This document shows, piece after piece, positions 1 through 64,000 of a stretch of 64,000 nucleotides of DNA (the stretch's first letter is position 1; each line of letters begins with the position of its first letter). The notes under the pieces are model-generated. The model made no database searches. It was not told the origin of the DNA and worked only from the letters and a program-made list of their open reading frames with translations. Source of the DNA: Candidatus Latescibacterota bacterium (GTDB taxonomy: Bacteria; Latescibacterota; UBA2968; UBA8231); contig OZ253462.1 of assembly GCA_965261395.1 (NCBI GenBank), positions 5,728,001-5,792,000 on the forward strand, written 5' to 3'. Both the position numbers and the translations under genes were made by a program.

Positions 1-321
1 GTACTCCAGAGCGGTCATGCCCGGCAATAGGTATTCCATCAATCCCATGGTCGGAATGGCACAGGCGGTCGCCATCATGGCGTAAATCACTGCCAGTTCG
101 CCCCGCTGGAAGGCCATGGCGGGGGCGCAACGGTGGAGAACCGCGTTGATACAGACAAGTAGGAAGAGCAGAAACAGAGCCGCGGCCGTACCAAAATCGA
201 GGGCCATCAGCGAGCCCTGTAGGTACATATTGGTGTACGGTGTGGCGACGCTGATCAGCAGGCACAACAGGAGGCCTGCCGAGAATACCCGCAGGGTGAA
301 GGGCGATTTACTCCGTGCCAC
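1..321 (-). CDS. Polytopic membrane protein, DUF6785/DUF6784-like putative transporter (5' part; runs off the window start)
   Basis: Not in the ORF track. Manual translation from GTG at 321 (GGAGG RBS upstream): MARSKSPFTLRVFSAGLLLCLLISVATPYTNMYLQGSLMALDFGTAAALFLLFLLVCINAVLHRCAPAMAFQRGELAVIYAMM..., open to position 1, with hydrophobic helices. Confidence 0.7.
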   Translation of the reverse strand, partial: MARSKSPFTLRVFSAGLLLCLLISVATPYTNMYLQGSLMALDFGTAAALFLLFLLVCINAVLHRCAPAMAFQRGELAVIYAMMATACAIPTMGLMEYLLPGMTALEY

Positions 322-480
322 GTACAGGCCTCCGTCGCTAGAGGGCAGCCAGCTTCCTACAAAGCTCCGCCCCTCTACATTCGACCAAGGTGGGGCACGA
401 GGTGTTAAGTTACTCGGGGCGTCTGACCATAAAAGACGGCTGCCATACAATTCGTGGGTGGTAACCGAGCACCTTGCAGG

Positions 481-1461
481 CTACCCGAAGAACCCGTCGG
501 GATACGGGTCGGGATTGAGCAGTGGAGCCGTCCAGTCGCCGATTTCGTCCAGCCCCACCGGGGCACCGCCACTCTCCATGTGCGATTTGAAGCCGGCCAG
601 AAACATCTGCACCTTCTCGTATATGGCCTCGTAGGGTTCGGGCATTTTTCGGGTTTCAAACATCTCCTGCATCTCCAGCAGCAGAGGAACCCAGAAGTGG
701 ATGCCGCTATGCACGAATTGCTCGAAGGTGCGCTCCCCGAACACTCGGATCCAGCCCCAGGTCCCCGATATTTCCTGCAGCGATCCGTAAAAGGTCTTCC
801 CTTCTGCTCCTCTGGGTTCGTATTCAAAGGTGAGGTGCCCATTGGGGACATGCCAGTCGGGCGTCTGATAGGCCACGCTTTTAATGCCGCCGCCGATACA
901 TGCGTAGATCATGTACAGGCCATGAATGCCGTGGGTAGCGTAATCGGACATGGAATTGGCCGCGGCAAAGCCCCTGATTGGTTCCATGGCTGCCACTTCG
1001 CGTTTGATGTGCTCAATTTCCGGTGCTGAGCCGAAGGAAGAACCCGACATGATCGGGGTATCGTGCTTTTTGGACAAATCGATTATTTCCTGAGCGTCTT
1101 GGAGGTTGAGGGCAAAAGGGCGGTTGATGAAGATGGGGACGCCGGCCTCCAAATAGGGTCTGGCCAATTCTTTGAAATGCAGGGTCGAATCAAAATCGGA
1201 GAGGATGACGCCGTCTACCTTGCCGACCATATCCCAGTAGTTCTCCACTGCTTCGACTCCTTTGTATGTATCGCAGAAGTCCTTGACGCCTTCTTTATCT
1301 ACATCCCAAACGTGGGTCATGACCATACCGGTCATACGCGTCGTGCAGCCCATGAATTGGCGCTGGCAGGTGGGGTCAATGATCGGACCCCATATACCCG
1401 AGATGTGGACGTACCGGGCACAGGTTAGAACGCCCACTCTGACGAGAGATACATTCGACAT
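481..1461 (-). CDS. Gfo/Idh/MocA-family NAD(P)-dependent oxidoreductase
   Basis: Rossmann-like N-terminus (VRVGVLT, VWDVD), GVPIFINRPFA (variant EKP motif), YATHGIH; GAAGG RBS. Confidence 0.75.
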   Translation of the reverse strand: MSNVSLVRVGVLTCARYVHISGIWGPIIDPTCQRQFMGCTTRMTGMVMTHVWDVDKEGVKDFCDTYKGVEAVENYWDMVGKVDGVILSDFDSTLHFKELARPYLEAGVPIFINRPFALNLQDAQEIIDLSKKHDTPIMSGSSFGSAPEIEHIKREVAAMEPIRGFAAANSMSDYATHGIHGLYMIYACIGGGIKSVAYQTPDWHVPNGHLTFEYEPRGAEGKTFYGSLQEISGTWGWIRVFGERTFEQFVHSGIHFWVPLLLEMQEMFETRKMPEPYEAIYEKVQMFLAGFKSHMESGGAPVGLDEIGDWTAPLLNPDPYPDGFFG

Positions 1462-1711
1462 GGCCTTCCCTTTTTTTGTTGGGTGGGAGGTCTATTGCGG
1501 CAAAGTGCCGCCTCACCGCTGGACCTAAGTAGTATGGGATCCCTTTGTCCCTTTGAAAGTATGGACGCGGTATTGAGCCAACAAGATGAAATGTTGGGAT
1601 AGGTGGCCCGTCGACATAGAGACCGCAGTCGCTGCCGTTGCAAAATTGGTGCATCGGTGCGTTATTGCGTACATATTCCTGTAGGCAGATCAAACGAGTA
1701 AGGAGGTATCA

Positions 1712-2536
1712 ATGCCCGTTATCGACGCTCATGTTCACGTGCTTGCCAACTTTGCGCCTATGGCCCCTTGGGAAGACCTAGGGCGGGTAGATCGGCTTCT
1801 CCACCACATGGACGAATGCGATGTCGACAAAGCCGTCGTGCTGCCAGTGGTGGCGGATTACTCGCCAGGCAACAATCAGGAGTGCGCCCAGTGGGGGCGA
1901 GAGCACCCCGATCGGCTGGCCGTATTGACGGATGTGCCCATGCACCAGCAAGACGCTGCCGAGCGAGTCTTGCGGGCAGGTGAGGAATTCGGTGCTGTGG
2001 GCACCAGTTACTACCCGCCCAAGCTTGATGAGAGAATGCAGTGGCTGTTGGAAGAGGCTTGCGCCGCGCTTTGGCAGGCGTACAAAGACACCGGCTTAGT
2101 CTGTAATCTGCAAATTGGGCCGTCCAATTACGGGATCTTGCTGGAGTTGGCGCAGAGATATCCAGAGATCCGCTTTGTCGCCAATCACCTAGGCTTGCCC
2201 GCGCTGCCCGGCGGCCCCGATGCCGAAGACGAGACATTCGGTGGACTGCTGCAGGCATCGGCCTATCCCAATTTGTCGATCAAGGCGTCGGCCTTCTACG
2301 CCGCCGCGGCGACTCCCTGGGATTTCCGCTGCCCCCAGGCGCTGGGATTTTTTAGTCGCCTGCTCAAAGGCTTGGGCCCCGACCGCCTGCTGTGGGGATC
2401 GGACTGGCCGCCGGTCGGCCGCCATATCACCTACCGACAGAGTTTGGAAATAATCCGCACTTTCGCCGCGGAGCTGGACGAGGGTGATCGGGCCAAGGTG
2501 CTGGGGGAGAACGCCGCCCGGGTTTACGGGATTTGA
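1712..2536 (+). CDS. Amidohydrolase family 2 protein
   Basis: IDAHVH, NHLG, LLWGSDWP, GENAARVY motifs; AGGAGG RBS. Confidence 0.9.
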   Translation: MPVIDAHVHVLANFAPMAPWEDLGRVDRLLHHMDECDVDKAVVLPVVADYSPGNNQECAQWGREHPDRLAVLTDVPMHQQDAAERVLRAGEEFGAVGTSYYPPKLDERMQWLLEEACAALWQAYKDTGLVCNLQIGPSNYGILLELAQRYPEIRFVANHLGLPALPGGPDAEDETFGGLLQASAYPNLSIKASAFYAAAATPWDFRCPQALGFFSRLLKGLGPDRLLWGSDWPPVGRHITYRQSLEIIRTFAAELDEGDRAKVLGENAARVYGI

Positions 2537-2588
2537 GAGACGCCTGTGCAGACTCACGGGCTCGTCCGCAAGTTGCAAGAGACTTATC

Positions 2589-3320
2589 GTGCTGAATACC
2601 GACGCCGGGCGCTTTGCCGCCGAAGGCTATTGCTTTTTCCCCGATATTTTCGGGCCGGACGAAGTCTCCGCCATGCAGCATTCGCTGGACGTGGGCGTGC
2701 GTGCGGGTTTTCTCGACCGGAATCAATACTACGGCGAGCCGCACACCAAGGAAGTATTTTGGCTGGAGGTCTGCCGCCATCCGCGCCTGCTCGACGCAGT
2801 GGAAGCTGTCTTGGGTCCCAACCTGATCTTGGTCTATTCGAGCATGTTCATCAAGCTGCCGGGCGACAGAACCAGCGTGGGCTGGCACCAGGACAACAAC
2901 TACTGGCCCAGCGTCCATGGCACTGATGTGGCCACGGTGTGGCTGGCGCTCGACGACGCGGATGCTGAAAACGCCGCCATGAGCATCATACCCGGCTCAC
3001 ACCGGGGCTACCGGGAGATGGAAACCGTGCCTGCGGAAGAGACCGAGATGCTGAGAAAGAAGGTCCTGGTCACTCCCGAAATGGAAGCCCAGGCCGTGAT
3101 GATGGAGATGAAAGCCGGCAGTCTATCCATCCACGATTCCTACATTCTGCACGGCAGCCGGGTCAATGAGAGTGGCCGCCGTCGCGCTGGTTATACGATT
3201 CGCTACTGCAGCACAGACACGGCCTGGGTGGACATGGACCAACATCCGATTCCGGTGTTTCTGTTGCGCGGGGAAGGAGGGCCACGAGGAGAGCAGTACA
3301 CGGATTTGCGACCTGAATAA
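2589..3320 (+). CDS. Phytanoyl-CoA dioxygenase (PhyH) family Fe(II)/2OG dioxygenase
   Basis: WHQD, TVWLALDD, IPGSH, ILHGS, RRAG motifs; GTG at 2589 chosen to avoid overlap with the upstream gene. Confidence 0.9.
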   Translation: MLNTDAGRFAAEGYCFFPDIFGPDEVSAMQHSLDVGVRAGFLDRNQYYGEPHTKEVFWLEVCRHPRLLDAVEAVLGPNLILVYSSMFIKLPGDRTSVGWHQDNNYWPSVHGTDVATVWLALDDADAENAAMSIIPGSHRGYREMETVPAEETEMLRKKVLVTPEMEAQAVMMEMKAGSLSIHDSYILHGSRVNESGRRRAGYTIRYCSTDTAWVDMDQHPIPVFLLRGEGGPRGEQYTDLRPE

Positions 3321-3361
3321 TTCGCTTTGTACAAGGTGCTGACCACTAGGAGGAACCCAAA

Positions 3362-5185
3362 ATGACCCGCGTATCCATTGCAGCTAAGACCCGCGAAAAC
3401 CCGCCCCATTGGGCCGTGCGTCAACGCGACTTGATCGCCCTGATGGACCGCGCTGCCCTCCCCTTTGTCGAACACAGTACCCGTCCAGATGGTACCCTGA
3501 TCCAGCGCACGGAGTGGACCAGCATGGACGGCACCGACAATGGCTATGAGGCCTTCCTCTCCTTCCCGCTGTTTTACCTGCTGGGCGGCGGCGAGCACAT
3601 CCACCAGATCGCCTGCAAAGAGTGGGACGCCATCACTTGGCAGTACGCCAACTACGGCACGGTCGAGCGCGAGTTCGTCACTGGCTTTGACTGGTTCCAC
3701 CACTCCGAGAGCTATACCTACATCTACTATCTGGCCCTGTCCGATCCTGCGCATCACATCAACCGCACCCGCGCCCTGCGCTACGCCGCTATGTACACCG
3801 GTGCCGATCCGCTGGCACCCAACTGGGACGCCCAGCGCAAAATGGTCCGCTCGCCGCTCAACGGCAGCAAGGGTCCGCGCTTTGTCACCACCCAAGTCGA
3901 TTGGGATTACCACCGGCCCATCCTAGCTCATTACTTGGCACCCTTTGAGGATATTCCAGGTGCCGACAGCTCCGATCCGCTCTTCAAGGTCGATTGGACG
4001 GACGACGAAGTATTCGCCCGCGTGCTCGACTTGATCAATCGGCGCATGACCCGAGGCGATGTGCCCCTCAACTTGAACATCGCCAGCCTGATCACCAACG
4101 CCTACCTCTACACTGGCGAAGACCAATACAAAGCCTGGGTGCTCGATTATTTGCAGGCGTGGGAAGAGCGATGCAAGGCCAACGGCGGCATTATGCCCGA
4201 CAATATTGGACCCGAGGGAACCATTGGCGAGTTGATGGACGGCAAGTGGTGGGGTGGATACTACGGCTGGCGCTGGCCGCACGGCGCGCGCAATATCGTC
4301 GAGCCGGCCTTGGTAGCCGGCAGTTGCGCCCTGCTGATGACCGGCGATGATTCCCATTTGGACTTGGCCCGCTCGCAACTCGATATGCTCTGGGAGTTGC
4401 GGCGCGAGGAGGACGGCCTCGTCAAGGTGCCGACCCGCCACGGCGACCAAGGCTGGTTCGATTTTCGGTCGCCCGACCCCTATTTGTACATTCATTTATA
4501 TTACTTGAGCCAAAGCGAGCGGGATTTGGCCCGCCTCGACGAAGTCTTTCCCGACCGCGCCGCTTTTGCCGGTCTGCCCGCCGACTGGGGCGCTGCCAAA
4601 GCCGGCATCTGCCCGCCGACGGCTTGGTTCGCCTTCATCGAGGGCAAAAACCCAAGCTACGTCGAGCAGGTGATTGATTCGACCTACTCCAGTATCTGCC
4701 ACAGTCTGAATCGCCTCGAAAACGACGACAGCGACCCCGAGACGCGCGAGTGCTATCACTTCCAGAGGCTCAACCCCGTGCTGCCCGAAGCCTTGGTCCA
4801 GATGGCCTTGGGCACGCCAGCGGCGATCTACAACGGCGGGATGCTCCAGGCCCACGTGCGCTATTTCGATCCACAGCGCCGTCGTCCCGGTCTGCCCGAA
4901 TACGTCGCAGCCTTAGTCGATCGAGTCAGCGCCGACGGGGTCAGCCTGACGCTGGTGAATACGGACCCAGTGGAAGGCCACAACGTCCTGTTGCAGGCCG
5001 GTTCCTTTGGCGAGCACCAATTCACTCGCGCCCAGATCGAAAATGAAGACGGCCAAGATCAGTCCGTTGAGGTAGAGGACCCGTATCTCCAAGTGCATTT
5101 GGGCCCAGCGGCCCAGGCTCGCTTGCACCTTGGGCTGAAACGCTTTGCCCGCTCGCCATCCTACAGTGCCCCTCTTTTTGACTGA
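3362..5185 (+). CDS. Conserved hypothetical 607-aa protein, aromatic-rich, possibly an alpha/alpha-toroid enzyme
   Basis: Long ORF with host codon bias and AGGAGG RBS; GFDWFHHSE and KWWGGYYGWRWPHG motifs; no function recognised. Confidence 0.75.
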   Translation: MTRVSIAAKTRENPPHWAVRQRDLIALMDRAALPFVEHSTRPDGTLIQRTEWTSMDGTDNGYEAFLSFPLFYLLGGGEHIHQIACKEWDAITWQYANYGTVEREFVTGFDWFHHSESYTYIYYLALSDPAHHINRTRALRYAAMYTGADPLAPNWDAQRKMVRSPLNGSKGPRFVTTQVDWDYHRPILAHYLAPFEDIPGADSSDPLFKVDWTDDEVFARVLDLINRRMTRGDVPLNLNIASLITNAYLYTGEDQYKAWVLDYLQAWEERCKANGGIMPDNIGPEGTIGELMDGKWWGGYYGWRWPHGARNIVEPALVAGSCALLMTGDDSHLDLARSQLDMLWELRREEDGLVKVPTRHGDQGWFDFRSPDPYLYIHLYYLSQSERDLARLDEVFPDRAAFAGLPADWGAAKAGICPPTAWFAFIEGKNPSYVEQVIDSTYSSICHSLNRLENDDSDPETRECYHFQRLNPVLPEALVQMALGTPAAIYNGGMLQAHVRYFDPQRRRPGLPEYVAALVDRVSADGVSLTLVNTDPVEGHNVLLQAGSFGEHQFTRAQIENEDGQDQSVEVEDPYLQVHLGPAAQARLHLGLKRFARSPSYSAPLFD

Positions 5186-5317
5186 GCGCCTAGATACACG
5201 ACACCTGAGCGGCCTATCTGCCCTCGGCGAGGCCCATCGTAGGGCAGGCCCTCGCATTGGCAACGGCTACTCACGTGCAGAGCCGATGTCGGCGCTCAGG
5301 CTGGACACGGGGTCGCG

Positions 5318-5989
5318 CTAGGCAAATACGAGCGGCTGGTAAAAGTCGGGCTGGTGAAAGCTGGGGTTGGGCGTATCCACGGGTGCCCACGTGCCCCAGT
5401 GGGGGTGGGAGGTGCGATCGCCGCACTTGTAGAAGTTGCCCTTCCACTGAGTGCCGGGCGCTGGCGTTTGGGTACCGAAGTACTGGGCAAAGAGGGCAAA
5501 CGGGACGCGGTACTCGACCGCCCAAGTCGTGGGGGTGGTGCGCTCTGGCTCGACGATCCGGGGAAGCGTTGTGGCGATGCGGATGGTAGCACCATCGGCG
5601 TCGCTGACGTTTTCAGTTTCCCGGCCCTGGGCGCGCTCGGCGGCTGAAGGGCAGCGGTGCAAGAGCATGGTGCCGCCGCAGTTGACCTCGAAATTGAAGT
5701 AGGCTTGTGAGTCGGGCAGGGGCGCGACGAAGAATTCGACGCAGGAGTCGGTGCAGACCGAATCTTGGAAGCGCTCGGCCACCGCGCGGACGTAGCGATC
5801 CTCAACGCGGAAGATGACGGATAGTGAATGCTCGTCGTAGAGCACGCGCGCCTGAGTGCGCGGACGGTGGCCGGAATCTTCCCAGGGAAAGTGGGTAATC
5901 GCTAGGGTCTCGGCCGTCTGCCATTGAGGACGTTGCCAATCGGCGTCGGGAAGGTCGAGGTCGTCGGTGCGGTGGATGGTGTAGTGCAT
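5318..5989 (-). CDS. Carbohydrate-binding family 9-like (DOMON/CBM9_2) protein
   Basis: DSCVEFF, YFNFEVNCGG, GNFYKCGD, SFHQP motifs. Confidence 0.85.
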   Translation of the reverse strand: MHYTIHRTDDLDLPDADWQRPQWQTAETLAITHFPWEDSGHRPRTQARVLYDEHSLSVIFRVEDRYVRAVAERFQDSVCTDSCVEFFVAPLPDSQAYFNFEVNCGGTMLLHRCPSAAERAQGRETENVSDADGATIRIATTLPRIVEPERTTPTTWAVEYRVPFALFAQYFGTQTPAPGTQWKGNFYKCGDRTSHPHWGTWAPVDTPNPSFHQPDFYQPLVFA

Positions 5990-6116
5990 GGAGATATAAT
6001 AAGCAACGGCGAAGCCGCGTGAAAGCGGCCCCCATGCTGTTTGACGGGGAGCATTACCTCCAGTATTTTCCTATACAACTTGTGGAGCGACCAGCAATTG
6101 GCTGCTGGTCGCCTTT

Positions 6117-9100
6117 TTGCGAAAGGGATACACGTTGCGCCGAGCGACTTTTTCTGCCATTGCCGCGCTGCTCTTCGCCGGAGCGGCCCAAGCCCAGATA
6201 CAAACTATCGTCACGGATCACTTCCGGGTCCATTTCACGCTTGGGGCCGAGGGCACTGCGCGCCGAGTGGCCGAAACCTGCGAGGAGGTCTTCCCTACCT
6301 TAGCGGCGGCCTACGATTACTACGACGATTTTCGCACCATCCACGTCATCGTCCTCGACAACTCTGACCAGCTAGGCAACGGCTGGGCCAACTACTACAG
6401 CAATACCATGGCCATCTGGGCCACTAGTCTCGACTTTGAACTGCGCGGCAGTCACGATTGGATCAAAAACGTGGTCACGCACGAGTTGACCCACATCATG
6501 ACGCTCAACAAGGCGCGCAAGAAATGGCCCTTCCAGTTTGCGCTGCTCTCGGTCTCGCGCTTCGACTCCAATCCGGACATTACGTTTCAGTTCCCGCTGT
6601 ACCATCTCAATGCCCCGCGCGGTTGGACCGAGGGCATCGCCCAATACGGGGCGCACAAATTCGGCTACGACACTTGGGATTCGCACCGCGACATGTTGCT
6701 GCGGATGGCAGCGCTGGAAGACGATCTGCTTTCGTGGGAGGAAATGGGGACGGTCTGGGACCGCACGGGTAAGTTCTACGGCGAGTTCGTGTACAATCAG
6801 GGCTACGCGATGATGGTGTACATCCATCAGCAGTACGGTGCCGAAAAGGTAGATGAGCTGACGCATCAGATCGGCTCGATGAGCTTCGATCCGGCCATTC
6901 GCCGGGTGCTGGGCATTTCCGCCGACCAGTTCTACGCGGATTGGGTCGCCTTCTTGGCCGAGAACTACGGCCGCCTCGAATCCGAAATCCGGACGGGGGG
7001 TTTCTTTGAGGGCATGCCGTTGGACGAGGTCAACGAGGGGGTGCTCGAATATCATCCCGCGCTGTCGCCGGATGGCAAAAAACTGGCGTACCTCACCAGC
7101 GAAAAGCAGGACTTCGCGATCACGTCCCTCAAAATCTACGATTTCGAGACGCAAAAAAAGACCAAGCTCAAAGGCTGGATAGATACGCGGATTGGCTGGT
7201 CCCCCGACGGGGAGGAGATCGTCTTTGTCCGCAACAAGGGCGGCTTTAACGACCTCTATATCTACAACTTGGCCGCGGACAAGGAGCGCCGCATCAGCGC
7301 TAGGCTGCGCGCCAAAGACCCCTCGTTTTCCCCCGATGGCCAGCGCATCGCCTTTGTGCACAATGAGGACGGGACCAACAACCTCGGCCTCGTAAATCGC
7401 GACGGCACGGACTTGGTCTATCTGACGAACAACAACGACGCCACCCAATACATGGCACCGCGCTTCTCGCCCGACGGCGAGTGGCTGCTCTTCAGCCTGT
7501 TCCGCGGCGAGGATCGCGACATTGCGATGATTCGCGCCGATAGCCCGCCGCGACCCAAGGTCTTTGAGAAGGCCAAAAAGAAAAAGAAGAGCGACGAAGA
7601 CGAAGACGAGGAGGAGAAAACGGAAGAAACCATTGACGTCTTTCCCGATACCGTGGCCTTTGCCCATCCCGACTCGTCGGGGTTTCGCGCGGTGGTTGCC
7701 TCGCTGGCTGACGAGCGCGATCCGCACTGGTTGCCCGATGGCTCGGGTTTTGTGTTCTCGTCGGACCAGAGCGGCATTTTTAACATCTATCGCTATCGCT
7801 TGGAAAACCGCGAAGTCGAGCAGCTAACTAACGTCGTTGGCGGAGCTTTTGTGCCGACCGTAGCCGCCGATGAGAGCGTCGTGTACAGTGGCTACCACTC
7901 CAACGACTATAGTCTCTATCGCTTCGAGATGGGCGAATTCGAGCGCGATGCGCACTTCGAGCCGGTGGCTATGCGCGACTATCGCTCCATCTTCGACGGT
8001 CCAAAGCTCGCCGATCAGCACCTGATCGCGTCATATAGGGGGCGCAACGTCTTGCGCTACATCCCGATTCTACAGGTCGGCCCCACGTTTGTCGGGAATA
8101 CCTTTGGCCTTAATCAAGCTAGTGGTGGCTTGCAGTTTACCACTGGGGACATGTTCGGCGGTCAGGAACTGACGGCTTGGGGTATCGTCGGCAAGAACAT
8201 GCGCGACGCCACCGATCTCAATACGGATGTCGGCTTCTTCTACGAGCGCCGGCTCCGGCCACAGGTGGGCAACAACCGGACCTTCAATCCCTCGTTTTAC
8301 ATAGCGGGTCGGCGGCGCGAAATCGACAACCTGCTCAAGGACAGCCAGATCCGGGTCGATACGCTCGAGGTGGGCAATATCTATCCGGTCCCGGTTGATT
8401 CGGTCTCCAGCTTGCTCATCCCGGATGTCCAGCAATACATCTATCAGGGCACTAGTCGCCAAGATTTGTTCAAGACCGCCTTGGGGCAACTCGCTGTCGG
8501 CGTCGATATGCCGCTGACCCGGCGCACCGAGTTGAACGCCCTCTACCTATGGCGCAACTACGCCGAGGGCTGGACCTTGCGCCGCTTCCGCAGCCAGAAC
8601 CAGATCTATTTGGTGCAAGACGGCGTCGATGTGTCGGACTCCTTAGGCTTAGACCCGGCGATTTTGAGCCAAGATACCCTATTGGTTAACAGCGAGGATC
8701 CGCTGAAATTTTACGGCGACCTCAGCTTTTTTCGCACGCACATGTTGAGCATGGCTTGGCGCTACCGGAAGATCAACCCCACAGCCGACCGGTTGATCAG
8801 CCCATCGGGCCGCGCCATGGCCTTGGTCTATCGCTATCTGATGCCGACCGTGGCCGATTCGCTGACCGAGCAAATCCCCACTGACGGAGTCCCCCGCGAT
8901 CAGTTCGTAGGCGTCGAGCGCCGTCTGCGGATCAACGAATACGTGGCCGCGTACAACGAGCGGATCAGCTTGCCGTTCGATAATTCGCTCAACATTGAGC
9001 TAATTGGCGCGTACAAAAACATCCGGCTCAAGCCTCGCTTTATCGAGGAGGGTGGGTTCTTTGAGGGCCGCTTTTATTGGCCCCTGCGCTACTATATCGG

Positions 9101-9515
9101 CGGGCGAAACTTCCTCAGCGGCTATCCCTATTTCACCGACTCTGGCTCCAAACTGCTCTACGCCCGCGTCGGCTACGGGTTTCCGATCCTCAAGCGCATC
9201 AGCAGCCGCTTTATCAATTTCAACTTTTCCAAACTCTACGCTGAGCTATTCGCCGAAGCCGGGGTAGTGGGCAACTTCTCGCGCTTTGAGGACATTGACT
9301 TCTGGTCGGGCGAGCGATGGCGGTCTCGGCCTAACACCGACAAATTCCTGACCGACGTGGGCGGCGAGTTGCGGCTACAGCTTTTTACCTTCTATCGCAT
9401 CCCCATGTTCGCCTACGTCCAAGTGGCGCATCCGCTCAATCGAAAGCGGGTTTCCAGAGACGAGGACGACCCCCTAATCGACAAGTGGCGCTACTACTTT
9501 GGGTTCGGGCTATGA
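6117..9515 (+). CDS. Large secreted/outer-membrane protein: N-terminal HExxH metallopeptidase-like domain, PD40/TolB-like propeller, C-terminal Omp85-like beta-barrel
   Basis: Signal peptide (AQA-Q); VVTHELTH...WTEGIA; repeated SPDG motifs; barrel-like C-terminus ending YYFGFGL. Start may be TTG at 6117 or 6135. Confidence 0.8.
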   Translation: MRKGYTLRRATFSAIAALLFAGAAQAQIQTIVTDHFRVHFTLGAEGTARRVAETCEEVFPTLAAAYDYYDDFRTIHVIVLDNSDQLGNGWANYYSNTMAIWATSLDFELRGSHDWIKNVVTHELTHIMTLNKARKKWPFQFALLSVSRFDSNPDITFQFPLYHLNAPRGWTEGIAQYGAHKFGYDTWDSHRDMLLRMAALEDDLLSWEEMGTVWDRTGKFYGEFVYNQGYAMMVYIHQQYGAEKVDELTHQIGSMSFDPAIRRVLGISADQFYADWVAFLAENYGRLESEIRTGGFFEGMPLDEVNEGVLEYHPALSPDGKKLAYLTSEKQDFAITSLKIYDFETQKKTKLKGWIDTRIGWSPDGEEIVFVRNKGGFNDLYIYNLAADKERRISARLRAKDPSFSPDGQRIAFVHNEDGTNNLGLVNRDGTDLVYLTNNNDATQYMAPRFSPDGEWLLFSLFRGEDRDIAMIRADSPPRPKVFEKAKKKKKSDEDEDEEEKTEETIDVFPDTVAFAHPDSSGFRAVVASLADERDPHWLPDGSGFVFSSDQSGIFNIYRYRLENREVEQLTNVVGGAFVPTVAADESVVYSGYHSNDYSLYRFEMGEFERDAHFEPVAMRDYRSIFDGPKLADQHLIASYRGRNVLRYIPILQVGPTFVGNTFGLNQASGGLQFTTGDMFGGQELTAWGIVGKNMRDATDLNTDVGFFYERRLRPQVGNNRTFNPSFYIAGRRREIDNLLKDSQIRVDTLEVGNIYPVPVDSVSSLLIPDVQQYIYQGTSRQDLFKTALGQLAVGVDMPLTRRTELNALYLWRNYAEGWTLRRFRSQNQIYLVQDGVDVSDSLGLDPAILSQDTLLVNSEDPLKFYGDLSFFRTHMLSMAWRYRKINPTADRLISPSGRAMALVYRYLMPTVADSLTEQIPTDGVPRDQFVGVERRLRINEYVAAYNERISLPFDNSLNIELIGAYKNIRLKPRFIEEGGFFEGRFYWPLRYYIGGRNFLSGYPYFTDSGSKLLYARVGYGFPILKRISSRFINFNFSKLYAELFAEAGVVGNFSRFEDIDFWSGERWRSRPNTDKFLTDVGGELRLQLFTFYRIPMFAYVQVAHPLNRKRVSRDEDDPLIDKWRYYFGFGL

Positions 9516-9661
9516 AGCCTGGAGAGCGTTGGGTAGGCAAAGTCGATCTGCACAAGTTGGCCTTGCGGCTCAAGGTAGTGGAAATGATCGGCATATACTC
9601 CCACCGCCGTCGCCTCGACGAGGCCCATTTGCGCTGGTATCGCTTGATCCAGCCCAACTGA
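9512..9661 (+). CDS. Putative 49-aa small protein
   Basis: ATGA overlap with the upstream stop; MKPGERWVGKVDLHKLALRLKVVEMIGIYSHRRRLDEAHLRWYRLIQPN fills the gap to pgsA; shorter than any ORF in the track. Confidence 0.5.
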   Translation: MKPGERWVGKVDLHKLALRLKVVEMIGIYSHRRRLDEAHLRWYRLIQPN

Positions 9662-9669
9662 TCTACGTT

Positions 9670-10194
9670 TTAAGTTCGATCTCGTTTCGAGAGCCTGAGT
9701 GCGAGCTGCGCGTAGCTCAAGCTGGAGACGACGACCAAGGCCGCTGCCACTAGGCCTAGTCCCGTGCGCAAGCTGGCTGGGGCCTCTATGATATAGCTAA
9801 GGGCCGTAAGTGCCATGCAGAGGGTCGTGTATTTGCCCCAGCGGTTGGCGGCAATGATCAGCCCCTGTGAACGCAAGAGCAACCCCCCCACCAGTACGAT
9901 TCCCAAATCGCGGACAAAGAGCATTCCCAACAGCCACAGCGGCAAATCGCGCCAGAGGACTAGACTGCCGAGTAGGCAGGCGAGGAAAATTTTATCGGCC
10001 AGTGGGTCGAGTATTTTGCCGAGGCGGGAGATTTGGTTGTAGCGCCGCGCCACCCAGCCGTCGCCGATGTCCGTGGCACCGGCAATGAGCAGCAGCAGCA
10101 CGGTTTGGAACTGGGCCGCCGGCCCTTGGGCGATGAAGTGAAGTAGGAAGGGGATGAGCAGAACCCGCAGGACACTGAGGAAGTTGGCCAACAT
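9670..10194 (-). CDS. pgsA: CDP-alcohol phosphatidyltransferase (PgsA-like)
   Basis: ANFLSVLR and DIGDGWVARRYNQISRLGKILDPLADK signature; start reset to ATG 10194. Confidence 0.88.
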   Translation of the reverse strand: MLANFLSVLRVLLIPFLLHFIAQGPAAQFQTVLLLLIAGATDIGDGWVARRYNQISRLGKILDPLADKIFLACLLGSLVLWRDLPLWLLGMLFVRDLGIVLVGGLLLRSQGLIIAANRWGKYTTLCMALTALSYIIEAPASLRTGLGLVAAALVVVSSLSYAQLALRLSKRDRT

Positions 10195-10201
10195 TGCCGG
10201 G

Positions 10202-11893
10202 CTATTGCAGCATTTCGCGGGCGTGTTGGCGCGCCGTATCTGAAATGGTCTCGCCGGCCAACAGATAGGCAATTTCTTCGGCTCGGGCCGTTGCGTCGAG
10301 TAGCACGACCTCGGTGGTGGTCCGCTGCTGCTCCTGCTGCTTGCGCACCGAAAAATGCCGGTCGGCGAGGCTGGCGATCTGCGGCAGGTGGGTGATGACG
10401 ATGGTTTGGTGCGCCGCGGAGAGGGACTGTAGCCTGCGGCCGACGGCCGCGGCGATGCGCCCTGAGATACCAGCATCGATTTCGTCGAAGACCAAGGTCG
10501 AAACGAGGTCGCGCCCGGCGACGGCTTCCTTGAGGGCCAGCATCACGCGCGAGATTTCCCCGCCCGAGGCAATCCGCGCTAAGGGTCGCGGGGGTTCACC
10601 GGCATTGGCGGAAATGTGGAAGGCGACGTGCTCCATGCCGTGCTCGCCAGCCGCGTAGCGACGCCCATCGCGCTCAACTGCCCCCTCTGGATCTTCGGCG
10701 GCTACCAGCTCGATGTAGAACTGGGCCTTGGCCATGCCCAACTCCCCAAGGGAAGCGACTAGCGACCGAGACAAGGTGGCGCTGGCCTGCTGGCGAGCCG
10801 CAGAAAGGGCTAGGCAACAGGCGGCAAACTCGGCGAGTGCTTGATCGCGGTGTTTAGCTGCGCGGACCAGCTCGTCGCGGAGGCGGCCAGCGCGGTCTTC
10901 TCGCACCGAAAGCTCGCGGGCGCGTTCTAAGACAGCGTCGAGGGTGCCGCCATATTTCTTTTTTAAAGCGCGCAGCCCGTCGCGGCGCTCGTGTAGCTCG
11001 TCGGCCCGCCCGGGGCGCACCTCGATTCTGCGGGCGTAGTCTCGCAGTTGGCCGGCTAGATCTTCGACTTCGTAGATAAGTTCCTCTAAGGCCGCGGCTT
11101 GGGGGCCGAGCGCAGGGTCGATTTCGCGGAGCCGGTCGAGCTGGCGTCGAACTTGGCCGAGTGCTTCGCAAACAGCCCCTTCGCGCTGATAGAGCAGGTC
11201 GTAGAGTTGGAGGCCGCCCTCGGATAGGGTCTCGGCGTTTTCGAGGACTTGCAACTCGCGTTCCAACTCGGGCTCTTCGCCCGGTTGGGGCGCGAGGCGA
11301 CGGATCTCTTCTAGCTGGAAGGCCCGTAGCGAGTCTTCGGCCGCGAGCCCGTCGCGCTCTGCGCGCAGCCGGTCGAGGTGGGCTGAGCTATCGCGGTAAA
11401 CTCGCCAGTGCTGTCCCACGAGGCGGCGCTGGTCGTCGAGGCCGGCAAACGCGTCGAGAAAGCGGGCGTGGAGCTTGGGGTCTAGCAGCGATTGGTGTTC
11501 GTGTTGGCCGTGCAGATCCACCAAGACCGAGCCGATTTGCTTTAGTTGCTTGATTGGCTGGCCTTGGCCATTGACAAAAGCCCGCGAGCGGCCTTGGCCG
11601 CGGATCTCGCGGCGGAGGATGAGTTGGCCGTCTTCTAGGGAAACGCCCAGATCGGCCAAGCGCGCGATTTGTTCTTTGTCGCCGAGTTCAAAAAAGCCCT
11701 CTACCGCGCACGAGCTGGCCCCTTTGCGCACCAACTCGGCGTTGACTGGGCCGCCGAGGATGGAGTTGAGGGCGCCGATGAGGATGGACTTGCCGGCCCC
11801 GGTCTCGCCGGTGACGACGTTGAGGCCGGGGCCGAATTCGATCACCGCTTCTTCGATGAGGGCAAAGTCTTTGATGTAGAGGCGAGTCAACAT
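10202..11893 (-). CDS. recN: DNA repair protein RecN
   Basis: GETGAGKS, HGQHEHQ, ASGGEISR, FDEIDAG, ITHLPQIA. Confidence 0.97.
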   Translation of the reverse strand: MLTRLYIKDFALIEEAVIEFGPGLNVVTGETGAGKSILIGALNSILGGPVNAELVRKGASSCAVEGFFELGDKEQIARLADLGVSLEDGQLILRREIRGQGRSRAFVNGQGQPIKQLKQIGSVLVDLHGQHEHQSLLDPKLHARFLDAFAGLDDQRRLVGQHWRVYRDSSAHLDRLRAERDGLAAEDSLRAFQLEEIRRLAPQPGEEPELERELQVLENAETLSEGGLQLYDLLYQREGAVCEALGQVRRQLDRLREIDPALGPQAAALEELIYEVEDLAGQLRDYARRIEVRPGRADELHERRDGLRALKKKYGGTLDAVLERARELSVREDRAGRLRDELVRAAKHRDQALAEFAACCLALSAARQQASATLSRSLVASLGELGMAKAQFYIELVAAEDPEGAVERDGRRYAAGEHGMEHVAFHISANAGEPPRPLARIASGGEISRVMLALKEAVAGRDLVSTLVFDEIDAGISGRIAAAVGRRLQSLSAAHQTIVITHLPQIASLADRHFSVRKQQEQQRTTTEVVLLDATARAEEIAYLLAGETISDTARQHAREMLQ

Positions 11894-11914
11894 CGGGCCG
11901 AGGCCGAGGAGCGG

Positions 11915-12145
11915 CTATTGGTCGTCTTCGTCGTCCAGAAAGGAGAGGCGGAACTGGCCCTCGGCGTCGGCGGTGAGGACTTGGACGCGCTCGCGGGTCT
12001 GGTCGAGCCACTGGCCACAGGTGCGCGAGGCGGCGACGCCTTTTTCAAATACTTCGAGGGCCTCTTCGAGTTTGAGCTCGCCCGCTTCGAGGCGCTGGAC
12101 GCTCTCTTCGAGCACGGCTAGGGATTCTTCAAAAGACTCACTCAT
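11915..12145 (-). CDS. xseB: Exodeoxyribonuclease VII small subunit
   Basis: SFEESL...LEAGELKLEEAL..FEKG; adjacent to xseA. Confidence 0.95.
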   Translation of the reverse strand: MSESFEESLAVLEESVQRLEAGELKLEEALEVFEKGVAASRTCGQWLDQTRERVQVLTADAEGQFRLSFLDDEDDQ

Positions 12146-13382
12146 CGAGTTTCTCCTCTACACAGCAGATGGCGCCTCCGCGGCGAAAGCGCAGTTGCAG
12201 TTTATCGCCCGGCTGAAGCTGGTTGCTGTCGCGGACGAGGTGTTTGTTGGCGACGTGTTCCACTAGGGAAAAACCGCGCGCTAGGCTCGTGAGCGGGCTG
12301 AGGTCGTCGAGGCGGGTGGCGGCGTTGGCTAGGGCCTCGACCCGAGTGCGCAAAAACCAATCGAGGGCGGTAGAAAGGGCTTGGCGTCGCTCGTCGAGGT
12401 ATAGGCTTTGCTGTTGCAAGCGGTCGTCGAGGCGTGCGCGCAGACGGCTCGGGTCGCAGTGGCGCAACCGCTCTTCTAAGGAGCTGAGGTGGCGCTCCAT
12501 TTCCGCTAGCAACCGGCCTTGTTGCCCAGCGACTCGCTCGCGCAGAGCACTGCGTTCACGGGCGACCATTTCGGCCGCGGCCGAGGGGGTGGGGGCACGA
12601 CAGTCGGCCACATAATCGGCGATGGTGTAATCGATCTCGTGGCCGACGGCGGAGATGACGGGCTGGGGAGACTGATAGATGGCCCGGGCGACGGATTCGT
12701 CGTTGAAGGGCCAGAGGTCTTCTGGAGCACCACCGCCGCGGCCGACGATCAACACGTCGATGTCGTCTAGCTGATTCAAGCTAGCGATGGCCCTGGCGAT
12801 TTCAACCGCTGCACCCTCGCCTTGGACCCGAGCGGGGCAGAGGACGATCTCGATATCCGGGGCGCGGCGGTCGAGGATTTGAATGATGTCGCGGATGGCC
12901 GTGCCGGTCGGCGAGGTCACCACGCCGATTTTGCGGGGATACGGAGGCAGGGGTCGCTTGCGGTTTTCGGCAAAAAGCCCTTCAGCCGCTAGGCGGTTTT
13001 TGAGCTGCTCAAAGGCGATGGCTAACTCGCCGACGCCAGCGGGTTTGATCTGCTCGGCGTAGAGCTGGTACTTCCCCCCGCGCTCGAAGACGGAGATATT
13101 TCCGTACACCTGCACCTGCATGCCCTGTTGGGGGGTGAAGGAGAGCGAGCCGGCCTGCCATTTGAACATCACCGCGCTTAGCTGGCTCGCGTTGTCTTTG
13201 AGCGTGAAATAGCGATGGCCAGAGCTGTGGTGGTTGTACTGGGAAATCTCGCCCTCGACCCAGCACTTGGGCAAGTTCTCCTCGAGTAGGCCCTTGACTT
13301 GGCTGGTGATTTCGGAGACTGAGTAAGGCCGGTGGGCTAAGTCTTCGGCATCGGTCCAGAAGACCGGCTCTCGAAAGGACAT
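12138..13382 (-). CDS. xseA: Exodeoxyribonuclease VII large subunit
   Basis: WVEGEIS, GHRYFTLKD, RGGG, SAVGHEID, PTPSAAAE; start ATG 13382 with GGAG RBS. Confidence 0.97.
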   Translation of the reverse strand: MSFREPVFWTDAEDLAHRPYSVSEITSQVKGLLEENLPKCWVEGEISQYNHHSSGHRYFTLKDNASQLSAVMFKWQAGSLSFTPQQGMQVQVYGNISVFERGGKYQLYAEQIKPAGVGELAIAFEQLKNRLAAEGLFAENRKRPLPPYPRKIGVVTSPTGTAIRDIIQILDRRAPDIEIVLCPARVQGEGAAVEIARAIASLNQLDDIDVLIVGRGGGAPEDLWPFNDESVARAIYQSPQPVISAVGHEIDYTIADYVADCRAPTPSAAAEMVARERSALRERVAGQQGRLLAEMERHLSSLEERLRHCDPSRLRARLDDRLQQQSLYLDERRQALSTALDWFLRTRVEALANAATRLDDLSPLTSLARGFSLVEHVANKHLVRDSNQLQPGDKLQLRFRRGGAICCVEEKLDE

Positions 13383-13448
13383 AAGTGCTCCAGTTGGGGA
13401 AGCGGAAGCCGATTGAAGCAAACAGGATAGGCCGCTGAAGAGGCGAGG

Positions 13449-14231
13449 TCAAGACTCCGCTAGCTGCAGTCGCTCGATCCGGGTGGCCCGGCCGCTTGCT
13501 TCGTCGGCCTCGACGAGCGCGCCGCAGAGGGTTGCCTTGCCGTCAGCGGGCTTGAAGCGGGTCGGCACTTGGGTGAGGAAGCGTTGGATGGCCATTTCGG
13601 GACGCACGCCAATCACGGACTCGCGGACACCGGTCATGCCGGCGTCGGTCAGGTACGCCGTGCCTTTGGGCAGGATGCGCTCATCGGCGGTTTGCACATG
13701 GGTGTGGGTGCCGATGACCGCGGTGGCCAGCCCGTCGAGGTGAAAGCCCATGGCCACTTTCTCGGCCGTGGCTTCGGCGTGGAAATCCACAAAAATAAGA
13801 GGTGTCTCCGCGCGCAGTCGCTCGATCTCGGCGCGGCCTGTGCGGAAGGGGCAATCGATGGTGGGCATACTGGTGCGCCCTTGGAGGCAGAGCACGGCCA
13901 CCGGGGAGCCGCCCCGCGCGGTGACGATGGTCGCACCCGTGCCAGGGGCATCTTGGGGGTAGTTGAAGGGGCGCAGGACGCGGTCTGACAAGTCTAGGTA
14001 CGGGATGAACTCGCGGCGGTCCCAGATGTGATTGCCGCTGGTGATGATGTCGGCGCCATAGCTGTGCAGCTTGTGCGCGATGCGGTCGGTGAGGCCAAAC
14101 CCCCCGGCGGCATTTTCGCCGTTGACGATTACCAAAGAGACATCGCGCTTTTGCACCAACTCAGGAATCAAGGCCGCGGCGACCCGGCGACCCGGCTGGG
14201 CAAAGATATCGGCGACGAAGAGAATGTTCAC
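13449..14231 (-). CDS. ymdB: YmdB/TIGR00282-family metallophosphoesterase
   Basis: NGENAAGG, SGNH, DFHAEAT, GTHTHV, TDAGMTG; follows rny. Confidence 0.95.
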   Translation of the reverse strand: MNILFVADIFAQPGRRVAAALIPELVQKRDVSLVIVNGENAAGGFGLTDRIAHKLHSYGADIITSGNHIWDRREFIPYLDLSDRVLRPFNYPQDAPGTGATIVTARGGSPVAVLCLQGRTSMPTIDCPFRTGRAEIERLRAETPLIFVDFHAEATAEKVAMGFHLDGLATAVIGTHTHVQTADERILPKGTAYLTDAGMTGVRESVIGVRPEMAIQRFLTQVPTRFKPADGKATLCGALVEADEASGRATRIERLQLAES

Positions 14232-15802
14232 CGCGCGGAGGACTCGGCGCGCATCTCGCGGATGATACAGACGCGCAACTGCCCGGGGTATTCGAGTTGT
14301 TGCTCGAGCTTGCTGGTGATTTCGTCGGCGAGTTGTTCGGCATACGTGTCGTCCACCACCCCGCTATCGACTAAGACCCGAACCTCCTTGCCGTTTTGCA
14401 GGGCAAAAGCTTGCTTCACTCCCACGTAGTCAGCCGCGAGCTCCTCGATGTAATGCAAGCGGCGGATGTACTCCTCGACTTTTTCTTTGCGGGCACCTGG
14501 GCGGTGGGTGGAGATTTCGTTGGCAGCTTCGACTAGTACGGCAATGGCCGAGCGCGAGGGCGTGTGCTTGCTGTGGGTTTCGATGATCTGCACGACTTCA
14601 GGGCTTTCGCCGCACTTGCGGGTCAGTACGGCGCTGCTTTGCGCTGGGTCGTTGCCCAACTCGAAGTCCTGTGCCTTGCCTATGTCGTGCAAGAGACCGG
14701 CGCGGCGGGCCAGTGCTATATCGAGGTTGAGCATCTCGGCCATCATGCCGGCCAAAAACCCGACTTCCTTGCTGTGGACCAGCAAGTTTTGGCCGTAGCT
14801 GGTGCGGAAGCGGAGCTTGCCCAGAGTCTCCAATAGCGGCTCAGTCAAGTCGTGAATGCCGAGGTCGAAGGCGGCTTTGGAGCCGGACTCGCGGATCATC
14901 TCCTCGACGGTGCTACGGGACTTGTCGTACACTTCCTCAATGCGGCCGGGGTGGATGCGGCCGTCGCGGATGAGCGTTTCGAGAGTGTGTCTGGCCACCT
15001 CGCGGCGCAGTGGATCAAAGCCCGAGAGCATGACCATGCCAGGGGTATCATCGACGATGACTTCGACACCGGTGATCATTTCAAAGGAGCGGATGTTGCG
15101 GCCATCGCGACCGATGATGCGCCCCTTCATGTCGTCGAAGGGGATGGGCAGCACCGAAAGCGTACTCTCGACGGTCAGTTCACCAGCGAAGCGCTGGATG
15201 GAGCGGGTGATAATTTCCTTGGCCTCTAGGTTGGCCGTGGCCATCGCGGTGTCTTTGATCTCGTGGACCTTGCGGGCGGCGACTTGACGCGCGCCCTCCT
15301 CTAGCTGATCAACGAGCATGCGCCGGGCCTCTTGCTGGCTAATGCCGGCTAGGTCTTCCAGCAGCCGACTCTGCTCGAGGACGAGGGCCTGCACTCGCTT
15401 CTCGGCTGTAGTTATGGCCGCCTCGCGGTGGTCGAGGTCCTGCTCGTTCTTGAGCTGTTCGCGCTCCTTGCTGGTGAGCAGGTCTATTTTGCGCTCTAGT
15501 TGCTGTTCGCGCTCTAGCAGCTTGGCCGCGAGGTCGCGCAGCGAGCGCCGCTGCGTCTCTTGCTCCTTTTCCAGCGGGGCGCGCTCGCTGTGCCATTCGT
15601 CTCTCGCTTCTAGCAAAGCGTTTTTTTTCAGTACCTCGGCTTCTTGGTGAGCGCGGGCGACGATCTGATCGGCGGTGACTTGGGTGCTGCGCAGTCTGCT
15701 GTTGCGCGTCCGCTCACTCCCTAGCCAGCCGAGGAGACAGCCGCCGGCGAAAAAGGCGAAGGCAGAACAGATTAGGACTATATAGTCAAACCCATTAAAC
15801 AT
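14228..15802 (-). CDS. rny: Ribonuclease Y (partly degenerate HD domain)
   Basis: N-terminal TM helix, coiled coil, KH motif MKGRIIGRDGRNIR, LLHDIGK, RPGAR, YPGQ. Confidence 0.93.
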   Translation of the reverse strand: MFNGFDYIVLICSAFAFFAGGCLLGWLGSERTRNSRLRSTQVTADQIVARAHQEAEVLKKNALLEARDEWHSERAPLEKEQETQRRSLRDLAAKLLEREQQLERKIDLLTSKEREQLKNEQDLDHREAAITTAEKRVQALVLEQSRLLEDLAGISQQEARRMLVDQLEEGARQVAARKVHEIKDTAMATANLEAKEIITRSIQRFAGELTVESTLSVLPIPFDDMKGRIIGRDGRNIRSFEMITGVEVIVDDTPGMVMLSGFDPLRREVARHTLETLIRDGRIHPGRIEEVYDKSRSTVEEMIRESGSKAAFDLGIHDLTEPLLETLGKLRFRTSYGQNLLVHSKEVGFLAGMMAEMLNLDIALARRAGLLHDIGKAQDFELGNDPAQSSAVLTRKCGESPEVVQIIETHSKHTPSRSAIAVLVEAANEISTHRPGARKEKVEEYIRRLHYIEELAADYVGVKQAFALQNGKEVRVLVDSGVVDDTYAEQLADEITSKLEQQLEYPGQLRVCIIREMRAESSAR

Positions 15803-15882
15803 GGGTATCTCTTTCTCATTGGTCTCGACGCCCTTCGGGCATCGGGCCAGAGCACGGGGCGAACCCGGCTTAGAATACTGCT

Positions 15883-16197
15883 TCAGCTATCGGAACGGGG
15901 AACTTCCACTTCGGCGAAAAGATGCCCAAGCGAGGTGGCGAGCTGGGAAGTCCGCAAGGCGATATCGGCTTCGGCGGAAGCGTAGTCCTCCCGCAGGGAT
16001 AGGATTTCCTCCACCAAGCTCAGACTAGCCAAGATGGCCACTTGGAGCGGGGAGCCGCCTTTGACCTCACGCTTGATCTCGTGCATGCGCTCGTCCACCA
16101 TCTCGGCGAGCTTTTGCACGTGTTCGGCAGAGTGATCTTGATCGACTCCTAGGGTATAGTGCTTGTCGAATATTTTGACCACTACTTGGGACGACAT
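15883..16197 (-). CDS. zapA: Cell division protein ZapA
   Basis: VKIFDKHY...LAEMVDERM...VAILASL; pheT-zapB-zapA-rny synteny. Confidence 0.88.
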   Translation of the reverse strand: MSSQVVVKIFDKHYTLGVDQDHSAEHVQKLAEMVDERMHEIKREVKGGSPLQVAILASLSLVEEILSLREDYASAEADIALRTSQLATSLGHLFAEVEVPRSDS

Positions 16198-16211
16198 GCT
16201 AGACCCCTTTC

Positions 16212-16517
16212 TCAGACGGCTTGGTCCTGTTCGACCTGTTCGTTTTCACTGCTGACGATGCTGTCCAAGCGGCTGAGAAGCTGTTCGATGCGTCCCTTTA
16301 CCGCTTCTTGGTCCTGTTTGAACTGTTCGTTTTCACTGCTGGAGGCGCTGATTTTTTCTTTGAGGCTCTGGATATCTGCCTGCAGGGTATCATTTTTTTC
16401 TTTGAGGCTCTGGATCTGCCCATTCAGCTCGTCGTTTTCCTTGCGGAGCGTTTCGAGTACTCCCGTCAGGCGGTTGATGTGGTGTTCAAGGCGTGCAAAA
16501 TTTTCGTTTACATCCAT
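16212..16517 (-). CDS. zapB: ZapB-like coiled-coil protein
   Basis: Heptad-rich, RIEQLLSRL C-terminus, immediately upstream of zapA. Confidence 0.7.
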   Translation of the reverse strand: MDVNENFARLEHHINRLTGVLETLRKENDELNGQIQSLKEKNDTLQADIQSLKEKISASSSENEQFKQDQEAVKGRIEQLLSRLDSIVSSENEQVEQDQAV

Positions 16518-16545
16518 TGGGGTGGCTTCCTGATTGGGGTTGGGA

Positions 16546-18924
16546 TTAGCGCAAACGAGCGCCGAACCGCGCTTCGAGGCTCTTGAGCATCGAGGAGATA
16601 GCCGCGTCGGCCTGAGCGTCCTGCAACGTCTGGTCGCGATCGCGCAGACGGATGGCGAAAGCCACGCTCTTGTGGCCTTTTTCTATTTGATCCCCTTGAT
16701 AGAGGTCAAAAACCTCGATGGATTCGACGAGGCGGGGGGCGCTATTTCTCATGGTGGCGATGAGCTCGGCGGTTGCAGTGTCCGCGCGTACGACTACGGC
16801 TAAGTCGCGCTCGATCGGCGGAAATTTGGGGAGCGCGGAAAACGAGCGCTCCCGACCGTGCCAATGGCGCACTAACGCGGTGAACGATATTTCAAAAATA
16901 TGTACTTGGCGCTCTAAATCAAATGCCGCGCACAAGCTAGCTGAAACTTGGCCCAACCAGCCGAGGGGCTGGCCACCGAGGGAGACGCAGGCCGCGTGTC
17001 CCGAGCGGCATTCGGGGCGGTCGGCGGGAGTAAAGCTCAGGTCCCCCTCGCCTACTAGCGCTTCGAGCAAGCCCTTGAGGTCGAAGAAGTCGGCCTCGCG
17101 GGTGTCAGCCTGATAGGGAGATGCTGAGACGCGTCCCGACCACAGAGCTGCGAGATGCCAGCTTTCCTCGGGTCTCGCGTCCTTTTCAGCACCGGCGACA
17201 AAGCACTTGCCCAGCTCGAAAATGGCCACCCCCGCGGCTCGCTGGTTGAAGTTGCGACACGCCACATCCAAGAGGCTCGGCACCAAGGTAGTGCGCAAGG
17301 CGTCTTGGATGTCGGTCGGCGGGTTAGCCAAGCGGGCGGCTTGGTCTGCGGCATTGACTAGCTCGAGCCAGCGGGATTCGACGATCGTATTACTGACGAC
17401 TTCGTCCAAACCCAAGCCCAAGAGCCGCTGCCGAGCAACCTGCCTAAAGGTGTGCTCGGGGTCGCGTCGGGTGATCCAAGGACCAGATGCCTCCTGACGG
17501 CCCTCGATGCGGTCGAAGCCGTAGATGCGGCCGACCTCTTCGATGAGGTCGGCTGGGCGCTCCAGATCGGGGCGGAAGCTCGGGGCCATTACCACGAGGG
17601 GGTGCCCCGGCTCGACCCGGCAGCCGAGACGCTCGAGAATCTGGACGATAGCGGTGGAGTCTAACTTTGTAGCTAAGAGCTGGTTGGTGCGATCGACGCA
17701 GAGCGGGATTTGGCGGCATTGGCCGGGGCGAGGGTACACGTCTAAAGGATCTGGGGCGACCACGCCGCCGGCCAGTTCGGCGATTAGGCGAGCGGCGCGG
17801 TCAATCGCCTGCACCGGGGCATCCCAATCTGCACCGCGCTCAAAGCGCGTGGCCGCCTCGGTAAAAAGCCCTAGGCGAGACCGGGCCAACCGCACCCGGG
17901 ACGGTGCGAAATAAGCGCTTTCGAGTAGGATGTCAGTGGTGTCCGCCGATACCTGGGAATGGGCCCCACCCATGATCCCGGCTAGTGCTTGGGGCCGCGT
18001 CCCATCGGCGATGACCAGCATCTCTTCGTCGAGTTGGCACTGGGTGCCGTCGAGAGTTTCCAATATCTCGCCGGAGCGCGCCCGGCGGACGAGGATGCGT
18101 TGCTGGTCCAGTGTGTGTAGGTCGAAAGCGTGCAGAGGATGCCCCAATTCCAGCAACACGTAGTTGGTGATATCGACGATGTTGTTGATGGGGCGCTGAC
18201 CCACGGCTTGGAGTCGGCGCTGGAGCCACTGAGGCGAAGGGCTAACCTCGACACCGCGCACGACGCGGCCGACGTAACGCGGACAATCGTCCGGTGCCTC
18301 GATGTCGATCCGCACGTCTTCCGCTGTGGCCGGTCCGCTTTCAGGCACCTGTAAGTTGGGAAAACGGAGGGAGTTGCCGGTGAGCGCGTGGACCTCGCGG
18401 GCAATGCCCAAGAGGCTCAGGCAGTCCGGGCGATTGGGCGTAACCTCGAAGTCGATGACCACGTCGCCGAGCCCCGTAGCTGCGGCAAAGGGGGTGCCGA
18501 CCGGGAGGTCCTCGTCGAGCACCACAATGCCGTCGTGGTTATCGCTTAGCCCGAGCTCGTCTTCGGCACAGAGCATGCCCTCGGATGCGACGCCGCGGAT
18601 TTTGGCTTTTTTGATCTGCATGCCCCCGGGCAGCGTGGTGCCGGGTAGGGCGACGGCGACGGTTTGCCCGGCCGCGACATTGGGTGCCCCGCAGACGATG
18701 GTGTTGACCCCGGTCCCGACATCGACTTGGCAGACGGTCAAGCGATCGGCGTTTTCGTGTGAGCGACAGGTGTTGACGCGGCCGATGACAACGCCCTCGT
18801 AGCGCGCGCCGAGATCCTCGACGCCCTCGAATGCCAAGCCCGCCATGGTCAGGCGCTCGGCTAGCTCGGGCCAATCCCAGGGGAAGTCCACGTATTCCTT
18901 GAGCCAATTGTACGTGATTTTCAT
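16546..18924 (-). CDS. pheT: Phenylalanine--tRNA ligase beta subunit
   Basis: MKITYNWLKEYV, IVCGAPNV, TPNRPDCLS, RFERG, FDX-ACB C-terminus; start reset to ATG 18924. Confidence 0.98.
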   Translation of the reverse strand: MKITYNWLKEYVDFPWDWPELAERLTMAGLAFEGVEDLGARYEGVVIGRVNTCRSHENADRLTVCQVDVGTGVNTIVCGAPNVAAGQTVAVALPGTTLPGGMQIKKAKIRGVASEGMLCAEDELGLSDNHDGIVVLDEDLPVGTPFAAATGLGDVVIDFEVTPNRPDCLSLLGIAREVHALTGNSLRFPNLQVPESGPATAEDVRIDIEAPDDCPRYVGRVVRGVEVSPSPQWLQRRLQAVGQRPINNIVDITNYVLLELGHPLHAFDLHTLDQQRILVRRARSGEILETLDGTQCQLDEEMLVIADGTRPQALAGIMGGAHSQVSADTTDILLESAYFAPSRVRLARSRLGLFTEAATRFERGADWDAPVQAIDRAARLIAELAGGVVAPDPLDVYPRPGQCRQIPLCVDRTNQLLATKLDSTAIVQILERLGCRVEPGHPLVVMAPSFRPDLERPADLIEEVGRIYGFDRIEGRQEASGPWITRRDPEHTFRQVARQRLLGLGLDEVVSNTIVESRWLELVNAADQAARLANPPTDIQDALRTTLVPSLLDVACRNFNQRAAGVAIFELGKCFVAGAEKDARPEESWHLAALWSGRVSASPYQADTREADFFDLKGLLEALVGEGDLSFTPADRPECRSGHAACVSLGGQPLGWLGQVSASLCAAFDLERQVHIFEISFTALVRHWHGRERSFSALPKFPPIERDLAVVVRADTATAELIATMRNSAPRLVESIEVFDLYQGDQIEKGHKSVAFAIRLRDRDQTLQDAQADAAISSMLKSLEARFGARLR

Positions 18925-18941
18925 AAGGCGTTGCCGAGACC

Positions 18942-19955
18942 TCAGAACTGCCGGGTGAATCGCAAGTCGTTGTCGAGGAAGCGCCGCACGTCGTCGATGC
19001 CGTGCCGGATCATGGCGATCCGCTCCAATCCCATGCCGAAGGCGAAGCCAGTATATTCGTCGGGGTCGTAGCCCACTGCGGCAAAGACGGCCGGATCGAC
19101 CATACCGGCCCCGGCGATTTCGATCCAACCTGTCTCCTTGCAGATGGAGCAGTTCACGCGTTGCCCCTTGCAGATGCAGGTGAAATCGTATTCCACGCTT
19201 GGCTCAGTAAAGGGAAAGAAGTGAGGCCGAAAGCGCACTTGGGTCTCCGCGCCCATAAGTTGGCGTCCCATGGCCTCAATAGTGCCCTTCAAGTCGGCGA
19301 AAGAGACCTCACGGTCGACGTATAAGCCCTCGATCTGGTGGAAGGCGAAGTGGTGGGTTGCATCGACCGTCTCCTTGCGGTAGCAGCGTCCCAAGGAGAT
19401 GATCCGCACCGGCGGCGGCGTTTGCTCCATGACGTGGACCTGCACCGTGGAGGTGTGGGTGCGCATGAGTCTACCTCCTTCTTCTAGATAGAAGGTGTCG
19501 TGTAGATCGCGCGCGGGGTGGTCAGCCGGGGTATTGAGGGCATCGAAGTTGTGGTACTCGTCCTCGACTTCTGGTCCGTCGGCCACGTCAAAACCCATGC
19601 CTTGGAAGATGCCGATCAATTCGTCGGTTAGCTGGGACAGTGGGTGGGCACAGCCCAAGAGGGGCCGTCGGCCCGGGAGCGTTACGTCGAGGGCCGCCGC
19701 CGCTTCGGCCACCTGCCGGAGGGCCAAGGCCTTGTTGTCTAGCGCCTGTTGAATGGCCTTTTGGGCGCGGCCCGTGGCCTCCCCTAGTGTTGGTCGTTGG
19801 GCGGCGGGCAGGTGGCCGATCTGTCGCGCGATCTGTCGCAACTGGCTCTTGCGCCCGAGGTGGTGAACTCTCAGTGCCTCCAGCGCTTTATCGTCTCGGG
19901 CAGCCTCAATTTCCTCTACGGCCACCGACGCTAAGTATCGCACTTCTTCTAACAT
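18942..19955 (-). CDS. pheS: Phenylalanine--tRNA ligase alpha subunit
   Basis: HPARDLHDTFY, RTHTS, FPFTEPS, GFAFGMGLER. Confidence 0.98.
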   Translation of the reverse strand: MLEEVRYLASVAVEEIEAARDDKALEALRVHHLGRKSQLRQIARQIGHLPAAQRPTLGEATGRAQKAIQQALDNKALALRQVAEAAAALDVTLPGRRPLLGCAHPLSQLTDELIGIFQGMGFDVADGPEVEDEYHNFDALNTPADHPARDLHDTFYLEEGGRLMRTHTSTVQVHVMEQTPPPVRIISLGRCYRKETVDATHHFAFHQIEGLYVDREVSFADLKGTIEAMGRQLMGAETQVRFRPHFFPFTEPSVEYDFTCICKGQRVNCSICKETGWIEIAGAGMVDPAVFAAVGYDPDEYTGFAFGMGLERIAMIRHGIDDVRRFLDNDLRFTRQF

Positions 19956-19970
19956 ATAGACCTAATAGAA

Positions 19971-20007
19971 CAAAAAGGGCCCGGCGTGTGTCGCCGACCC
20001 CTTTTTG
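19971..20007. terminator. Rho-independent terminator/attenuator-like hairpin between rplT and pheS
   Basis: CAAAAAGGGCCCGGCG-tgtgt-CGCCGACCCCTTTTTG: imperfect stem with A/T tracts on both sides. Confidence 0.65.
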
Positions 20008-20024
20008 TAAGATGAGTGTAAACT

Positions 20025-20378
20025 TTAGGCGTGGGGCCGGGCTTGTTCGACTACCGCGGTAAAGGCGGCCGCATCGCGCACGGCTATATCGGCCAAGACC
20101 TTGCGGTTGATTGTAACGCCGGCTTGGTCCAATCCGTGGACGAGTTGGCTGTAAGACATGCCGTTGCGGCGGGCGGCGGCATTGATGCGGACAATCCAAA
20201 GGCGGCGGAAGTCCCGCTTGCGCTTGCGCCGGTCGCGGTAGGCGTAAACTTGAGCGCGATCGACGGCTTCTTGAGCGGTGCGGAAGAGGCGGCTGCGCCC
20301 CCCCCAATAACCCTTGGCTTGTTTGAGTACCTTCTTTTTTCGCTTTTTGGTGGCTACGGCGTGATTTACCCGTGGCAT
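20025..20378 (-). CDS. rplT: 50S ribosomal protein L20
   Basis: MPRV...AKGYWG...AYRDRR...[12 protein letters not shown]. Confidence 0.98.
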
Positions 20379-20401
20379 GGATTATTCTCCGTTAAACTCG
20401 C

Positions 20402-20599
20402 TTACTTGAGGTTCAGGGCACGGCGAACATTGGCTAGGTCTGCGGACGAGACGGGATTGTTTTTGCGGAAAGTCCGTTTGCGCTTGGTCGAGCGACCGCC
20501 CAAAAGGTGAGTAGCATAGGCGTTGCGTCGCTTCAGGCTGCCCGATCCGCGCTGCTTAATGCGCTTGGACGAGGATTTATGCGTCTTGATTTTGGGCAT
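20402..20599 (-). CDS. rpmI: 50S ribosomal protein L35
   Basis: MPKIKTHKSSSKR; upstream of rplT; start ATG 20599. Confidence 0.95.
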   Translation of the reverse strand: MPKIKTHKSSSKRIKQRGSGSLKRRNAYATHLLGGRSTKRKRTFRKNNPVSSADLANVRRALNLK

Positions 20600-20635
20600 G
20601 ATGGTCCTTCTGTCTTGATTTTGGCCAGAAAAGCA

Positions 20636-20664
20636 AAAATAGACCATGAAATAGGGGCTGTCAA
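20636..20664 (-). promoter_or_regulatory. Sigma70-like promoter for rpmI-rplT
   Basis: Minus strand TTGACA-N17-TATTTT. Confidence 0.6.
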
Positions 20665-20763
20665 GGAAGGGCCGCCCGCTCTGCAGGCGGTGAAATTTTG
20701 TCGGGAAAGTTCTCGGTCCCGTCTCGGAGTTGGGGCGCGATCAGTGGCTGGAGTATTAGGTGA

Positions 20764-21027
20764 TTAGGCGGCTGCGTGCGATCTACATTTTTCGATCTGC
20801 TCCCGCACTTGGGGACGGATAAAGACCGTATCGAGAGGTAACCGCGAAAGGGCGCGGCATAACAAATGCACTCGAGCTCCGGTATTGAGTTCGTGATTGA
20901 CGATCAAGTAGGATCTACCTCCGTAGTGGCAAAGCCCACCTTGGCCCTCGAAATCGTCGTAGCGCACCTCAATATCGAGCCCGGCGGCGAGGCTTTCTAA
21001 CTCTTGCAGGAGAATGGAGTCATCCAT
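20764..21027 (-). CDS. Small conserved hypothetical protein (resembles the ImmA/IrrE N-terminal fold but lacks HExxH)
   Basis: MDDSILLQELESLA...GGLC...LIVN...LDTVFIRPQVRE; start ATG 21027. Confidence 0.65.
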   Translation of the reverse strand: MDDSILLQELESLAAGLDIEVRYDDFEGQGGLCHYGGRSYLIVNHELNTGARVHLLCRALSRLPLDTVFIRPQVREQIEKCRSHAAA

Positions 21028-21145
21028 AAGAAAATAATAGGGCCGCAGGCCGCGGCTAAGCAAGGAAATTGTTGGGAGCCGAATGGCGGATTGTTATTAT
21101 ATGGTGCCATTTTAGAGCGCATCCATAGCGGAGGGGAAACCGACT

Positions 21146-22000
21146 GTGACCGCAGCAAAACCCCAAGTACTGGTGACAAACGACGACGGGGCCGATTCGC
21201 CCCTTTTGGTGCCGTTGCTATGGGAGTTATCCAAGTTAGCCGAGCTGTGCCCGGTCGTGCCGGCGGCGGAATGCAGCTGGACCAGCAAGAGTATGAGTCG
21301 CTTTGAGCCGTTGGTGCTGGCCGAGATCGAATGCGGAGGTTTTCCCGTCCAGACGCTGACCGGCAAGCCGGCCGACTGTGCCAATATCGGCATTCACAAC
21401 CTCTGTCCCGAAAAGCCGGCCCTAGTCATTTCCGGCATCAATATGGGCGTCAACTCCGGCCTCGCTTTCACGCTAAGTTCTGGCACGATAGGGGCGGCGG
21501 TAGAGGGCTTTCTCGCCGGGGTGCCGTCCGCGGCTTTTTCGCTGGAACTGCCCGGGTCGGCTTTTGCCCTCTGGCGGCAGTCGCGGCGGCTCGATCCCGC
21601 GCTCGACGCGCTAATCGCGGCGGCGGCGGCTGTCACTGCCGATATTGCCGCTGAGATATTGCGTGGGGGGTTGCCCGCTGGTGCCGACATGATCGCGGTG
21701 AACATGCCCGCTAGTACTAGGAGCGAATCCCCGAGGTGCCTGACTGGCTTGGCAAGGACGCGCTATGGTCCGCTATTCACCCGTCGCGCGGCCGAACCGC
21801 ACTTCGAATACCATAGCTGCCAGTTGCAGTTGGTCGGCGATGGAGCTAACAGCGATGTGGAAGCCTTGGAACGCGGTGCGATCGCGATTACGCCGCTCCG
21901 CTATTCTATCGGTGTCCCAATAAGCCCGGTTGATCGCCAGCGCTTTGAGCGTAGCGTTTTCACGCCTGAAGGCGCGGTGAAGCGAGGCGGTCGTGGTTAA
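21146..22000 (+). CDS. surE: 5'/3'-nucleotidase SurE
   Basis: VTNDDG, GKPADC, SGINMGVNSG, SGTIGAA, ITPL. Confidence 0.93.
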   Translation: MTAAKPQVLVTNDDGADSPLLVPLLWELSKLAELCPVVPAAECSWTSKSMSRFEPLVLAEIECGGFPVQTLTGKPADCANIGIHNLCPEKPALVISGINMGVNSGLAFTLSSGTIGAAVEGFLAGVPSAAFSLELPGSAFALWRQSRRLDPALDALIAAAAAVTADIAAEILRGGLPAGADMIAVNMPASTRSESPRCLTGLARTRYGPLFTRRAAEPHFEYHSCQLQLVGDGANSDVEALERGAIAITPLRYSIGVPISPVDRQRFERSVFTPEGAVKRGGRG

Positions 22001-23300
22001 GCGGCTTCTCGCGAACGGCAGTTGTATCGGCGTCCTATTGTTCGCAGAGGGCGCGTGGGGCGAGGGTGTGGTCCACGTCGATTCCACCCACAGCCAGCCC
22101 TCGTCTCCGCTGCTGGCCAAAGTCTCTCAGTCTGCGACCGAGCAGACCGTGGAGGCTGTGCGCTGGATGGCAAAGCGACGCCAGTTTACCCTGTGGGGCA
22201 TTCCCTACGGCGTCACCGGCCTTCCTTTCGCTTTTCTCAGCCCCAACACGGGCTGGAACTGGGGAGCGCGTGTACATTGGGCCGACTATCGGCACCAGCC
22301 TTATCTCTACAAGTTGACCCTGCACGTACAGCAGTCCTCTGAGGGCAAATTAAAAAACCGCGTGCGGTTGAAGGTACCCCAAATTTCGGGGACGGGTTTT
22401 GGCTTGGGGCTGGAGTTGGTCCGCGAACGCAATCTGCGCACGCGCTACTATGGGTTGGGCAACGAAAGCGCATTCAATCGGGACTTCGTCGAGCCGAATA
22501 GCGCTGATTTCAAGGATGAAAACTACTACTACTACATTCTAGAAAGAAACCCGCGGATCTTAGTGAGCCTTTTTCGCCGTTTGTACGGTCCGGTATCCAT
22601 GTCGCTCGGTTTTGGGCTGGAGCGCGTCGATGTGGACCAACGGGGGACACAGGCTTTTTATCTAGAACGGGGCACTCCAGACGGAGTGATAGATGGGTTT
22701 TCGGGGTTTATAAGTGCGACTCTCCAATGGGATACCCGCGATGACGAAGTGATGCCGCGGAGCGGCTTCTTTCAGGAGTGGTCGTACGAGTCGGCACGCA
22801 ACTCGTTTCTGGCGCTGTTCTTCGAGCCTATTGATTTTAGCCGCGTGACCCTAACCAACGCCTACTATATCCTGCTGTCGCCTCGGGTGAACTTCTCCCA
22901 TCGCCTCTTGCTGGAGGTGCTCAGTGGCGAAGTGCCCCTCTACGCCTATGGCGAGATCGGAGGCAGCCGTCGGGTCAAGGGGTTGGGCGGCAGCGATTCG
23001 CTGCGGGGTTTCGACACCCAGCGGTTTACAGACGATGTGCGCTTTTTCTCCAATGTCGAATTGCGCTACCAACTGTACGACCACTGGTTTTACGGGCAGT
23101 ACATAGAATGGCAGGGGATGGTTTTTCTCGATTCGGGCCGGGTCTGGCCCGACTTGGATCGGATCGGGTGGTCGGGCATGCACATCAGCGGTGGTGCGGG
23201 GGTGCGAATGGTCTGGGACACCGATCTAGTGATCCGCATGGGCACGGGCGTCGCCAACGAGCAAATGGATATCTGGCTGAGTATAGGACAGAATTTCTAG
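21993..23300 (+). CDS. BamA/TamA (Omp85) family outer-membrane protein without POTRA domains
   Basis: WDTRD, LGGSDSLRGF, ELRY, FLDSGRVW, C-terminal GQNF. Confidence 0.8.
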   Translation: MVKRLLANGSCIGVLLFAEGAWGEGVVHVDSTHSQPSSPLLAKVSQSATEQTVEAVRWMAKRRQFTLWGIPYGVTGLPFAFLSPNTGWNWGARVHWADYRHQPYLYKLTLHVQQSSEGKLKNRVRLKVPQISGTGFGLGLELVRERNLRTRYYGLGNESAFNRDFVEPNSADFKDENYYYYILERNPRILVSLFRRLYGPVSMSLGFGLERVDVDQRGTQAFYLERGTPDGVIDGFSGFISATLQWDTRDDEVMPRSGFFQEWSYESARNSFLALFFEPIDFSRVTLTNAYYILLSPRVNFSHRLLLEVLSGEVPLYAYGEIGGSRRVKGLGGSDSLRGFDTQRFTDDVRFFSNVELRYQLYDHWFYGQYIEWQGMVFLDSGRVWPDLDRIGWSGMHISGGAGVRMVWDTDLVIRMGTGVANEQMDIWLSIGQNF

Positions 23301-24151
23301 GCGTGATCGGCAGTCTTCGGGGCCAAAAGTTCGATTAAGCGCGCCAATTCCGCCGCCATGTGGTCGCGCGAGACGATGCGGTCGATAAAGCCGTGTTCAA
23401 GGACGGTCTCGGCTTTCTGAAAGCCCGCGGGAAAGGGGGCCTCCGTGCCGAGGAACTGCTGGATGACGGCTGGCCCGGCAAACCCAATACGCGCCCCAGG
23501 TTCGGCTAGGGCAATATCGCCGAGCATGGCGAAGCTAGCGGTGACTCCCCCGTAGGTCGGGTCGGTGAGAATGGCAATGTAGAGCAAGCCGTTTTGCGCG
23601 AGTTGGTTGAGCTTGGCACTGATCCGGGCCATCTGCATCAGGGAGTAGGCGCTCTCTTGCATTCTGGCCCCAGCAGACTGGCAGATGACGATTAGGGTGC
23701 GGTGCTCGGCAATGGCGCGGTCGATGAGGCGGCAGATCTTCTCGCCGGTCGCGCCGCCCAAAGTACCCATGAGGTAGCGCGTATCCATGATCGCGAGAGC
23801 AATAGGCTGCCCGTCGATCTGGCCGACGCCGGTGTGTACTGATTCCTTGGCGCCGCTTTCGCGTCGCCCCTTTTTGATTTTGTCCTTATAGCCTTTGAAC
23901 TTGAGCGGATCAACGGGCATCACGTCCGGGTCGATTTCGGTGAAGGTTCCTTCGTCGACGACGAGGTCAATATATTGCTGCGGACCGATGGGATAGTGGA
24001 AGGCGCACTCCGGGCAGATCCAGTGACTGCGTCGCAGGGCCATCTCGTAGTTAGAGCGGCTACACTTTTTGCACTTGATCCAGATACCCTGGGGAATTTC
24101 TCGCTTTATTAGGGACTTGATCCCAGTTTTCATTTTTTCAAACCAGTTCAA
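23297..24151 (-). CDS. accD: Acetyl-CoA carboxylase carboxyltransferase beta subunit
   Basis: WIKCKKC...CPEC zinc ribbon, GARMQE, PTYGGVTASFA, GFAGP; TTG start 24151 with GGAG RBS. Confidence 0.95.
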   Translation of the reverse strand: MNWFEKMKTGIKSLIKREIPQGIWIKCKKCSRSNYEMALRRSHWICPECAFHYPIGPQQYIDLVVDEGTFTEIDPDVMPVDPLKFKGYKDKIKKGRRESGAKESVHTGVGQIDGQPIALAIMDTRYLMGTLGGATGEKICRLIDRAIAEHRTLIVICQSAGARMQESAYSLMQMARISAKLNQLAQNGLLYIAILTDPTYGGVTASFAMLGDIALAEPGARIGFAGPAVIQQFLGTEAPFPAGFQKAETVLEHGFIDRIVSRDHMAAELARLIELLAPKTADHA

Positions 24152-24498
24152 GGCTTCTCCCCTCAGATTAGCCCCGCCGCTCGAGTCCGGCGAAGTGAAC
24201 GTAGCGGTAGCTCGGATAAACGCGCTCGTCGCCACATTGCTATAAAGCGAATAAAGTGCATTAAAAATAAATACTTGTCAATCTACAAACGCGAGGCGCG
24301 CCGCGGAAATGTAACGCAGTCGCTATAAAGATGGAATGGCAGAGGTTGCTATTAGGTGGTTTTTGAAGTTGCATCTCAAACAGTAAATACGTATCTTGAC
24401 GGCTCTATGAGGGCTACATTAAGCAAAGACAACCAAACCGCGAATTGTCGCGGCGCGGAGACCGGTCTTGTCGAGGATTGTTAAGCGTGAAATGTAAT

Positions 24499-25629
24499 AT
24501 GCTGCGAATACTATGGCTAGCGATTTGCACCTTAGTTTTGGGTGCCGACGCCAGGGCCAATGAGAATGAAATTGCAACGGCCGATTCAATCCGCAAGTAC
24601 AAATACTACGCCAAGACGGCCCGCCAAAACAAAGAGTACGACAGGGCCATAGGCTATTACACGACTCTGCTGCAATATAGTCCCCAAGACCTGAAGGCCG
24701 CCTACTTCTTGGGGCAGCTCTATTACGAAAAAAAGGATTCCACCGGCGCACGCATCGCACTGCCCCAGGCGCGCATCGCACTGCGCCAAGCAGTCAGCAT
24801 CGACTCGCTGCATCTGAATTCCAACTTGCTTCTCTATTCGATATATAAAGCCATGGACTTGCCCGATTCGGCTGCTTGGAGTTTGGAGCGCGTACTGCTC
24901 GAAAAGCCGGAGCTCCGCCGCGAGTTGGCCGACCTCTATCGCCGCGGGGGCCACAACGAGCGGGCTGTCGCCCACTATGAACAGTTGGTTGCGGACGGTA
25001 GCAAGGATGCCGAGCTATTTGAAGTACTTGCGGTGTTGCACCAGGAGCTGGGGCAGGCGGAGCAGGCCCTTGCGTGGCGCCACCGCCAAGTCGAGGGTGG
25101 GACGGGCGGTGCCGACCAACTGGAGAGCATCGTCGAGTTGCAGCTAGAAGTCGGCGATGTCGATGAAGCCTATGACACGCTGTTGGAACTAGCGCGGGTG
25201 GATTCGCAGAATGCTTATTCCTATTACAACCGCATCGCGTCAATCGCCTCTGAAGAGGACGACGACACTTGGCGCTTCAAGGGCCTCAAGGGCATGGTCG
25301 AAGCCGATCCCAAGGATTTGAAGAGCATAGCTGAGTTAGTGGAGTGGCATCAAGGCCGCGGCGAGTTCGCCTCGGCAAAAGCGTGGTTGGAGCGAGGGCT
25401 GAAGGGAAATTCCAAGGATGCACACCTGCTGCTGCTCAAGGGCGACAATCTGGTAAGGGAAGGTGACGAGGAAGGGGCCATCGCCGCCTTTGAGAAAGCC
25501 AAAGCCGATCCGGCTTGGGAGAAGGTGGCCCAGCAGCGCATCTGGCAGCTTCGGCCGCCCGAGACCGAAGAAGAAAAGCTCAAGCGGCAGTTCTTCGGTG
25601 GCGAAGAGGCACAAGAGGAGCAAAACTAA
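24499..25629 (+). CDS. Periplasmic tetratricopeptide-repeat protein
   Basis: Signal peptide MLRILWLAIC...ARA; several TPR-like helices; first gene of the exbBD-tonB operon. Confidence 0.8.
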   Translation: MLRILWLAICTLVLGADARANENEIATADSIRKYKYYAKTARQNKEYDRAIGYYTTLLQYSPQDLKAAYFLGQLYYEKKDSTGARIALPQARIALRQAVSIDSLHLNSNLLLYSIYKAMDLPDSAAWSLERVLLEKPELRRELADLYRRGGHNERAVAHYEQLVADGSKDAELFEVLAVLHQELGQAEQALAWRHRQVEGGTGGADQLESIVELQLEVGDVDEAYDTLLELARVDSQNAYSYYNRIASIASEEDDDTWRFKGLKGMVEADPKDLKSIAELVEWHQGRGEFASAKAWLERGLKGNSKDAHLLLLKGDNLVREGDEEGAIAAFEKAKADPAWEKVAQQRIWQLRPPETEEEKLKRQFFGGEEAQEEQN

Positions 25630-25688
25630 GCACCGCTCCGGGTCTGTTGGTTCGACCGGGACTAACATTACAATCGTGGGGGGAAAAA

Positions 25689-26306
25689 ATGGTAGAGCTT
25701 TTTCAAGACGGTGGATGGGCCATGTGGCCCCTGCTCATTCTGCTCATCATCGGCGTTGCCGTAGCTATTGAGCGTCTGTACAATCTGTCGCGGTCGTCGA
25801 TTGATGCTGCGGATTTCTTTACGGGCCTCGAAGAGGCACTCAACAGCGGGGGCCCCGACGCCGCGGCCGAGCTTTGCTCGAATACGCGCGGTCCGGTTGC
25901 CTCCGTCATCCACGCTGGGCTCCTGCGCTTGGAGCGCGGCATCGACCACGTCGAGAAAGCCATTGACAATTCCGGCGCGGTGGAGATGGCCTTTCTCGAG
26001 CGCGGTATGGTCTGGCTATCGACCGTGGCCAACTTGGCACCGATGATAGGCTTTTTGGGCACGGTCAGCGGTATGATCAATGCCTTTCAGGCGATCAAGG
26101 AAGCCGGCGATGTCGAGCCTTCCATGGTCGCGGGCGGTATCTCTGAGGCTCTAATCACCACGGCTGCGGGTCTGATCGTGGGCATCCTGATCCAGTTTTG
26201 CTACAACTATTGCGCCAATCGCATCGATAAGATCATCGCCGACATGACTGAGCAGACGGCCAACTTCATCGATCTATTGGCCGCGCGTCAGCATCAAGGA
26301 GCCTAA
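25689..26306 (+). CDS. exbB: MotA/TolQ/ExbB proton channel protein
   Basis: GGWAMWPL, APMIGFLGTVSGMI, GISEALITTAAGL. Confidence 0.93.
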   Translation: MVELFQDGGWAMWPLLILLIIGVAVAIERLYNLSRSSIDAADFFTGLEEALNSGGPDAAAELCSNTRGPVASVIHAGLLRLERGIDHVEKAIDNSGAVEMAFLERGMVWLSTVANLAPMIGFLGTVSGMINAFQAIKEAGDVEPSMVAGGISEALITTAAGLIVGILIQFCYNYCANRIDKIIADMTEQTANFIDLLAARQHQGA

Positions 26307-26308
26307 AC

Positions 26309-26722
26309 GTGATCGGGAGGCGCCAAAGCCGGGTTCCCCCGGAAATCCCCACGGCATCGATGGCGGATATCGCCTTTTTGTTGATCGTGTTCTTTCTCGT
26401 TACGACCACGATGAACCAAGACAAGGGCCTCTCATTGCATTTGCCGCCGGTGGGTGAGACTAAAGAAGTGCGAGAAAAGAATATTCTCAACGTGTGGATC
26501 AACGCCCGCGACCAGGTCGCCTTTTTTGAAAATGACCAGCTAACGCCGGTGCCGTTTGCCGAGCTCAAGGGGCACATTGAAGGGCGTCTGCGGGAAAACG
26601 AGAATTTGATCGTCTCACTAAAGACTGAGCGCGGGGCCACCTATCGGACCTTCGTCGATGTACTAGACGAGCTCAAACTGGCCGGTGCTACCAAAATCTC
26701 GATTGCCAATCCGGAAGAATAG
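26309..26722 (+). CDS. exbD: ExbD/TolR family protein
   Basis: IPTASMADIAFLLIVFF. Confidence 0.92.
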   Translation: MIGRRQSRVPPEIPTASMADIAFLLIVFFLVTTTMNQDKGLSLHLPPVGETKEVREKNILNVWINARDQVAFFENDQLTPVPFAELKGHIEGRLRENENLIVSLKTERGATYRTFVDVLDELKLAGATKISIANPEE

Positions 26723-26725
26723 CCG

Positions 26726-27136
26726 ATGAAATTCGCACGCAAAGCCAAAGTGGTCAGCGTCATTCCCACGGCCTCCATGGCCGATATATCCTTTCTGCTC
26801 CTCGTGTTTTTTATGGTCTCGACGGTTTTCGTGCGCTATAGGGGCGTGCCGGTGGAGCTGCCACAGGCCGAAAAAATTGAGAAGCTCGAAAGCCGCCGCA
26901 ACGTATTGCAGGTTTGGGTCAATAGCGAGGGGGTCGTCAATATCGAAGACCGGAACATACCGCTTTCCGAAGTGGGCAAAGTGGTGCATAGATACCTGAC
27001 GGCCAATCCTCGATTGATCATCTCGTTGCGGGGCGATAAGGATTCCGAGTTCGGGGTGATTTCCGATGTCATGGAGGAGTTGCGCAAAGTCGAGGCTCTG
27101 CGGGTCAATTTCTCCACCAAACGGGAGCTGAAATGA
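26726..27136 (+). CDS. exbD: ExbD/TolR family protein (second copy)
   Basis: IPTASMADISFLLLVFFMV. Confidence 0.92.
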   Translation: MKFARKAKVVSVIPTASMADISFLLLVFFMVSTVFVRYRGVPVELPQAEKIEKLESRRNVLQVWVNSEGVVNIEDRNIPLSEVGKVVHRYLTANPRLIISLRGDKDSEFGVISDVMEELRKVEALRVNFSTKRELK

Positions 27137-27792
27137 TGATTCGCGGCAAACAGCCTGAAGCCAACCTACGGTTGACTTACCGGAAGACGTTATGGGCCTG
27201 CACGGGGCTTTCTACCATCTTGCACGCGGCCCTCTTCGGCCTCTTCCCCAGCTTCGAGCCCGACGCCTATGCCAGATCCGAAGAGCCGATTATCATTCAA
27301 CTCGAAGAAATCCCCGAGACTAAGCAAGAGCGTCGGCCCCCACCGCCGGCCCGGCCAGTAGTGCCTGTGCCTACCGACAACCCGGACGTTCCGGATGACG
27401 TGACCATTGAGGACACAGAGCTCGACTTAGGTCTCGACGATTTGGCACCACCGCCGCCGTTGGAGGAGGAGGTGGTTGAGGAAGTCGAATTAGAAGAGGA
27501 AGAGGAGATAGTCGAGTTGTGGCGGGTTGAGAAGAAGCCCGTGGTCATCAAACAAGTAGAGCCGCAGTATCCGGCTACCGCCCAGAAGGCCAACATCACC
27601 GGCAAGGTGTTCGTCACGGCGCTAGTCGGCAAAGACGGCAAGGTCGAGCAGATTGGCAAGGTCACGGGTCCCAAGGTCTTCCACGAGGTAGCCAAAGCCG
27701 CCGCTCTCCAGTGGGAGTTTACGCCGGCGATGCAAAATGATAGGCCCGTCAAGGTTTGGGTTAGCCTGCCCTTCGTCTTCAGGCTCAACTAA
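27133..27792 (+). CDS. tonB: Energy transducer TonB
   Basis: TM helix with SxxxH, Pro/Glu-rich linker, PQYP...WEFTPA...PFVFRL C-terminal domain. Confidence 0.9.
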   Translation: MMIRGKQPEANLRLTYRKTLWACTGLSTILHAALFGLFPSFEPDAYARSEEPIIIQLEEIPETKQERRPPPPARPVVPVPTDNPDVPDDVTIEDTELDLGLDDLAPPPPLEEEVVEEVELEEEEEIVELWRVEKKPVVIKQVEPQYPATAQKANITGKVFVTALVGKDGKVEQIGKVTGPKVFHEVAKAAALQWEFTPAMQNDRPVKVWVSLPFVFRLN

Positions 27793-27903
27793 TGATTGCC
27801 ATATCCTTCTATTTTTCTTACATTTAATCTTACTCTCCTTCCTGTACTCCCCGCATAAACACCGTCTGTCGTACTCTGAACAAACTGGTGGGAGGATTAG
27901 TCT

Positions 27904-28356
27904 ATGCGGTGTCCCTATTGCAATTGTGAAGAAGATCGGGTGGTAGATTCGCGGTCGTGCCGCGAAGGTATGGCGATCCGTCGTCGCCGCGAGTGCATAA
28001 GCTGTGCCAAGCGCTTCACAACCTATGAATACATCGAAAACGTGCCTCTATCCGTTATTAAGGCCGACGGCCGGCGCGAGCCTTTCGATCGCAGCAAACT
28101 GCTCGACAAGATACAGATAGCCTGCTACAAGACGACCATATCGGCCGAGGCGATTGAGCAGCTCGTTGATCAGGTCGAGGCCGAAGTGGGCAGTCTCAAC
28201 GTGAAGGAAATTCCCTCCAAACAGATCGGCGAGCGCGTCGTGGAGCATCTGCGCCAGCTCGACGATGTGGCGTATGTGCGTTTTGCCTCGGTCTATCGCC
28301 AGTTCAAAGACAAGAGCGATTTCATGCGCGAATTGGAGCAATTGGCCAACAGCTAA
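27904..28356 (+). CDS. nrdR: Transcriptional repressor NrdR
   Basis: MRCPYC...RRRREC..C..RFTTYE, ATP cone, VAYVRFASVYRQF. Confidence 0.98.
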   Translation: MRCPYCNCEEDRVVDSRSCREGMAIRRRRECISCAKRFTTYEYIENVPLSVIKADGRREPFDRSKLLDKIQIACYKTTISAEAIEQLVDQVEAEVGSLNVKEIPSKQIGERVVEHLRQLDDVAYVRFASVYRQFKDKSDFMRELEQLANS

Positions 28357-28428
28357 GAGGTCTGTGCTGTTTTTTTAGCGCATCGTAACCGGATTGAAAA
28401 GAAATTGCTCTGGACCAGATAATTTATC

Positions 28429-28476
28429 TTGACAGATAAATGCTCTGTTTCTAATTTAGACCCCAATATATTGTAT
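28429..28476 (+). promoter_or_regulatory. nrdJ promoter with NrdR box
   Basis: TTGACA(28429)-N17-TAATTT followed by palindromic core CAATATATTG (28464-28473) matching the NrdR box CwAtATaTwG; a weaker possible second box lies near 28493-28505. Confidence 0.7.
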
Positions 28477-28548
28477 CAGATAAGTGTATCTCCCTGAGAT
28501 AGTGTATTTCAAGACTGCACTTTACTGTCTCCTTAGTTTTGTTCGTTC

Positions 28549-28612
28549 GGAACAATAGTTAAGCTAAGTTACTCCCCGAATCCGAACAGTAGTTAAGCTT
28601 ATAGTTAAGCTT
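28549..28612 (+). repeat. Three direct copies of TAGTTAAGCT in the nrdJ leader
   Basis: Copies at 28556, 28590 and 28602; the first two extend to GAACA(a/g)TAGTTAAGCT. Confidence 0.8.
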
Positions 28613-28681
28613 AAGGTTCTATTTCTGGCGATGTTCTAAACTTCGCCCATGGCTCTTTTTTGCTTCAATGGGAGTTTTGAA

Positions 28682-31030
28682 ATGGCGTCCGAAGGCGCAG
28701 TCGCACACCGCTTTGAAGATATGTTGGCGCAGCTCGAAGGTCACGGGCTCAAGCGCAACGGCCACGACGCTCTCTTGGTCCGCGCCGCTGATGCCGAAAC
28801 CTATTACGGGGACAACGACCTCGCCATCGACGTTTTGCGCAACAAGTACTTGGCACCCGGCGAGACCGGGCCGCTGCACATCTGGGACCGCATCGCCCGG
28901 GCCATGGCCTCGGTGGAGAAGGACCCCCAATACTGGTACGACCGTTTCTTCTCGCTGTTGATGGACTTCAAGTTCATCCCCGGCGGGCGCGTCATGCACG
29001 GCGCTGGCCGCGACGAGGCTAGGCGCAAGCCAACGCTGTCCAACTGCTATGTCATCCCCATCGAAGAGGATAGCCTAGAGGGCATCTATCGCTGTCTGAG
29101 CGAGTCAGCGATGGTGTATCGCACGGGTGGCGGCGTCGGCACGGACTTGTCGATTCTCAGGCCGCAGGGGGCCCCGGTCAACGCCACGGTGGATGCCTCG
29201 CCGGGTTGCACCGCCTTTATGAACCTGCTCTCCGAGAGCACCAACGCCGTCTCCCAAGCCGGCCGTCGCGGTGCCCTGATGCTGACTTTGCGGGTCGATC
29301 ATCCCGATATCGAAGACTTCATCACCATCAAGAACGACGCCAACCGCACCAAAGTGCAGTACGCTAACATCAGCGTGCTGATTACCCACGAGTTCATGCA
29401 GGCTGTATTGGCCGACTCGGACTTTGACTTGCGCTGGGATGGCAAGGTATTTCGCACGGTCAAGGCGCGCCAATTGTGGGACAAGATCATCGCCAATGCC
29501 CACGCCAGCGCCGAGCCGGGGCTTATTTTTTGGGACACGATGCGCGAGTATCACAACGTCGAATACGCCAATCCGCTCACTAGCACCAACCCCTGCGGCG
29601 AGCAGCCGCTGGCGTCGTACACGGCCTGCAACCTAGGCAATCTCAATTTGGTTAACTTCGTCCGTGCCGACGGCGAGCTCGACTACGAGGAGTTGGGGCA
29701 GGCCGCCCGCGTGGCGACCCGCTTTTTGGACAACGTCATTGATTACAACGTAGACAACCATGCCTTGCCCAAAATTCGGGAAGCCGTAGCCTCCGATCGC
29801 CGGGTGGGTTTAGGCATCACCGGCATGGCCGATGCGATGGTCTTGATGCAGAGTAAGTACGATTCGGACGAGGCCCTGGAAATCATCGACCGCATTATGG
29901 CCACTATCTGCCACAATGCCTATGAAATGTCCGTCGAGTTGGCCCGTGACAAGGGAGCCTTTCCGCTTTTCGACTGGGAGGGCATCAAGCAGAGCAAATT
30001 CATCCAGAGCCTACCTCAAGCGCTGCAAGAGAAAATCGCCGAGCACGGCCTGCGCAATTGCACCTTGATTACGATGCCGCCGGTGGGTACGGGTTCCATC
30101 GTGGCGCAGACGAGTTCGGGGATTGAGCCGATCTTCTGCACTAGCTACACCCGCCGGGTAAAGCAGGACGATGGCGAGAGTTTCCGCGAATACAAGGTCT
30201 ATCACCCGCTCATCCAGCGCGTCTTCGGCGGAGACGAGGACCTGCCCAATTACGTCGTGACGGCCCACGAAATCGACCCCTACTTCCGAGTCAAGATGCA
30301 GGGTGTGATCCAGAAGTACACCGATAGTAGCATTTCTTCGACTATCAATCTGCCCGAAGACATTGCTATAGAGACGGTCGCCGACATCTACATCACCGCG
30401 TACAAGGAGGGCCTCAAGGGCGTGACGGTGTACCGCGAGGGCAGCCGCGAGGGCATCCTGCAGACCGAGGGCCAATCCGACAAGAAAGAAGCCCCGGCTG
30501 CGGAGATCCCCGACTACATGGGGCCGGACGGCTTTCTCCACCGTCGCCGCCGCCCAGCGGTCACTGCGGGTATCACCGAGCGGATCAACACCGGCGAGGG
30601 CAAAATCTACGTCACAATTAACGAAGACGAGTACGGGATATGCGAAGTCTTCAGTACCATCGGCAAGTCTGGCGGCAACGCCGCAGCTCAGTCTGAGGCC
30701 ATCAGTCGGCTAATTTCGCTGGTGCTGAGTTCGGGGGTTGATCCTCAGGAAGTTATCAGCGAGTTGAAGGGCATTTCAGGTCCAAACCCGGTCTGGGAGA
30801 ACGGCGAGTTGATCCTGTCTACGCCCGATGCCATTGGCAAGGCGATGGAGCGCTATTTGCAGCGGAAGGCAGGCAAGCAGCTTGATGCTGTCGCCCCCGA
30901 GGACGTACCGTCCAGTTTTGTCGAGAGCAGCGAGCCGAAGACGCTGACTACCTGTCCAGAGTGCGGGTCGACGGTATCGTATGAAAGTAGCTGTCTGATG
31001 TGCAAGCACTGCGGGTGGTCTAAGTGTTGA
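28682..31030 (+). CDS. nrdJ: Class II adenosylcobalamin-dependent ribonucleotide reductase with C-terminal TSCPD/zinc-ribbon domain
   Basis: SNCYV, GGGVG, GRRGA, TNPCGEQ, CNLG, SSGIEP, KGVTVYR, CPECG...CKHCGWSKC; no ATP cone. Confidence 0.95.
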   Translation: MASEGAVAHRFEDMLAQLEGHGLKRNGHDALLVRAADAETYYGDNDLAIDVLRNKYLAPGETGPLHIWDRIARAMASVEKDPQYWYDRFFSLLMDFKFIPGGRVMHGAGRDEARRKPTLSNCYVIPIEEDSLEGIYRCLSESAMVYRTGGGVGTDLSILRPQGAPVNATVDASPGCTAFMNLLSESTNAVSQAGRRGALMLTLRVDHPDIEDFITIKNDANRTKVQYANISVLITHEFMQAVLADSDFDLRWDGKVFRTVKARQLWDKIIANAHASAEPGLIFWDTMREYHNVEYANPLTSTNPCGEQPLASYTACNLGNLNLVNFVRADGELDYEELGQAARVATRFLDNVIDYNVDNHALPKIREAVASDRRVGLGITGMADAMVLMQSKYDSDEALEIIDRIMATICHNAYEMSVELARDKGAFPLFDWEGIKQSKFIQSLPQALQEKIAEHGLRNCTLITMPPVGTGSIVAQTSSGIEPIFCTSYTRRVKQDDGESFREYKVYHPLIQRVFGGDEDLPNYVVTAHEIDPYFRVKMQGVIQKYTDSSISSTINLPEDIAIETVADIYITAYKEGLKGVTVYREGSREGILQTEGQSDKKEAPAAEIPDYMGPDGFLHRRRRPAVTAGITERINTGEGKIYVTINEDEYGICEVFSTIGKSGGNAAAQSEAISRLISLVLSSGVDPQEVISELKGISGPNPVWENGELILSTPDAIGKAMERYLQRKAGKQLDAVAPEDVPSSFVESSEPKTLTTCPECGSTVSYESSCLMCKHCGWSKC

Positions 31031-31061
31031 ACTAAAGCCGAACAGTGCTTTTTGATTGAGG

Positions 31062-31102
31062 CGAGGACGTCGTCGGGAGACCGGCGGCGTCCTCGTTTTT
31101 TT
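31062..31102 (+). terminator. Rho-independent terminator after nrdJ
   Basis: CGAGGACGTCGTCGG-gaga-CCGGCGGCGTCCTCG followed by a T7 tract. Confidence 0.9.
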
Positions 31103-31859
31103 ATTCCAACTCCAGCACCAATCCGTCGTAGGCGAGTTGTACGCTTGGGGGGAGTTCGGCATTGGTCTGATAGTGGTCGAGGTCGTGGGCTATATGCGTG
31201 AAGTAGGTGCGAGCGGGCTGGAGCTCGTCGGCGATGGCCAATGCCTGCTCGACGTTGAAATGAGTGGGATGTTCTTTGTGGCGCAGTGCGTCGAGGACCA
31301 AGACCTCTAGGCCGCGCAGCCGCGCCATGGCCGCCTCGGGGATGTAATTCGTGTCCGTGGCGTAGGCGAAGTTGCCGATGCGGAAGGCGAGGACCGGAGC
31401 GCGACCGTGATAGATGGTGAGCGGCTCGATGGCGATCCCACAGGCTGTGAACGGTCCGGCAATCGGACGCAGGGCAATCTGCGGCGTCGCGCTGGGGGCG
31501 TCTTTGTCAAAGGCGTAGTCGAAGACTCGTTCGATACGTGCAATGGTGTGCGGGTCCGCATAGCAGGGCAGCGGCTGGTCGCGGTCAAAGCAATAGGAAC
31601 GCACGTCGTCGAGGCCGTGCAGATGATCGGCGTGGCCGTGGGTCAATAGCACGCAATCGACTTGGTCGATCTGATAGCGCAAGGCTTGGGTTCTGAGATC
31701 TGGGCCGGTATCTACGAGGATTGACCGGCCTTGATGTGCTAGGTGTAAGGCGCAGCGCAAGCGCTTGTTTTTCGGGTCGTCCGAGGAGCAAACCGGGCAG
31801 TAGCAGCCGATGCGCGGCACCCCGATAGAGGTACCGGTGCCGAGGAAGGTGACTTTCAT
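31101..31859 (-). CDS. MBL-fold metallohydrolase, PhnP family
   Basis: FLGTGTSIGVP, CYCPVC, DTGPD, THGHADHLHGLDD, HPTH, AYDG. Confidence 0.9.
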   Translation of the reverse strand: MKVTFLGTGTSIGVPRIGCYCPVCSSDDPKNKRLRCALHLAHQGRSILVDTGPDLRTQALRYQIDQVDCVLLTHGHADHLHGLDDVRSYCFDRDQPLPCYADPHTIARIERVFDYAFDKDAPSATPQIALRPIAGPFTACGIAIEPLTIYHGRAPVLAFRIGNFAYATDTNYIPEAAMARLRGLEVLVLDALRHKEHPTHFNVEQALAIADELQPARTYFTHIAHDLDHYQTNAELPPSVQLAYDGLVLELE

Positions 31860-32611
31860 GCCGGTACGGCGGGCAGGGTCAGAATCCGCGGGCCGTCCTC
31901 AGTAATGGCGACGGTGTGCTCGGCGTGGGCGGCGAGCGAGCGGTCGGAGGTAAGGGTGGTCCAATCGTCGAGATGGTCGATTTGAGGGTCGCCTAGGCAG
32001 AGGATTGGCTCGATGCAAAATACGTGCCCGGGTTTGAGCAGAGGACCTTTGCCGGGCGGGCCATAATTGCCGATATAGGGCGACTCGTGCAGCTCGCGGC
32101 CAATGCCGTGGCCCCCGTACTCGCGCACTACGGCCAGCCCTTGGCTTTCGGCGTGGCACTGGATGGCGTGCGAGATGTCGGAGAGTCGTCCACCGGACCG
32201 CGCTCGGTCAATGCCCTGTGCGAGGCAGGCGAGGGTGCCATTGATGAGGTGCTGCGCCTGCGCGCTGATCGCCCCGACCGCGACGGTAAAGGCTCCGTCG
32301 CCATAGTAGCCGTCGAGATAGGCACCTACGTCAATGCTGACGATGTCGCCCTCTTGCAGCGGGGTTTCGTCGGGGAATCCATGCACGATTGCGGCATTTA
32401 CTGAAGTACAAATCGAATAGGGGAAGCCGTGGTATCCCTTGAAGGCGGGCACAGCCCCTAATGCGCGGATTTCGGCTTCGGCGACTTGGTCCAGCTCGAG
32501 GGTGCTGATGCTAGGCACGATGAGCGCTTCGAGCTTCTGCTGAACGGCGAAGACGATCTCGCAGCTAGTGGCAATGTGCTCTATTTCGCTTGATTTCTTG
32601 CGGTGGATCAA
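31856..32611 (-). CDS. map: Methionine aminopeptidase type I
   Basis: CTSVN..IVHG, SIDVG, GDGAFT, GHGIG..LHE, IEP, AHAEHT; TTG start 32611 inferred. Confidence 0.95.
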   Translation of the reverse strand: MIHRKKSSEIEHIATSCEIVFAVQQKLEALIVPSISTLELDQVAEAEIRALGAVPAFKGYHGFPYSICTSVNAAIVHGFPDETPLQEGDIVSIDVGAYLDGYYGDGAFTVAVGAISAQAQHLINGTLACLAQGIDRARSGGRLSDISHAIQCHAESQGLAVVREYGGHGIGRELHESPYIGNYGPPGKGPLLKPGHVFCIEPILCLGDPQIDHLDDWTTLTSDRSLAAHAEHTVAITEDGPRILTLPAVPA

Positions 32612-32770
32612 GGTCCAAACCCCAGAGAATGCGGCGCGCAATACCGGCTGCGTTACAAAAAGGCTGCGGCTCTGGTTTGTCAAGAGCGCGTCTTGCTATT
32701 GTCTGAGGGCGTCTATATATTCAGGAAATTACACAACTTACGACTTAAGCACTATCAACCGAGGGGGCAG

Positions 32771-35062
32771 ATGAGCAAGTCATTGGTGGTTGTCGAGTCA
32801 CCGGCTAAGGCCAAGACAATCAACAAAATCTTGGGCAAAGATTTTGTGGTTAAACCCTGTATGGGGCACGTGCGGGATCTGCCGCCGAAAGAACTGGGCA
32901 TCGACATTGAAGACGGCTTCAAGCCGCGCTACGTAACGATTCGGGGCAAGGGCAAGATCCTCAGCGGCCTCCGCAAAGCAGCCCAAGCCGCCGATACTAC
33001 CTACTTGGCCACCGACCCCGACCGCGAGGGCGAGGCGATTGCTTGGCACGTGGCCCAAGCCATCACTCGCAAGGACGACAACGTCAAGCGAATTCTCTTC
33101 AACGAGATCACGCCTAAGGCAGTGCGCGATTCGCTGGAACACTCGGGCGTACTGGACCTTCACAAGGTCGATGCCCAACAGGCGCGACGCGTGCTTGACC
33201 GCTTAGTCGGCTATGAGATCAGCCCGCTCTTGTGGAAGGTCATACACTCCGGGCTCTCAGCCGGCCGAGTGCAGTCCGTAGCCGTGCGGTTAATCTGCGA
33301 CCGCGACCGCGAGATCAAGGCATTTGATCCTCAGGAGTACTGGTCAATCGAGGCCCTTTTGGGCCGAGAGAGCCGAGGTTCGTTCTGGGCGCGCCTGTTG
33401 GCCAAAGACGGCGAGAAGCTCGACATCGTCAATCAGGAGCAGGCCGATCGCATCGCCGCTGAGCTAGCCGAGCAGGACATAGCGGTCAAAGAGGTCAAGC
33501 AGCGCGACCAAGTGCGCCGCCCGGCCCCGCCCTTCACGACCAGCACCTTGCAGCAAGAATGCGCTCGGCGGATGCGCTTTTCGGTTAAGCGCACTATGGC
33601 GGTAGCTCAGCAGCTATACGAAGGCATTGAGGGCGAGGGCGAAACCCGTGGTCTGATTACTTATATGCGCACGGATTCGGTGCGCGTTGCAGCCGATGCC
33701 ATCGCCGAGGTGCGTGAGCAGATCGACGCCCTCTACGGCCGCGAGTACGTACCCGAGGCTCCCAACCACTACCGGACCAAGAGCAGCGCCCAAGACGCTC
33801 ACGAGGCCATACGCCCCACCTCTGTGGCTTTGCATCCAGACGAGATCAAGCACTTGCTCAAGCCGGATCAGGCGCGGGTGTACTCCCTGATCTGGAAGCG
33901 ATTCGTGACCTCGCAGATGAAGCCGCAGGTGCTCAGCATCACCACGGCCAATGTCGATGCCGGCCCCTATTTACTTCGAGCCACGGGTAGCGTCGTCAAG
34001 TTTCCGGGCTTTACCCTGCTCTACAGCGAGAGCAAGGAAGAAGAGGACAAGGCGCAGACCGTGTCTAATGGCACGGACCAGAGGGAAGAAGGGGACGCGT
34101 CGCGGGCTATGCCCGCTGACATTGCCGCGGGCGAGGTGCTGAAGTTAGAGCAACTCGCTCCCGAGCAGCACTTTACCAAGCCGCCGCCGCGCTTTACCGA
34201 GGCCTCTCTTGTTAAAGAACTAGAATCCGAGGGCATTGGCCGTCCCTCGACCTACGCGCAGATCATCACTACCATCCTCGACCGCAAGTACGTCGAAAAG
34301 GTCGATAACCGCTACTTCGTGGCCACCGAGCGCGGCCAGACCGTCAACAAACTTCTCGTCGATACCTTTCCACACCTCTTTAACGTGACTTTCACGGCCC
34401 ACATGGAGGACAAGCTCGATCAGGTCGAAGATGGAGGTACCAATTGGGTGGAGATCGTGCAGCAGTTTTACGACTCGTGGAAGGGCGATTTGGACACGGC
34501 CAACAGCCGCCGCAAAGAACTAAAGCGCGCGCTGCAAGAAGTGTCGGAGGAAAACTGCGAGGAGTGCGGGGCCGACATGGTCGTCAAGTGGGGCCGCAAC
34601 GGCCGCTTCCTCGCTTGCTCTGGTTATCCCAAGTGCAAAAACACCAAGCCCCTCGAAGAGCAAAGCGAGGTGGAGACCGACGAGGTTTGCGATCAGTGCA
34701 GCGCGCCCATGGTCGTCAAGACAGGCCGCTATGGCCGCTTTTTGGCTTGTAGCGGCTATCCAGATTGCAAAAACGTCAAGCCCTATGTCCTCGGGATCCA
34801 ATGTCCAGAGGACGGCTGCGAGGGCCAGATCGTGGAGAAGCGGTCGCGCAAAGGCAAGGTCTTCTTTGGTTGCAGCACCTATCCCGAGTGCAAGTACGCC
34901 AGCTGGGACCGCCCCATAGACCGCAAGTGCACGCATTGCGACGCTGCCTTGCTCTACGAAAAAAGTAGCCGCTCGGGCCCTTCTTCCATGTACTGCCGAG
35001 TATGCGGCACTGAGTACGAAAGTGAAGAGGGCGAAAAAGACAAAAGCGTCCAAGCTGCCTAA
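32771..35062 (+). CDS. topA: DNA topoisomerase I
   Basis: VESPAKAK, DPDREGE, SAGRVQS, ITYMRTDS, GIGRPSTYA, C-terminal zinc ribbons. Confidence 0.98.
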   Translation: MSKSLVVVESPAKAKTINKILGKDFVVKPCMGHVRDLPPKELGIDIEDGFKPRYVTIRGKGKILSGLRKAAQAADTTYLATDPDREGEAIAWHVAQAITRKDDNVKRILFNEITPKAVRDSLEHSGVLDLHKVDAQQARRVLDRLVGYEISPLLWKVIHSGLSAGRVQSVAVRLICDRDREIKAFDPQEYWSIEALLGRESRGSFWARLLAKDGEKLDIVNQEQADRIAAELAEQDIAVKEVKQRDQVRRPAPPFTTSTLQQECARRMRFSVKRTMAVAQQLYEGIEGEGETRGLITYMRTDSVRVAADAIAEVREQIDALYGREYVPEAPNHYRTKSSAQDAHEAIRPTSVALHPDEIKHLLKPDQARVYSLIWKRFVTSQMKPQVLSITTANVDAGPYLLRATGSVVKFPGFTLLYSESKEEEDKAQTVSNGTDQREEGDASRAMPADIAAGEVLKLEQLAPEQHFTKPPPRFTEASLVKELESEGIGRPSTYAQIITTILDRKYVEKVDNRYFVATERGQTVNKLLVDTFPHLFNVTFTAHMEDKLDQVEDGGTNWVEIVQQFYDSWKGDLDTANSRRKELKRALQEVSEENCEECGADMVVKWGRNGRFLACSGYPKCKNTKPLEEQSEVETDEVCDQCSAPMVVKTGRYGRFLACSGYPDCKNVKPYVLGIQCPEDGCEGQIVEKRSRKGKVFFGCSTYPECKYASWDRPIDRKCTHCDAALLYEKSSRSGPSSMYCRVCGTEYESEEGEKDKSVQAA

Positions 35063-35080
35063 GTATTCACTCTTTCCTCC

Positions 35081-36052
35081 TTGGCTCGCTACGCCATGGC
35101 CGATGCACCGCAGAGCGCTCTGCACGCCGGATCTAGCCTTGAAGAGGGCATTGCCCGCTTCTTGGAATACCTGCACAAAGAGCGCAACTGCGCCGAGTAC
35201 ACCCTCAGTTCATATCGCTGCGACTTGCAGCAATTCGCCCGCTTTCTCTACCCCCGAGTCGATAATTTGCAACTGCCGCTCCGAGTGGTGCAGCGCGAGC
35301 AGGTGCAGTCCTTTGTCTCCGATCTAGAAGAAAAGGGTCTCAAGGCCAGTACCGTCGCTCGCAAATTGGCGGCCCTGCGTTCGCTCTTCCGCTATCTCTG
35401 CCGCGAGGGCGCGCTCGTCGCCAACCCGGCTGGTGCGGTGGCATCGCCCTTGGTCGAGCGCGCATTGCCGCGGCACTTGCCCGTAGAGCAAGTCGCCGAG
35501 GCCATGGAGGTGCCTACGACTGAGCGGTTCAGCGGCATGCGGGATCGGGCCATTCTAGAGGTATTCTACGGAGGGGGCATTCGCCTCGGCGAGTTGGTGG
35601 CACTTAACCTCTCGTCGCTGGATTTGGCCGAAGGCACCATCAAGGTGATGGGCAAGGGCCGCAAGGAGCGCATCGCCCCCATTGGTGAGAAGGCGCAAGA
35701 GGCACTCAAAGCGTACCTGCAACGCCGCGCCGAGGTTCTGCTCGAATGCGATATGTCGCAAGTAGAAGCGGGTGCCATCTTCCTCAACGGGCGCGGCAAG
35801 CGCTTGAGCCGCCGCACCGTGCAGCGCATCGTTGAGCGCCATCTGCGCGCAGTCTCAGAAGACGATTCGCTCAGCCCGCATCGCCTGCGCCACTCCTTTG
35901 CCGCTCATCTCCTCGACGCTGGTGCCGATTTAGTGGCCGTCAAGGAGCTCCTCGGGCACGCGACGTTGGCCGCGACTCAGAGTTATACCGAAGTGAGCTT
36001 GGAGCACCTGCAAGCCATCTACGCCGAGGCCCATCCGCACGGTGCCGATTAG
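35081..36052 (+). CDS. xerC: Tyrosine recombinase XerC
   Basis: RDRAILE, GIRLGEL, GKGRKER, HRLRHSFA, LLGH...TQSYT; downstream of topA (housekeeping context). Start may be 35096. Confidence 0.88.
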   Translation: MARYAMADAPQSALHAGSSLEEGIARFLEYLHKERNCAEYTLSSYRCDLQQFARFLYPRVDNLQLPLRVVQREQVQSFVSDLEEKGLKASTVARKLAALRSLFRYLCREGALVANPAGAVASPLVERALPRHLPVEQVAEAMEVPTTERFSGMRDRAILEVFYGGGIRLGELVALNLSSLDLAEGTIKVMGKGRKERIAPIGEKAQEALKAYLQRRAEVLLECDMSQVEAGAIFLNGRGKRLSRRTVQRIVERHLRAVSEDDSLSPHRLRHSFAAHLLDAGADLVAVKELLGHATLAATQSYTEVSLEHLQAIYAEAHPHGAD

Positions 36053-37607
36053 CGTCTTGGTCGCGCTGTTGTTGGGTTGCGCCAAAGTCGGGCCGCCCAC
36101 CGGAGGGCCGGTGGACAAAGAGCCGCCCCGCATTCTTTTTCACTACCCGGAGCGCGACGCCTTGGAAGTGGCGCGGGATACCGAAGTAGAAATCGCCTTC
36201 AGCGAACCCATGAATCGCGAGCAGACCGAAGCCGCTATTTTTACCTCGCCGGCCGGGCCGCTGCAACTGTCGTGGCGCGGCCCGCGACTGCGCATTGCCA
36301 TGCCCTTGGCCGAGGAGCGGACCTATGTGCTGACGGTGGGTACCGGAGCGCGAGATTTGCGGGGCAATGCCTTGGCGAACTCCTTTACCTTGGCTTTTGC
36401 CACCGGCTCGCAGCTCGATCAAGGCTTGGTGCGGGGCCGGGTGTACCAAGAGCATCAACCCGTGGCCGGTGCCCATGTTTGGGCCTATGACTTGGGAACC
36501 TTTGGCGGGGAGGTGGGATTGGACGAACCATCCTATCAGACTCAGAGCGGTGCCAATGGGGGCTACGAGTTTGCCCGCCTCGCTCCAGGCCACTATCGGG
36601 TGCTGGCCTTTAGGGACAAAAATCGCAACGCCCTGCCAGACGCCGACGAGTGGCTGGCCTTGCCAGCGTCTCCTGTGGAAGTGGGGGAGGAAGAGGTGCA
36701 GGCTGGCGATTTGGCCCTCGTGCGCCGACAGAAGATGTCCGCGCCCGTACTCAAGCGGGTCCAGGCCATACACACTGAGCGGCTGATGTTGCTGTTTGCC
36801 GAGGCTGTAGATCCACAAGATTTAGAGTTGGAAGTTGCTGGGCTGGCGGTGGAGTCTCTGTACGCGGCCCCTGACGCAGAGGAGAAAATTTACGTCGAGA
36901 CGGCAGCACAAGAGCCGGGTCGGCGCTATGCCGTACAGCTCGCATTCGCCGGTGTGCCCGTGCAGTGGGACGCGCCTGTTCGAGGCAGTACGCAACCCGA
37001 CCGCAAGCCGCCCTCTTTCGTCGCGCTGGCTAGGAATCGACTGGTCCCAAGAGATGCTTTGGACTTGCTTTTTTCTGAGGCCATGCAGCCGGCCGCGTTG
37101 GAAGGGTTCTGGGCGGAGAGCGATTCGACGCAATCACTAGCCGGGGATTGGCTGTGGCCGGTGCCCAACTGCGCCCGTTTCACGCCCACCGAACCGCTGG
37201 CACCGGGTGCGTATCGGCTCGTGGGGCCGGCCGCTCGGCTCGTGGACCGGGCCGGCAATGGCCTCGCCGACAGCTTGCTCGCGCTCTCGTTTGCGGTCGG
37301 CGTAGAGACCGCGGCGATTCGGGGGCAGGTGCAGGCCGGGGAAATGGGTCCCGTCCGGGTCGCGGCCATCAACGAGGACGGGCGGACGTACGCCGAGTGG
37401 GCCGATGAAGATGGGCAGTTTGCTCTGGAGGGCCTGCTGGCTGGTACCTACTCGCTATGGACATTTGTAGATCGCGACGGCGACGGCGAACGCGGCAGCG
37501 GCTCGCTCAGCCCCTTTCGCTATGCTGAACCTTATGGACGCTATGGCGAGCCGATTGACTTAGACGCGGGCCAAATCGTCGAGGAGGTAGTTATCCCATG
37601 CCGCTGA
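36042..37607 (+). CDS. Ig-like (Big_5) domain lipoprotein
   Basis: Lipobox LLGC, GGPVDKEPP, FSEPM, DLRGN...FATG; second Ig-like repeat. Confidence 0.8.
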   Translation: MPISVLVALLLGCAKVGPPTGGPVDKEPPRILFHYPERDALEVARDTEVEIAFSEPMNREQTEAAIFTSPAGPLQLSWRGPRLRIAMPLAEERTYVLTVGTGARDLRGNALANSFTLAFATGSQLDQGLVRGRVYQEHQPVAGAHVWAYDLGTFGGEVGLDEPSYQTQSGANGGYEFARLAPGHYRVLAFRDKNRNALPDADEWLALPASPVEVGEEEVQAGDLALVRRQKMSAPVLKRVQAIHTERLMLLFAEAVDPQDLELEVAGLAVESLYAAPDAEEKIYVETAAQEPGRRYAVQLAFAGVPVQWDAPVRGSTQPDRKPPSFVALARNRLVPRDALDLLFSEAMQPAALEGFWAESDSTQSLAGDWLWPVPNCARFTPTEPLAPGAYRLVGPAARLVDRAGNGLADSLLALSFAVGVETAAIRGQVQAGEMGPVRVAAINEDGRTYAEWADEDGQFALEGLLAGTYSLWTFVDRDGDGERGSGSLSPFRYAEPYGRYGEPIDLDAGQIVEEVVIPCR

Positions 37608-37954
37608 GACTGATCGAGTTGACGTTTTTGGTCTTGGTGCTCATAGGGTTAGGGCTTGTGCATTTTTCTCGCTTGACCCCTGATGAGCGACGCTTGATCC
37701 AATTGGAGGCGCGATTAGAGCAACTCTACTTGGTCGAAAAGGCCTATTTTGCCGAGCACGGCCGCTACTTTGACCCGAATGACGAGAAGGTGCGGCGCGC
37801 TTGGTGGCGGGTAGGGGGTTACGATTGGGAGTTATGGCCCGTCACCGAGGGGTTCTGGTTGGTGGTGCGGGCCGACTTGGACGGGGACGGGCAGATTGGG
37901 GCTTGGACCATAGATTCTGTACATTCGCAAGTGAAGATCCTGAACCGAGACTGA
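37598..37954 (+). CDS. Small pilin-like membrane protein
   Basis: LIEL-containing hydrophobic N-terminus, EKAYFAEHGRY, ADLDGDG..WTID. Confidence 0.55.
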   Translation: MPLRLIELTFLVLVLIGLGLVHFSRLTPDERRLIQLEARLEQLYLVEKAYFAEHGRYFDPNDEKVRRAWWRVGGYDWELWPVTEGFWLVVRADLDGDGQIGAWTIDSVHSQVKILNRD

Positions 37955-38023
37955 GCAAAGTAGTATCCGCCGGCCGCTTCACCGTGCCCAACGGGCACGA
38001 TAGGGGTCGATGCAACAGACCCG

Positions 38024-38815
38024 TCAGATGGCGATTTCCATGGGGATGGAGGGATGGGGATGGTAGTTGAGCAGTTTGAAGTCGTCGTAGCGGAAGTCGG
38101 AAATCGACTGGCCGCGATTTTTAATGGTCATCACCGGCTGTGGCCGGGGGGTGCGAGCGAGTTGTTGCCGCAGCGCGGCGACGTGGTTCTGATAGATGTG
38201 GACGTCGCCGCCAGTCCAGACGAATTCCCCGGGCTGCAAGTCGCAGACTTGGGCCATCATCATGGTCAGCAGGCTGTAGCTGGCGATATTGAATGGCACG
38301 CCCAGCCCCACGTCGCAAGAGCGTTGATAGAGCTGACAGGAAAGCCGACCGCGGGCGACGAAAAACTGGAACAGGCAGTGGCAGGGCATGAGGGCCATTT
38401 GCTCCAACTCGCTGACGTTCCACGCGCTGACGAGGATGCGGCGCGAATCGGGATTGGTCTTAATCAGATCAATGGCGCGTTGAATTTGGTCGATGGGGCC
38501 GTCTGGGCTCGACCACTCGCGCCACTGCTTGCCGTAGATGGGGCCGAGGTCGCCGTTTTCGTCGGCCCATTCGTCCCAGATGCTGACGTTTTCCTTTTGC
38601 AAATAGGCCGTGTTGGTGTCGCCCTTGAGGAACCACAAGAGTTCGTGGATGATGGAGCGCAAATGCAGCTTCTTGGTGGTCAGGCAGGGGAATCCATCCG
38701 CGAGATCAAAGCGTATCTGATAGCCAAAGATGGCGAGGGTGCCGACGCCCGTGCGGTCGGCTTTGGCCGCGCCGTGGTCGAGGCAATGGCTTACTAGGTC
38801 GAGGTATTGTCGCAT
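38024..38815 (-). CDS. thyA: Thymidylate synthase
   Basis: [44 protein letters not shown]; start ATG 38815. Confidence 0.98.
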
Positions 38816-38953
38816 GGTGAAAGCTCTTTTTTCTTTTAGCGGTTTTTCGCACCCTGTCAAAGGCGCTTGTGCGATCGGCAAAGGCCGCGCCGTGGCCGAG
38901 GTGTACCCTATTCTTGGCTCAAAACACATGGCGCAAGCGGGCGGCAGGCAGAG

Positions 38954-38982
38954 TTGACAGGGGTCTGCCCGCCCCGTACTTT
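38954..38982 (+). promoter_or_regulatory. Sigma70-like promoter of tRNA-Cys/Leu
   Basis: TTGACA-N17-TACTTT. Confidence 0.7.
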
Positions 38983-38997
38983 CAAACATTTGTTTGA

Positions 38998-39071
38998 GGC
39001 GACGTGGCCAAGTGGTAAGGCAGGGGCCTGCAAAGCCCTTATCCCCGGTTCGATTCCGGGCGTCGCCTCCA
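38998..39071 (+). tRNA. tRNA-Cys(GCA)
   Basis: GGCGACG/CGTCGCC acceptor stem, CTGCAAA anticodon loop, GTTCGATTC T-arm, CCA. Confidence 0.97.
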
Positions 39072-39086
39072 TTTTTTTATCTGTGC

Positions 39087-39174
39087 GCCGGGGTGGCGGA
39101 ATTGGTAGACGCGGTGGACTTAAAATCCACTGTCCGCTTAGGACGTGCCGGTTCGAGTCCGGCCCTCGGCACCA
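39087..39174 (+). tRNA. tRNA-Leu(TAA)
   Basis: GCCGGGG/CCTCGGC acceptor stem, CTTAAAA loop, long variable arm, CCA. Confidence 0.97.
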
Positions 39175-39195
39175 CGATTCCTTTACTCCTTCCCG

Positions 39196-40167
39196 CTAAT
39201 CCAGTAATTCCAGTGCCTGCATTCCGGCGCGAATGTACCCTAGGGCGAACGCTCTGCCCCGGTGTCCGTACGGTTCGTCGCCGATTACGCGGGGTGTGTG
39301 GTCGGGCGTGATGACCCCGTTGTAGCCAGCGTCGCGATAGGCTTTGAGCGCGGCGATCATGTTGACGTCGCCCTCGTCGATAAAGACCTCGTCGAATTTG
39401 GGGAAACCGCCGCGCACATTGCGGAAATGCACGTAGAATATCTTGCCCTGTGCGGCGAAGCGGCGCACGGCTGAGATCGTCTCGTCCGGCCCCATCTCTG
39501 CCACCGTTCCCTGACAAAACTCCAGCCCATTGCTAGGACTGGGCACGAGGTCAATCAACCGCTGCATGGCGTCGTGGTTGGTCAAGAGCCGGCCCGTGCC
39601 GAAAAGGGTTTCGGCCGGGGGGTCGTCTTGGTGGGCGGCGAGTTTGACCCCGGCGTTTTCGGCGACGGGCACTACTCGCTCGAGAAAATAGGCCAATCGC
39701 TCCCACATCTCGGCGACCGAGACCGACTCATCAACAATCGGCGGCGCGTCCTTGACTAAGCTGTAATCAAAGCTTTTAAGTCCAGCCCCACCGCGTCCGC
39801 CGCCGCTGTCGTACGCGCGCCAGTGGCCGGAGACGCCGGCCAAGCTGAAGTAGTAGCCGAGGACCGGGATGCCGATTTTTCCCATGTTTTCAATGGACGT
39901 GCAGACTTTCGCCAACTGGGCGTCGCGCTCTGGCGTCGCGTGGGTGATGGGGTGCATGTGGTCGCCGGGCAAGTTCTCGATGGCGCATAGCTCCAAGCCG
40001 AACGAGTCGATGAATTTTTTCATCCGCAACAATTCGAAGTAATCGAGGACGCCCTCGTTGCCGAGGCGGGGGCTGTGGACGACGATGTGCGTGACGCCCA
40101 TCTGTTGGGCGAATTGCAGGTTTTCTTTGCTGAGCGCGTCGAGGCTGAACTTGAGGCCGAGCTTCAC
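39196..40167 (-). CDS. Mannonate dehydratase (UxuA)-like protein
   Basis: FLERVVPVAE.AGVKLAAHQDDPP, FCQGT, VHFRNV, EGDVNM, PDHTP; GTG start 40167. Confidence 0.88.
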   Translation of the reverse strand: MKLGLKFSLDALSKENLQFAQQMGVTHIVVHSPRLGNEGVLDYFELLRMKKFIDSFGLELCAIENLPGDHMHPITHATPERDAQLAKVCTSIENMGKIGIPVLGYYFSLAGVSGHWRAYDSGGGRGGAGLKSFDYSLVKDAPPIVDESVSVAEMWERLAYFLERVVPVAENAGVKLAAHQDDPPAETLFGTGRLLTNHDAMQRLIDLVPSPSNGLEFCQGTVAEMGPDETISAVRRFAAQGKIFYVHFRNVRGGFPKFDEVFIDEGDVNMIAALKAYRDAGYNGVITPDHTPRVIGDEPYGHRGRAFALGYIRAGMQALELLD

Positions 40168-40304
40168 GGCAGGTTTTCCTTTCCAACGGAATGAACTACT
40201 GACATGGTGCCTGCACAGTACGCACAACGCCTGCGATAGGCAAATTTCGCTGCGGCCAGCCCTTTCCCTTGACGCGCGTTATTTTGGCCGCTACTATCCG
40301 CTTC

Positions 40305-41327
40305 ATGCGAGCCTTTTACCTACACGGCGCTCGCGACCTGCGAGCCGCGGAAATCGACCGGCCGCAGATCGCTGAGGACGAGGTCCTAGTGCAGATTCGC
40401 GCTACTGGCATCTGTGGCTCGGACCTGCATTACTATGTACACGGCAGAAACGGCGATTTCGTCCCGGAGCGCCCCTTTGTCCTCGGGCACGAGTCGGCCG
40501 GGGAAGTCGTCGATGCGGGGGCTTTCGCAGACGTGCTGCCGATGGGCAGCCGAGTGGCCATTGACCCGTCCCACCCCTGCCGCAGATGCGCTCACTGCCG
40601 TCAGGGCCGCTACAACCTCTGCCCGCAGATGCGCTACTTCGGCTCTGCTGCCTGTAGCCCGCCCCAAGACGGCTCGTTCCGCGAATACGTGCAAGTCCAT
40701 GCGCACAACTGCCATCCGCTGCCCGCCGCAATGAACTATCGCCAAGCGGCCCTACTCGAACCGCTATCCATCGCCGTCCACGGCGTCGGCCAAGCGGGGG
40801 GCATGGCTGGCAAGTGCGTACTGGTGACCGGTGCTGGTCCCATCGGCCAGCTCATCGGCCTAGTTGCCCGGCACTACGGAGCGGCCCATCTCGCCGTCAG
40901 CGATATTCGCCAAAGTGCACTCGACTTGGCGGCGTCGCTGTGGGCCGATCAGCCCGTGCGCGCCGACGATCCAGCCGCAATCGCCAGAGCAGCAGGCGCG
41001 GGATTCGACGTCGTCATGGAAGCCTCCGGTGCCCCAGCCGCCTTGCAAGCTGCGTATGCGCACTGCAAAGCCGGTGGCACCATCGTGCAGTTGGGCGTCC
41101 AGGGCGGCCCGATTGAACTACCGGTCAACTTGGTCATGCAAAAGGAATTGACCGTCCGTGGCTCCTTCCGCTTCGCCCACGTATTTCCCCAAGCCCTCGA
41201 CCTCTTGGCGCGGCGGCAATTAGACCTCGTCCCCCTCATCTCACAGTGCGTCACCTTTCCCGACTTGGTCACCGGTTTCGACGCAGCGCTCCAGCCTCAA
41301 ACCATAAAAGTGGTGGTTGATTACTAG
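40305..41327 (+). CDS. Zn-dependent dehydrogenase, L-idonate 5-dehydrogenase/sorbitol dehydrogenase-like
   Basis: GICGSDLHYY, LGHE, C..C..C......NLC, GAGPIG, GSFRF. Confidence 0.88.
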   Translation: MRAFYLHGARDLRAAEIDRPQIAEDEVLVQIRATGICGSDLHYYVHGRNGDFVPERPFVLGHESAGEVVDAGAFADVLPMGSRVAIDPSHPCRRCAHCRQGRYNLCPQMRYFGSAACSPPQDGSFREYVQVHAHNCHPLPAAMNYRQAALLEPLSIAVHGVGQAGGMAGKCVLVTGAGPIGQLIGLVARHYGAAHLAVSDIRQSALDLAASLWADQPVRADDPAAIARAAGAGFDVVMEASGAPAALQAAYAHCKAGGTIVQLGVQGGPIELPVNLVMQKELTVRGSFRFAHVFPQALDLLARRQLDLVPLISQCVTFPDLVTGFDAALQPQTIKVVVDY

Positions 41328-41371
41328 GCACCCCGCCGCTTGTTGACCACGCTAAATGGGGACGCTTTCTT

Positions 41372-41758
41372 ATGTCGCCGACACCATCGGGAGCCTATAT
41401 GCACGAAGCTGTAAAAGACTGGTTGGCACACTGCCGAGACAAGCTCCGCACCGAGGCGATTACCGCCGCGGATCTCGACCGCCTCGGTGACTTGCTCGCC
41501 GAACCTCGCCAGCAGATTCTCTACCTCTACGCCAAATCGACCAATATGCGCTCGCCGCTCGCTAGCTGGGCTTTGTACGACCCCACCCAGCCGCAAGGGC
41601 CGACCCTGCCCAGCGCCGAACCTCCCTATGAGTCGGTGCTCGCGGCCGTGGCCGATGGCTGGCGCGTGGTGCAGTTTCCCATCGCCAAACTCTACGCGTA
41701 CGAGGGCCAGGACAACGACTACCTCGGCTATGAGTTTGTGCTCGAAAAATTCGTTTAG
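41372..41758 (+). CDS. Hypothetical protein
   Basis: Host-like codon use; RQQILYLY...PYESVLAAVADGWRVVQFP...YEFVLEK; start may be 41399. Confidence 0.7.
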   Translation: MSPTPSGAYMHEAVKDWLAHCRDKLRTEAITAADLDRLGDLLAEPRQQILYLYAKSTNMRSPLASWALYDPTQPQGPTLPSAEPPYESVLAAVADGWRVVQFPIAKLYAYEGQDNDYLGYEFVLEKFV

Positions 41759-41767
41759 GAGGAACAG

Positions 41768-42556
41768 ATGTCTCTAATTAAACCGACGCTAGACGACGAC
41801 GGTGTCATGGACTTTGTCGCCTCCGGCTTGGTCGTCCTCGAAAGCGTCATCGACGAGAGCTTCAACCGCCGCTGCGACGATCTCGATCCCGGCAACTGCG
41901 ACGCCTTTATCGCCGCGGACGACTTCACCCAGCAGGTGCTCCTGCATCCCCAAGTCGCCGGGGTCGTACGCTCGCTTTTGGGCGAGGACTTCTTGGTGCC
42001 CCGAGGCGGCCACCACCACTTTTTCAAGGAGCCGCACCTCGGCCAGACCTGGCATTCGGACGGGCTTTCGGGCAGCGGCTATGATGTCGTCGAGCTCCAG
42101 TGCTACTACTACCCGCACAGCGTCGCGCTCGCCGACGGGCCGACCATGGTTCTGCCTGGCTCGCATTGCCGCGCCGTCGATCGCGAGGCCATCGCTCACT
42201 ACGGCGATATCCGCGGCCAAGTCTCGCTGACAGTGCCGGCCGGCACCGTGGTGCTGACCCGCTATGGCATCTGGCACAAGGCCGGCCCCAAAACCAACGA
42301 CCGCGCCCGCAGCATGATCAAGTTTTCCTATCACCGCACGGCCGCGCCACAGCGAGACTGGCTCTGTGATGCGGTGGAGATTCCCGCTTACCGCGATCGC
42401 TCGCGTGTGCCCTACGCCACCGAAGTTGAATCCTACCGCGACCGGGTGCGGCGCATCCGCACTTGGCACTGGCTCTGCGGCATTGACCAAGAGATCGAGC
42501 TGCGCTGGGAAAGGTCGCAGCCGGTCTCAGAACTGATAAAGGAAGGCACACCATGA
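41768..42556 (+). CDS. PhyH-family Fe(II)/2OG dioxygenase
   Basis: WHSD, GPTMVLPGSH, IWHKA, R.MIKF; GGAGG RBS. Confidence 0.85.
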   Translation: MSLIKPTLDDDGVMDFVASGLVVLESVIDESFNRRCDDLDPGNCDAFIAADDFTQQVLLHPQVAGVVRSLLGEDFLVPRGGHHHFFKEPHLGQTWHSDGLSGSGYDVVELQCYYYPHSVALADGPTMVLPGSHCRAVDREAIAHYGDIRGQVSLTVPAGTVVLTRYGIWHKAGPKTNDRARSMIKFSYHRTAAPQRDWLCDAVEIPAYRDRSRVPYATEVESYRDRVRRIRTWHWLCGIDQEIELRWERSQPVSELIKEGTP

Positions 42557-43611
42557 CCGCCGCCAATAGACCCTATGCACTGCGCGCTGTTTCCGGCTTG
42601 TACGCCAGCGAGCCGGGAATCCAAGTCGCCGTCCAGACCTCGCACAAAGCCAGCGACGAGGATTTGCAATTCTTCCAACAGCTCGGCGTCGAATGGGTCA
42701 TGCTCGGGGTTGATGATCCGGCATTGCATAGCGTCGAACACTACAAGCAGTTTGCGGCGCGCTTTGCCGCCTATGGGCTGGAGATCTATCGCATCGCCAA
42801 TCACGCGGTCCACAACGTCCCCGAGATCACCCTCAACCTGCCCGGCCGCGACGAGAAAGTTGAAGAGCTAATCCAATTCATCCGCGACCTCGGTGCCGCT
42901 GGTATCCGCTATCACACGTACGCCCACATGGGCAACGGCATCTGGAGCACCGGTCGCACCATTCGCCGCGGCGGCATGAGCGCGCGGACCCTCGACATCA
43001 AAAACGCCAAAGGTCGCTGGATCGGCGAGACGTTTGAAGGCGACTTGACCCACGGCCGCGCCTACGCGGAAGACGAGCTGTGGGAAAACTACGAGTACAT
43101 GATCCGCAAGGTGGCTCCGGTCGCCGAGGAAGCCGGAGTCTATATCGGCATCCATCCCGACGACCCGCCGGTCTATGCCCTAGGCGGGATCCCGCGCTGC
43201 ATATTCGGCAACTTCGCCGGGTACAAGCGGGCCATGGACATCGCCGATAGTCCCAATATCGGCGTCTGTCTGTGCGTCGGCTGCTGGTTGGAAGGGGGCA
43301 AGCAGGGCATGGGGGCGTCGGTCGAAGAGGCGATACACTACTTTGGTGCGCGCAACAAGCTCTTCAAAATTCACTTCCGCAACGTCTCCAACCCCATGCC
43401 CGATCCGTGGACCGAAACCCTGATGGACGATGGCTATCAGGACATGCACCGCGTGATGCAGGCCCTGCGCGCCGTCGAGTTCGACGGAGCCATCATCCCC
43501 GATCACATTCCCGATATAATCGGAGGCAGCCGCGCCGGCATCGCGTACTCGATCGCCTATATGCGGGCGTTGGTACAGGCCGTCAACAACGAAAGCGGCG
43601 GTCCGGCCTAG
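42553..43611 (+). CDS. Mannonate dehydratase (UxuA)-like protein, second paralog
   Basis: PVAEEAGV.IGIHPDDPP, CVGC, IHFRNV, PDHIP. Confidence 0.88.
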   Translation: MTAANRPYALRAVSGLYASEPGIQVAVQTSHKASDEDLQFFQQLGVEWVMLGVDDPALHSVEHYKQFAARFAAYGLEIYRIANHAVHNVPEITLNLPGRDEKVEELIQFIRDLGAAGIRYHTYAHMGNGIWSTGRTIRRGGMSARTLDIKNAKGRWIGETFEGDLTHGRAYAEDELWENYEYMIRKVAPVAEEAGVYIGIHPDDPPVYALGGIPRCIFGNFAGYKRAMDIADSPNIGVCLCVGCWLEGGKQGMGASVEEAIHYFGARNKLFKIHFRNVSNPMPDPWTETLMDDGYQDMHRVMQALRAVEFDGAIIPDHIPDIIGGSRAGIAYSIAYMRALVQAVNNESGGPA

Positions 43612-43623
43612 CCGTGAGTCGCG

Positions 43624-43652
43624 TTGACTTTGCACAGGATAGCCCCTAATAT
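43624..43652 (+). promoter_or_regulatory. Sigma70-like promoter of tRNA-Arg/His
   Basis: TTGACT-N17-TAATAT. Confidence 0.6.
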
Positions 43653-43714
43653 CTTTGAATGCTTGTACCGCCCATGCGGTCGGCGAGTAAAACGTTTTAG
43701 CTGCTCGCGGCGAT

Positions 43715-43791
43715 GTGCCCATAGCTCAGTTGGATAGAGCATCTGCCTTCTAAGCAGACGGTCGTAGGTTCGAGTCCTACTGGGCACGCCA
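43715..43791 (+). tRNA. tRNA-Arg(TCT)
   Basis: GTGCCCA/TGGGCAC acceptor stem, CTTCTAA loop, GTTCGAGTC, CCA. Confidence 0.97.
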
Positions 43792-43811
43792 TGCAGCCCT
43801 CAAGACCTAGT

Positions 43812-43889
43812 GGTGGGTGTAGCTCAGTTGGTTAGAGCGCCAGGTTGTGGCCCTGGAGGGCGCGGGTTCAATTCCCGTCATCCACCCCA
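43812..43889 (+). tRNA. tRNA-His(GTG)
   Basis: Encoded G-1, GTGGGTG/CATCCAC stem, TTGTGGC loop, C discriminator, CCA. Confidence 0.96.
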
Positions 43890-43911
43890 TCTTTTGACCT
43901 CGTCTTTGCCC

Positions 43912-44427
43912 ATGCAGTCGCCCGACGCACAGCCGGCCTTGGCCGGTCCCGCCAAAATCATTACGTGCGACCAGTTGCTTGCCGTCCGCAGCCAATTGAG
44001 AACAGCGCGGCAGACCTTCGTCTTCACCAATGGATGCTTTGATTTGCTACACCGTGGCCACGTCGAGTGCCTGCGCGCGGCGCGCGCCTTGGGCGATTGC
44101 CTCGCAGTGGGATTAAACGACGACGACGGAGTCCGCGCCCTCAAGGGGCGGGGCCGGCCCCTGTGCCCACAAGGCGACCGCGCCGCCGTGCTCGCGGCCT
44201 TAGAATGCGTTTCGCATGTGTGCATTTTCTCGGGGGAGAGTGTCGAGAGTCTCGTGGCCGCGCTTGCGCCCGATGTCTTAGTAAAGGGTGGCGATTACGC
44301 TCCGGTCGCCATCGTCGGCCGTGAACACGTCGAAGCGCGCGGCGGCCAAGTTCGCGCCCTGCCGCTGTGGCCGGGCATTTCCACCACTCAATTAGTCGAG
44401 CGCATCAAGGCGCTGCCCAGCGCGTGA
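43912..44427 (+). CDS. rfaE2: D-glycero-beta-D-manno-heptose 1-phosphate adenylyltransferase
   Basis: FTNGCFDLLHRGH, VGLNDD, KGGDY, STT. Confidence 0.92.
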   Translation: MQSPDAQPALAGPAKIITCDQLLAVRSQLRTARQTFVFTNGCFDLLHRGHVECLRAARALGDCLAVGLNDDDGVRALKGRGRPLCPQGDRAAVLAALECVSHVCIFSGESVESLVAALAPDVLVKGGDYAPVAIVGREHVEARGGQVRALPLWPGISTTQLVERIKALPSA

Positions 44428-44512
44428 CACCCCTTGCGCGCATTTGGTTTGGGAGGGGGATTGTGCTATATTCGTCGAAGATGGTTCACTTGTGTTTCCG
44501 ATTAAAAGTGCG

Positions 44513-45241
44513 ATGAAAAGCGCGTTGGTTTTGACCTTGGGCCTTGGGGCTTGCGCTGCGCCGCCGCAAGTCGAACAACCCCTCGTCCAGTGGGAAGAGG
44601 CTCAGCCAGAGGAAGGCGAAGCTCTCCAAGCCCTCGAACACGCCGTTGCGGCCGCGTACGAGCGCGAGCAGGCCATGGCCGAGCGCGTGCGCCAGCTAGA
44701 AACATCCAACGCCCAGTTGCGGCAGGCACTAAGAGTCCTCCAAAGCCAGAGCCGCATCCTAAGTGCGCGGCTGGATTCTTTACCCAGCCGCGCGATGCCG
44801 CCGCGCGTCGCCGCTAAAACTAGCAACCGCGATACACGGGCCGATACAACGGCTGACGTCGACAACAGCAATGCGTTCAACACGTACCAAGGTGCGCTTT
44901 ACTACTATCGACACGAACAATACGACCGTGCCTTGGTGGAGTTTGACCGCTTGCTGCAGGAAGCACCCATGAGCAAATGGTCCTACAACGCCCAGTACTG
45001 GAAGGGCGAGTGCTATTACGGACTGCGCAAATACCAGCAGGCACTCATCGAATTCACCAAGGTGTTTGCCTTTAGCAACACGGGTAAGGCCGACGACGCC
45101 CAGCTAAAAATCGCCCGCTGCCACCTCGCCCTGAACGAGCGCGAGCGAGCGCTTGCGGCCTTCCGCAAGCTGCTCGACGAATATCCAGACAGCGAATACG
45201 CGCCCGTTGCTCGCGAACAGATAAAGCACCTCGGCGGTTGA
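44513..45241 (+). CDS. cpoB: CpoB/YbgF-like TPR lipoprotein
   Basis: Lipobox LGAC, coiled coil, NAQYWKGECYY, KADDAQLK, YPDSEY. Confidence 0.8.
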   Translation: MKSALVLTLGLGACAAPPQVEQPLVQWEEAQPEEGEALQALEHAVAAAYEREQAMAERVRQLETSNAQLRQALRVLQSQSRILSARLDSLPSRAMPPRVAAKTSNRDTRADTTADVDNSNAFNTYQGALYYYRHEQYDRALVEFDRLLQEAPMSKWSYNAQYWKGECYYGLRKYQQALIEFTKVFAFSNTGKADDAQLKIARCHLALNERERALAAFRKLLDEYPDSEYAPVAREQIKHLGG

Positions 45242-45864
45242 TGCGAACGATCTTGCTCCGATCCTGTTATCTCCTTTTGGCCGCGCTGATGATTTGTGCC
45301 ACCGCGTCGGTCGCCGTTCCTTTTCCCACCAATATGGACTTGTTGGTCGAGACCGTGGCGAGTGCGGTCGATGAGAGTTTGGCGCGCATTGATATGCCAG
45401 ATGACGCTGCGATGGCCCCCTTGTTGGTCGCGGCGCAGAGCAAGCACGACGCCAATTGGATGGTCGAGCACCTGCTGGCCAACCGGCTGCTGACGCGCGG
45501 CTTTAGCGTGACCTTGGATTCGACTGCGGCCCAACCAACGAGTATGCGCCTGTCCTACCGAGTGCTCGACCTCGGCGTCTCCGCGCATTCGGGATTGCGC
45601 GGCAGCGCGGCCAGCCGCCAGGGTCGGGTAACGCTTGCCCTGCGCTTGAGCGACGAGCGCGACGACGTGGTCCACTGGCAGGACGAAATCACCCGCACGC
45701 AGCGCGATCGAATCCCCAAAAAGCAGCTAGAAATGCTTCAGCACGATCAGTTCAAATTCGCCAAGACCGAATTAGAGGAACAAACGTGGAGCAAATTTGT
45801 CGAACCTGTTATCGTGTCCACCGTGCTCGGTGGGCTTATCTATTTGTTCTTTTCTAATCGCTAG
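45241..45864 (+). CDS. Hypothetical exported/membrane protein
   Basis: Signal-like N-terminus; C-terminal TM helix EPVIVSTVLGGLIYLFFSNR. Confidence 0.75.
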   Translation: MRTILLRSCYLLLAALMICATASVAVPFPTNMDLLVETVASAVDESLARIDMPDDAAMAPLLVAAQSKHDANWMVEHLLANRLLTRGFSVTLDSTAAQPTSMRLSYRVLDLGVSAHSGLRGSAASRQGRVTLALRLSDERDDVVHWQDEITRTQRDRIPKKQLEMLQHDQFKFAKTELEEQTWSKFVEPVIVSTVLGGLIYLFFSNR

Positions 45865-45870
45865 CTATCT

Positions 45871-46617
45871 ATGAAATACCTCGCTCTTCCGCTCGCCCTG
45901 TGGGTCGCCGCCTGCGCCAGCACGCCGTCTGAGAAACTCCAAGGCGCGGATTACTACTTTGAAGAAGGCCAAAAGGCCATGGAGAAGAACCGCTGCCTGG
46001 AGGCCTCCGAGCACTTCAAGCGGTTAGTCAGCAATTTTCCCGGCTCGCGCCGGGTCGCCGAGGCGCAATTCCTCCTTGCCGAAGCGTACTTTTGCAATCG
46101 CGATTGGGTCAACGCAGCCTTTGAGTATCAGCGCATCGTCGATATTTATCCGTCTAGCGAGTGGGCGGTCGAGGCGCAGTTCAAGATAGGCGAGTCGTAC
46201 TTCAAGCAATTGCGCCGTCCGGAACTCGACCAGAAGGAGACCTTTGAGGCTCTGACGGCCTTCCGCAATTTCATCGAGGACCATTCCGACTCGCCCTTGG
46301 CTGAACAGGCTCGCCAGCGCATCGTCGATTGCCGGAGCCGCTTGGCCCAAAAGCAGTACTTAAGTGGCCGCCTGTACCACAAACAGGGCCATCTCGACGC
46401 GGCCAAAATGATCTACGAGGAAGTCCTGCGCGAGTACCCGGATGTCAACGAGTGGTATTACACTACCCTCTTCCGCATGGGCGAAATCGCCCGCGCTCAA
46501 GGCGATGTGGATCTAGCGGTGCGCTACTGGAAGGAAGTGCTGCAAGACAGCGGCGACCCCAAGCTGGTCGAGAACGTACAAAAGCACCTGTCCGGGCTGA
46601 GCCAATCGCCGGGCTAA
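45871..46617 (+). CDS. bamD: Outer membrane protein assembly factor BamD
   Basis: Lipobox VAAC, TPRs, ELDQKET, RLAQKQYLSGRLY. Confidence 0.88.
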   Translation: MKYLALPLALWVAACASTPSEKLQGADYYFEEGQKAMEKNRCLEASEHFKRLVSNFPGSRRVAEAQFLLAEAYFCNRDWVNAAFEYQRIVDIYPSSEWAVEAQFKIGESYFKQLRRPELDQKETFEALTAFRNFIEDHSDSPLAEQARQRIVDCRSRLAQKQYLSGRLYHKQGHLDAAKMIYEEVLREYPDVNEWYYTTLFRMGEIARAQGDVDLAVRYWKEVLQDSGDPKLVENVQKHLSGLSQSPG

Positions 46618-46619
46618 AG

Positions 46620-47207
46620 ATGCGGCGCATCGGCGTCATCGGCGGCACCTTTGACCCCATCCACCACGGCCACCTGCTCTTGGCCCGTTTCGCCTTAGAG
46701 AAAATTCCCCTCGACGAAGTTCTCTTCATTCCAGCGGCCGATCCGCCGCTCAAGCAGGGCGCGTGCGCGCCGGCCGAGGAGCGCTGGGCCATGGTCGAGC
46801 TGGCCGTGGCTGGCTGCGCCGACTTTGCGGCCTCGCGCTTGGAGCTAGACCGTCCGGGCAAGTCCTATACCGTCGAAACCCTGCGCCTGCTGCACCAGCT
46901 TCATCCCCATGCCGCGCTGTTCTTCATCATCGGCGCGGACAACACTGCCCAGCTCGACGCTTGGCACGATCTCGAGGGCATTTTTGCCCGGTGTACGGTG
47001 GTGGCGGGTACGCGTCCGGGCGAGGTGACGGGCGGCGACCCCAAGCTGCTGTCGCACCTGCACTTCATAGATACCCCGCTCATTGAACTGTCCTCGACCG
47101 AGATTAGGACGCGCCGGGCCGCTGGCCTGCCCATCCGCTACATGGTGCCCGAAGCGGTCGAGGCCCACATACTTGCGAAAGGATTGTACGCCGCCCCGTG
47201 TTCCTGA
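46620..47207 (+). CDS. nadD: Nicotinate-nucleotide adenylyltransferase
   Basis: GGTFDPIHHGH, SYTVET, IIGAD, LSSTEIR. Confidence 0.96.
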   Translation: MRRIGVIGGTFDPIHHGHLLLARFALEKIPLDEVLFIPAADPPLKQGACAPAEERWAMVELAVAGCADFAASRLELDRPGKSYTVETLRLLHQLHPHAALFFIIGADNTAQLDAWHDLEGIFARCTVVAGTRPGEVTGGDPKLLSHLHFIDTPLIELSSTEIRTRRAAGLPIRYMVPEAVEAHILAKGLYAAPCS

Positions 47208-48373
47208 CGCATTTAGAGTGCGCCCGCACGGGCGCGCGCTACGACGCCGACGCGCTGCACAACCTCTCGGAGGTTGGTGCGCCCCTCCTCGCCCGCTACG
47301 ACCTGGACCGGGCTGGCCACGCGCTGGCCCGTGCCGCGCTCGGCACCCGCCCGCCGACGATGTGGCGCTATCGGGAAGTCATGCCCATCCGCACACCTGC
47401 GGAAATCGTCTCCCTCGGCGAGGGTTTCACCCCGTTGCAGCGCCCGGAGCGCTTGGGTCGCTGGACGGGTTTTGACCAGCTCTACATCAAAGACGAATCG
47501 TCCAACCCCACTGGTTCCTTTAAGGCCCGCGGCCTCTCGGCTGCCGTCACTTGCGCCCGCGCACGGGGCGCGAAAAAGCTGGCCATTCCCACGGCGGGCA
47601 ACGCCGGTGGTGCGTTGGCGGCCTACGCGGCCGCCTGTGGCCTGCCGGCAATTGTCTTTATGCCCCGCGATACGCCGGTGGCCTTTATCGTCGAGTGCCG
47701 GTCTTGCGGTGCCGAGGTCGAATTGGTTGACGGGCTAATCAGCGATTGCGGCCGCATCGTCGGCGAGCGCAAGGAAGCCGAGGGGTGGTTCGAGGTATCG
47801 ACCCTGAAGGAGCCGTACCGCATCGAGGGTAAGAAGACCTTGGGCTACGAGCTGGCCGAGCAGATGGATTGGTCCCTGCCCGACGTGGTGATTTATCCCA
47901 CTGGTGGGGGCACGGGACTGATTGGGATGTGGAAGGCATTCGCCGAACTGGAGCAACTCGGCTGGATTGGCCGGCACAGGCCGCGGATGATTTCGGTGCA
48001 GGCCGAAGGCTGTGCGCCGATTGTCCGGGCTTTTGCTCGCGGCGATGAATCTGCCCAGATGTGGGAAGGTGCCCACACGGTGGCCTCGGGCCTGCGCGTC
48101 CCCAGCGCGGTCGGCGACTTTCTGATGTTGCAGGTGTTGCGGGAAAGCGGCGGCCAAGCTATCGCCGTCAGCGACGAGGAGTTGCTTGCGCATTCGCACA
48201 GCATGGCGGCGCACGCGGGCATTTTCCCCGCGCCCGAAGGCGGGGCGACGCTAGCGGCCCTAATCAAGCTCAAAGAGCAGGGACTAGTGGCCCCGGACGA
48301 GCGCGTGGTGCTCTTCAATACGGGGTCGGGCTACAAGTACTTGGAGGCGCTGTCCAAGGGGCTTGTGCCTTGA
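47198..48373 (+). CDS. thrC: Threonine synthase
   Basis: SLGEGFTP, NPTGSFKARG, AGNAG, PTGGGTG, PEGG, FNTG. Confidence 0.9.
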   Translation: MFLTHLECARTGARYDADALHNLSEVGAPLLARYDLDRAGHALARAALGTRPPTMWRYREVMPIRTPAEIVSLGEGFTPLQRPERLGRWTGFDQLYIKDESSNPTGSFKARGLSAAVTCARARGAKKLAIPTAGNAGGALAAYAAACGLPAIVFMPRDTPVAFIVECRSCGAEVELVDGLISDCGRIVGERKEAEGWFEVSTLKEPYRIEGKKTLGYELAEQMDWSLPDVVIYPTGGGTGLIGMWKAFAELEQLGWIGRHRPRMISVQAEGCAPIVRAFARGDESAQMWEGAHTVASGLRVPSAVGDFLMLQVLRESGGQAIAVSDEELLAHSHSMAAHAGIFPAPEGGATLAALIKLKEQGLVAPDERVVLFNTGSGYKYLEALSKGLVP

Positions 48374-48418
48374 CGAGGGTGGGGGTTGCGTCTATTTTAT
48401 AGCACCACATTTTGCTAT

Positions 48419-48495
48419 GCGCCCATAGCTCAATTGGATAGAGCACCTGACTACGGATCAGGAGGTTTGGGGTTCGAATCCCTATGGGCGCGCCA
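48419..48495 (+). tRNA. tRNA-Arg(ACG)
   Basis: GCGCCCA/TGGGCGC stem, CTACGGA loop, GTTCGAATC, CCA; upstream TTGACG-N17-TATTTT. Confidence 0.97.
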
Positions 48496-48502
48496 TTAAA
48501 AA

Positions 48503-48535
48503 CAACGGGTTACGTCAAGAGGCGTAGCCCGTTTT
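48503..48535 (+). terminator. Terminator-like hairpin after tRNA-Arg
   Basis: AACGGGTTACGTC-aaga-GGCGTAGCCCGTT followed by T residues. Confidence 0.65.
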
Positions 48536-48561
48536 ACTTTGGCGAGAAAGGGGAACTATTC

Positions 48562-49515
48562 ATGGAGAATATACCTGTCGGATTAATTGGCTGTGGGGGC
48601 CGCGGTCGAGGCCACGTACGCGCCCTGCACTCGCTGGCAGACGTCGAATTGGTCGCCATCTGCGATCCCGTTGCGGCAAATCGCGAACAGGTGGGCGACG
48701 AGTGGGGCATTGAGCGCCGCTACGCAACCATAGAGGCTATGCTCGACGCCGAGGAATTGGCCGCCGCGATCGTTGCTACCCCGGCTCATCTCAACGCCGA
48801 GGCGGCCCTGCCGTGCTTGGAGCGGGGCATCGACACCCTGCTGGAGAAGCCTCCGGGCATGAGCCTGGACCAGACTCGTGCGCTCAAAGCGGCCGCCGAG
48901 GCCAGCGGTGCTCGTGGCATGGTCGGCTGGAATCGCCGCTTCGATCCGCTGGTGCGGCAAGTGCACAAGGAGATCGCGGCTCGCGGCCCGATCTACCAGC
49001 TAGTCGGCGAGTTCCACAAGAGCATGAGCCGTTTTGTCGCCGCCGGTCGCTTTCCCGCAATCGTCATGGACAACATGCTGCTCGAAAGCCCGATCCACGC
49101 GATTGATCTGGTGCGTCACTTGGGGGGATCCCCGGTTGCCGAAGTCCACAGCTTCGTCCGGCGCGCATCCGCCTACAAGGATGTCCACGCCGCTTTGGTC
49201 GTCTTTGAGAATGGTTGCGTCGCCCAGATCTGCGCGAATTACACCACTGACGCCCGCTTAGAGCGCTACGAGATCCACGGCCGCGACATTTCGGCCTACT
49301 TAGAGGGGATTTCCACCTGCGAGTTGGTGTGCGACGGGGAGCGCAAGCAGTTGCAAAAGGCCGGCCCGGACAGCACCCTAGCCCAAGCCGCCCACTTCTT
49401 TGACTGCATCAAGGCCGATCGTCCCATTGGCCCGCCGGCTGCGGACTTGGACGAGGCCATCGCTACCATGGAGCTTGCCACGGCGATTTTGGCGGGGCTG
49501 CGAGACGACGCTTGA
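48562..49515 (+). CDS. Gfo/Idh/MocA-family oxidoreductase
   Basis: GLIGCGGRG, LEKPP, GWNRRF, IHAID. Confidence 0.9.
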   Translation: MENIPVGLIGCGGRGRGHVRALHSLADVELVAICDPVAANREQVGDEWGIERRYATIEAMLDAEELAAAIVATPAHLNAEAALPCLERGIDTLLEKPPGMSLDQTRALKAAAEASGARGMVGWNRRFDPLVRQVHKEIAARGPIYQLVGEFHKSMSRFVAAGRFPAIVMDNMLLESPIHAIDLVRHLGGSPVAEVHSFVRRASAYKDVHAALVVFENGCVAQICANYTTDARLERYEIHGRDISAYLEGISTCELVCDGERKQLQKAGPDSTLAQAAHFFDCIKADRPIGPPAADLDEAIATMELATAILAGLRDDA

Positions 49516-50200
49516 TCGTCCCCCAAGACACCTCTGCCACGACCGTCGCTAACCGCACGGCTTCGATGGTGAAATTACAGGCGATGTCGTAGAAGAGCTG
49601 GTCTTCCTCGACGCGCACATTAGTCCACACCGCCGGCAACCCGACGACTCCGGCGACGTCGGCTGTGGTCGGCCAGTGGACCACGCCCGACCCCGCCCGC
49701 GACCACACCCCGCTGTGCCCGACGCCGCCCAATTCTAGCTCGTAGGTTCCATCCGCCCGGAAGACCACGTGCCCGGCCAGCGTCCCATCGGCAAAGTTGA
49801 CGATTCCCCATCGACCCAACAGTTCGTCGCCTAGGTCCTGCGCTCGCGCCAAGGCGATTGCGGGTTCGGCTCCCCAATGCAGGGTGTCGCCCTCTAGCTG
49901 GAAGGACACGGTCTCACTTTGTTCTGTTAGCACCCCGCCGACGGCTGCGGTGTAGTGCAGGGTCACAACGCCGCTGTCGGCCTCGTACTGGCCTTGGTCT
50001 TCTGCCACCGGCCGCTCGGGATCATCCCGGAGTGCGACGCGGCGGAAGCTCCCATCGCCATTGAACTCGATATAGAAATGCTCTACGAAGGTGCCGAACT
50101 CGCTCCGGCAGCCCTCCCAGGCCCCTACCAGATTCGCCTGTGCCTCAGCGCTGCCGAACAGCAGGGCAATCGAGAAGATGCTTGTGCGTACCATAATCAT
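49463..50200 (-). CDS. Secreted protein with two lipocalin-like repeats and a C-terminal SWGTIK motif
   Basis: Signal peptide AEAQA; LVGAW..FNGDGSF and LLGRW..FRADGTY repeats; ATVVAEVSWGTIK. Confidence 0.7.
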   Translation of the reverse strand: MIMVRTSIFSIALLFGSAEAQANLVGAWEGCRSEFGTFVEHFYIEFNGDGSFRRVALRDDPERPVAEDQGQYEADSGVVTLHYTAAVGGVLTEQSETVSFQLEGDTLHWGAEPAIALARAQDLGDELLGRWGIVNFADGTLAGHVVFRADGTYELELGGVGHSGVWSRAGSGVVHWPTTADVAGVVGLPAVWTNVRVEEDQLFYDIACNFTIEAVRLATVVAEVSWGTIKRRLAAPPKSPWQAPW

Positions 50201-51582
50201 CAGACGATCTCCACGCCCCAGAAGCCCAACATGGGCAAGAATCGCTCCATATCCGCTGGCACGGTCGCCGGGGCCTTGCCGTAGCCGCCGTGGACTTTGG
50301 CCGCTCCTTGCAAGGGACGCTCCAAGACCAGCTCGACGCGGTGGTCCTGGGGATAGACTACCGCTGCGACTGGCACCTCGCCGGCCGCATCCTCAACCCG
50401 GAAGCTGTTGGCCTCTAAGTCGATGGCGTCCATCCGGCTCTCGACGGCAGCAAACTCCAATTCGACGCGGTCTCCCCGCTGCCGGGCCGCCGCCAGATCC
50501 GGTGCCTGCCAAGCTACCGCTTGGCCATAGACCAGCCCCAAAGCCGCCTGCGCCAACCGCTCCCCCAAGAGCATGTTGCCGGCGGGACTGATGTGGATCA
50601 GATCCGAAAGCGGCAGGTCGAGCGCCGGCACCACGCCTATGCCCGGCGTCTGTTGCGCCACCTGCCGCTGCGCCTCGCGCACTTGGCTCCAGCGCCGATC
50701 AACATCCGGGTCGGCGGGTTGGTACACGCGGTTTAGCTGCACGGTGAGCACCGGCAACTCCGCGTCTGCAAGGGCCTCTCGCCAGGCGGAGACCGCTTGA
50801 TGGAACCGCTGCGCATAACTGGTCGCGTCCGCGTCAGTCCCCGTATCGCTTTCCCCTTGGTACCACACAATCCCCCGGACCTTTCCTCCTACCTTTTCCA
50901 CGCACTGCACCATATTGTCGAACAGGTCCGCCGCCCCAGGCTCGCCGGGATTCCACCGAGTGAGCGGGGAGCCTCCCAATGATGTCTGTACCAAACCCAC
51001 CGGGCGCGAGAGCGTCCTTTTGAGCGTGCGCCCAAATTGCAGGTAGGGCGAGTGTCCTGGATTGGCGGTCTCTCGGTTCACCGCGTGTTGGGTATCCGTC
51101 GATTCATTCATCGGATGCGTCGCCAGTGCCCAGTGCTCGCTATTTCTGAACAGATGCACGCCCAACTCCACGGGGTCTTCGTAAGGCCCGCGCCCGTAGC
51201 CCGCCGAATTGCTCTGCCCGGCAATCACCCACAAATCGCCTACTCCCCAAAAGTGCCGCATATCTCCCCTCGGCGACCACTCCCCAGCCGGATTCTCCGC
51301 CGTCCGCAATCGCGTCTCTAGCCGGTAAAGCCCTCCCGCAGGGATGTGTTCCAAAACAGCTTTCCAAGCACCATCTTCCGCTGTTTGAACCGCCTGCCAG
51401 TCCAAACCGGCCGCAACAGCCACCCCTGTATCCTCCCATACCAAGCGCACCTCCACTTGGCCGGGGGTCTCAAACCTCCACCGGCCCCCCAACTCAATCC
51501 GTCCCTCCCCACGCTCGTCCTGCTGTATGATCTGCCAGTCCTCTGGCCCCTGTTCAATGATTGCACCGATTTGCTCTTCCAT
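50200..51582 (-). CDS. Sialate O-acetylesterase (SASA/SGNH) family protein
   Basis: GDLWVIAGQSN, WYQGESD, DLIH, GERLA; start 51582 or 51621. Confidence 0.88.
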   Translation of the reverse strand: MEEQIGAIIEQGPEDWQIIQQDERGEGRIELGGRWRFETPGQVEVRLVWEDTGVAVAAGLDWQAVQTAEDGAWKAVLEHIPAGGLYRLETRLRTAENPAGEWSPRGDMRHFWGVGDLWVIAGQSNSAGYGRGPYEDPVELGVHLFRNSEHWALATHPMNESTDTQHAVNRETANPGHSPYLQFGRTLKRTLSRPVGLVQTSLGGSPLTRWNPGEPGAADLFDNMVQCVEKVGGKVRGIVWYQGESDTGTDADATSYAQRFHQAVSAWREALADAELPVLTVQLNRVYQPADPDVDRRWSQVREAQRQVAQQTPGIGVVPALDLPLSDLIHISPAGNMLLGERLAQAALGLVYGQAVAWQAPDLAAARQRGDRVELEFAAVESRMDAIDLEANSFRVEDAAGEVPVAAVVYPQDHRVELVLERPLQGAAKVHGGYGKAPATVPADMERFLPMLGFWGVEIV

Positions 51583-51706
51583 TCGATCTCTTTCTGCTAG
51601 GTAGCGTTTACTCGTCAGCACCTAATCTGCCAAACGCTCCGCTTGCCATGCAAGTTTTTTCCAATTCCCCTGGCCCTTTGTTGGTTGCCGACGACCGACC
51701 ACGCCT

Positions 51707-52156
51707 CTACTCCTCGGGCCGTCTGATGCGCGCTACGAGCCTCATCAGGGCGAGCCGCCCAAAGTCACGCGGGTCGTCGGTGCGAATTAGAAAATCTCCC
51801 TCCACGCGTTGCTCTTCTCCGGCACTGAGGACTACCGGCTGCCCAAGCGGTATGTACGCGTCGATTAGAAATTCCTCTTGGTCAAAAAACCGCAAGTCGT
51901 AGCGCACCCACACGGTGTCTGCGCCGACATTGCGAAACACGGCCACAAAGACTCCCTCGACTTCTGCTGTTCCCCCGAATCCCGGCTGCGGCAAAAACGG
52001 CCACCAAGTCAAGCTGTCGATCGACACGCTGCCCTCCAGCCCCTCGTCCTCGACAAACTCCACCTCGCTGCGCAGCGCGTCCACCACGCCGCTCGGCACG
52101 TCCTCTGAAGCAAAACACCCGCCCAGCAACAGCACCAGTGCGATCCCCATGCTCAT
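51707..52156 (-). CDS. Hypothetical lipoprotein
   Basis: Lipobox LGGC; beta-rich mature region. Confidence 0.65.
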   Translation of the reverse strand: MSMGIALVLLLGGCFASEDVPSGVVDALRSEVEFVEDEGLEGSVSIDSLTWWPFLPQPGFGGTAEVEGVFVAVFRNVGADTVWVRYDLRFFDQEEFLIDAYIPLGQPVVLSAGEEQRVEGDFLIRTDDPRDFGRLALMRLVARIRRPEE

Positions 52157-52214
52157 GGCTTGGTCCCAACTCTCGGTTTGCGTCTGTATTTCTTCGTGGT
52201 GTTCTTTAAATGCT

Positions 52215-54311
52215 ATGAAAAAAAACCAGTTAATCCAGTGCCTAGCGCTAATTCTGATCGCCGCAGTTGCCCGCGCCGACGATCCTGAGCCCCGCTACCA
52301 AATGCCCCCGACCGAAGTCACGGCGACGCGTGCGCCCCGCGAGGGATTTGATCTGCCGCTTGCCACGACCGTGGTCGCGGATGTCGGGCGCGCGCGGCCC
52401 GGGCTCTCGCTGGCCGAGTTGCTGCGTCCGGTGCCCGGGCTGTTCATCGCCAACCGTAACAACCTCTCCCAAGGCGACCGGCTTAGCGTGCGCGGCTTAG
52501 GCGCGCGCGCGGCCTTTGGCGTCCGCGGGATCAAGGTCTTGCTCGACGGCATCCCCCTGACCATGCCCGACGGCCAGAGCCAGCTCAACAACCTCGACTT
52601 GGGGTCAACGGGCCGCATCGAGATCTTGCGCGGCCCCAGTTCTTCGCTGTACGGCAATGCGGGCGGCGGCGTGCTGGCGGCCCATACCCAAGCTCCGGCA
52701 GAGGCTGCTTGGCGCGTGGAGCCGCGCTTGATCGCTGGCAGCAATGGTCTGCTCCGCGCGCAGACGAGCTTTTCGGGTCGCGTCGCTAAAACCCACGTGT
52801 TCGCCAGCTTGTACGACCTGCGCAGCGAGGGCTACCGCGACTACGCCGACGCCCGCGCCCGCGGCCTCAACGCGCGCGTCGGCCACGCCCTCACTACCCA
52901 TACTGAGTTGACGCTCCTGCTGCATTTATACGATGCCCCTTATTTGTTCAATCCGAGTTCGCTTGCTGCGGAACCCGCGCGGACCAGCCCGCGTAGCGTC
53001 CGCGGATTCGTGGTGGGGCAGGGGGCATCCAAGCAGGTTCACCAGGGCCAAGGCGGCATCCGCCTCGAATATCGCCCGCCGCATGCGCCGCACCACCGCG
53101 CGTCGAGTCTCGTGCTGTACGGCGTTGGCCGCGCGCTCAAAAACCCCATCCCAGGCCGCATCGTCGAGCTCGACCGCCGCGCCGGCGGCCTGCGCACTGA
53201 GCATCAATTTGCTTGGGCCAGTACGCGCCTTGTGACCGGCCTCGACTTGGACTTCCAGCGCGACGACCGCCGCGAGTTCATCAACGAGGGCTTGCCCGAG
53301 GACGTGCGCGTGGACGACGAGCGCGTATTCGAACTCGTGCAATACGGTGAGGAGCAAATAAATCAAGAGGAACAAGTGCAGAGCTTCGGCCCCTTTGTCT
53401 CCTTGGAACAAGACTTGGGTACTGCGCTGACTGCGACTGTGGGCGGCCGCTATGACCGCTATCGATTTGCCGTGGATGACCACGCGCGCGACATGGGCCA
53501 GTTCAGTCCGATGGCGGGCGTGGTGTACCGCCTCGACCCCTTCTCCCGCTGGTACGCCCATGTGGCCACGGCCTTCCAGACGCCCACCACCTCTGAGTTG
53601 GGCAACCGGCCCAGCGGCGAGGGCGGCTTTAATCCGGATTTAGGCCCTGAGCGCGTCCTTGGGTTGGAGACGGGCTTGCGCCGCCACGTGCGCCGGGCGC
53701 GCGTGGATCTGGAGGTGGCTCTGTACCAGCTACAGATCGCCGATGCGCTGATTCCCTTTCAGATCGAGAGTGAAGACAGCGAGGAGATTTACTTCCGCAA
53801 CGCCGGCCAAGCGCGCAATCGAGGGTTGGAGCTCTCGCTCTCGGCAGTGCCGCATCCCGGACTACGGACTACTCTCGCGTACACTTTTGGCGATTATGTT
53901 TTTGAGGACTACGAGGTTGAGACCGCCGGTGAACTTGTTCAGCTTGCTGGCAACGAGGTTCCCGGCGTGCCGCGCCACCGGCTCTTCGCCGCGCTGAGCT
54001 ACGACAGTCCGCAGGGCCTGTTTAGCGAGGTCGAATTAGAGCGGGTCGGCCGCTACTGGGCCAACGATTTCAACGGCCCTCCGTCCGGAAGCGACGCCTC
54101 GCCCGACGAGTTTTTCAACCGCGAGTACCTGCGGGTCGATCTGCGCTTGGGGATTGACTATCGCGCTGCGAGGGCCTTTGTCGCGGTCGATAACTTGTTT
54201 GGTGCCCAGTACAACGGCTCGGTGGTGCCCAACGCCTTTGGAGGGCGCTTCTTTGAACCCGCTCCGGGCCGCACTTGGCGCTTGGGGATTGGGGGCTGGA
54301 TTGGGGGTTGA
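52215..54311 (+). CDS. TonB-dependent receptor (YncD-like)
   Basis: EVTATR TonB box, RGLGARAAFGVRGI, RIEILRGPSSSLYGNA.GGV, AFQTPT, DNLF...FEPAPGR. Confidence 0.92.
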   Translation: MKKNQLIQCLALILIAAVARADDPEPRYQMPPTEVTATRAPREGFDLPLATTVVADVGRARPGLSLAELLRPVPGLFIANRNNLSQGDRLSVRGLGARAAFGVRGIKVLLDGIPLTMPDGQSQLNNLDLGSTGRIEILRGPSSSLYGNAGGGVLAAHTQAPAEAAWRVEPRLIAGSNGLLRAQTSFSGRVAKTHVFASLYDLRSEGYRDYADARARGLNARVGHALTTHTELTLLLHLYDAPYLFNPSSLAAEPARTSPRSVRGFVVGQGASKQVHQGQGGIRLEYRPPHAPHHRASSLVLYGVGRALKNPIPGRIVELDRRAGGLRTEHQFAWASTRLVTGLDLDFQRDDRREFINEGLPEDVRVDDERVFELVQYGEEQINQEEQVQSFGPFVSLEQDLGTALTATVGGRYDRYRFAVDDHARDMGQFSPMAGVVYRLDPFSRWYAHVATAFQTPTTSELGNRPSGEGGFNPDLGPERVLGLETGLRRHVRRARVDLEVALYQLQIADALIPFQIESEDSEEIYFRNAGQARNRGLELSLSAVPHPGLRTTLAYTFGDYVFEDYEVETAGELVQLAGNEVPGVPRHRLFAALSYDSPQGLFSEVELERVGRYWANDFNGPPSGSDASPDEFFNREYLRVDLRLGIDYRAARAFVAVDNLFGAQYNGSVVPNAFGGRFFEPAPGRTWRLGIGGWIGG

Positions 54312-54425
54312 GTCGCGGTCTGCGGATTGACTCAGACAAGGTAAATAGCTTGATTTTAGAATACTCCGGGAACAAAATTTGGCCGTATGTGTCAGTTCAA
54401 TCCGTTGACCTAAGTAGGTGGCATC

Positions 54426-55583
54426 GTGATCGAGGTGTACCTCGACTACAACGGCTCCTCCCCGCTCGATCCCCGCGTGAGCAAGGCCATGTGGCCTGCT
54501 CTCGCCGAGTGGTACGGCAATGCCTCCTCTACGCATCGGTTCGGTCGGCGGCAAGCTGCTGCGGTTGAAGATGCTCGCGCGCACGTCGCGTCACTAGTCG
54601 GGGGTAGGCCATCGCATGTCGTTTTCACGGCCGGGGCTACCGAAGCCAACAACCTCGCCCTCAGCGGAATTGTTGCTAGCCGGCCAGCGGATCGGGGACG
54701 AATTCTTGTGTCCTCGGTGGAACACGCCTCGGTACGGGAGACGGCTCGGTGGTTGAGTGATCAATTGCTCGCCGAGGTAGATGCGATCCCCGTGACCTGC
54801 GGTGGGGCCATTGACCTCGACGCGCTTGAGGCTCTGCTCGGCGACGATGTCCTGCTCGTGTCGGTTATGGCCGCTAATAGCGAAACCGGCGTGCTGAATC
54901 CGGTGGCGGAGATCGCCGAGCGCGTTCATGCCGCCGGTGCCTTGTTCCACTGTGACGCGACCCAATACGCGGGCCGACTCCCCTTCGATCTCTCCGACAT
55001 AGGTGCTGATTTGGTGTCACTTAGCAGCCACAAAATCTGTGGTCCCGGCGGTGTCGGTGCCCTCGTCACCGTGAAATCCAGCGGGCGGCTGCGCCCCATC
55101 ATCCACGGCGGCGGCCACGAAAGAGGCCTGCGTTCCGGGTCGTTGAACGTAGCCGGTATCGTTGGATTCGGAGCCGCCGCTGAGATTGCCGTCGAGGAAC
55201 GGATGCAGGAGACGGATCGGATACGCCCCCTCCGCGACCGCCTTGTCGCTGAGTTGAAGGGCCGCCTGACCGGGGTCGATGAGAATGGGGACATTGACTG
55301 CCGCCTCCCCAACACGGCAAATATCCGCTTCGCTGGTGCCGATGCCGAGGCAGTAGTCGCCAGCATGGACCCGGTGGCAGTCTCGACCGGCAGCGCGTGT
55401 AGTGCCGGTGCGATTGAACCCTCAGCGGTACTGCTGGCGATGGGGCTGTCGCGGGAAGCAGCCTTTGAATCTGTGCGGTTTAGCTTGGGTCGGTTTACCA
55501 CGGCGGAGGAAATCGAGATCGCAGCTCAGAAAACTGTCGCTGCGGTCGAGTACGTGCGGGCTATGAACGGAGGAGAGGTGTAA
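54426..55583 (+). CDS. sspA: Cysteine desulfurase, SspA/DndA-type sulfur donor for DNA phosphorothioation
   Basis: YLDYN, GATEANN, SSHK (PLP Lys), GGGHERGLRSGS, STGSACS; TAATG overlap with the next gene. Confidence 0.85.
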   Translation: MIEVYLDYNGSSPLDPRVSKAMWPALAEWYGNASSTHRFGRRQAAAVEDARAHVASLVGGRPSHVVFTAGATEANNLALSGIVASRPADRGRILVSSVEHASVRETARWLSDQLLAEVDAIPVTCGGAIDLDALEALLGDDVLLVSVMAANSETGVLNPVAEIAERVHAAGALFHCDATQYAGRLPFDLSDIGADLVSLSSHKICGPGGVGALVTVKSSGRLRPIIHGGGHERGLRSGSLNVAGIVGFGAAAEIAVEERMQETDRIRPLRDRLVAELKGRLTGVDENGDIDCRLPNTANIRFAGADAEAVVASMDPVAVSTGSACSAGAIEPSAVLLAMGLSREAAFESVRFSLGRFTTAEEIEIAAQKTVAAVEYVRAMNGGEV

Positions 55584-56584
55584 TGCGATTGGTCGAGGCG
55601 GCCAAGCCGACTTTCGCTCGGCACGAGACGTTCCATCCCCGCTATGGCTGGTTTCGCAAGGCGTACGCCGTGACGAAGCGCGACTCTCAGATATTTACCC
55701 GTGTAGATGCCCCGGTCTTGATTGGGGTCGGTAAGAACATGGTCCGGTCCATTCGGTTTTGGGGCCTCGCCGCCAAGCTGATCGCCGAGGATCAGCAAGG
55801 ACCGGGGTTGACTCCGACGGAGTTTGGCCACGCGCTGTTTGGTGAGTCGGGCTGGGATCCATATATGGAGGATCCGGGTACGCTCTGGTTGCTGCATTGG
55901 CAGTTATTGGCACCGCCGTCACTTCTACCTGTGTGGTGGATCATATTCAATGAGTTCCACCCGGTCGAGTTCACTGACGAAGTGCTTGACCACGCCGTCG
56001 CTGTGGGGCTGGAATCGGTAGGGGAGTGGGCGAAGCAGCCTCATCCTTCATCCGTAAAGAAGGACGTCAGTGCTCTGTTGCGGACCTATGCACCAGCCGA
56101 GCGCTCAAAACGCTCGGGAAACAGCATTGACGACCTCCTCGATTGCCCCCTGCGCGAACTGGGCTTGATCAGACGATCCCAAGCCACCGGCAGTTACCGA
56201 TTCGTCCTCGGAGCGAAACCAACGCTGCCGCCGGAGATTGTGACCTATGCCGTGCTCGATTACCTCGCTCGCACTGACACCGGAGGGAACACGGCCACCC
56301 TCAGCCGCCTAGCGCACGAGCCTGGGGCACCGGGCCATGCTTTCAAGCTGGCGGAAGCGGATCTGTTCGCCGCGCTTCAACAGACGGCGACGACCACGAA
56401 TGCGCTGGAACTTGCCTCGCCGACCGGCGCGCCTCAACTATCTTGGTCCAGCGACCCAGCGGCTGTGGCTAATGAGGTGCTTTCGTCCTACTACGACATT
56501 ACCCCAGATACCGAAGACAGCGAAGGCAAGCAACTTGAGTTGTTTGACCTAGAGGAGAATGCCGCCACCGTGGGGCCAAGCTGA
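55583..56584 (+). CDS. sspB: DUF4007 protein, SspB-like nickase
   Basis: FARHETFHPRYGWFRKAY, GVGKNMVRSIRFW, DPYMEDPGTLWLLHW, CPLRELGLI. Confidence 0.85.
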   Translation: MRLVEAAKPTFARHETFHPRYGWFRKAYAVTKRDSQIFTRVDAPVLIGVGKNMVRSIRFWGLAAKLIAEDQQGPGLTPTEFGHALFGESGWDPYMEDPGTLWLLHWQLLAPPSLLPVWWIIFNEFHPVEFTDEVLDHAVAVGLESVGEWAKQPHPSSVKKDVSALLRTYAPAERSKRSGNSIDDLLDCPLRELGLIRRSQATGSYRFVLGAKPTLPPEIVTYAVLDYLARTDTGGNTATLSRLAHEPGAPGHAFKLAEADLFAALQQTATTTNALELASPTGAPQLSWSSDPAAVANEVLSSYYDITPDTEDSEGKQLELFDLEENAATVGPS

Positions 56585-59500
56585 TGGTAGCACTAGCAGA
56601 CTATATTGCCGTTGTCGGGCGATTTGCTCGCTCGGCCAGCCTAGAGCGCGACATCGCCCGGCGCGAGCCACTCGATGGGTATGTGGTCACCGCCCGAGCG
56701 CTCGATGTGGTGGAGCGCATCGCCGCCACGGCTGCAAACGGCGCTGCGGGTGGAGCGTGGTCGTTGACCGGCCCTTACGGTTCGGGCAAATCATCGCTCG
56801 CTCTGCTTCTCGACGCCGCATTCGGCGAGCGCGATGCCACGCGAGCCGCTGCGACCGAACTCATTGAAGCGACCTCGCCGGCCGTAGCCGACCTCCTCGT
56901 TCGCGCACATCAAGCTCGTGGAACCGATGAGCGGGGGTTCCACCGCGCCGTAGTCACCGCGAGCCGCGAGCCGCTGCACTACACTCTCCTGCGAGCGCTT
57001 CAGTCCGCCGTCATCCGGGCCTATGGAACCATCCCCTCGACGCGCACATTCCGAGCGGCTAAAACGCTCAAGACTGCACTCTCCGACGCCGAATCCGATG
57101 ATCCGCGTCGAATCGGCCCCTCACCGGCGGACTTGCTCGAAGTGGCCCGCTGCTTGGCCGAAGACGCCCCGTTGCTCCTCATCATCGACGAATTCGGCAA
57201 AAACCTCGAAGCGATCAGCGATGGCTCGGATGCCGACCCCTATCTCCTGCAACAACTCGCCGAAGCCGGACAGGGAGCCGGTCTCCCGATCTTCGCGCTA
57301 ACGCTACAACACCTGTCCTTCGAGGATTACCTCGTCGGTATTGATGGCCCGCGACGGCGGGAATGGGCAAAAGTCCAGGGCCGGTTTGAAGATGTCGCGT
57401 ACATCGAGTCTGCCGCTCAGACCCGCGCCCTGATCGGAACGGTTTTCGAGATTGACGACGATCTGCAACCCCGCATCAGACGATGGGCCGAGACCCATGC
57501 TAAAGAGATGCGTGCCCTCGGAGTAGCCGACCTCGCCACCGCCGCTACGGTTGAGGCGTGCTATCCGCTGCACCCACTTGCCGCCCTAGTGCTCCCGGAA
57601 CTTTGCAGCCGCTACGGACAGCACGAGCGCACTCTCTTCTCGTTCCTGACCGGCGCTGACTCGGCCACTGCCGCTTCGTTCTTGTCCGCTACCTCCTTGC
57701 CGGATCGGGGCGTGTTGCCATCGCTCGGCTTAGATGCTGTCTATAACTACTTCGTCGCGGGTGGAGCGGGCGTGGTTGGCTACTCGCAGCGGTGGTCGGA
57801 GATCGCCACCCGGCTGCGCGACGCCCATGGCCTGACGGAGAGCCAAACGAAGCTGGCCAAGTCGATCGCCATCCTCAACCTCGTATCCGCTGGCGGAGCC
57901 GCCCGCGCCTCCGCCCAAGTACTCGACATCGCTCTCAACGGCGCAGCAAAAGCCCTAACAAGCCTGCAAGACGCCGGTATCGTCACCTATCGCGATTTTG
58001 CCGACGAGTTCCGAATTTGGCATGGCACGGACGTTGACATTCGCGGGCTTATCAAGGCCGCTCACGCCAAAGTGCAGCGTCAACCGCTAGTGGAAATCCT
58101 CGCTGCAATCCATGAACCCGAACCCGTAGTCGCGGCCCGGCACAGTGCCGAACACGACATCCTGCGCGTGTTTGCCCGCCGCTACGTTGACGGCACCGAG
58201 CCGGTCGCTCCGCTAGACCCGTTCTCGCCCTACGATGGGGAGGTTCTGCTGACGGTCGCGCCGGACGCCATGCCAGCGCTCGCCCAAACTGGCGAAAATG
58301 CAAAACCTGTCGTCACGGCCATCCCGGACGATCTTTCCCTCCTCGACGATGCGGCCCGCGAGGTTGCAGCCGTTGCCGATGTCCTCGACCACGATGGCGT
58401 AAAAGACGACTGGGTTGCGCGGCGCGAAATCGGCGAACGACTCGCCCAAGCTGAGGCCGCGTTGGGCCATGCTATAGAAGCCACGTTCAACGCCAAGGTT
58501 TGCCGCTGGGTCCTGCTTGGTCCGGAAGGGCCAATTAAGCTTCCAGCCGGACGGGGCAGTGCCGCGCTCTCTGCGGCAGCCGACCAAGCTTACTCAGCGA
58601 CGCCGACTGTGGGCAACGAGATGCTCAATCGCACGGTCGTCACCTCGCAGGGGGCCAAGGCTCGGCGCATGTTGCTCGAAGCGATGATCGAATTCGGTGA
58701 TCAGATCGACCTTGGCCTCGAAGGACATGGCCCCGAAGTCGCTATGCACCGTGCGTTTCTCAAAGAGACCGGGATGCACGGTCGTGATCAGCGCAATGAG
58801 GTCATGGTCTTCCGCTCGCCGACTGATAAGAAACTGCGGCCGGCATGGGACCTTCTCGAATCCGAGTTCAACCGCGCCCGCACCCGTCGAATCAATCTTG
58901 CAGACATTTACGCAGCCCTGCTGTCGCCGCCGATTGGGATGAAGGCCGGGGTGATTCCCGTCTTCGTCACGGTTGGGCTGCTAGCGTCCAGCAACGAAGT
59001 CGCAATCTACGAGCACGGCACGTTTAGGCCGCTTCTCACCGATGATCTCTCCGAGCGGATGGTTCGCAACCCCAAGCATTTCGACATCAAGCACTTTGCC
59101 AACACGTCCGGTGCGCGACGCCAAGTCATTGACGCGCTCGCCTCCCGGCTTGAGGTCCGCCCGCGCTTCCGCAAGCACCGCGTCTCCAATGTCCTCGCTG
59201 TCGTCGGCGAACTCGTGTCGCAGGTAAGACAGCTCGACAACTATACGCGGCGCACGCGCAACCTTTCGGACGCCGCTGTCGCCTTCCGCGAGGTCCTCTC
59301 CACCGCTGTGGAACCCGACGAATTGCTCTTTGCCGCGATCCCCGAGGCCCTCGGCTACCATCCCGTCCCGGCCGAGACCAAGACCTACAGCAAGGCGAAC
59401 GAGTATGCGGACGCAGTAGCTGGTGCGCTAGAAGAATTGACCGGCTCCTACCAGCGCCTTGTAGATGAGATGCTCGAAGAATTGTTTTCTGTCAGTGGAG

Positions 59501-60015
59501 AAACCTCCCGCTTCACTATTGCGGAACAAGCCGCTGCACTTGATGGCGAGGTACTCGATCCTACGGTGCGCGCATTCGTTCTCGCGCTCGCCAACGATGG
59601 CATTGATTCCGATATTGATTGGATTCAGACCATTGCGACCGTCGTCGCCAAGAAAGCCCCAGCCGAGTGGACGGATGCCGACCGCGATCGCTTCTGCCAA
59701 GAGTTGTCTTATCAAGTCGCGTCTTTCCAGCGGCTAGTCGCTCTCCACGCCGACCGCCGCGCTGCTGGAGTTGCCGACGCTATGCGGTTGACCGTCACTC
59801 GCGCTGACGGCACTGAGTACGTCCGCCTCGTCGGGGTTGACCAAAATCAGCGAGACGCCTGCGAGGGGGCTCTCGACGCTACGCTTGCGCGCCTTACTGA
59901 CCTTACCGGCTCCCCAGCCCGTGCCCAGCAAACACTCCTTGCGTTGCTCGGCGAACGGCTCCTACCCGCGCCCGAACAGGACGCACCTACTGAAAAGAGG
60001 AGACAACATGGCTGA
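56584..60015 (+). CDS. sspC: Large P-loop ATPase, SspC (BrxC-related)
   Basis: RSASLERD, GPYGSGKS Walker A, LLIIDEFGK Walker B, EWAKVQGRF, YPLHP, QHERTLFSF, PPIGMKAG; TGATG coupling. Confidence 0.85.
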   Translation: MVALADYIAVVGRFARSASLERDIARREPLDGYVVTARALDVVERIAATAANGAAGGAWSLTGPYGSGKSSLALLLDAAFGERDATRAAATELIEATSPAVADLLVRAHQARGTDERGFHRAVVTASREPLHYTLLRALQSAVIRAYGTIPSTRTFRAAKTLKTALSDAESDDPRRIGPSPADLLEVARCLAEDAPLLLIIDEFGKNLEAISDGSDADPYLLQQLAEAGQGAGLPIFALTLQHLSFEDYLVGIDGPRRREWAKVQGRFEDVAYIESAAQTRALIGTVFEIDDDLQPRIRRWAETHAKEMRALGVADLATAATVEACYPLHPLAALVLPELCSRYGQHERTLFSFLTGADSATAASFLSATSLPDRGVLPSLGLDAVYNYFVAGGAGVVGYSQRWSEIATRLRDAHGLTESQTKLAKSIAILNLVSAGGAARASAQVLDIALNGAAKALTSLQDAGIVTYRDFADEFRIWHGTDVDIRGLIKAAHAKVQRQPLVEILAAIHEPEPVVAARHSAEHDILRVFARRYVDGTEPVAPLDPFSPYDGEVLLTVAPDAMPALAQTGENAKPVVTAIPDDLSLLDDAAREVAAVADVLDHDGVKDDWVARREIGERLAQAEAALGHAIEATFNAKVCRWVLLGPEGPIKLPAGRGSAALSAAADQAYSATPTVGNEMLNRTVVTSQGAKARRMLLEAMIEFGDQIDLGLEGHGPEVAMHRAFLKETGMHGRDQRNEVMVFRSPTDKKLRPAWDLLESEFNRARTRRINLADIYAALLSPPIGMKAGVIPVFVTVGLLASSNEVAIYEHGTFRPLLTDDLSERMVRNPKHFDIKHFANTSGARRQVIDALASRLEVRPRFRKHRVSNVLAVVGELVSQVRQLDNYTRRTRNLSDAAVAFREVLSTAVEPDELLFAAIPEALGYHPVPAETKTYSKANEYADAVAGALEELTGSYQRLVDEMLEELFSVSGETSRFTIAEQAAALDGEVLDPTVRAFVLALANDGIDSDIDWIQTIATVVAKKAPAEWTDADRDRFCQELSYQVASFQRLVALHADRRAAGVADAMRLTVTRADGTEYVRLVGVDQNQRDACEGALDATLARLTDLTGSPARAQQTLLALLGERLLPAPEQDAPTEKRRQHG

Positions 60016-60856
60016 CAACACGCGCCACATTTGTGGCATCTCAGGGGGCAAGGACTCCAGCGCTCTCGCTGTGTACATGCGCCGCGAGGTTCCGGACATG
60101 GAGTACTTTTTCTGCGACACCGGGGCTGAGCTGCCCGAGACCTACGAGTACTTGACCCGGCTTGAGGTCGTACTCGGCAAGCCGATAGCTAGGCTCAATG
60201 CCTCGCGTGGCTTTGACCACTGGTTTGAGGTGTTCCGAGGTGCGCTGCCGTCCCCGCAGATGCGGTGGTGTACCAGAAACATGAAGATCAAGCCGATTGA
60301 GGAGTGGGTCGGCGATGAGCCGGTCGTCTCGTACGTCGCCATTCGCGCCGACGAGGCCAACCGCAAAGGCTACATCTCCACCAAGCCCAACATCAAGACT
60401 CGCCTCCCGTTTGTCGAAGACGGCGTGACGCACGACGATGTCCTCCGCATCCTCGAAGATGCTGGCATTGGCCTTCCCGAATACTATGAGTGGCGGACTC
60501 GTTCTGGGTGCTACTTCTGCTTTTACCAGCGCAAAGCCGAGTGGGTCGGCCTTGCCGAGCGCCATCCCGAACTTTACGAGCGCGCTATCGCCATCGAACA
60601 GAAAGTGCTGCGCGACGCCGGTGTTGACGGCGACGCCGACTTCTCCGACCGAGCTATGCGCGGTCGCCAATACACATGGTCGGGTGGCGAAACGCTCGTT
60701 CAACTTCTCAAGCGCCGCGAGGAAATTCTCGCACGTCACAAAGATGCTATGGACCGCGCCGGCAAGAAGAAGACCAACGTCCCGTTGGTTGAAGCACTCG
60801 CTGAAGCACTGGACGATGAGGACGATACTGAGGCTTGTACGGTGTGTTCGCTGTGA
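60008..60856 (+). CDS. sspD: PAPS-reductase-family protein, SspD/DndC-like
   Basis: ISGGKDS PP-loop, DTGAELPETY, RWCT, SGCYFCFYQ, C-terminal CTVC; start reset to ATG 60008, overlapping the sspC stop. Confidence 0.88.
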   Translation: MADNTRHICGISGGKDSSALAVYMRREVPDMEYFFCDTGAELPETYEYLTRLEVVLGKPIARLNASRGFDHWFEVFRGALPSPQMRWCTRNMKIKPIEEWVGDEPVVSYVAIRADEANRKGYISTKPNIKTRLPFVEDGVTHDDVLRILEDAGIGLPEYYEWRTRSGCYFCFYQRKAEWVGLAERHPELYERAIAIEQKVLRDAGVDGDADFSDRAMRGRQYTWSGGETLVQLLKRREEILARHKDAMDRAGKKKTNVPLVEALAEALDDEDDTEACTVCSL

Positions 60857-60895
60857 GGAATTGTTGACGCCGATCTGTAAGGGACTGGAGGAGAG

Positions 60896-61141
60896 ATGCC
60901 GTTAAACGAAAGAAAAATAATCGAGATTATCTCTGAAGAATGTGCCGGAATAGACGAACGGTACAACGGCTACAGGGAAGATATCGGCGATGTGATTACC
61001 GACATTCTTATGTATGAACAGGGCCATCGCGTCTCGAAAACGAATATCCAAAAGGATATAAATGAAAGATTCGATAAAGCCGCTCGGTCCCTTGTCAAAA
61101 AACGCGACTCCCATAAGAGTTCGGAAGAATTGGACTTATGA
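60896..61141 (+). CDS. 81-aa helical hypothetical protein coupled to the SMC-like ATPase
   Basis: GGAGGAG RBS; ATGA overlap with the next gene. Confidence 0.75.
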   Translation: MPLNERKIIEIISEECAGIDERYNGYREDIGDVITDILMYEQGHRVSKTNIQKDINERFDKAARSLVKKRDSHKSSEELDL

Positions 61142-62230
61142 AGCTGATTCGTGCGAAGTTTCAAAACTTTCGGTTGCTCCGGGATTTGGAGCTTGAGTTT
61201 GCTAGCGATCCTGACAAAAATCTGACGGTCATCCGAGCGGCAAACGAGTCGGGTAAAACGACGATTCTCCATGCCTTGCAATGGGCACTCTACGGAGACG
61301 ATGCATTGCCCAACAATGGCAACGGGTTCCGCCTATATCCCATTGACTGGGATACAAGATATGATACGCGCGTTTCAATCACTGCGACAGTCGAATTTAA
61401 GGTCTCAACCTATAGGCGGGTGGGTAGTGAAACACGTGAGACTGAACGGCATTACATACTTGAGCGATCCGCGTTCGAGGTTGTGGACAGTCAGTCGCCC
61501 CGTCCCAGCTCGACCGTGAAACTGTTCGAGGTGGACGATAAAGGGGCGCATTCCTTTGAAGAGCCTGAAACGATTATTAACGAGGAAATGCCGTTCGAGT
61601 TGCGCGATGTCTTTTTCACGGATGGCGATAGGGCGCTAAGATTTATTGAAGCCCATGGCAGCCCAGCAATCAAGCGTGAGCGCGTGGCAAACGCCATTCG
61701 CTCTCTTCTCGGTCTAGGTATCATTGAGAACGCGATCGGCCATGTCAGAAAGTCGGAAGCCTCGGCAACAAAGGAATCGAAAAAGGTCAGTGGCAGTGAT
61801 GAGTTGACAGCTATCGCTTCGCAGCTCGAAAAACTTGAAGAATACTCAAACAAACTGGAATGCAGACTCAAAGACGCGAAACAGCAGTTCAATGCGAATA
61901 GCGAGAAGGTGAGTGAAACCGAGAGCAAGATCATGGTAGCACTTCAGAAAGGCGATGAGGAAAAGCTAAAAAAAGATATTGAAAACACGCGGAGCGAAAT
62001 CAAAGAACTCGATAATAAGTTAGTTGATGCGAAAAAAGAGCATTCGGAATTGTTCCGCAGCCATTCTATTGCGAGAGACCTGCTCGACCCCCTTCTCAGC
62101 CGAGCTCATGAGAGACTCGAGGAGTATGACCAAGTTAAGATTACGGATGCGACGATTCCGGTCCTTCAGGAGCGACTCTCGGAAGAGATCTGCATTTGCG
62201 GCGAAGCACTGAAGTCCGATAATCCAGACG
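61138..62230 (+). pseudogene. SMC/Rad50-like (DndD/PbeC-like) ABC ATPase with CxC hook, truncated by IS
   Basis: FQNFR, ANESGKTT Walker A, WALYG, FFTDGD Q-loop region, coiled coil, ICICG; native frame ends at the IS left end (62231), the LWCMNWCFFRLIG tail is IS-encoded; no signature motif or Walker B. Confidence 0.85.
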
Positions 62231-63415
62231 GGCTTTGGTGCATGAATTGGTGTTTTTTTCGGTTGATCGGTTGAATAAAAACAGGCTCCTCAGTAGATTG
62301 AGCACGACTTTCGCCAAAAAACCCATGCTTTCTCGTCCAAGGAACCTGTCATGGCCAACCTATCGTCTTGCCCCTCTTCCGTCAAGCCTGGTCGCTCGCC
62401 TCGCCGTCGCTCCAACGTCGTGTACCGGGTACGTAATTGGGCCGACTATGAGGCCGGGCTGCAACAGCGCGGTAGTCTGACGGTGTGGTTCACGCCCCAG
62501 GCCGTCGAAGCTTGGTATTATCAAGGGCCGCCTCAGCGGGGGGCGCAATATACCTTTTCGGAGGTCGCCATCCAAACGGCGTTGACGCTGCGTCTTTTGT
62601 ATCACTTGCCCCTACGCCAAACCGAGGGGTTTGTCGCTTCGGTGTTGGCCCTGATGGGCTTGGATCTGCGGGTGCCCGATCACACGACCCTGTCGCGCCG
62701 TCAGGCGGGTTTAGCCGTGGCGTGGCCGCCCCAGCGGGGAGACCAACCGATGCACTTGGTGGTGGATTCGACCGGGCTGAAAGTGTATGGCGAAGGCGAA
62801 TGGAAGGTGCGTCAGCACGGCTGGAGCAAGCGGCGCACGTGGCGCAAATTGCACCTCGGGGTTAATGAAGCCACCGGCGAGATCGTCGCGCAGACCTTGA
62901 CGACGAATAGCCACGATGATGCGGGGCAGGTGGAGCCGTTGCTGGCACAGATCGAGGCCCCCGTGGAGGCGTTGGGCGGCGATGGGGCCTATGACAAACG
63001 CAAGGTGTTCAAGGCGTTGGCCGCGCCCGAGCAGGGGGCACCTATTCATCCGATCATTCCGCCGCGCAAGGACGCCAAAATCGAGCAACATGGCAACACC
63101 AACGCCGAGCCGTTGCCCCGCGATGAGACGATTCGAGCCATCCGCAAACGGGGCCGTCGAGGTTGGAAACACGAGAGCGGCTATCATCGACGCTCGGTAG
63201 CCGAAACGCAGATAGGCCGCTACAAACAGATACTTGGTGACACCTTGCGCACCCGAACCCTAACCAACCAACAGACCGAAGCGCGGTTGGGCTGTGCCTT
63301 GCTCAACCGGATGCGGGCGTTGGCGAAACCTGAGTCCTATCCGCTAACCAAAAAAGCGTAAATCACACGCGAAAGAAGCCAACACGGCCCCGACCGGTTT
63401 TCATGCAACAAAGCC
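62231..63415 (+). mobile_element. IS5-family (IS903 group) insertion sequence, 1185 bp
   Basis: Terminal inverted repeats GGCTTTGGTGCATGAA (62231-62246) and TTCATGCAACAAAGCC (63400-63415), 15/16 match; flanks ATCCAGACG and ACTCCTCGT are not duplicated. Confidence 0.93.
62351..63361 (+). CDS. IS5-family DDE transposase
   Basis: YRVRNWADY..GL.QRGSLTVW, PDHTTLSRR, VDSTGLK, WRKLHL, GDGAYD, YHRRSVAET. Confidence 0.95.
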   Translation: MANLSSCPSSVKPGRSPRRRSNVVYRVRNWADYEAGLQQRGSLTVWFTPQAVEAWYYQGPPQRGAQYTFSEVAIQTALTLRLLYHLPLRQTEGFVASVLALMGLDLRVPDHTTLSRRQAGLAVAWPPQRGDQPMHLVVDSTGLKVYGEGEWKVRQHGWSKRRTWRKLHLGVNEATGEIVAQTLTTNSHDDAGQVEPLLAQIEAPVEALGGDGAYDKRKVFKALAAPEQGAPIHPIIPPRKDAKIEQHGNTNAEPLPRDETIRAIRKRGRRGWKHESGYHRRSVAETQIGRYKQILGDTLRTRTLTNQQTEARLGCALLNRMRALAKPESYPLTKKA

Positions 63416-63686
63416 ACTCCTCGTGGTCGCTTACGGCCAGCCGATACCAGAAGAATGGACTGTCAGTTGGCCTGCGTCGAAGGAAGAGCTTCTTGACCGG
63501 CTGAAATCAAGGATTCTCCGCGGGTACAAGAAGGAGTGCCGACCGCGACTCAGACCGGAACACCCGGAGGGCGGCAAACCACTGACAGATGCAGTGAACA
63601 GGGAAGCAGAAAAACTGACAGGAAGGCAACACCGCCGATTCGAACGGGAGTTGGAAAAGATTGAGGACGCGGCGAAGGCCGACTGA
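63416..63686 (+). pseudogene. Probable 3' remnant of an unidentified gene cut by the IS
   Basis: Frame open from the IS right end (LLVVAYGQPIPEEW...DAAKAD*) with no RBS; does not resemble the missing ABC-ATPase C-half. Confidence 0.5.
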
Positions 63687-63715
63687 GTTTACGGACAACG
63701 GGAGACAAGGAGACG

Positions 63716-64000
63716 ATGCAACTCTATCCGGCAATCAAGTCGCGCATGGGCGACTGGGACTATTATATCGTTCGCATGACCATGCGCGAAGTGGCACGCG
63801 AGGTACAACTCGCGAGCGATCTGTGGGAGGACAAGACGTTGAGCGACGCCATTCAGCGAGTACTCGACGAGTCACGAGTCAAACAACAGATTGTGAATTT
63901 CCTGTCGCGCCGAAGCGATCGCTTTTTTTCTTCTTTGGTCGTGGCAGCTATCGGCGGTAATCCGACTTGGACACCCCACCAGTCCCGATTCCGAGACACT
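63716..64000 (+). CDS. DGQHR/DndB-like protein, 5' part (runs off the window end)
   Basis: Not in the ORF track. AGGAG RBS, then MQLYPAIKSRMGDWDYYIVRMTMREVA...AIQRVLDESRVKQQIVNFL...RFFSSLVVAAIGG; QR motif and FFssLVVA as in DGQHR-family N-termini; the DGQHR motif itself would lie beyond the window. Confidence 0.75.
   Translation, partial: MQLYPAIKSRMGDWDYYIVRMTMREVAREVQLASDLWEDKTLSDAIQRVLDESRVKQQIVNFLSRRSDRFFSSLVVAAIGGNPTWTPHQSRFRDT

Follow-up and report, generated by a model that had tools for sequence, protein, structure and literature searches.

A probable decayed composite island in a Latescibacterota genome: intact sspABCD with remnants of two candidate partner cassettes that recur beside Ssp in other bacteria

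SspABCD constitutes a module for single-strand DNA phosphorothioation (PT). The closest described systems that build on it are SspABCD-SspE (Xiong et al. 2020, as summarised in PMC8092258, PMC9646914 and PMC12707154), in which SspE is a protein combining DUF262 (GmrSD_N) and DUF1524 (GmrSD_C), and SspABCD-SspFGH, in which a three-gene restriction module works with SspBCD, can share one modification module with a second partner, and includes SspH with its FtsK/SpoIIIE-like C-terminus (PMC8092258). A third point of reference is DndCDEA-PbeABCD (PMC6459918), also termed the CxC ABC ATPase-DndE system (PMC10853773), in which PbeABCD pairs with Dnd; defence by PbeABCD was reported to be PT-dependent, with pbeB, pbeC and pbeD essential and pbeA partly required (PMC6459918). 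Of 2,678 sspBCD loci, 2,211 were counted as having neither sspE nor sspFGH (PMC8092258), and 320 of 553 pbeAC pairs lacked a dndCD within 10 kb and were termed 'solitary' (PMC6459918). Our literature search returned no description of Ssp paired with either of the two cassettes reported here, although such neighbourhoods may be among those tabulated in the supplements of PMC10853773 (Supplementary Data S1), PMC8092258 (Table S2) and PMC6459918 (Supplementary Data 3-4).

The window analysed here—a stretch of 64,000 nucleotides from the chromosome of a Candidatus Latescibacterota bacterium—ends within a defence island located at 5.78-5.79 Mb of the genome. The island occupies a conserved chromosomal site, with flanking ORFs encoding a TonB-dependent receptor and, from Pfam matches, an rRNA methyltransferase plus a dioxygenase. 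We consider it probable that the island is a decayed composite, in which an intact sspABCD operon precedes what is left of two stacked partner cassettes. A scan for promoters and terminators across positions 54000-64000 returned no more than the level found in shuffled sequence. The RNA runs X17-X20 contained only 6-16% of the words sampled from the stretch. In relatives, a further ATPase gene (AAA_15/AAA_21, PD-T4-4_A-like) closes the island.

The modification operon (54426-60856, forward strand) is real, intact and translationally coupled. It opens with sspA (54426..55583), encoding a cysteine desulfurase of 385 amino acids that matches PADLOC SspA over positions 1-374 of 374 (E 3.8e-130) and Pfam Aminotran_5 (E 2.2e-71), and whose residues 1-384 align at 92% with the counterparts in two relatives, L099 and L100. 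The gene sspB (55583..56584) follows, specifying a DUF4007 protein of 333 amino acids (Pfam DUF4007 E 5.6e-84; PADLOC SspB E 7.6e-104), and then sspC (56584..60015), encoding a large ATPase of 1143 amino acids with a Walker A motif, GPYGSGKS, at residue 63 (PADLOC SspC E 0, 1045.9 bits, model positions 2-1101 of 1104) and with full-length counterparts in L099 and L100 (89-92%). The operon ends with sspD (60008..60856), a PAPS-reductase-like sulfurtransferase gene of 282 codons from the ATG at 60008, the product of which contains the SGGKDS motif and matches PADLOC SspD over positions 1-276 of 277 (E 5e-111) as well as Pfam PAPS_reduct. Neighbouring genes have one base in common at both the sspA/sspB and sspB/sspC junctions, and the sspD start codon overlaps the sspC stop codon (60013-60015). 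The original prediction had read these four co-directional, coupled genes as SspABCD, and the PADLOC and Pfam matches, the shared bases and the sspC/sspD overlap bear this out: all four gene types are present, each with near-whole model coverage. The modification module is thus common to this locus and SspABCD-SspE, with SspA to SspD matching their PADLOC models end to end, and to judge from these sequences the island has probably kept its capacity for DNA modification.

The effector side is composed differently. No ORF of the locus matched the PADLOC SspE models, which, as a positive control, picked up the true SspE proteins of L168 and L194 (E 1e-235 and 2e-214). No DUF262-DUF1524 protein is encoded at the locus, and GmrSD_C (DUF1524) matches across the genome were confined to 5.35, 5.37, 5.04 and 1.60 Mb, at least 400 kb away. 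The ORFs located 3' of sspD contain no FtsK/SpoIIIE-like Pfam domain, and SspFGH was judged absent from this domain content together with the fact that every ORF from sspD to the housekeeping genes could be accounted for. For BREX type 4, which would place PglZ (BrxZ) and BrxL beside BrxP/BrxC, genome-wide matches to PglZ lie at 4.00 Mb and 0.004 Mb alone, and the reading against this type offered with the original prediction holds as far as PglZ and the flanking ORFs are concerned. We also searched beyond the window, where sspE, sspFGH or pglZ might have followed, and found an SNF2 helicase gene directly 3' of the DGQHR gene described below, and then housekeeping genes on the opposite strand.

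The first cassette resembles a PbeBCD set that lacks PbeA and comprises an 81-amino-acid protein, a CxC ABC ATPase and, in relatives, a partner of 153-164 amino acids. The 81-codon gene (60896..61141, forward strand) occupies the pbeB position ahead of the CxC ATPase and overlaps the start of that gene by 4 nt; its product matched no family in Pfam, PADLOC or NCBIfam, and a homolog was found directly 5' of the ATPase in 17 of 18 CxC-anchored loci. The ATPase gene (61138..62230, forward strand) is a pseudogene truncated by an insertion sequence (IS), with 364 N-terminal codons retained. PADLOC PbeC is its best match (E 7.5e-43, model positions 7-343 of 644), a CIC motif stands at residues 352-354, and the match to the 708-amino-acid protein of the relative L011 extends over residues 1-365 (93%); 708 amino acids is the full length in close relatives. 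PbeC has both ATPase halves, whereas the copy in the window consists of residues 1-364 only, and a search of the whole genome for the C-terminal half found none. The predicted pairing of a small gene with an SMC-like ATPase therefore stands for both ORFs, their overlap and the CIC motif, but the ATPase amounts to an N-terminal half, 364 codons against 708 amino acids. In relatives, the ATPase gene is trailed by the gene for the 153-164-amino-acid partner, in the PbeD position; the 164-amino-acid version has been deleted in the window.

Gene order and sizes are alike in PbeABCD, where PbeB has 66 and PbeD 152 amino acids, and the equivalents of PbeB and PbeD were assigned here from position alone, with fitting sizes (81 and 153-164 amino acids). 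The PbeD-position protein of relatives had no PADLOC match, and its family showed no likeness to canonical DndE (hhalign probability 0.2%) and no match in a PDB sequence search at E up to 10. A profile search with this family returned 1646 proteins, the best 120 of which are around 153 amino acids long, without a Pfam domain and nameless or 'hypothetical'. PbeA itself, an HKD/PLD nuclease fused to an SF2 helicase, is present in 14 of the 18 CxC-anchored loci, and more distant relatives encode a full PbeA ahead of the cassette (PADLOC PbeA E 1e-195). No PbeA was found in the window, L099, L100 or L101, the sole match in the genome being a protein 29% identical at 3.10 Mb. PbeABCD pairs with Dnd, whereas this cassette pairs with Ssp and is missing PbeA in the present lineage.

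The second cassette combines a GIY-YIG nuclease with an SNF2 translocase and either one or two ParB-like DGQHR proteins. What survives of it here is an 89-codon gene tail, a DGQHR gene and the SNF2 gene. The tail (63416..63686, forward strand) represents the last 89 codons of p607, a second DGQHR-domain gene of 607 codons, and is 86% identical to residues 515-607 of the product of L011:8148-9971; the DGQHR motif is invariant in the full-length p607 family, which is homologous to the shorter DGQHR family (hhalign probability 97.4%, E 9e-12). The shorter protein, of 451 amino acids, is encoded intact at 63716..65071 on the forward strand, running past the window end at 64000. It is a DndB-like member of the ParB superfamily with its motif at residues 111-115 and a TIGR03187 score of 105.9 bits (cut-off 58.85). 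The full-length SNF2 gene (65064/65091-66788) lies beyond the window and encodes GLGKT at residue 149 and DEAH at residue 246 (SNF2-rel_dom E 2.6e-47; Helicase_C E 4.1e-17). The GIY-YIG gene has been deleted in the window and kept in L011, a 96%-identical relative. In an alignment of 51 of these small proteins, two Pfam GIY-YIG models match 26/51 and 19/51 members, and the consensus retains GVY...YVG...R...H...E...N. As an effector idea, a ParB-superfamily protein plus a nuclease parallels SspE, but in this cassette the ParB-like DGQHR protein, the nuclease and the SNF2 motor each have a gene of their own. An hhalign comparison of the DGQHR family with SspE gave a probability of 0.8%, with nothing in common beyond the DGQHR/DGQQR motif, and a PDB sequence search returned chance-level matches alone.

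Between the two remnants sits an IS5-family element of 1185 bp (62231..63415, forward strand)—a feature that, like the p607 tail, the original description of the neighbourhood does not mention. Its transposase (62351-63361) scores 312.7 bits against NCBIfam NF033579 (cut-off 140), and the element has 16-nt terminal inverted repeats; the genome holds 20 copies with at least 99% identity, 16 of which are flanked by a 9-bp target duplication. Transposase match, inverted repeats and the duplications around most copies thus all place it in the IS5 family, although the copy in the window has no target duplication. The element is associated with a deletion of 3.8 kb. Window positions 60801-62231 correspond to L100 9662-11094 and positions 63416-66761 to L100 14887-18232, each at approximately 92.6-92.7% identity, and the 3792 bp of L100 between the two aligned blocks have no match, with the IS in their place. 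The intact island type represented by L100 comprises, in addition to sspABCD, the genes for the 81-amino-acid protein, the CxC ATPase, the 164-amino-acid protein, GIY-YIG, the 607- and 451-amino-acid DGQHR proteins and SNF2. Lost in the deletion are the C-terminal half of the ATPase, its 164-amino-acid partner, the gene for the GIY-YIG nuclease and all of p607 except its 3' end; neither that ATPase half nor p607 residues 1-514 could be found elsewhere in the genome. An IS copy at genome position 6144113, likewise without a target duplication, was considered as a holder of the lost segment; its flank resembles the reversed left flank of the window in 10/12 nt with no longer similarity, and the resemblance was treated as chance.

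Twenty near-identical IS copies are a classic cause of misjoins, and both the IS and the deletion could in principle be assembly artefacts of a repeat-rich genome; contigs from runs X1 and X3 enter the IS by just 28-29 nt. In run X2, however, both joints are bridged, one contig spanning 60800-62346 and so extending 116 nt into the IS, and a second spanning 63293-63523—although X2 may itself be the source sample. Three studies contained 98% of the words sampled from the stretch, and the missing sequence has no copy anywhere in the genome, which leaves an artefact a very improbable explanation. A contig from run X7 (4 differences over 1.4 kb) passes position 62231, where 28/30 letters are those of the uninterrupted CxC gene of L100. 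A single genus displays three island states: in one the island is complete, in another the CxC gene is split, and in the third the middle part with the nuclease gene has been removed by an IS-linked deletion. In L099, an insertion scar remains ahead of the GIY gene, where 120 nt from the 3' end of sspD are duplicated.

To place this damaged copy in context, we examined related loci retrieved with the effector proteins; the linkage counts derive from these loci, among which related genomes are not independent of one another. Both pairings with Ssp recur intact in many other bacteria, as the original prediction required. Of 80 DGQHR-anchored loci, 73 had SspB, SspC or SspD no more than 10 kb away (three of the seven others being contigs shorter than 3.4 kb). 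Of 18 CxC-anchored loci, 17 had SspBCD within the same distance and all had the 153-164-amino-acid partner. A GIY-like gene accompanied the DGQHR gene in 59/80 loci and an SNF2 family member in 56/80. The two gene sets seldom occur together: just 5/80 of the DGQHR-anchored loci contained CxC, and 3/18 of those anchored on CxC contained a DGQHR family member. We therefore regard them as two separable cassettes. With SspD as the anchor, among 80 loci, 23 contained the DGQHR family only, 20 CxC only, four both and 33 neither, i.e., one or both cassettes in 47. The predicted hybrid of Ssp with a Pbe/Dnd-like module is accordingly upheld insofar as the pairings recur, but it resolves into two separable cassettes, of which this genome has a broken copy in a lineage that is devoid of PbeA.

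Such neighbourhoods might also arise if the cassettes were independent defence systems that had gathered beside Ssp in a defence-island hotspot and made no use of the PT mark. At this one site, island content does differ among four congeneric genomes, the extra AAA_15/AAA_21 ATPase gene ends the island in relatives, CxC systems have been reported also without PT genes, including Dnd (PMC10853773), and identities to the window proteins show no co-variation between the DGQHR and SspD families (rho -0.01, n=67), while SspC and SspD do co-vary (rho 0.80, n=66). However, the linkage in 73/80 and 17/18 loci is too regular for mixed islands. Moreover, in 29 of 61 loci with a same-strand sspD upstream, the DGQHR gene starts within 800 nt of the end of sspD, leaving room for a small GIY-YIG gene only. 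The same cassettes also stand beside two Ssp clades that differ by approximately 50% in SspD, suggesting dependence on Ssp function and not shared descent. On balance, we consider independent systems an unlikely explanation.

A further alternative, and in our view a still less likely one, is that the DGQHR protein plays the part of DndB for Ssp and controls the modification operon, with SNF2 and GIY-YIG as unrelated neighbours; DndB is the named DGQHR protein, and its described role is regulatory (PMC4507180), as opposed to that of an effector. The motif and the Pfam DndB match are common to both proteins (E 5.9e-30 for the window protein, with PADLOC DndB at E 8e-20), the gene lies directly 3' of the modification genes, and the SNF2 family is absent from 24/80 DGQHR-anchored loci. 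The predicted DGQHR/DndB-like character is confirmed by the motif and by TIGR03187, but it stops short of DndB proper: the protein scores 74.1 bits against the DndB equivalog TIGR03233, far under the cut-off of 328. Its neighbours also differ from those of DndB, being Ssp, nuclease and helicase genes in place of dndCDE. Identities of DGQHR and SNF2 proteins to those of the window co-vary (rho 0.71, n=48), the GIY-YIG gene precedes the DGQHR gene in 59/80 loci, and some loci encode the 607-amino-acid paralog inside the same cassette, all of which argues against an isolated regulator.

Composite loci raise the question of how the two cassettes relate to each other. In the six that encode PbeA (L031, L047, L056, L114, L145 and L156), no SNF2 family member was found in the fetched flank, which for L145 stops 590 nt past the DGQHR gene, whereas both SNF2 and GIY-YIG are present in the two without PbeA (L099 and L100). 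This complementarity (6 vs 2) suggests, tentatively, that an island of the L100 type could be one chimeric PT-dependent restriction machine instead of two stacked systems. In it, the CxC ATPase, its 153-164-amino-acid partner and the small protein would rely on SNF2 and GIY-YIG as replacements for the helicase and HKD nuclease of PbeA, and the DGQHR proteins would serve as a shared reader of the Ssp mark. We hold this single-machine reading to be possible, albeit well short of the favoured one.

The reading we prefer, and consider likely, is that the cassettes of intact relatives are PT-dependent restriction partners, and that the copy in the window modifies DNA but most likely no longer restricts. 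In intact relatives, SspABCD would place a PT mark on the cell's own DNA and the cassettes would read that mark, such that self DNA is spared and unmarked invading DNA is attacked. By analogy with the ParB-like N-terminal domain of SspE, the DGQHR proteins would be the likely sensors of the mark or of NTPs, the SNF2 protein or the CxC ATPase would act as a DNA-scanning motor, and GIY-YIG would be the cutter. In the present genome, modification would have persisted after the deletion, with restriction either lost or weakly maintained by the surviving DGQHR and SNF2 pair. This pair may still act, because some ParB-superfamily domains have been reported to act as nucleases themselves (PMC3632139), and calling the island restriction-dead is uncertain for that reason.

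The question of further restriction partners was raised by the authors who described SspFGH (PMC8092258), and the present loci suggest concrete answers. As regular neighbours of Ssp, the GIY-YIG/DGQHR/SNF2 and PbeABCD-type cassettes are candidate partners for orphan sspBCD and for solitary pbeAC, and at least two further candidate partner sets were seen in related loci. The window also contributes to a natural experiment within its genus, whose three island states form the pattern that would be expected if the restriction side carries a cost and tends to be discarded, with modification retained.

Within the window, which spans G000:C1:5728001-5792000, four co-directional genes, the first at 54426, were matched almost end to end by the PADLOC models for SspA, SspB, SspC and SspD (E = 3.8e-130, 7.6e-104, 0 and 5e-111, respectively), and the expected Pfam domains (Aminotran_5, DUF4007 and PAPS_reduct) were all present. 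The sspA/sspB and sspB/sspC junctions share one base each and the sspD ATG at 60008 overlaps the sspC stop, indicating that the genes are coupled—in agreement with the original prediction of an sspABCD operon. Because all four proteins align over their full length with those of close relatives at 89-98% identity, the modification module is taken, on sequence grounds, as intact.

An 81-aa ORF (60896-61141) begins 39 nt after sspD, overlaps the start of an ABC-type ATPase gene by 4 nt and returned no family match in Pfam, PADLOC or NCBIfam. The best PADLOC match of the ATPase ORF was PbeC (E = 7.5e-43). The predicted ICICG hook was recovered as a CIC motif at residues 352-354, but the SMC-like ATPase described with it is matched only over positions 7-343 of the 644-position PbeC model, and its genuine coding sequence ends at 62230. 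An IS5-family element of 1185 bp with 16-nt inverted repeats as termini occupies 62231-63415; its transposase (62351-63361) was recognized by Pfam DDE_Tnp_1_5 and DDE_Tnp_1 and scored 312.7 bits with the NCBIfam IS5-family model (cut-off 140). Beyond the element, all that positions 63416-63686 encode is the C-terminal 89 residues of a protein that is 607 aa long in relatives.

Comparison with the closest relative locus, L100, which shares its contig with locus L011, defined what is missing. Window positions 60801-62231 align with 9662-11094 of that locus and 63416-66761 with 14887-18232, both at ~92.6-92.7% identity, which leaves 3792 bp of the relative without a counterpart. In the relative, this stretch codes for the remainder of the ATPase (residues 365-708), for proteins of 164 and 213 aa and for residues 1-514 of the 607-aa protein; elsewhere in the window's genome there is no copy of the C-terminal half of the ATPase or of the N-terminal part of the 607-aa protein. 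We conclude that the segment was genuinely deleted, with the IS at the joint. The genome carries 20 copies of the element at ≥99% identity and seven at ~82%; a 9-bp target duplication flanks 16 of the 20 near-identical copies, two further ones have mutually exchanged flanks, and the window copy has no target duplication. Either recombination between two IS copies or an adjacent deletion during transposition produced the loss. Separately, the copies with exchanged flanks (G000:C1:2164519-2165703 and G000:C1:2340581-2341765) are identical and oppositely oriented, and each has half of the other's 9-bp duplication, which points to a ~176 kb inversion through IS-IS recombination.

The joint was further assessed by comparing contigs of public sequencing runs over 60800-64000. 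Both joints are bridged in run X2, possibly the source sample, by one contig over 60800-62346 and a second over 63293-63523; contigs from two other studies (X1 and X3) enter the IS by 28-29 nt from each side and, falling short of a 31-letter rule, were classed as compatible only. A contig of run X7 shows four differences over 60820-62231 and then continues for 603 letters unlike the IS, the first 30 of which match the unbroken L100 ATPase gene at 28 positions, and a second X7 contig extends 2343 letters upstream from 63416. A very close strain therefore carries the allele without interruption, and the IS allele appears to be recent.

The DGQHR gene (63716-65071; 451 aa) extends past the window end and scores 105.9 bits against TIGR03187 (cut-off 58.85), but its 74.1 bits against the DndB equivalog lie far under the cut-off of 328. 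It is followed by an SNF2-family helicase gene ending at 66788 (~565-574 aa, depending on the start codon; Pfam SNF2-rel_dom, E = 2.6e-47) that reaches no named equivalog, and then, on the other strand, by housekeeping genes that include one for an RsmB/F-type methyltransferase. The proposed hybrid system would have been undermined by sspE, sspFGH or pglZ lying just past the window; Pfam and PADLOC searches of the ORFs there returned nothing similar to SspE, PglZ or the FtsK-like SspH, while the PADLOC SspE models did recognize SspE in two related loci. Genome-wide, PglZ was matched at 4.00 Mb and 0.004 Mb, and no DUF1524 match is nearer to the locus than 400 kb. The two PglZ-domain genes (G000:C1:4002500-4003012 and G000:C1:3899-4471) are unlinked to the island and may belong to BREX or Pgl loci.

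Two of the proteins seen in relatives could be assigned from their alignments. Upstream of the DGQHR gene, the small gene encodes a GIY-YIG nuclease: the alignment of 51 of the 61 ORFs found (140-275 aa retained, two duplicates removed) displays the pattern GVY...YVG...R...H...E...N, with Pfam matches (E ≤0.01) to GIY-YIG in 26 of the 51 members and to GIY_YIG_2 in 19. The 607-aa protein, in turn, is a second DGQHR protein, with the motif invariant in 15 sequences of its family and an hhalign match to the 451-aa family at a probability of 97.4% (E = 9e-12, 353 columns).

Recurrence was examined in one-genome-per-species contigs anchored on the DGQHR protein, the CxC ATPase and SspD, scoring neighbors by tblastn with proteins of the window and its relatives (E ≤1e-5; ≥50% coverage for long proteins). 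Among the best 80 of 99 DGQHR relatives, SspB, SspC or SspD lay within 10 kb in 73, and three of the seven remaining loci were contigs shorter than 3.4 kb. The small gene stood immediately upstream in 59 of these 80 loci, the SNF2 family was found in 56, the 607-aa gene in 15 and the CxC ATPase set in only five; where sspD lay upstream on the same strand (61 loci), the DGQHR start was within 800 nt of it in 29. The CxC-anchored set (18 loci, two on the same contigs as DGQHR-anchored ones) had SspBCD in 17, a small gene before the ATPase in 17 and a 153-164-aa gene after it in all 18. The best 80 of at least 549 SspD relatives (76-98% identity) had the DGQHR family only in 23 cases, the CxC ATPase only in 20, both in four and neither in 33. 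The anticipated linkage to sspABCD therefore recurs for each gene set, but not as one module: there are two separable cassettes. Among the 1.84 billion cluster representatives of the library searched, 557 belong to the DGQHR family (E ≤1e-30). Proteins sharing 76-98% identity with the window's SspD also occur in MAGs labeled Latescibacterota, Acidimicrobiia, Gemmatimonadota, Gammaproteobacteria, Alphaproteobacteria, Acidobacteriota and others (loci L117-L196), many with names pointing to sponge symbionts, which suggests that SspD has spread horizontally and widely.

In order and size, the 81-aa, CxC and 153-164-aa genes correspond to pbeB (66 aa), pbeC and pbeD (152 aa; PMC6459918), a module described elsewhere as a small protein, a CxC ABC ATPase and a DndE cognate (PMC10853773). 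A relationship between the family in the PbeD position and seven canonical DndE proteins of this phylum was unsupported by sequence (hhalign probability 0.2%). In 14 of the 18 CxC loci, a 719-766-aa PLD and SF2-helicase protein matching PbeA (E ~1e-195) stands in front. PbeA is absent from the three close Latescibacterota relatives; the fourth locus lacking it is cut by the contig end.

The island is flanked by the same genes in the window and three same-genus relatives, with varying content. L100 has both cassettes, including the 607-aa gene; L099 has both, with a different GIY and DGQHR pair (55% identity) and a similar SNF2 (88%); L101 has the CxC set only, and the window the deleted form. 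The CxC ATPase gene of L101 (L101:10001-12210; G143:C1:1874731-1876937) is split into residues 1-168 and 166-708 and hence also broken. In L099, 120 nt from the sspD 3' end recur at 88% identity at 12730-12849, between the PbeD-position and GIY-YIG genes; this looks like the scar of a cassette insertion, as expected if the PbeBCD-like cassette entered between sspD and an older GIY-DGQHR-SNF2 cassette. Identities to the window are correlated across loci for DGQHR and SNF2 (rho 0.71, n = 48) and for SspC and SspD (rho 0.80, n = 66), and uncorrelated for DGQHR and SspD (rho -0.01, n = 67), a crude measure in which related genomes are not independent; this pattern fits modules exchanged as units, yet repeatedly landing beside some Ssp operon. 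Among 31 genomes of the genus, 15 have an SspD homolog (E ≤1e-20), eight the DGQHR family and four a close CxC ATPase—two full length, one split and the truncated window copy. A 518-aa AAA_15/AAA_21 ATPase (PADLOC PD-T4-4_A, E = 1.8e-32) follows SNF2 at L011:13105-14661 and L087:13127-14683; the locus in the window lacks it, its right flank resuming at 66820.

Other gene sets also accompany ssp. Directly after sspD, L121:10918-15391 encodes a ~540-aa ResIII/SF2 helicase, a ~645-aa GHKL ATPase (HATPase_c_3, weak MzaB match) and a ~300-aa protein (weak DrmC/PLD match); this trio, domain-scanned in L121 and matched by ORF sizes in L138, L141, L146, L147, L160, L161 and L172, may be a further Ssp partner. 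The genes that follow sspD at L129:10859-14822 encode products of 200 aa, 719 aa (DndB-like) and 418 aa (a ResIII helicase), with domains taken from the L129 proteins only; the set is also seen in L157, L164 and L184. In a Binatia MAG (L104:12638-14781), a 425-aa GmrSD_N/NsnA-like protein and a 295-aa PD-T4-6-like protein kinase lie between the PbeD-position gene and sspD.

SspABCD introduces single-strand phosphorothioation (PT); SspE nicks DNA and uses a ParB-like N-domain to sense PT, SspFGH acts by damaging DNA that is unmodified, and PbeABCD halts virus replication in a PT-dependent manner, with pbeB, pbeC and pbeD essential and pbeA partly needed (PMC8092258, PMC6459918, PMC12707154). 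A 2025 review names three restriction branches of PT systems, DndFGH/SspFGH, SspE and PbeABCD (PMC12707154), and our literature search found no paper pairing Ssp with PbeABCD or with GIY-YIG/DGQHR/SNF2; supplementary tables and Krishnan et al. 2020, outside that search, may show such neighborhoods. The parts are all of known kinds; the new variants are the pairings and the composite without PbeA, and the window copy is a decayed example. What emerges is an intact PT-writing gene set with two recurrent cassettes that between them supply a nuclease, DNA motors of two kinds and ParB-like proteins. Where the island is whole, the PT or NTP state would be sensed by the DGQHR proteins and DNA would be scanned by SNF2 and the CxC ATPase, with GIY-YIG cutting unmarked DNA. 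In this genome the nuclease-bearing middle of the island has been lost; since no recognizable nuclease gene is left, modification without effective restriction is expected, with some residual activity of the surviving DGQHR and SNF2 pair possible because ParB-superfamily domains can be nucleases themselves (PMC3632139).
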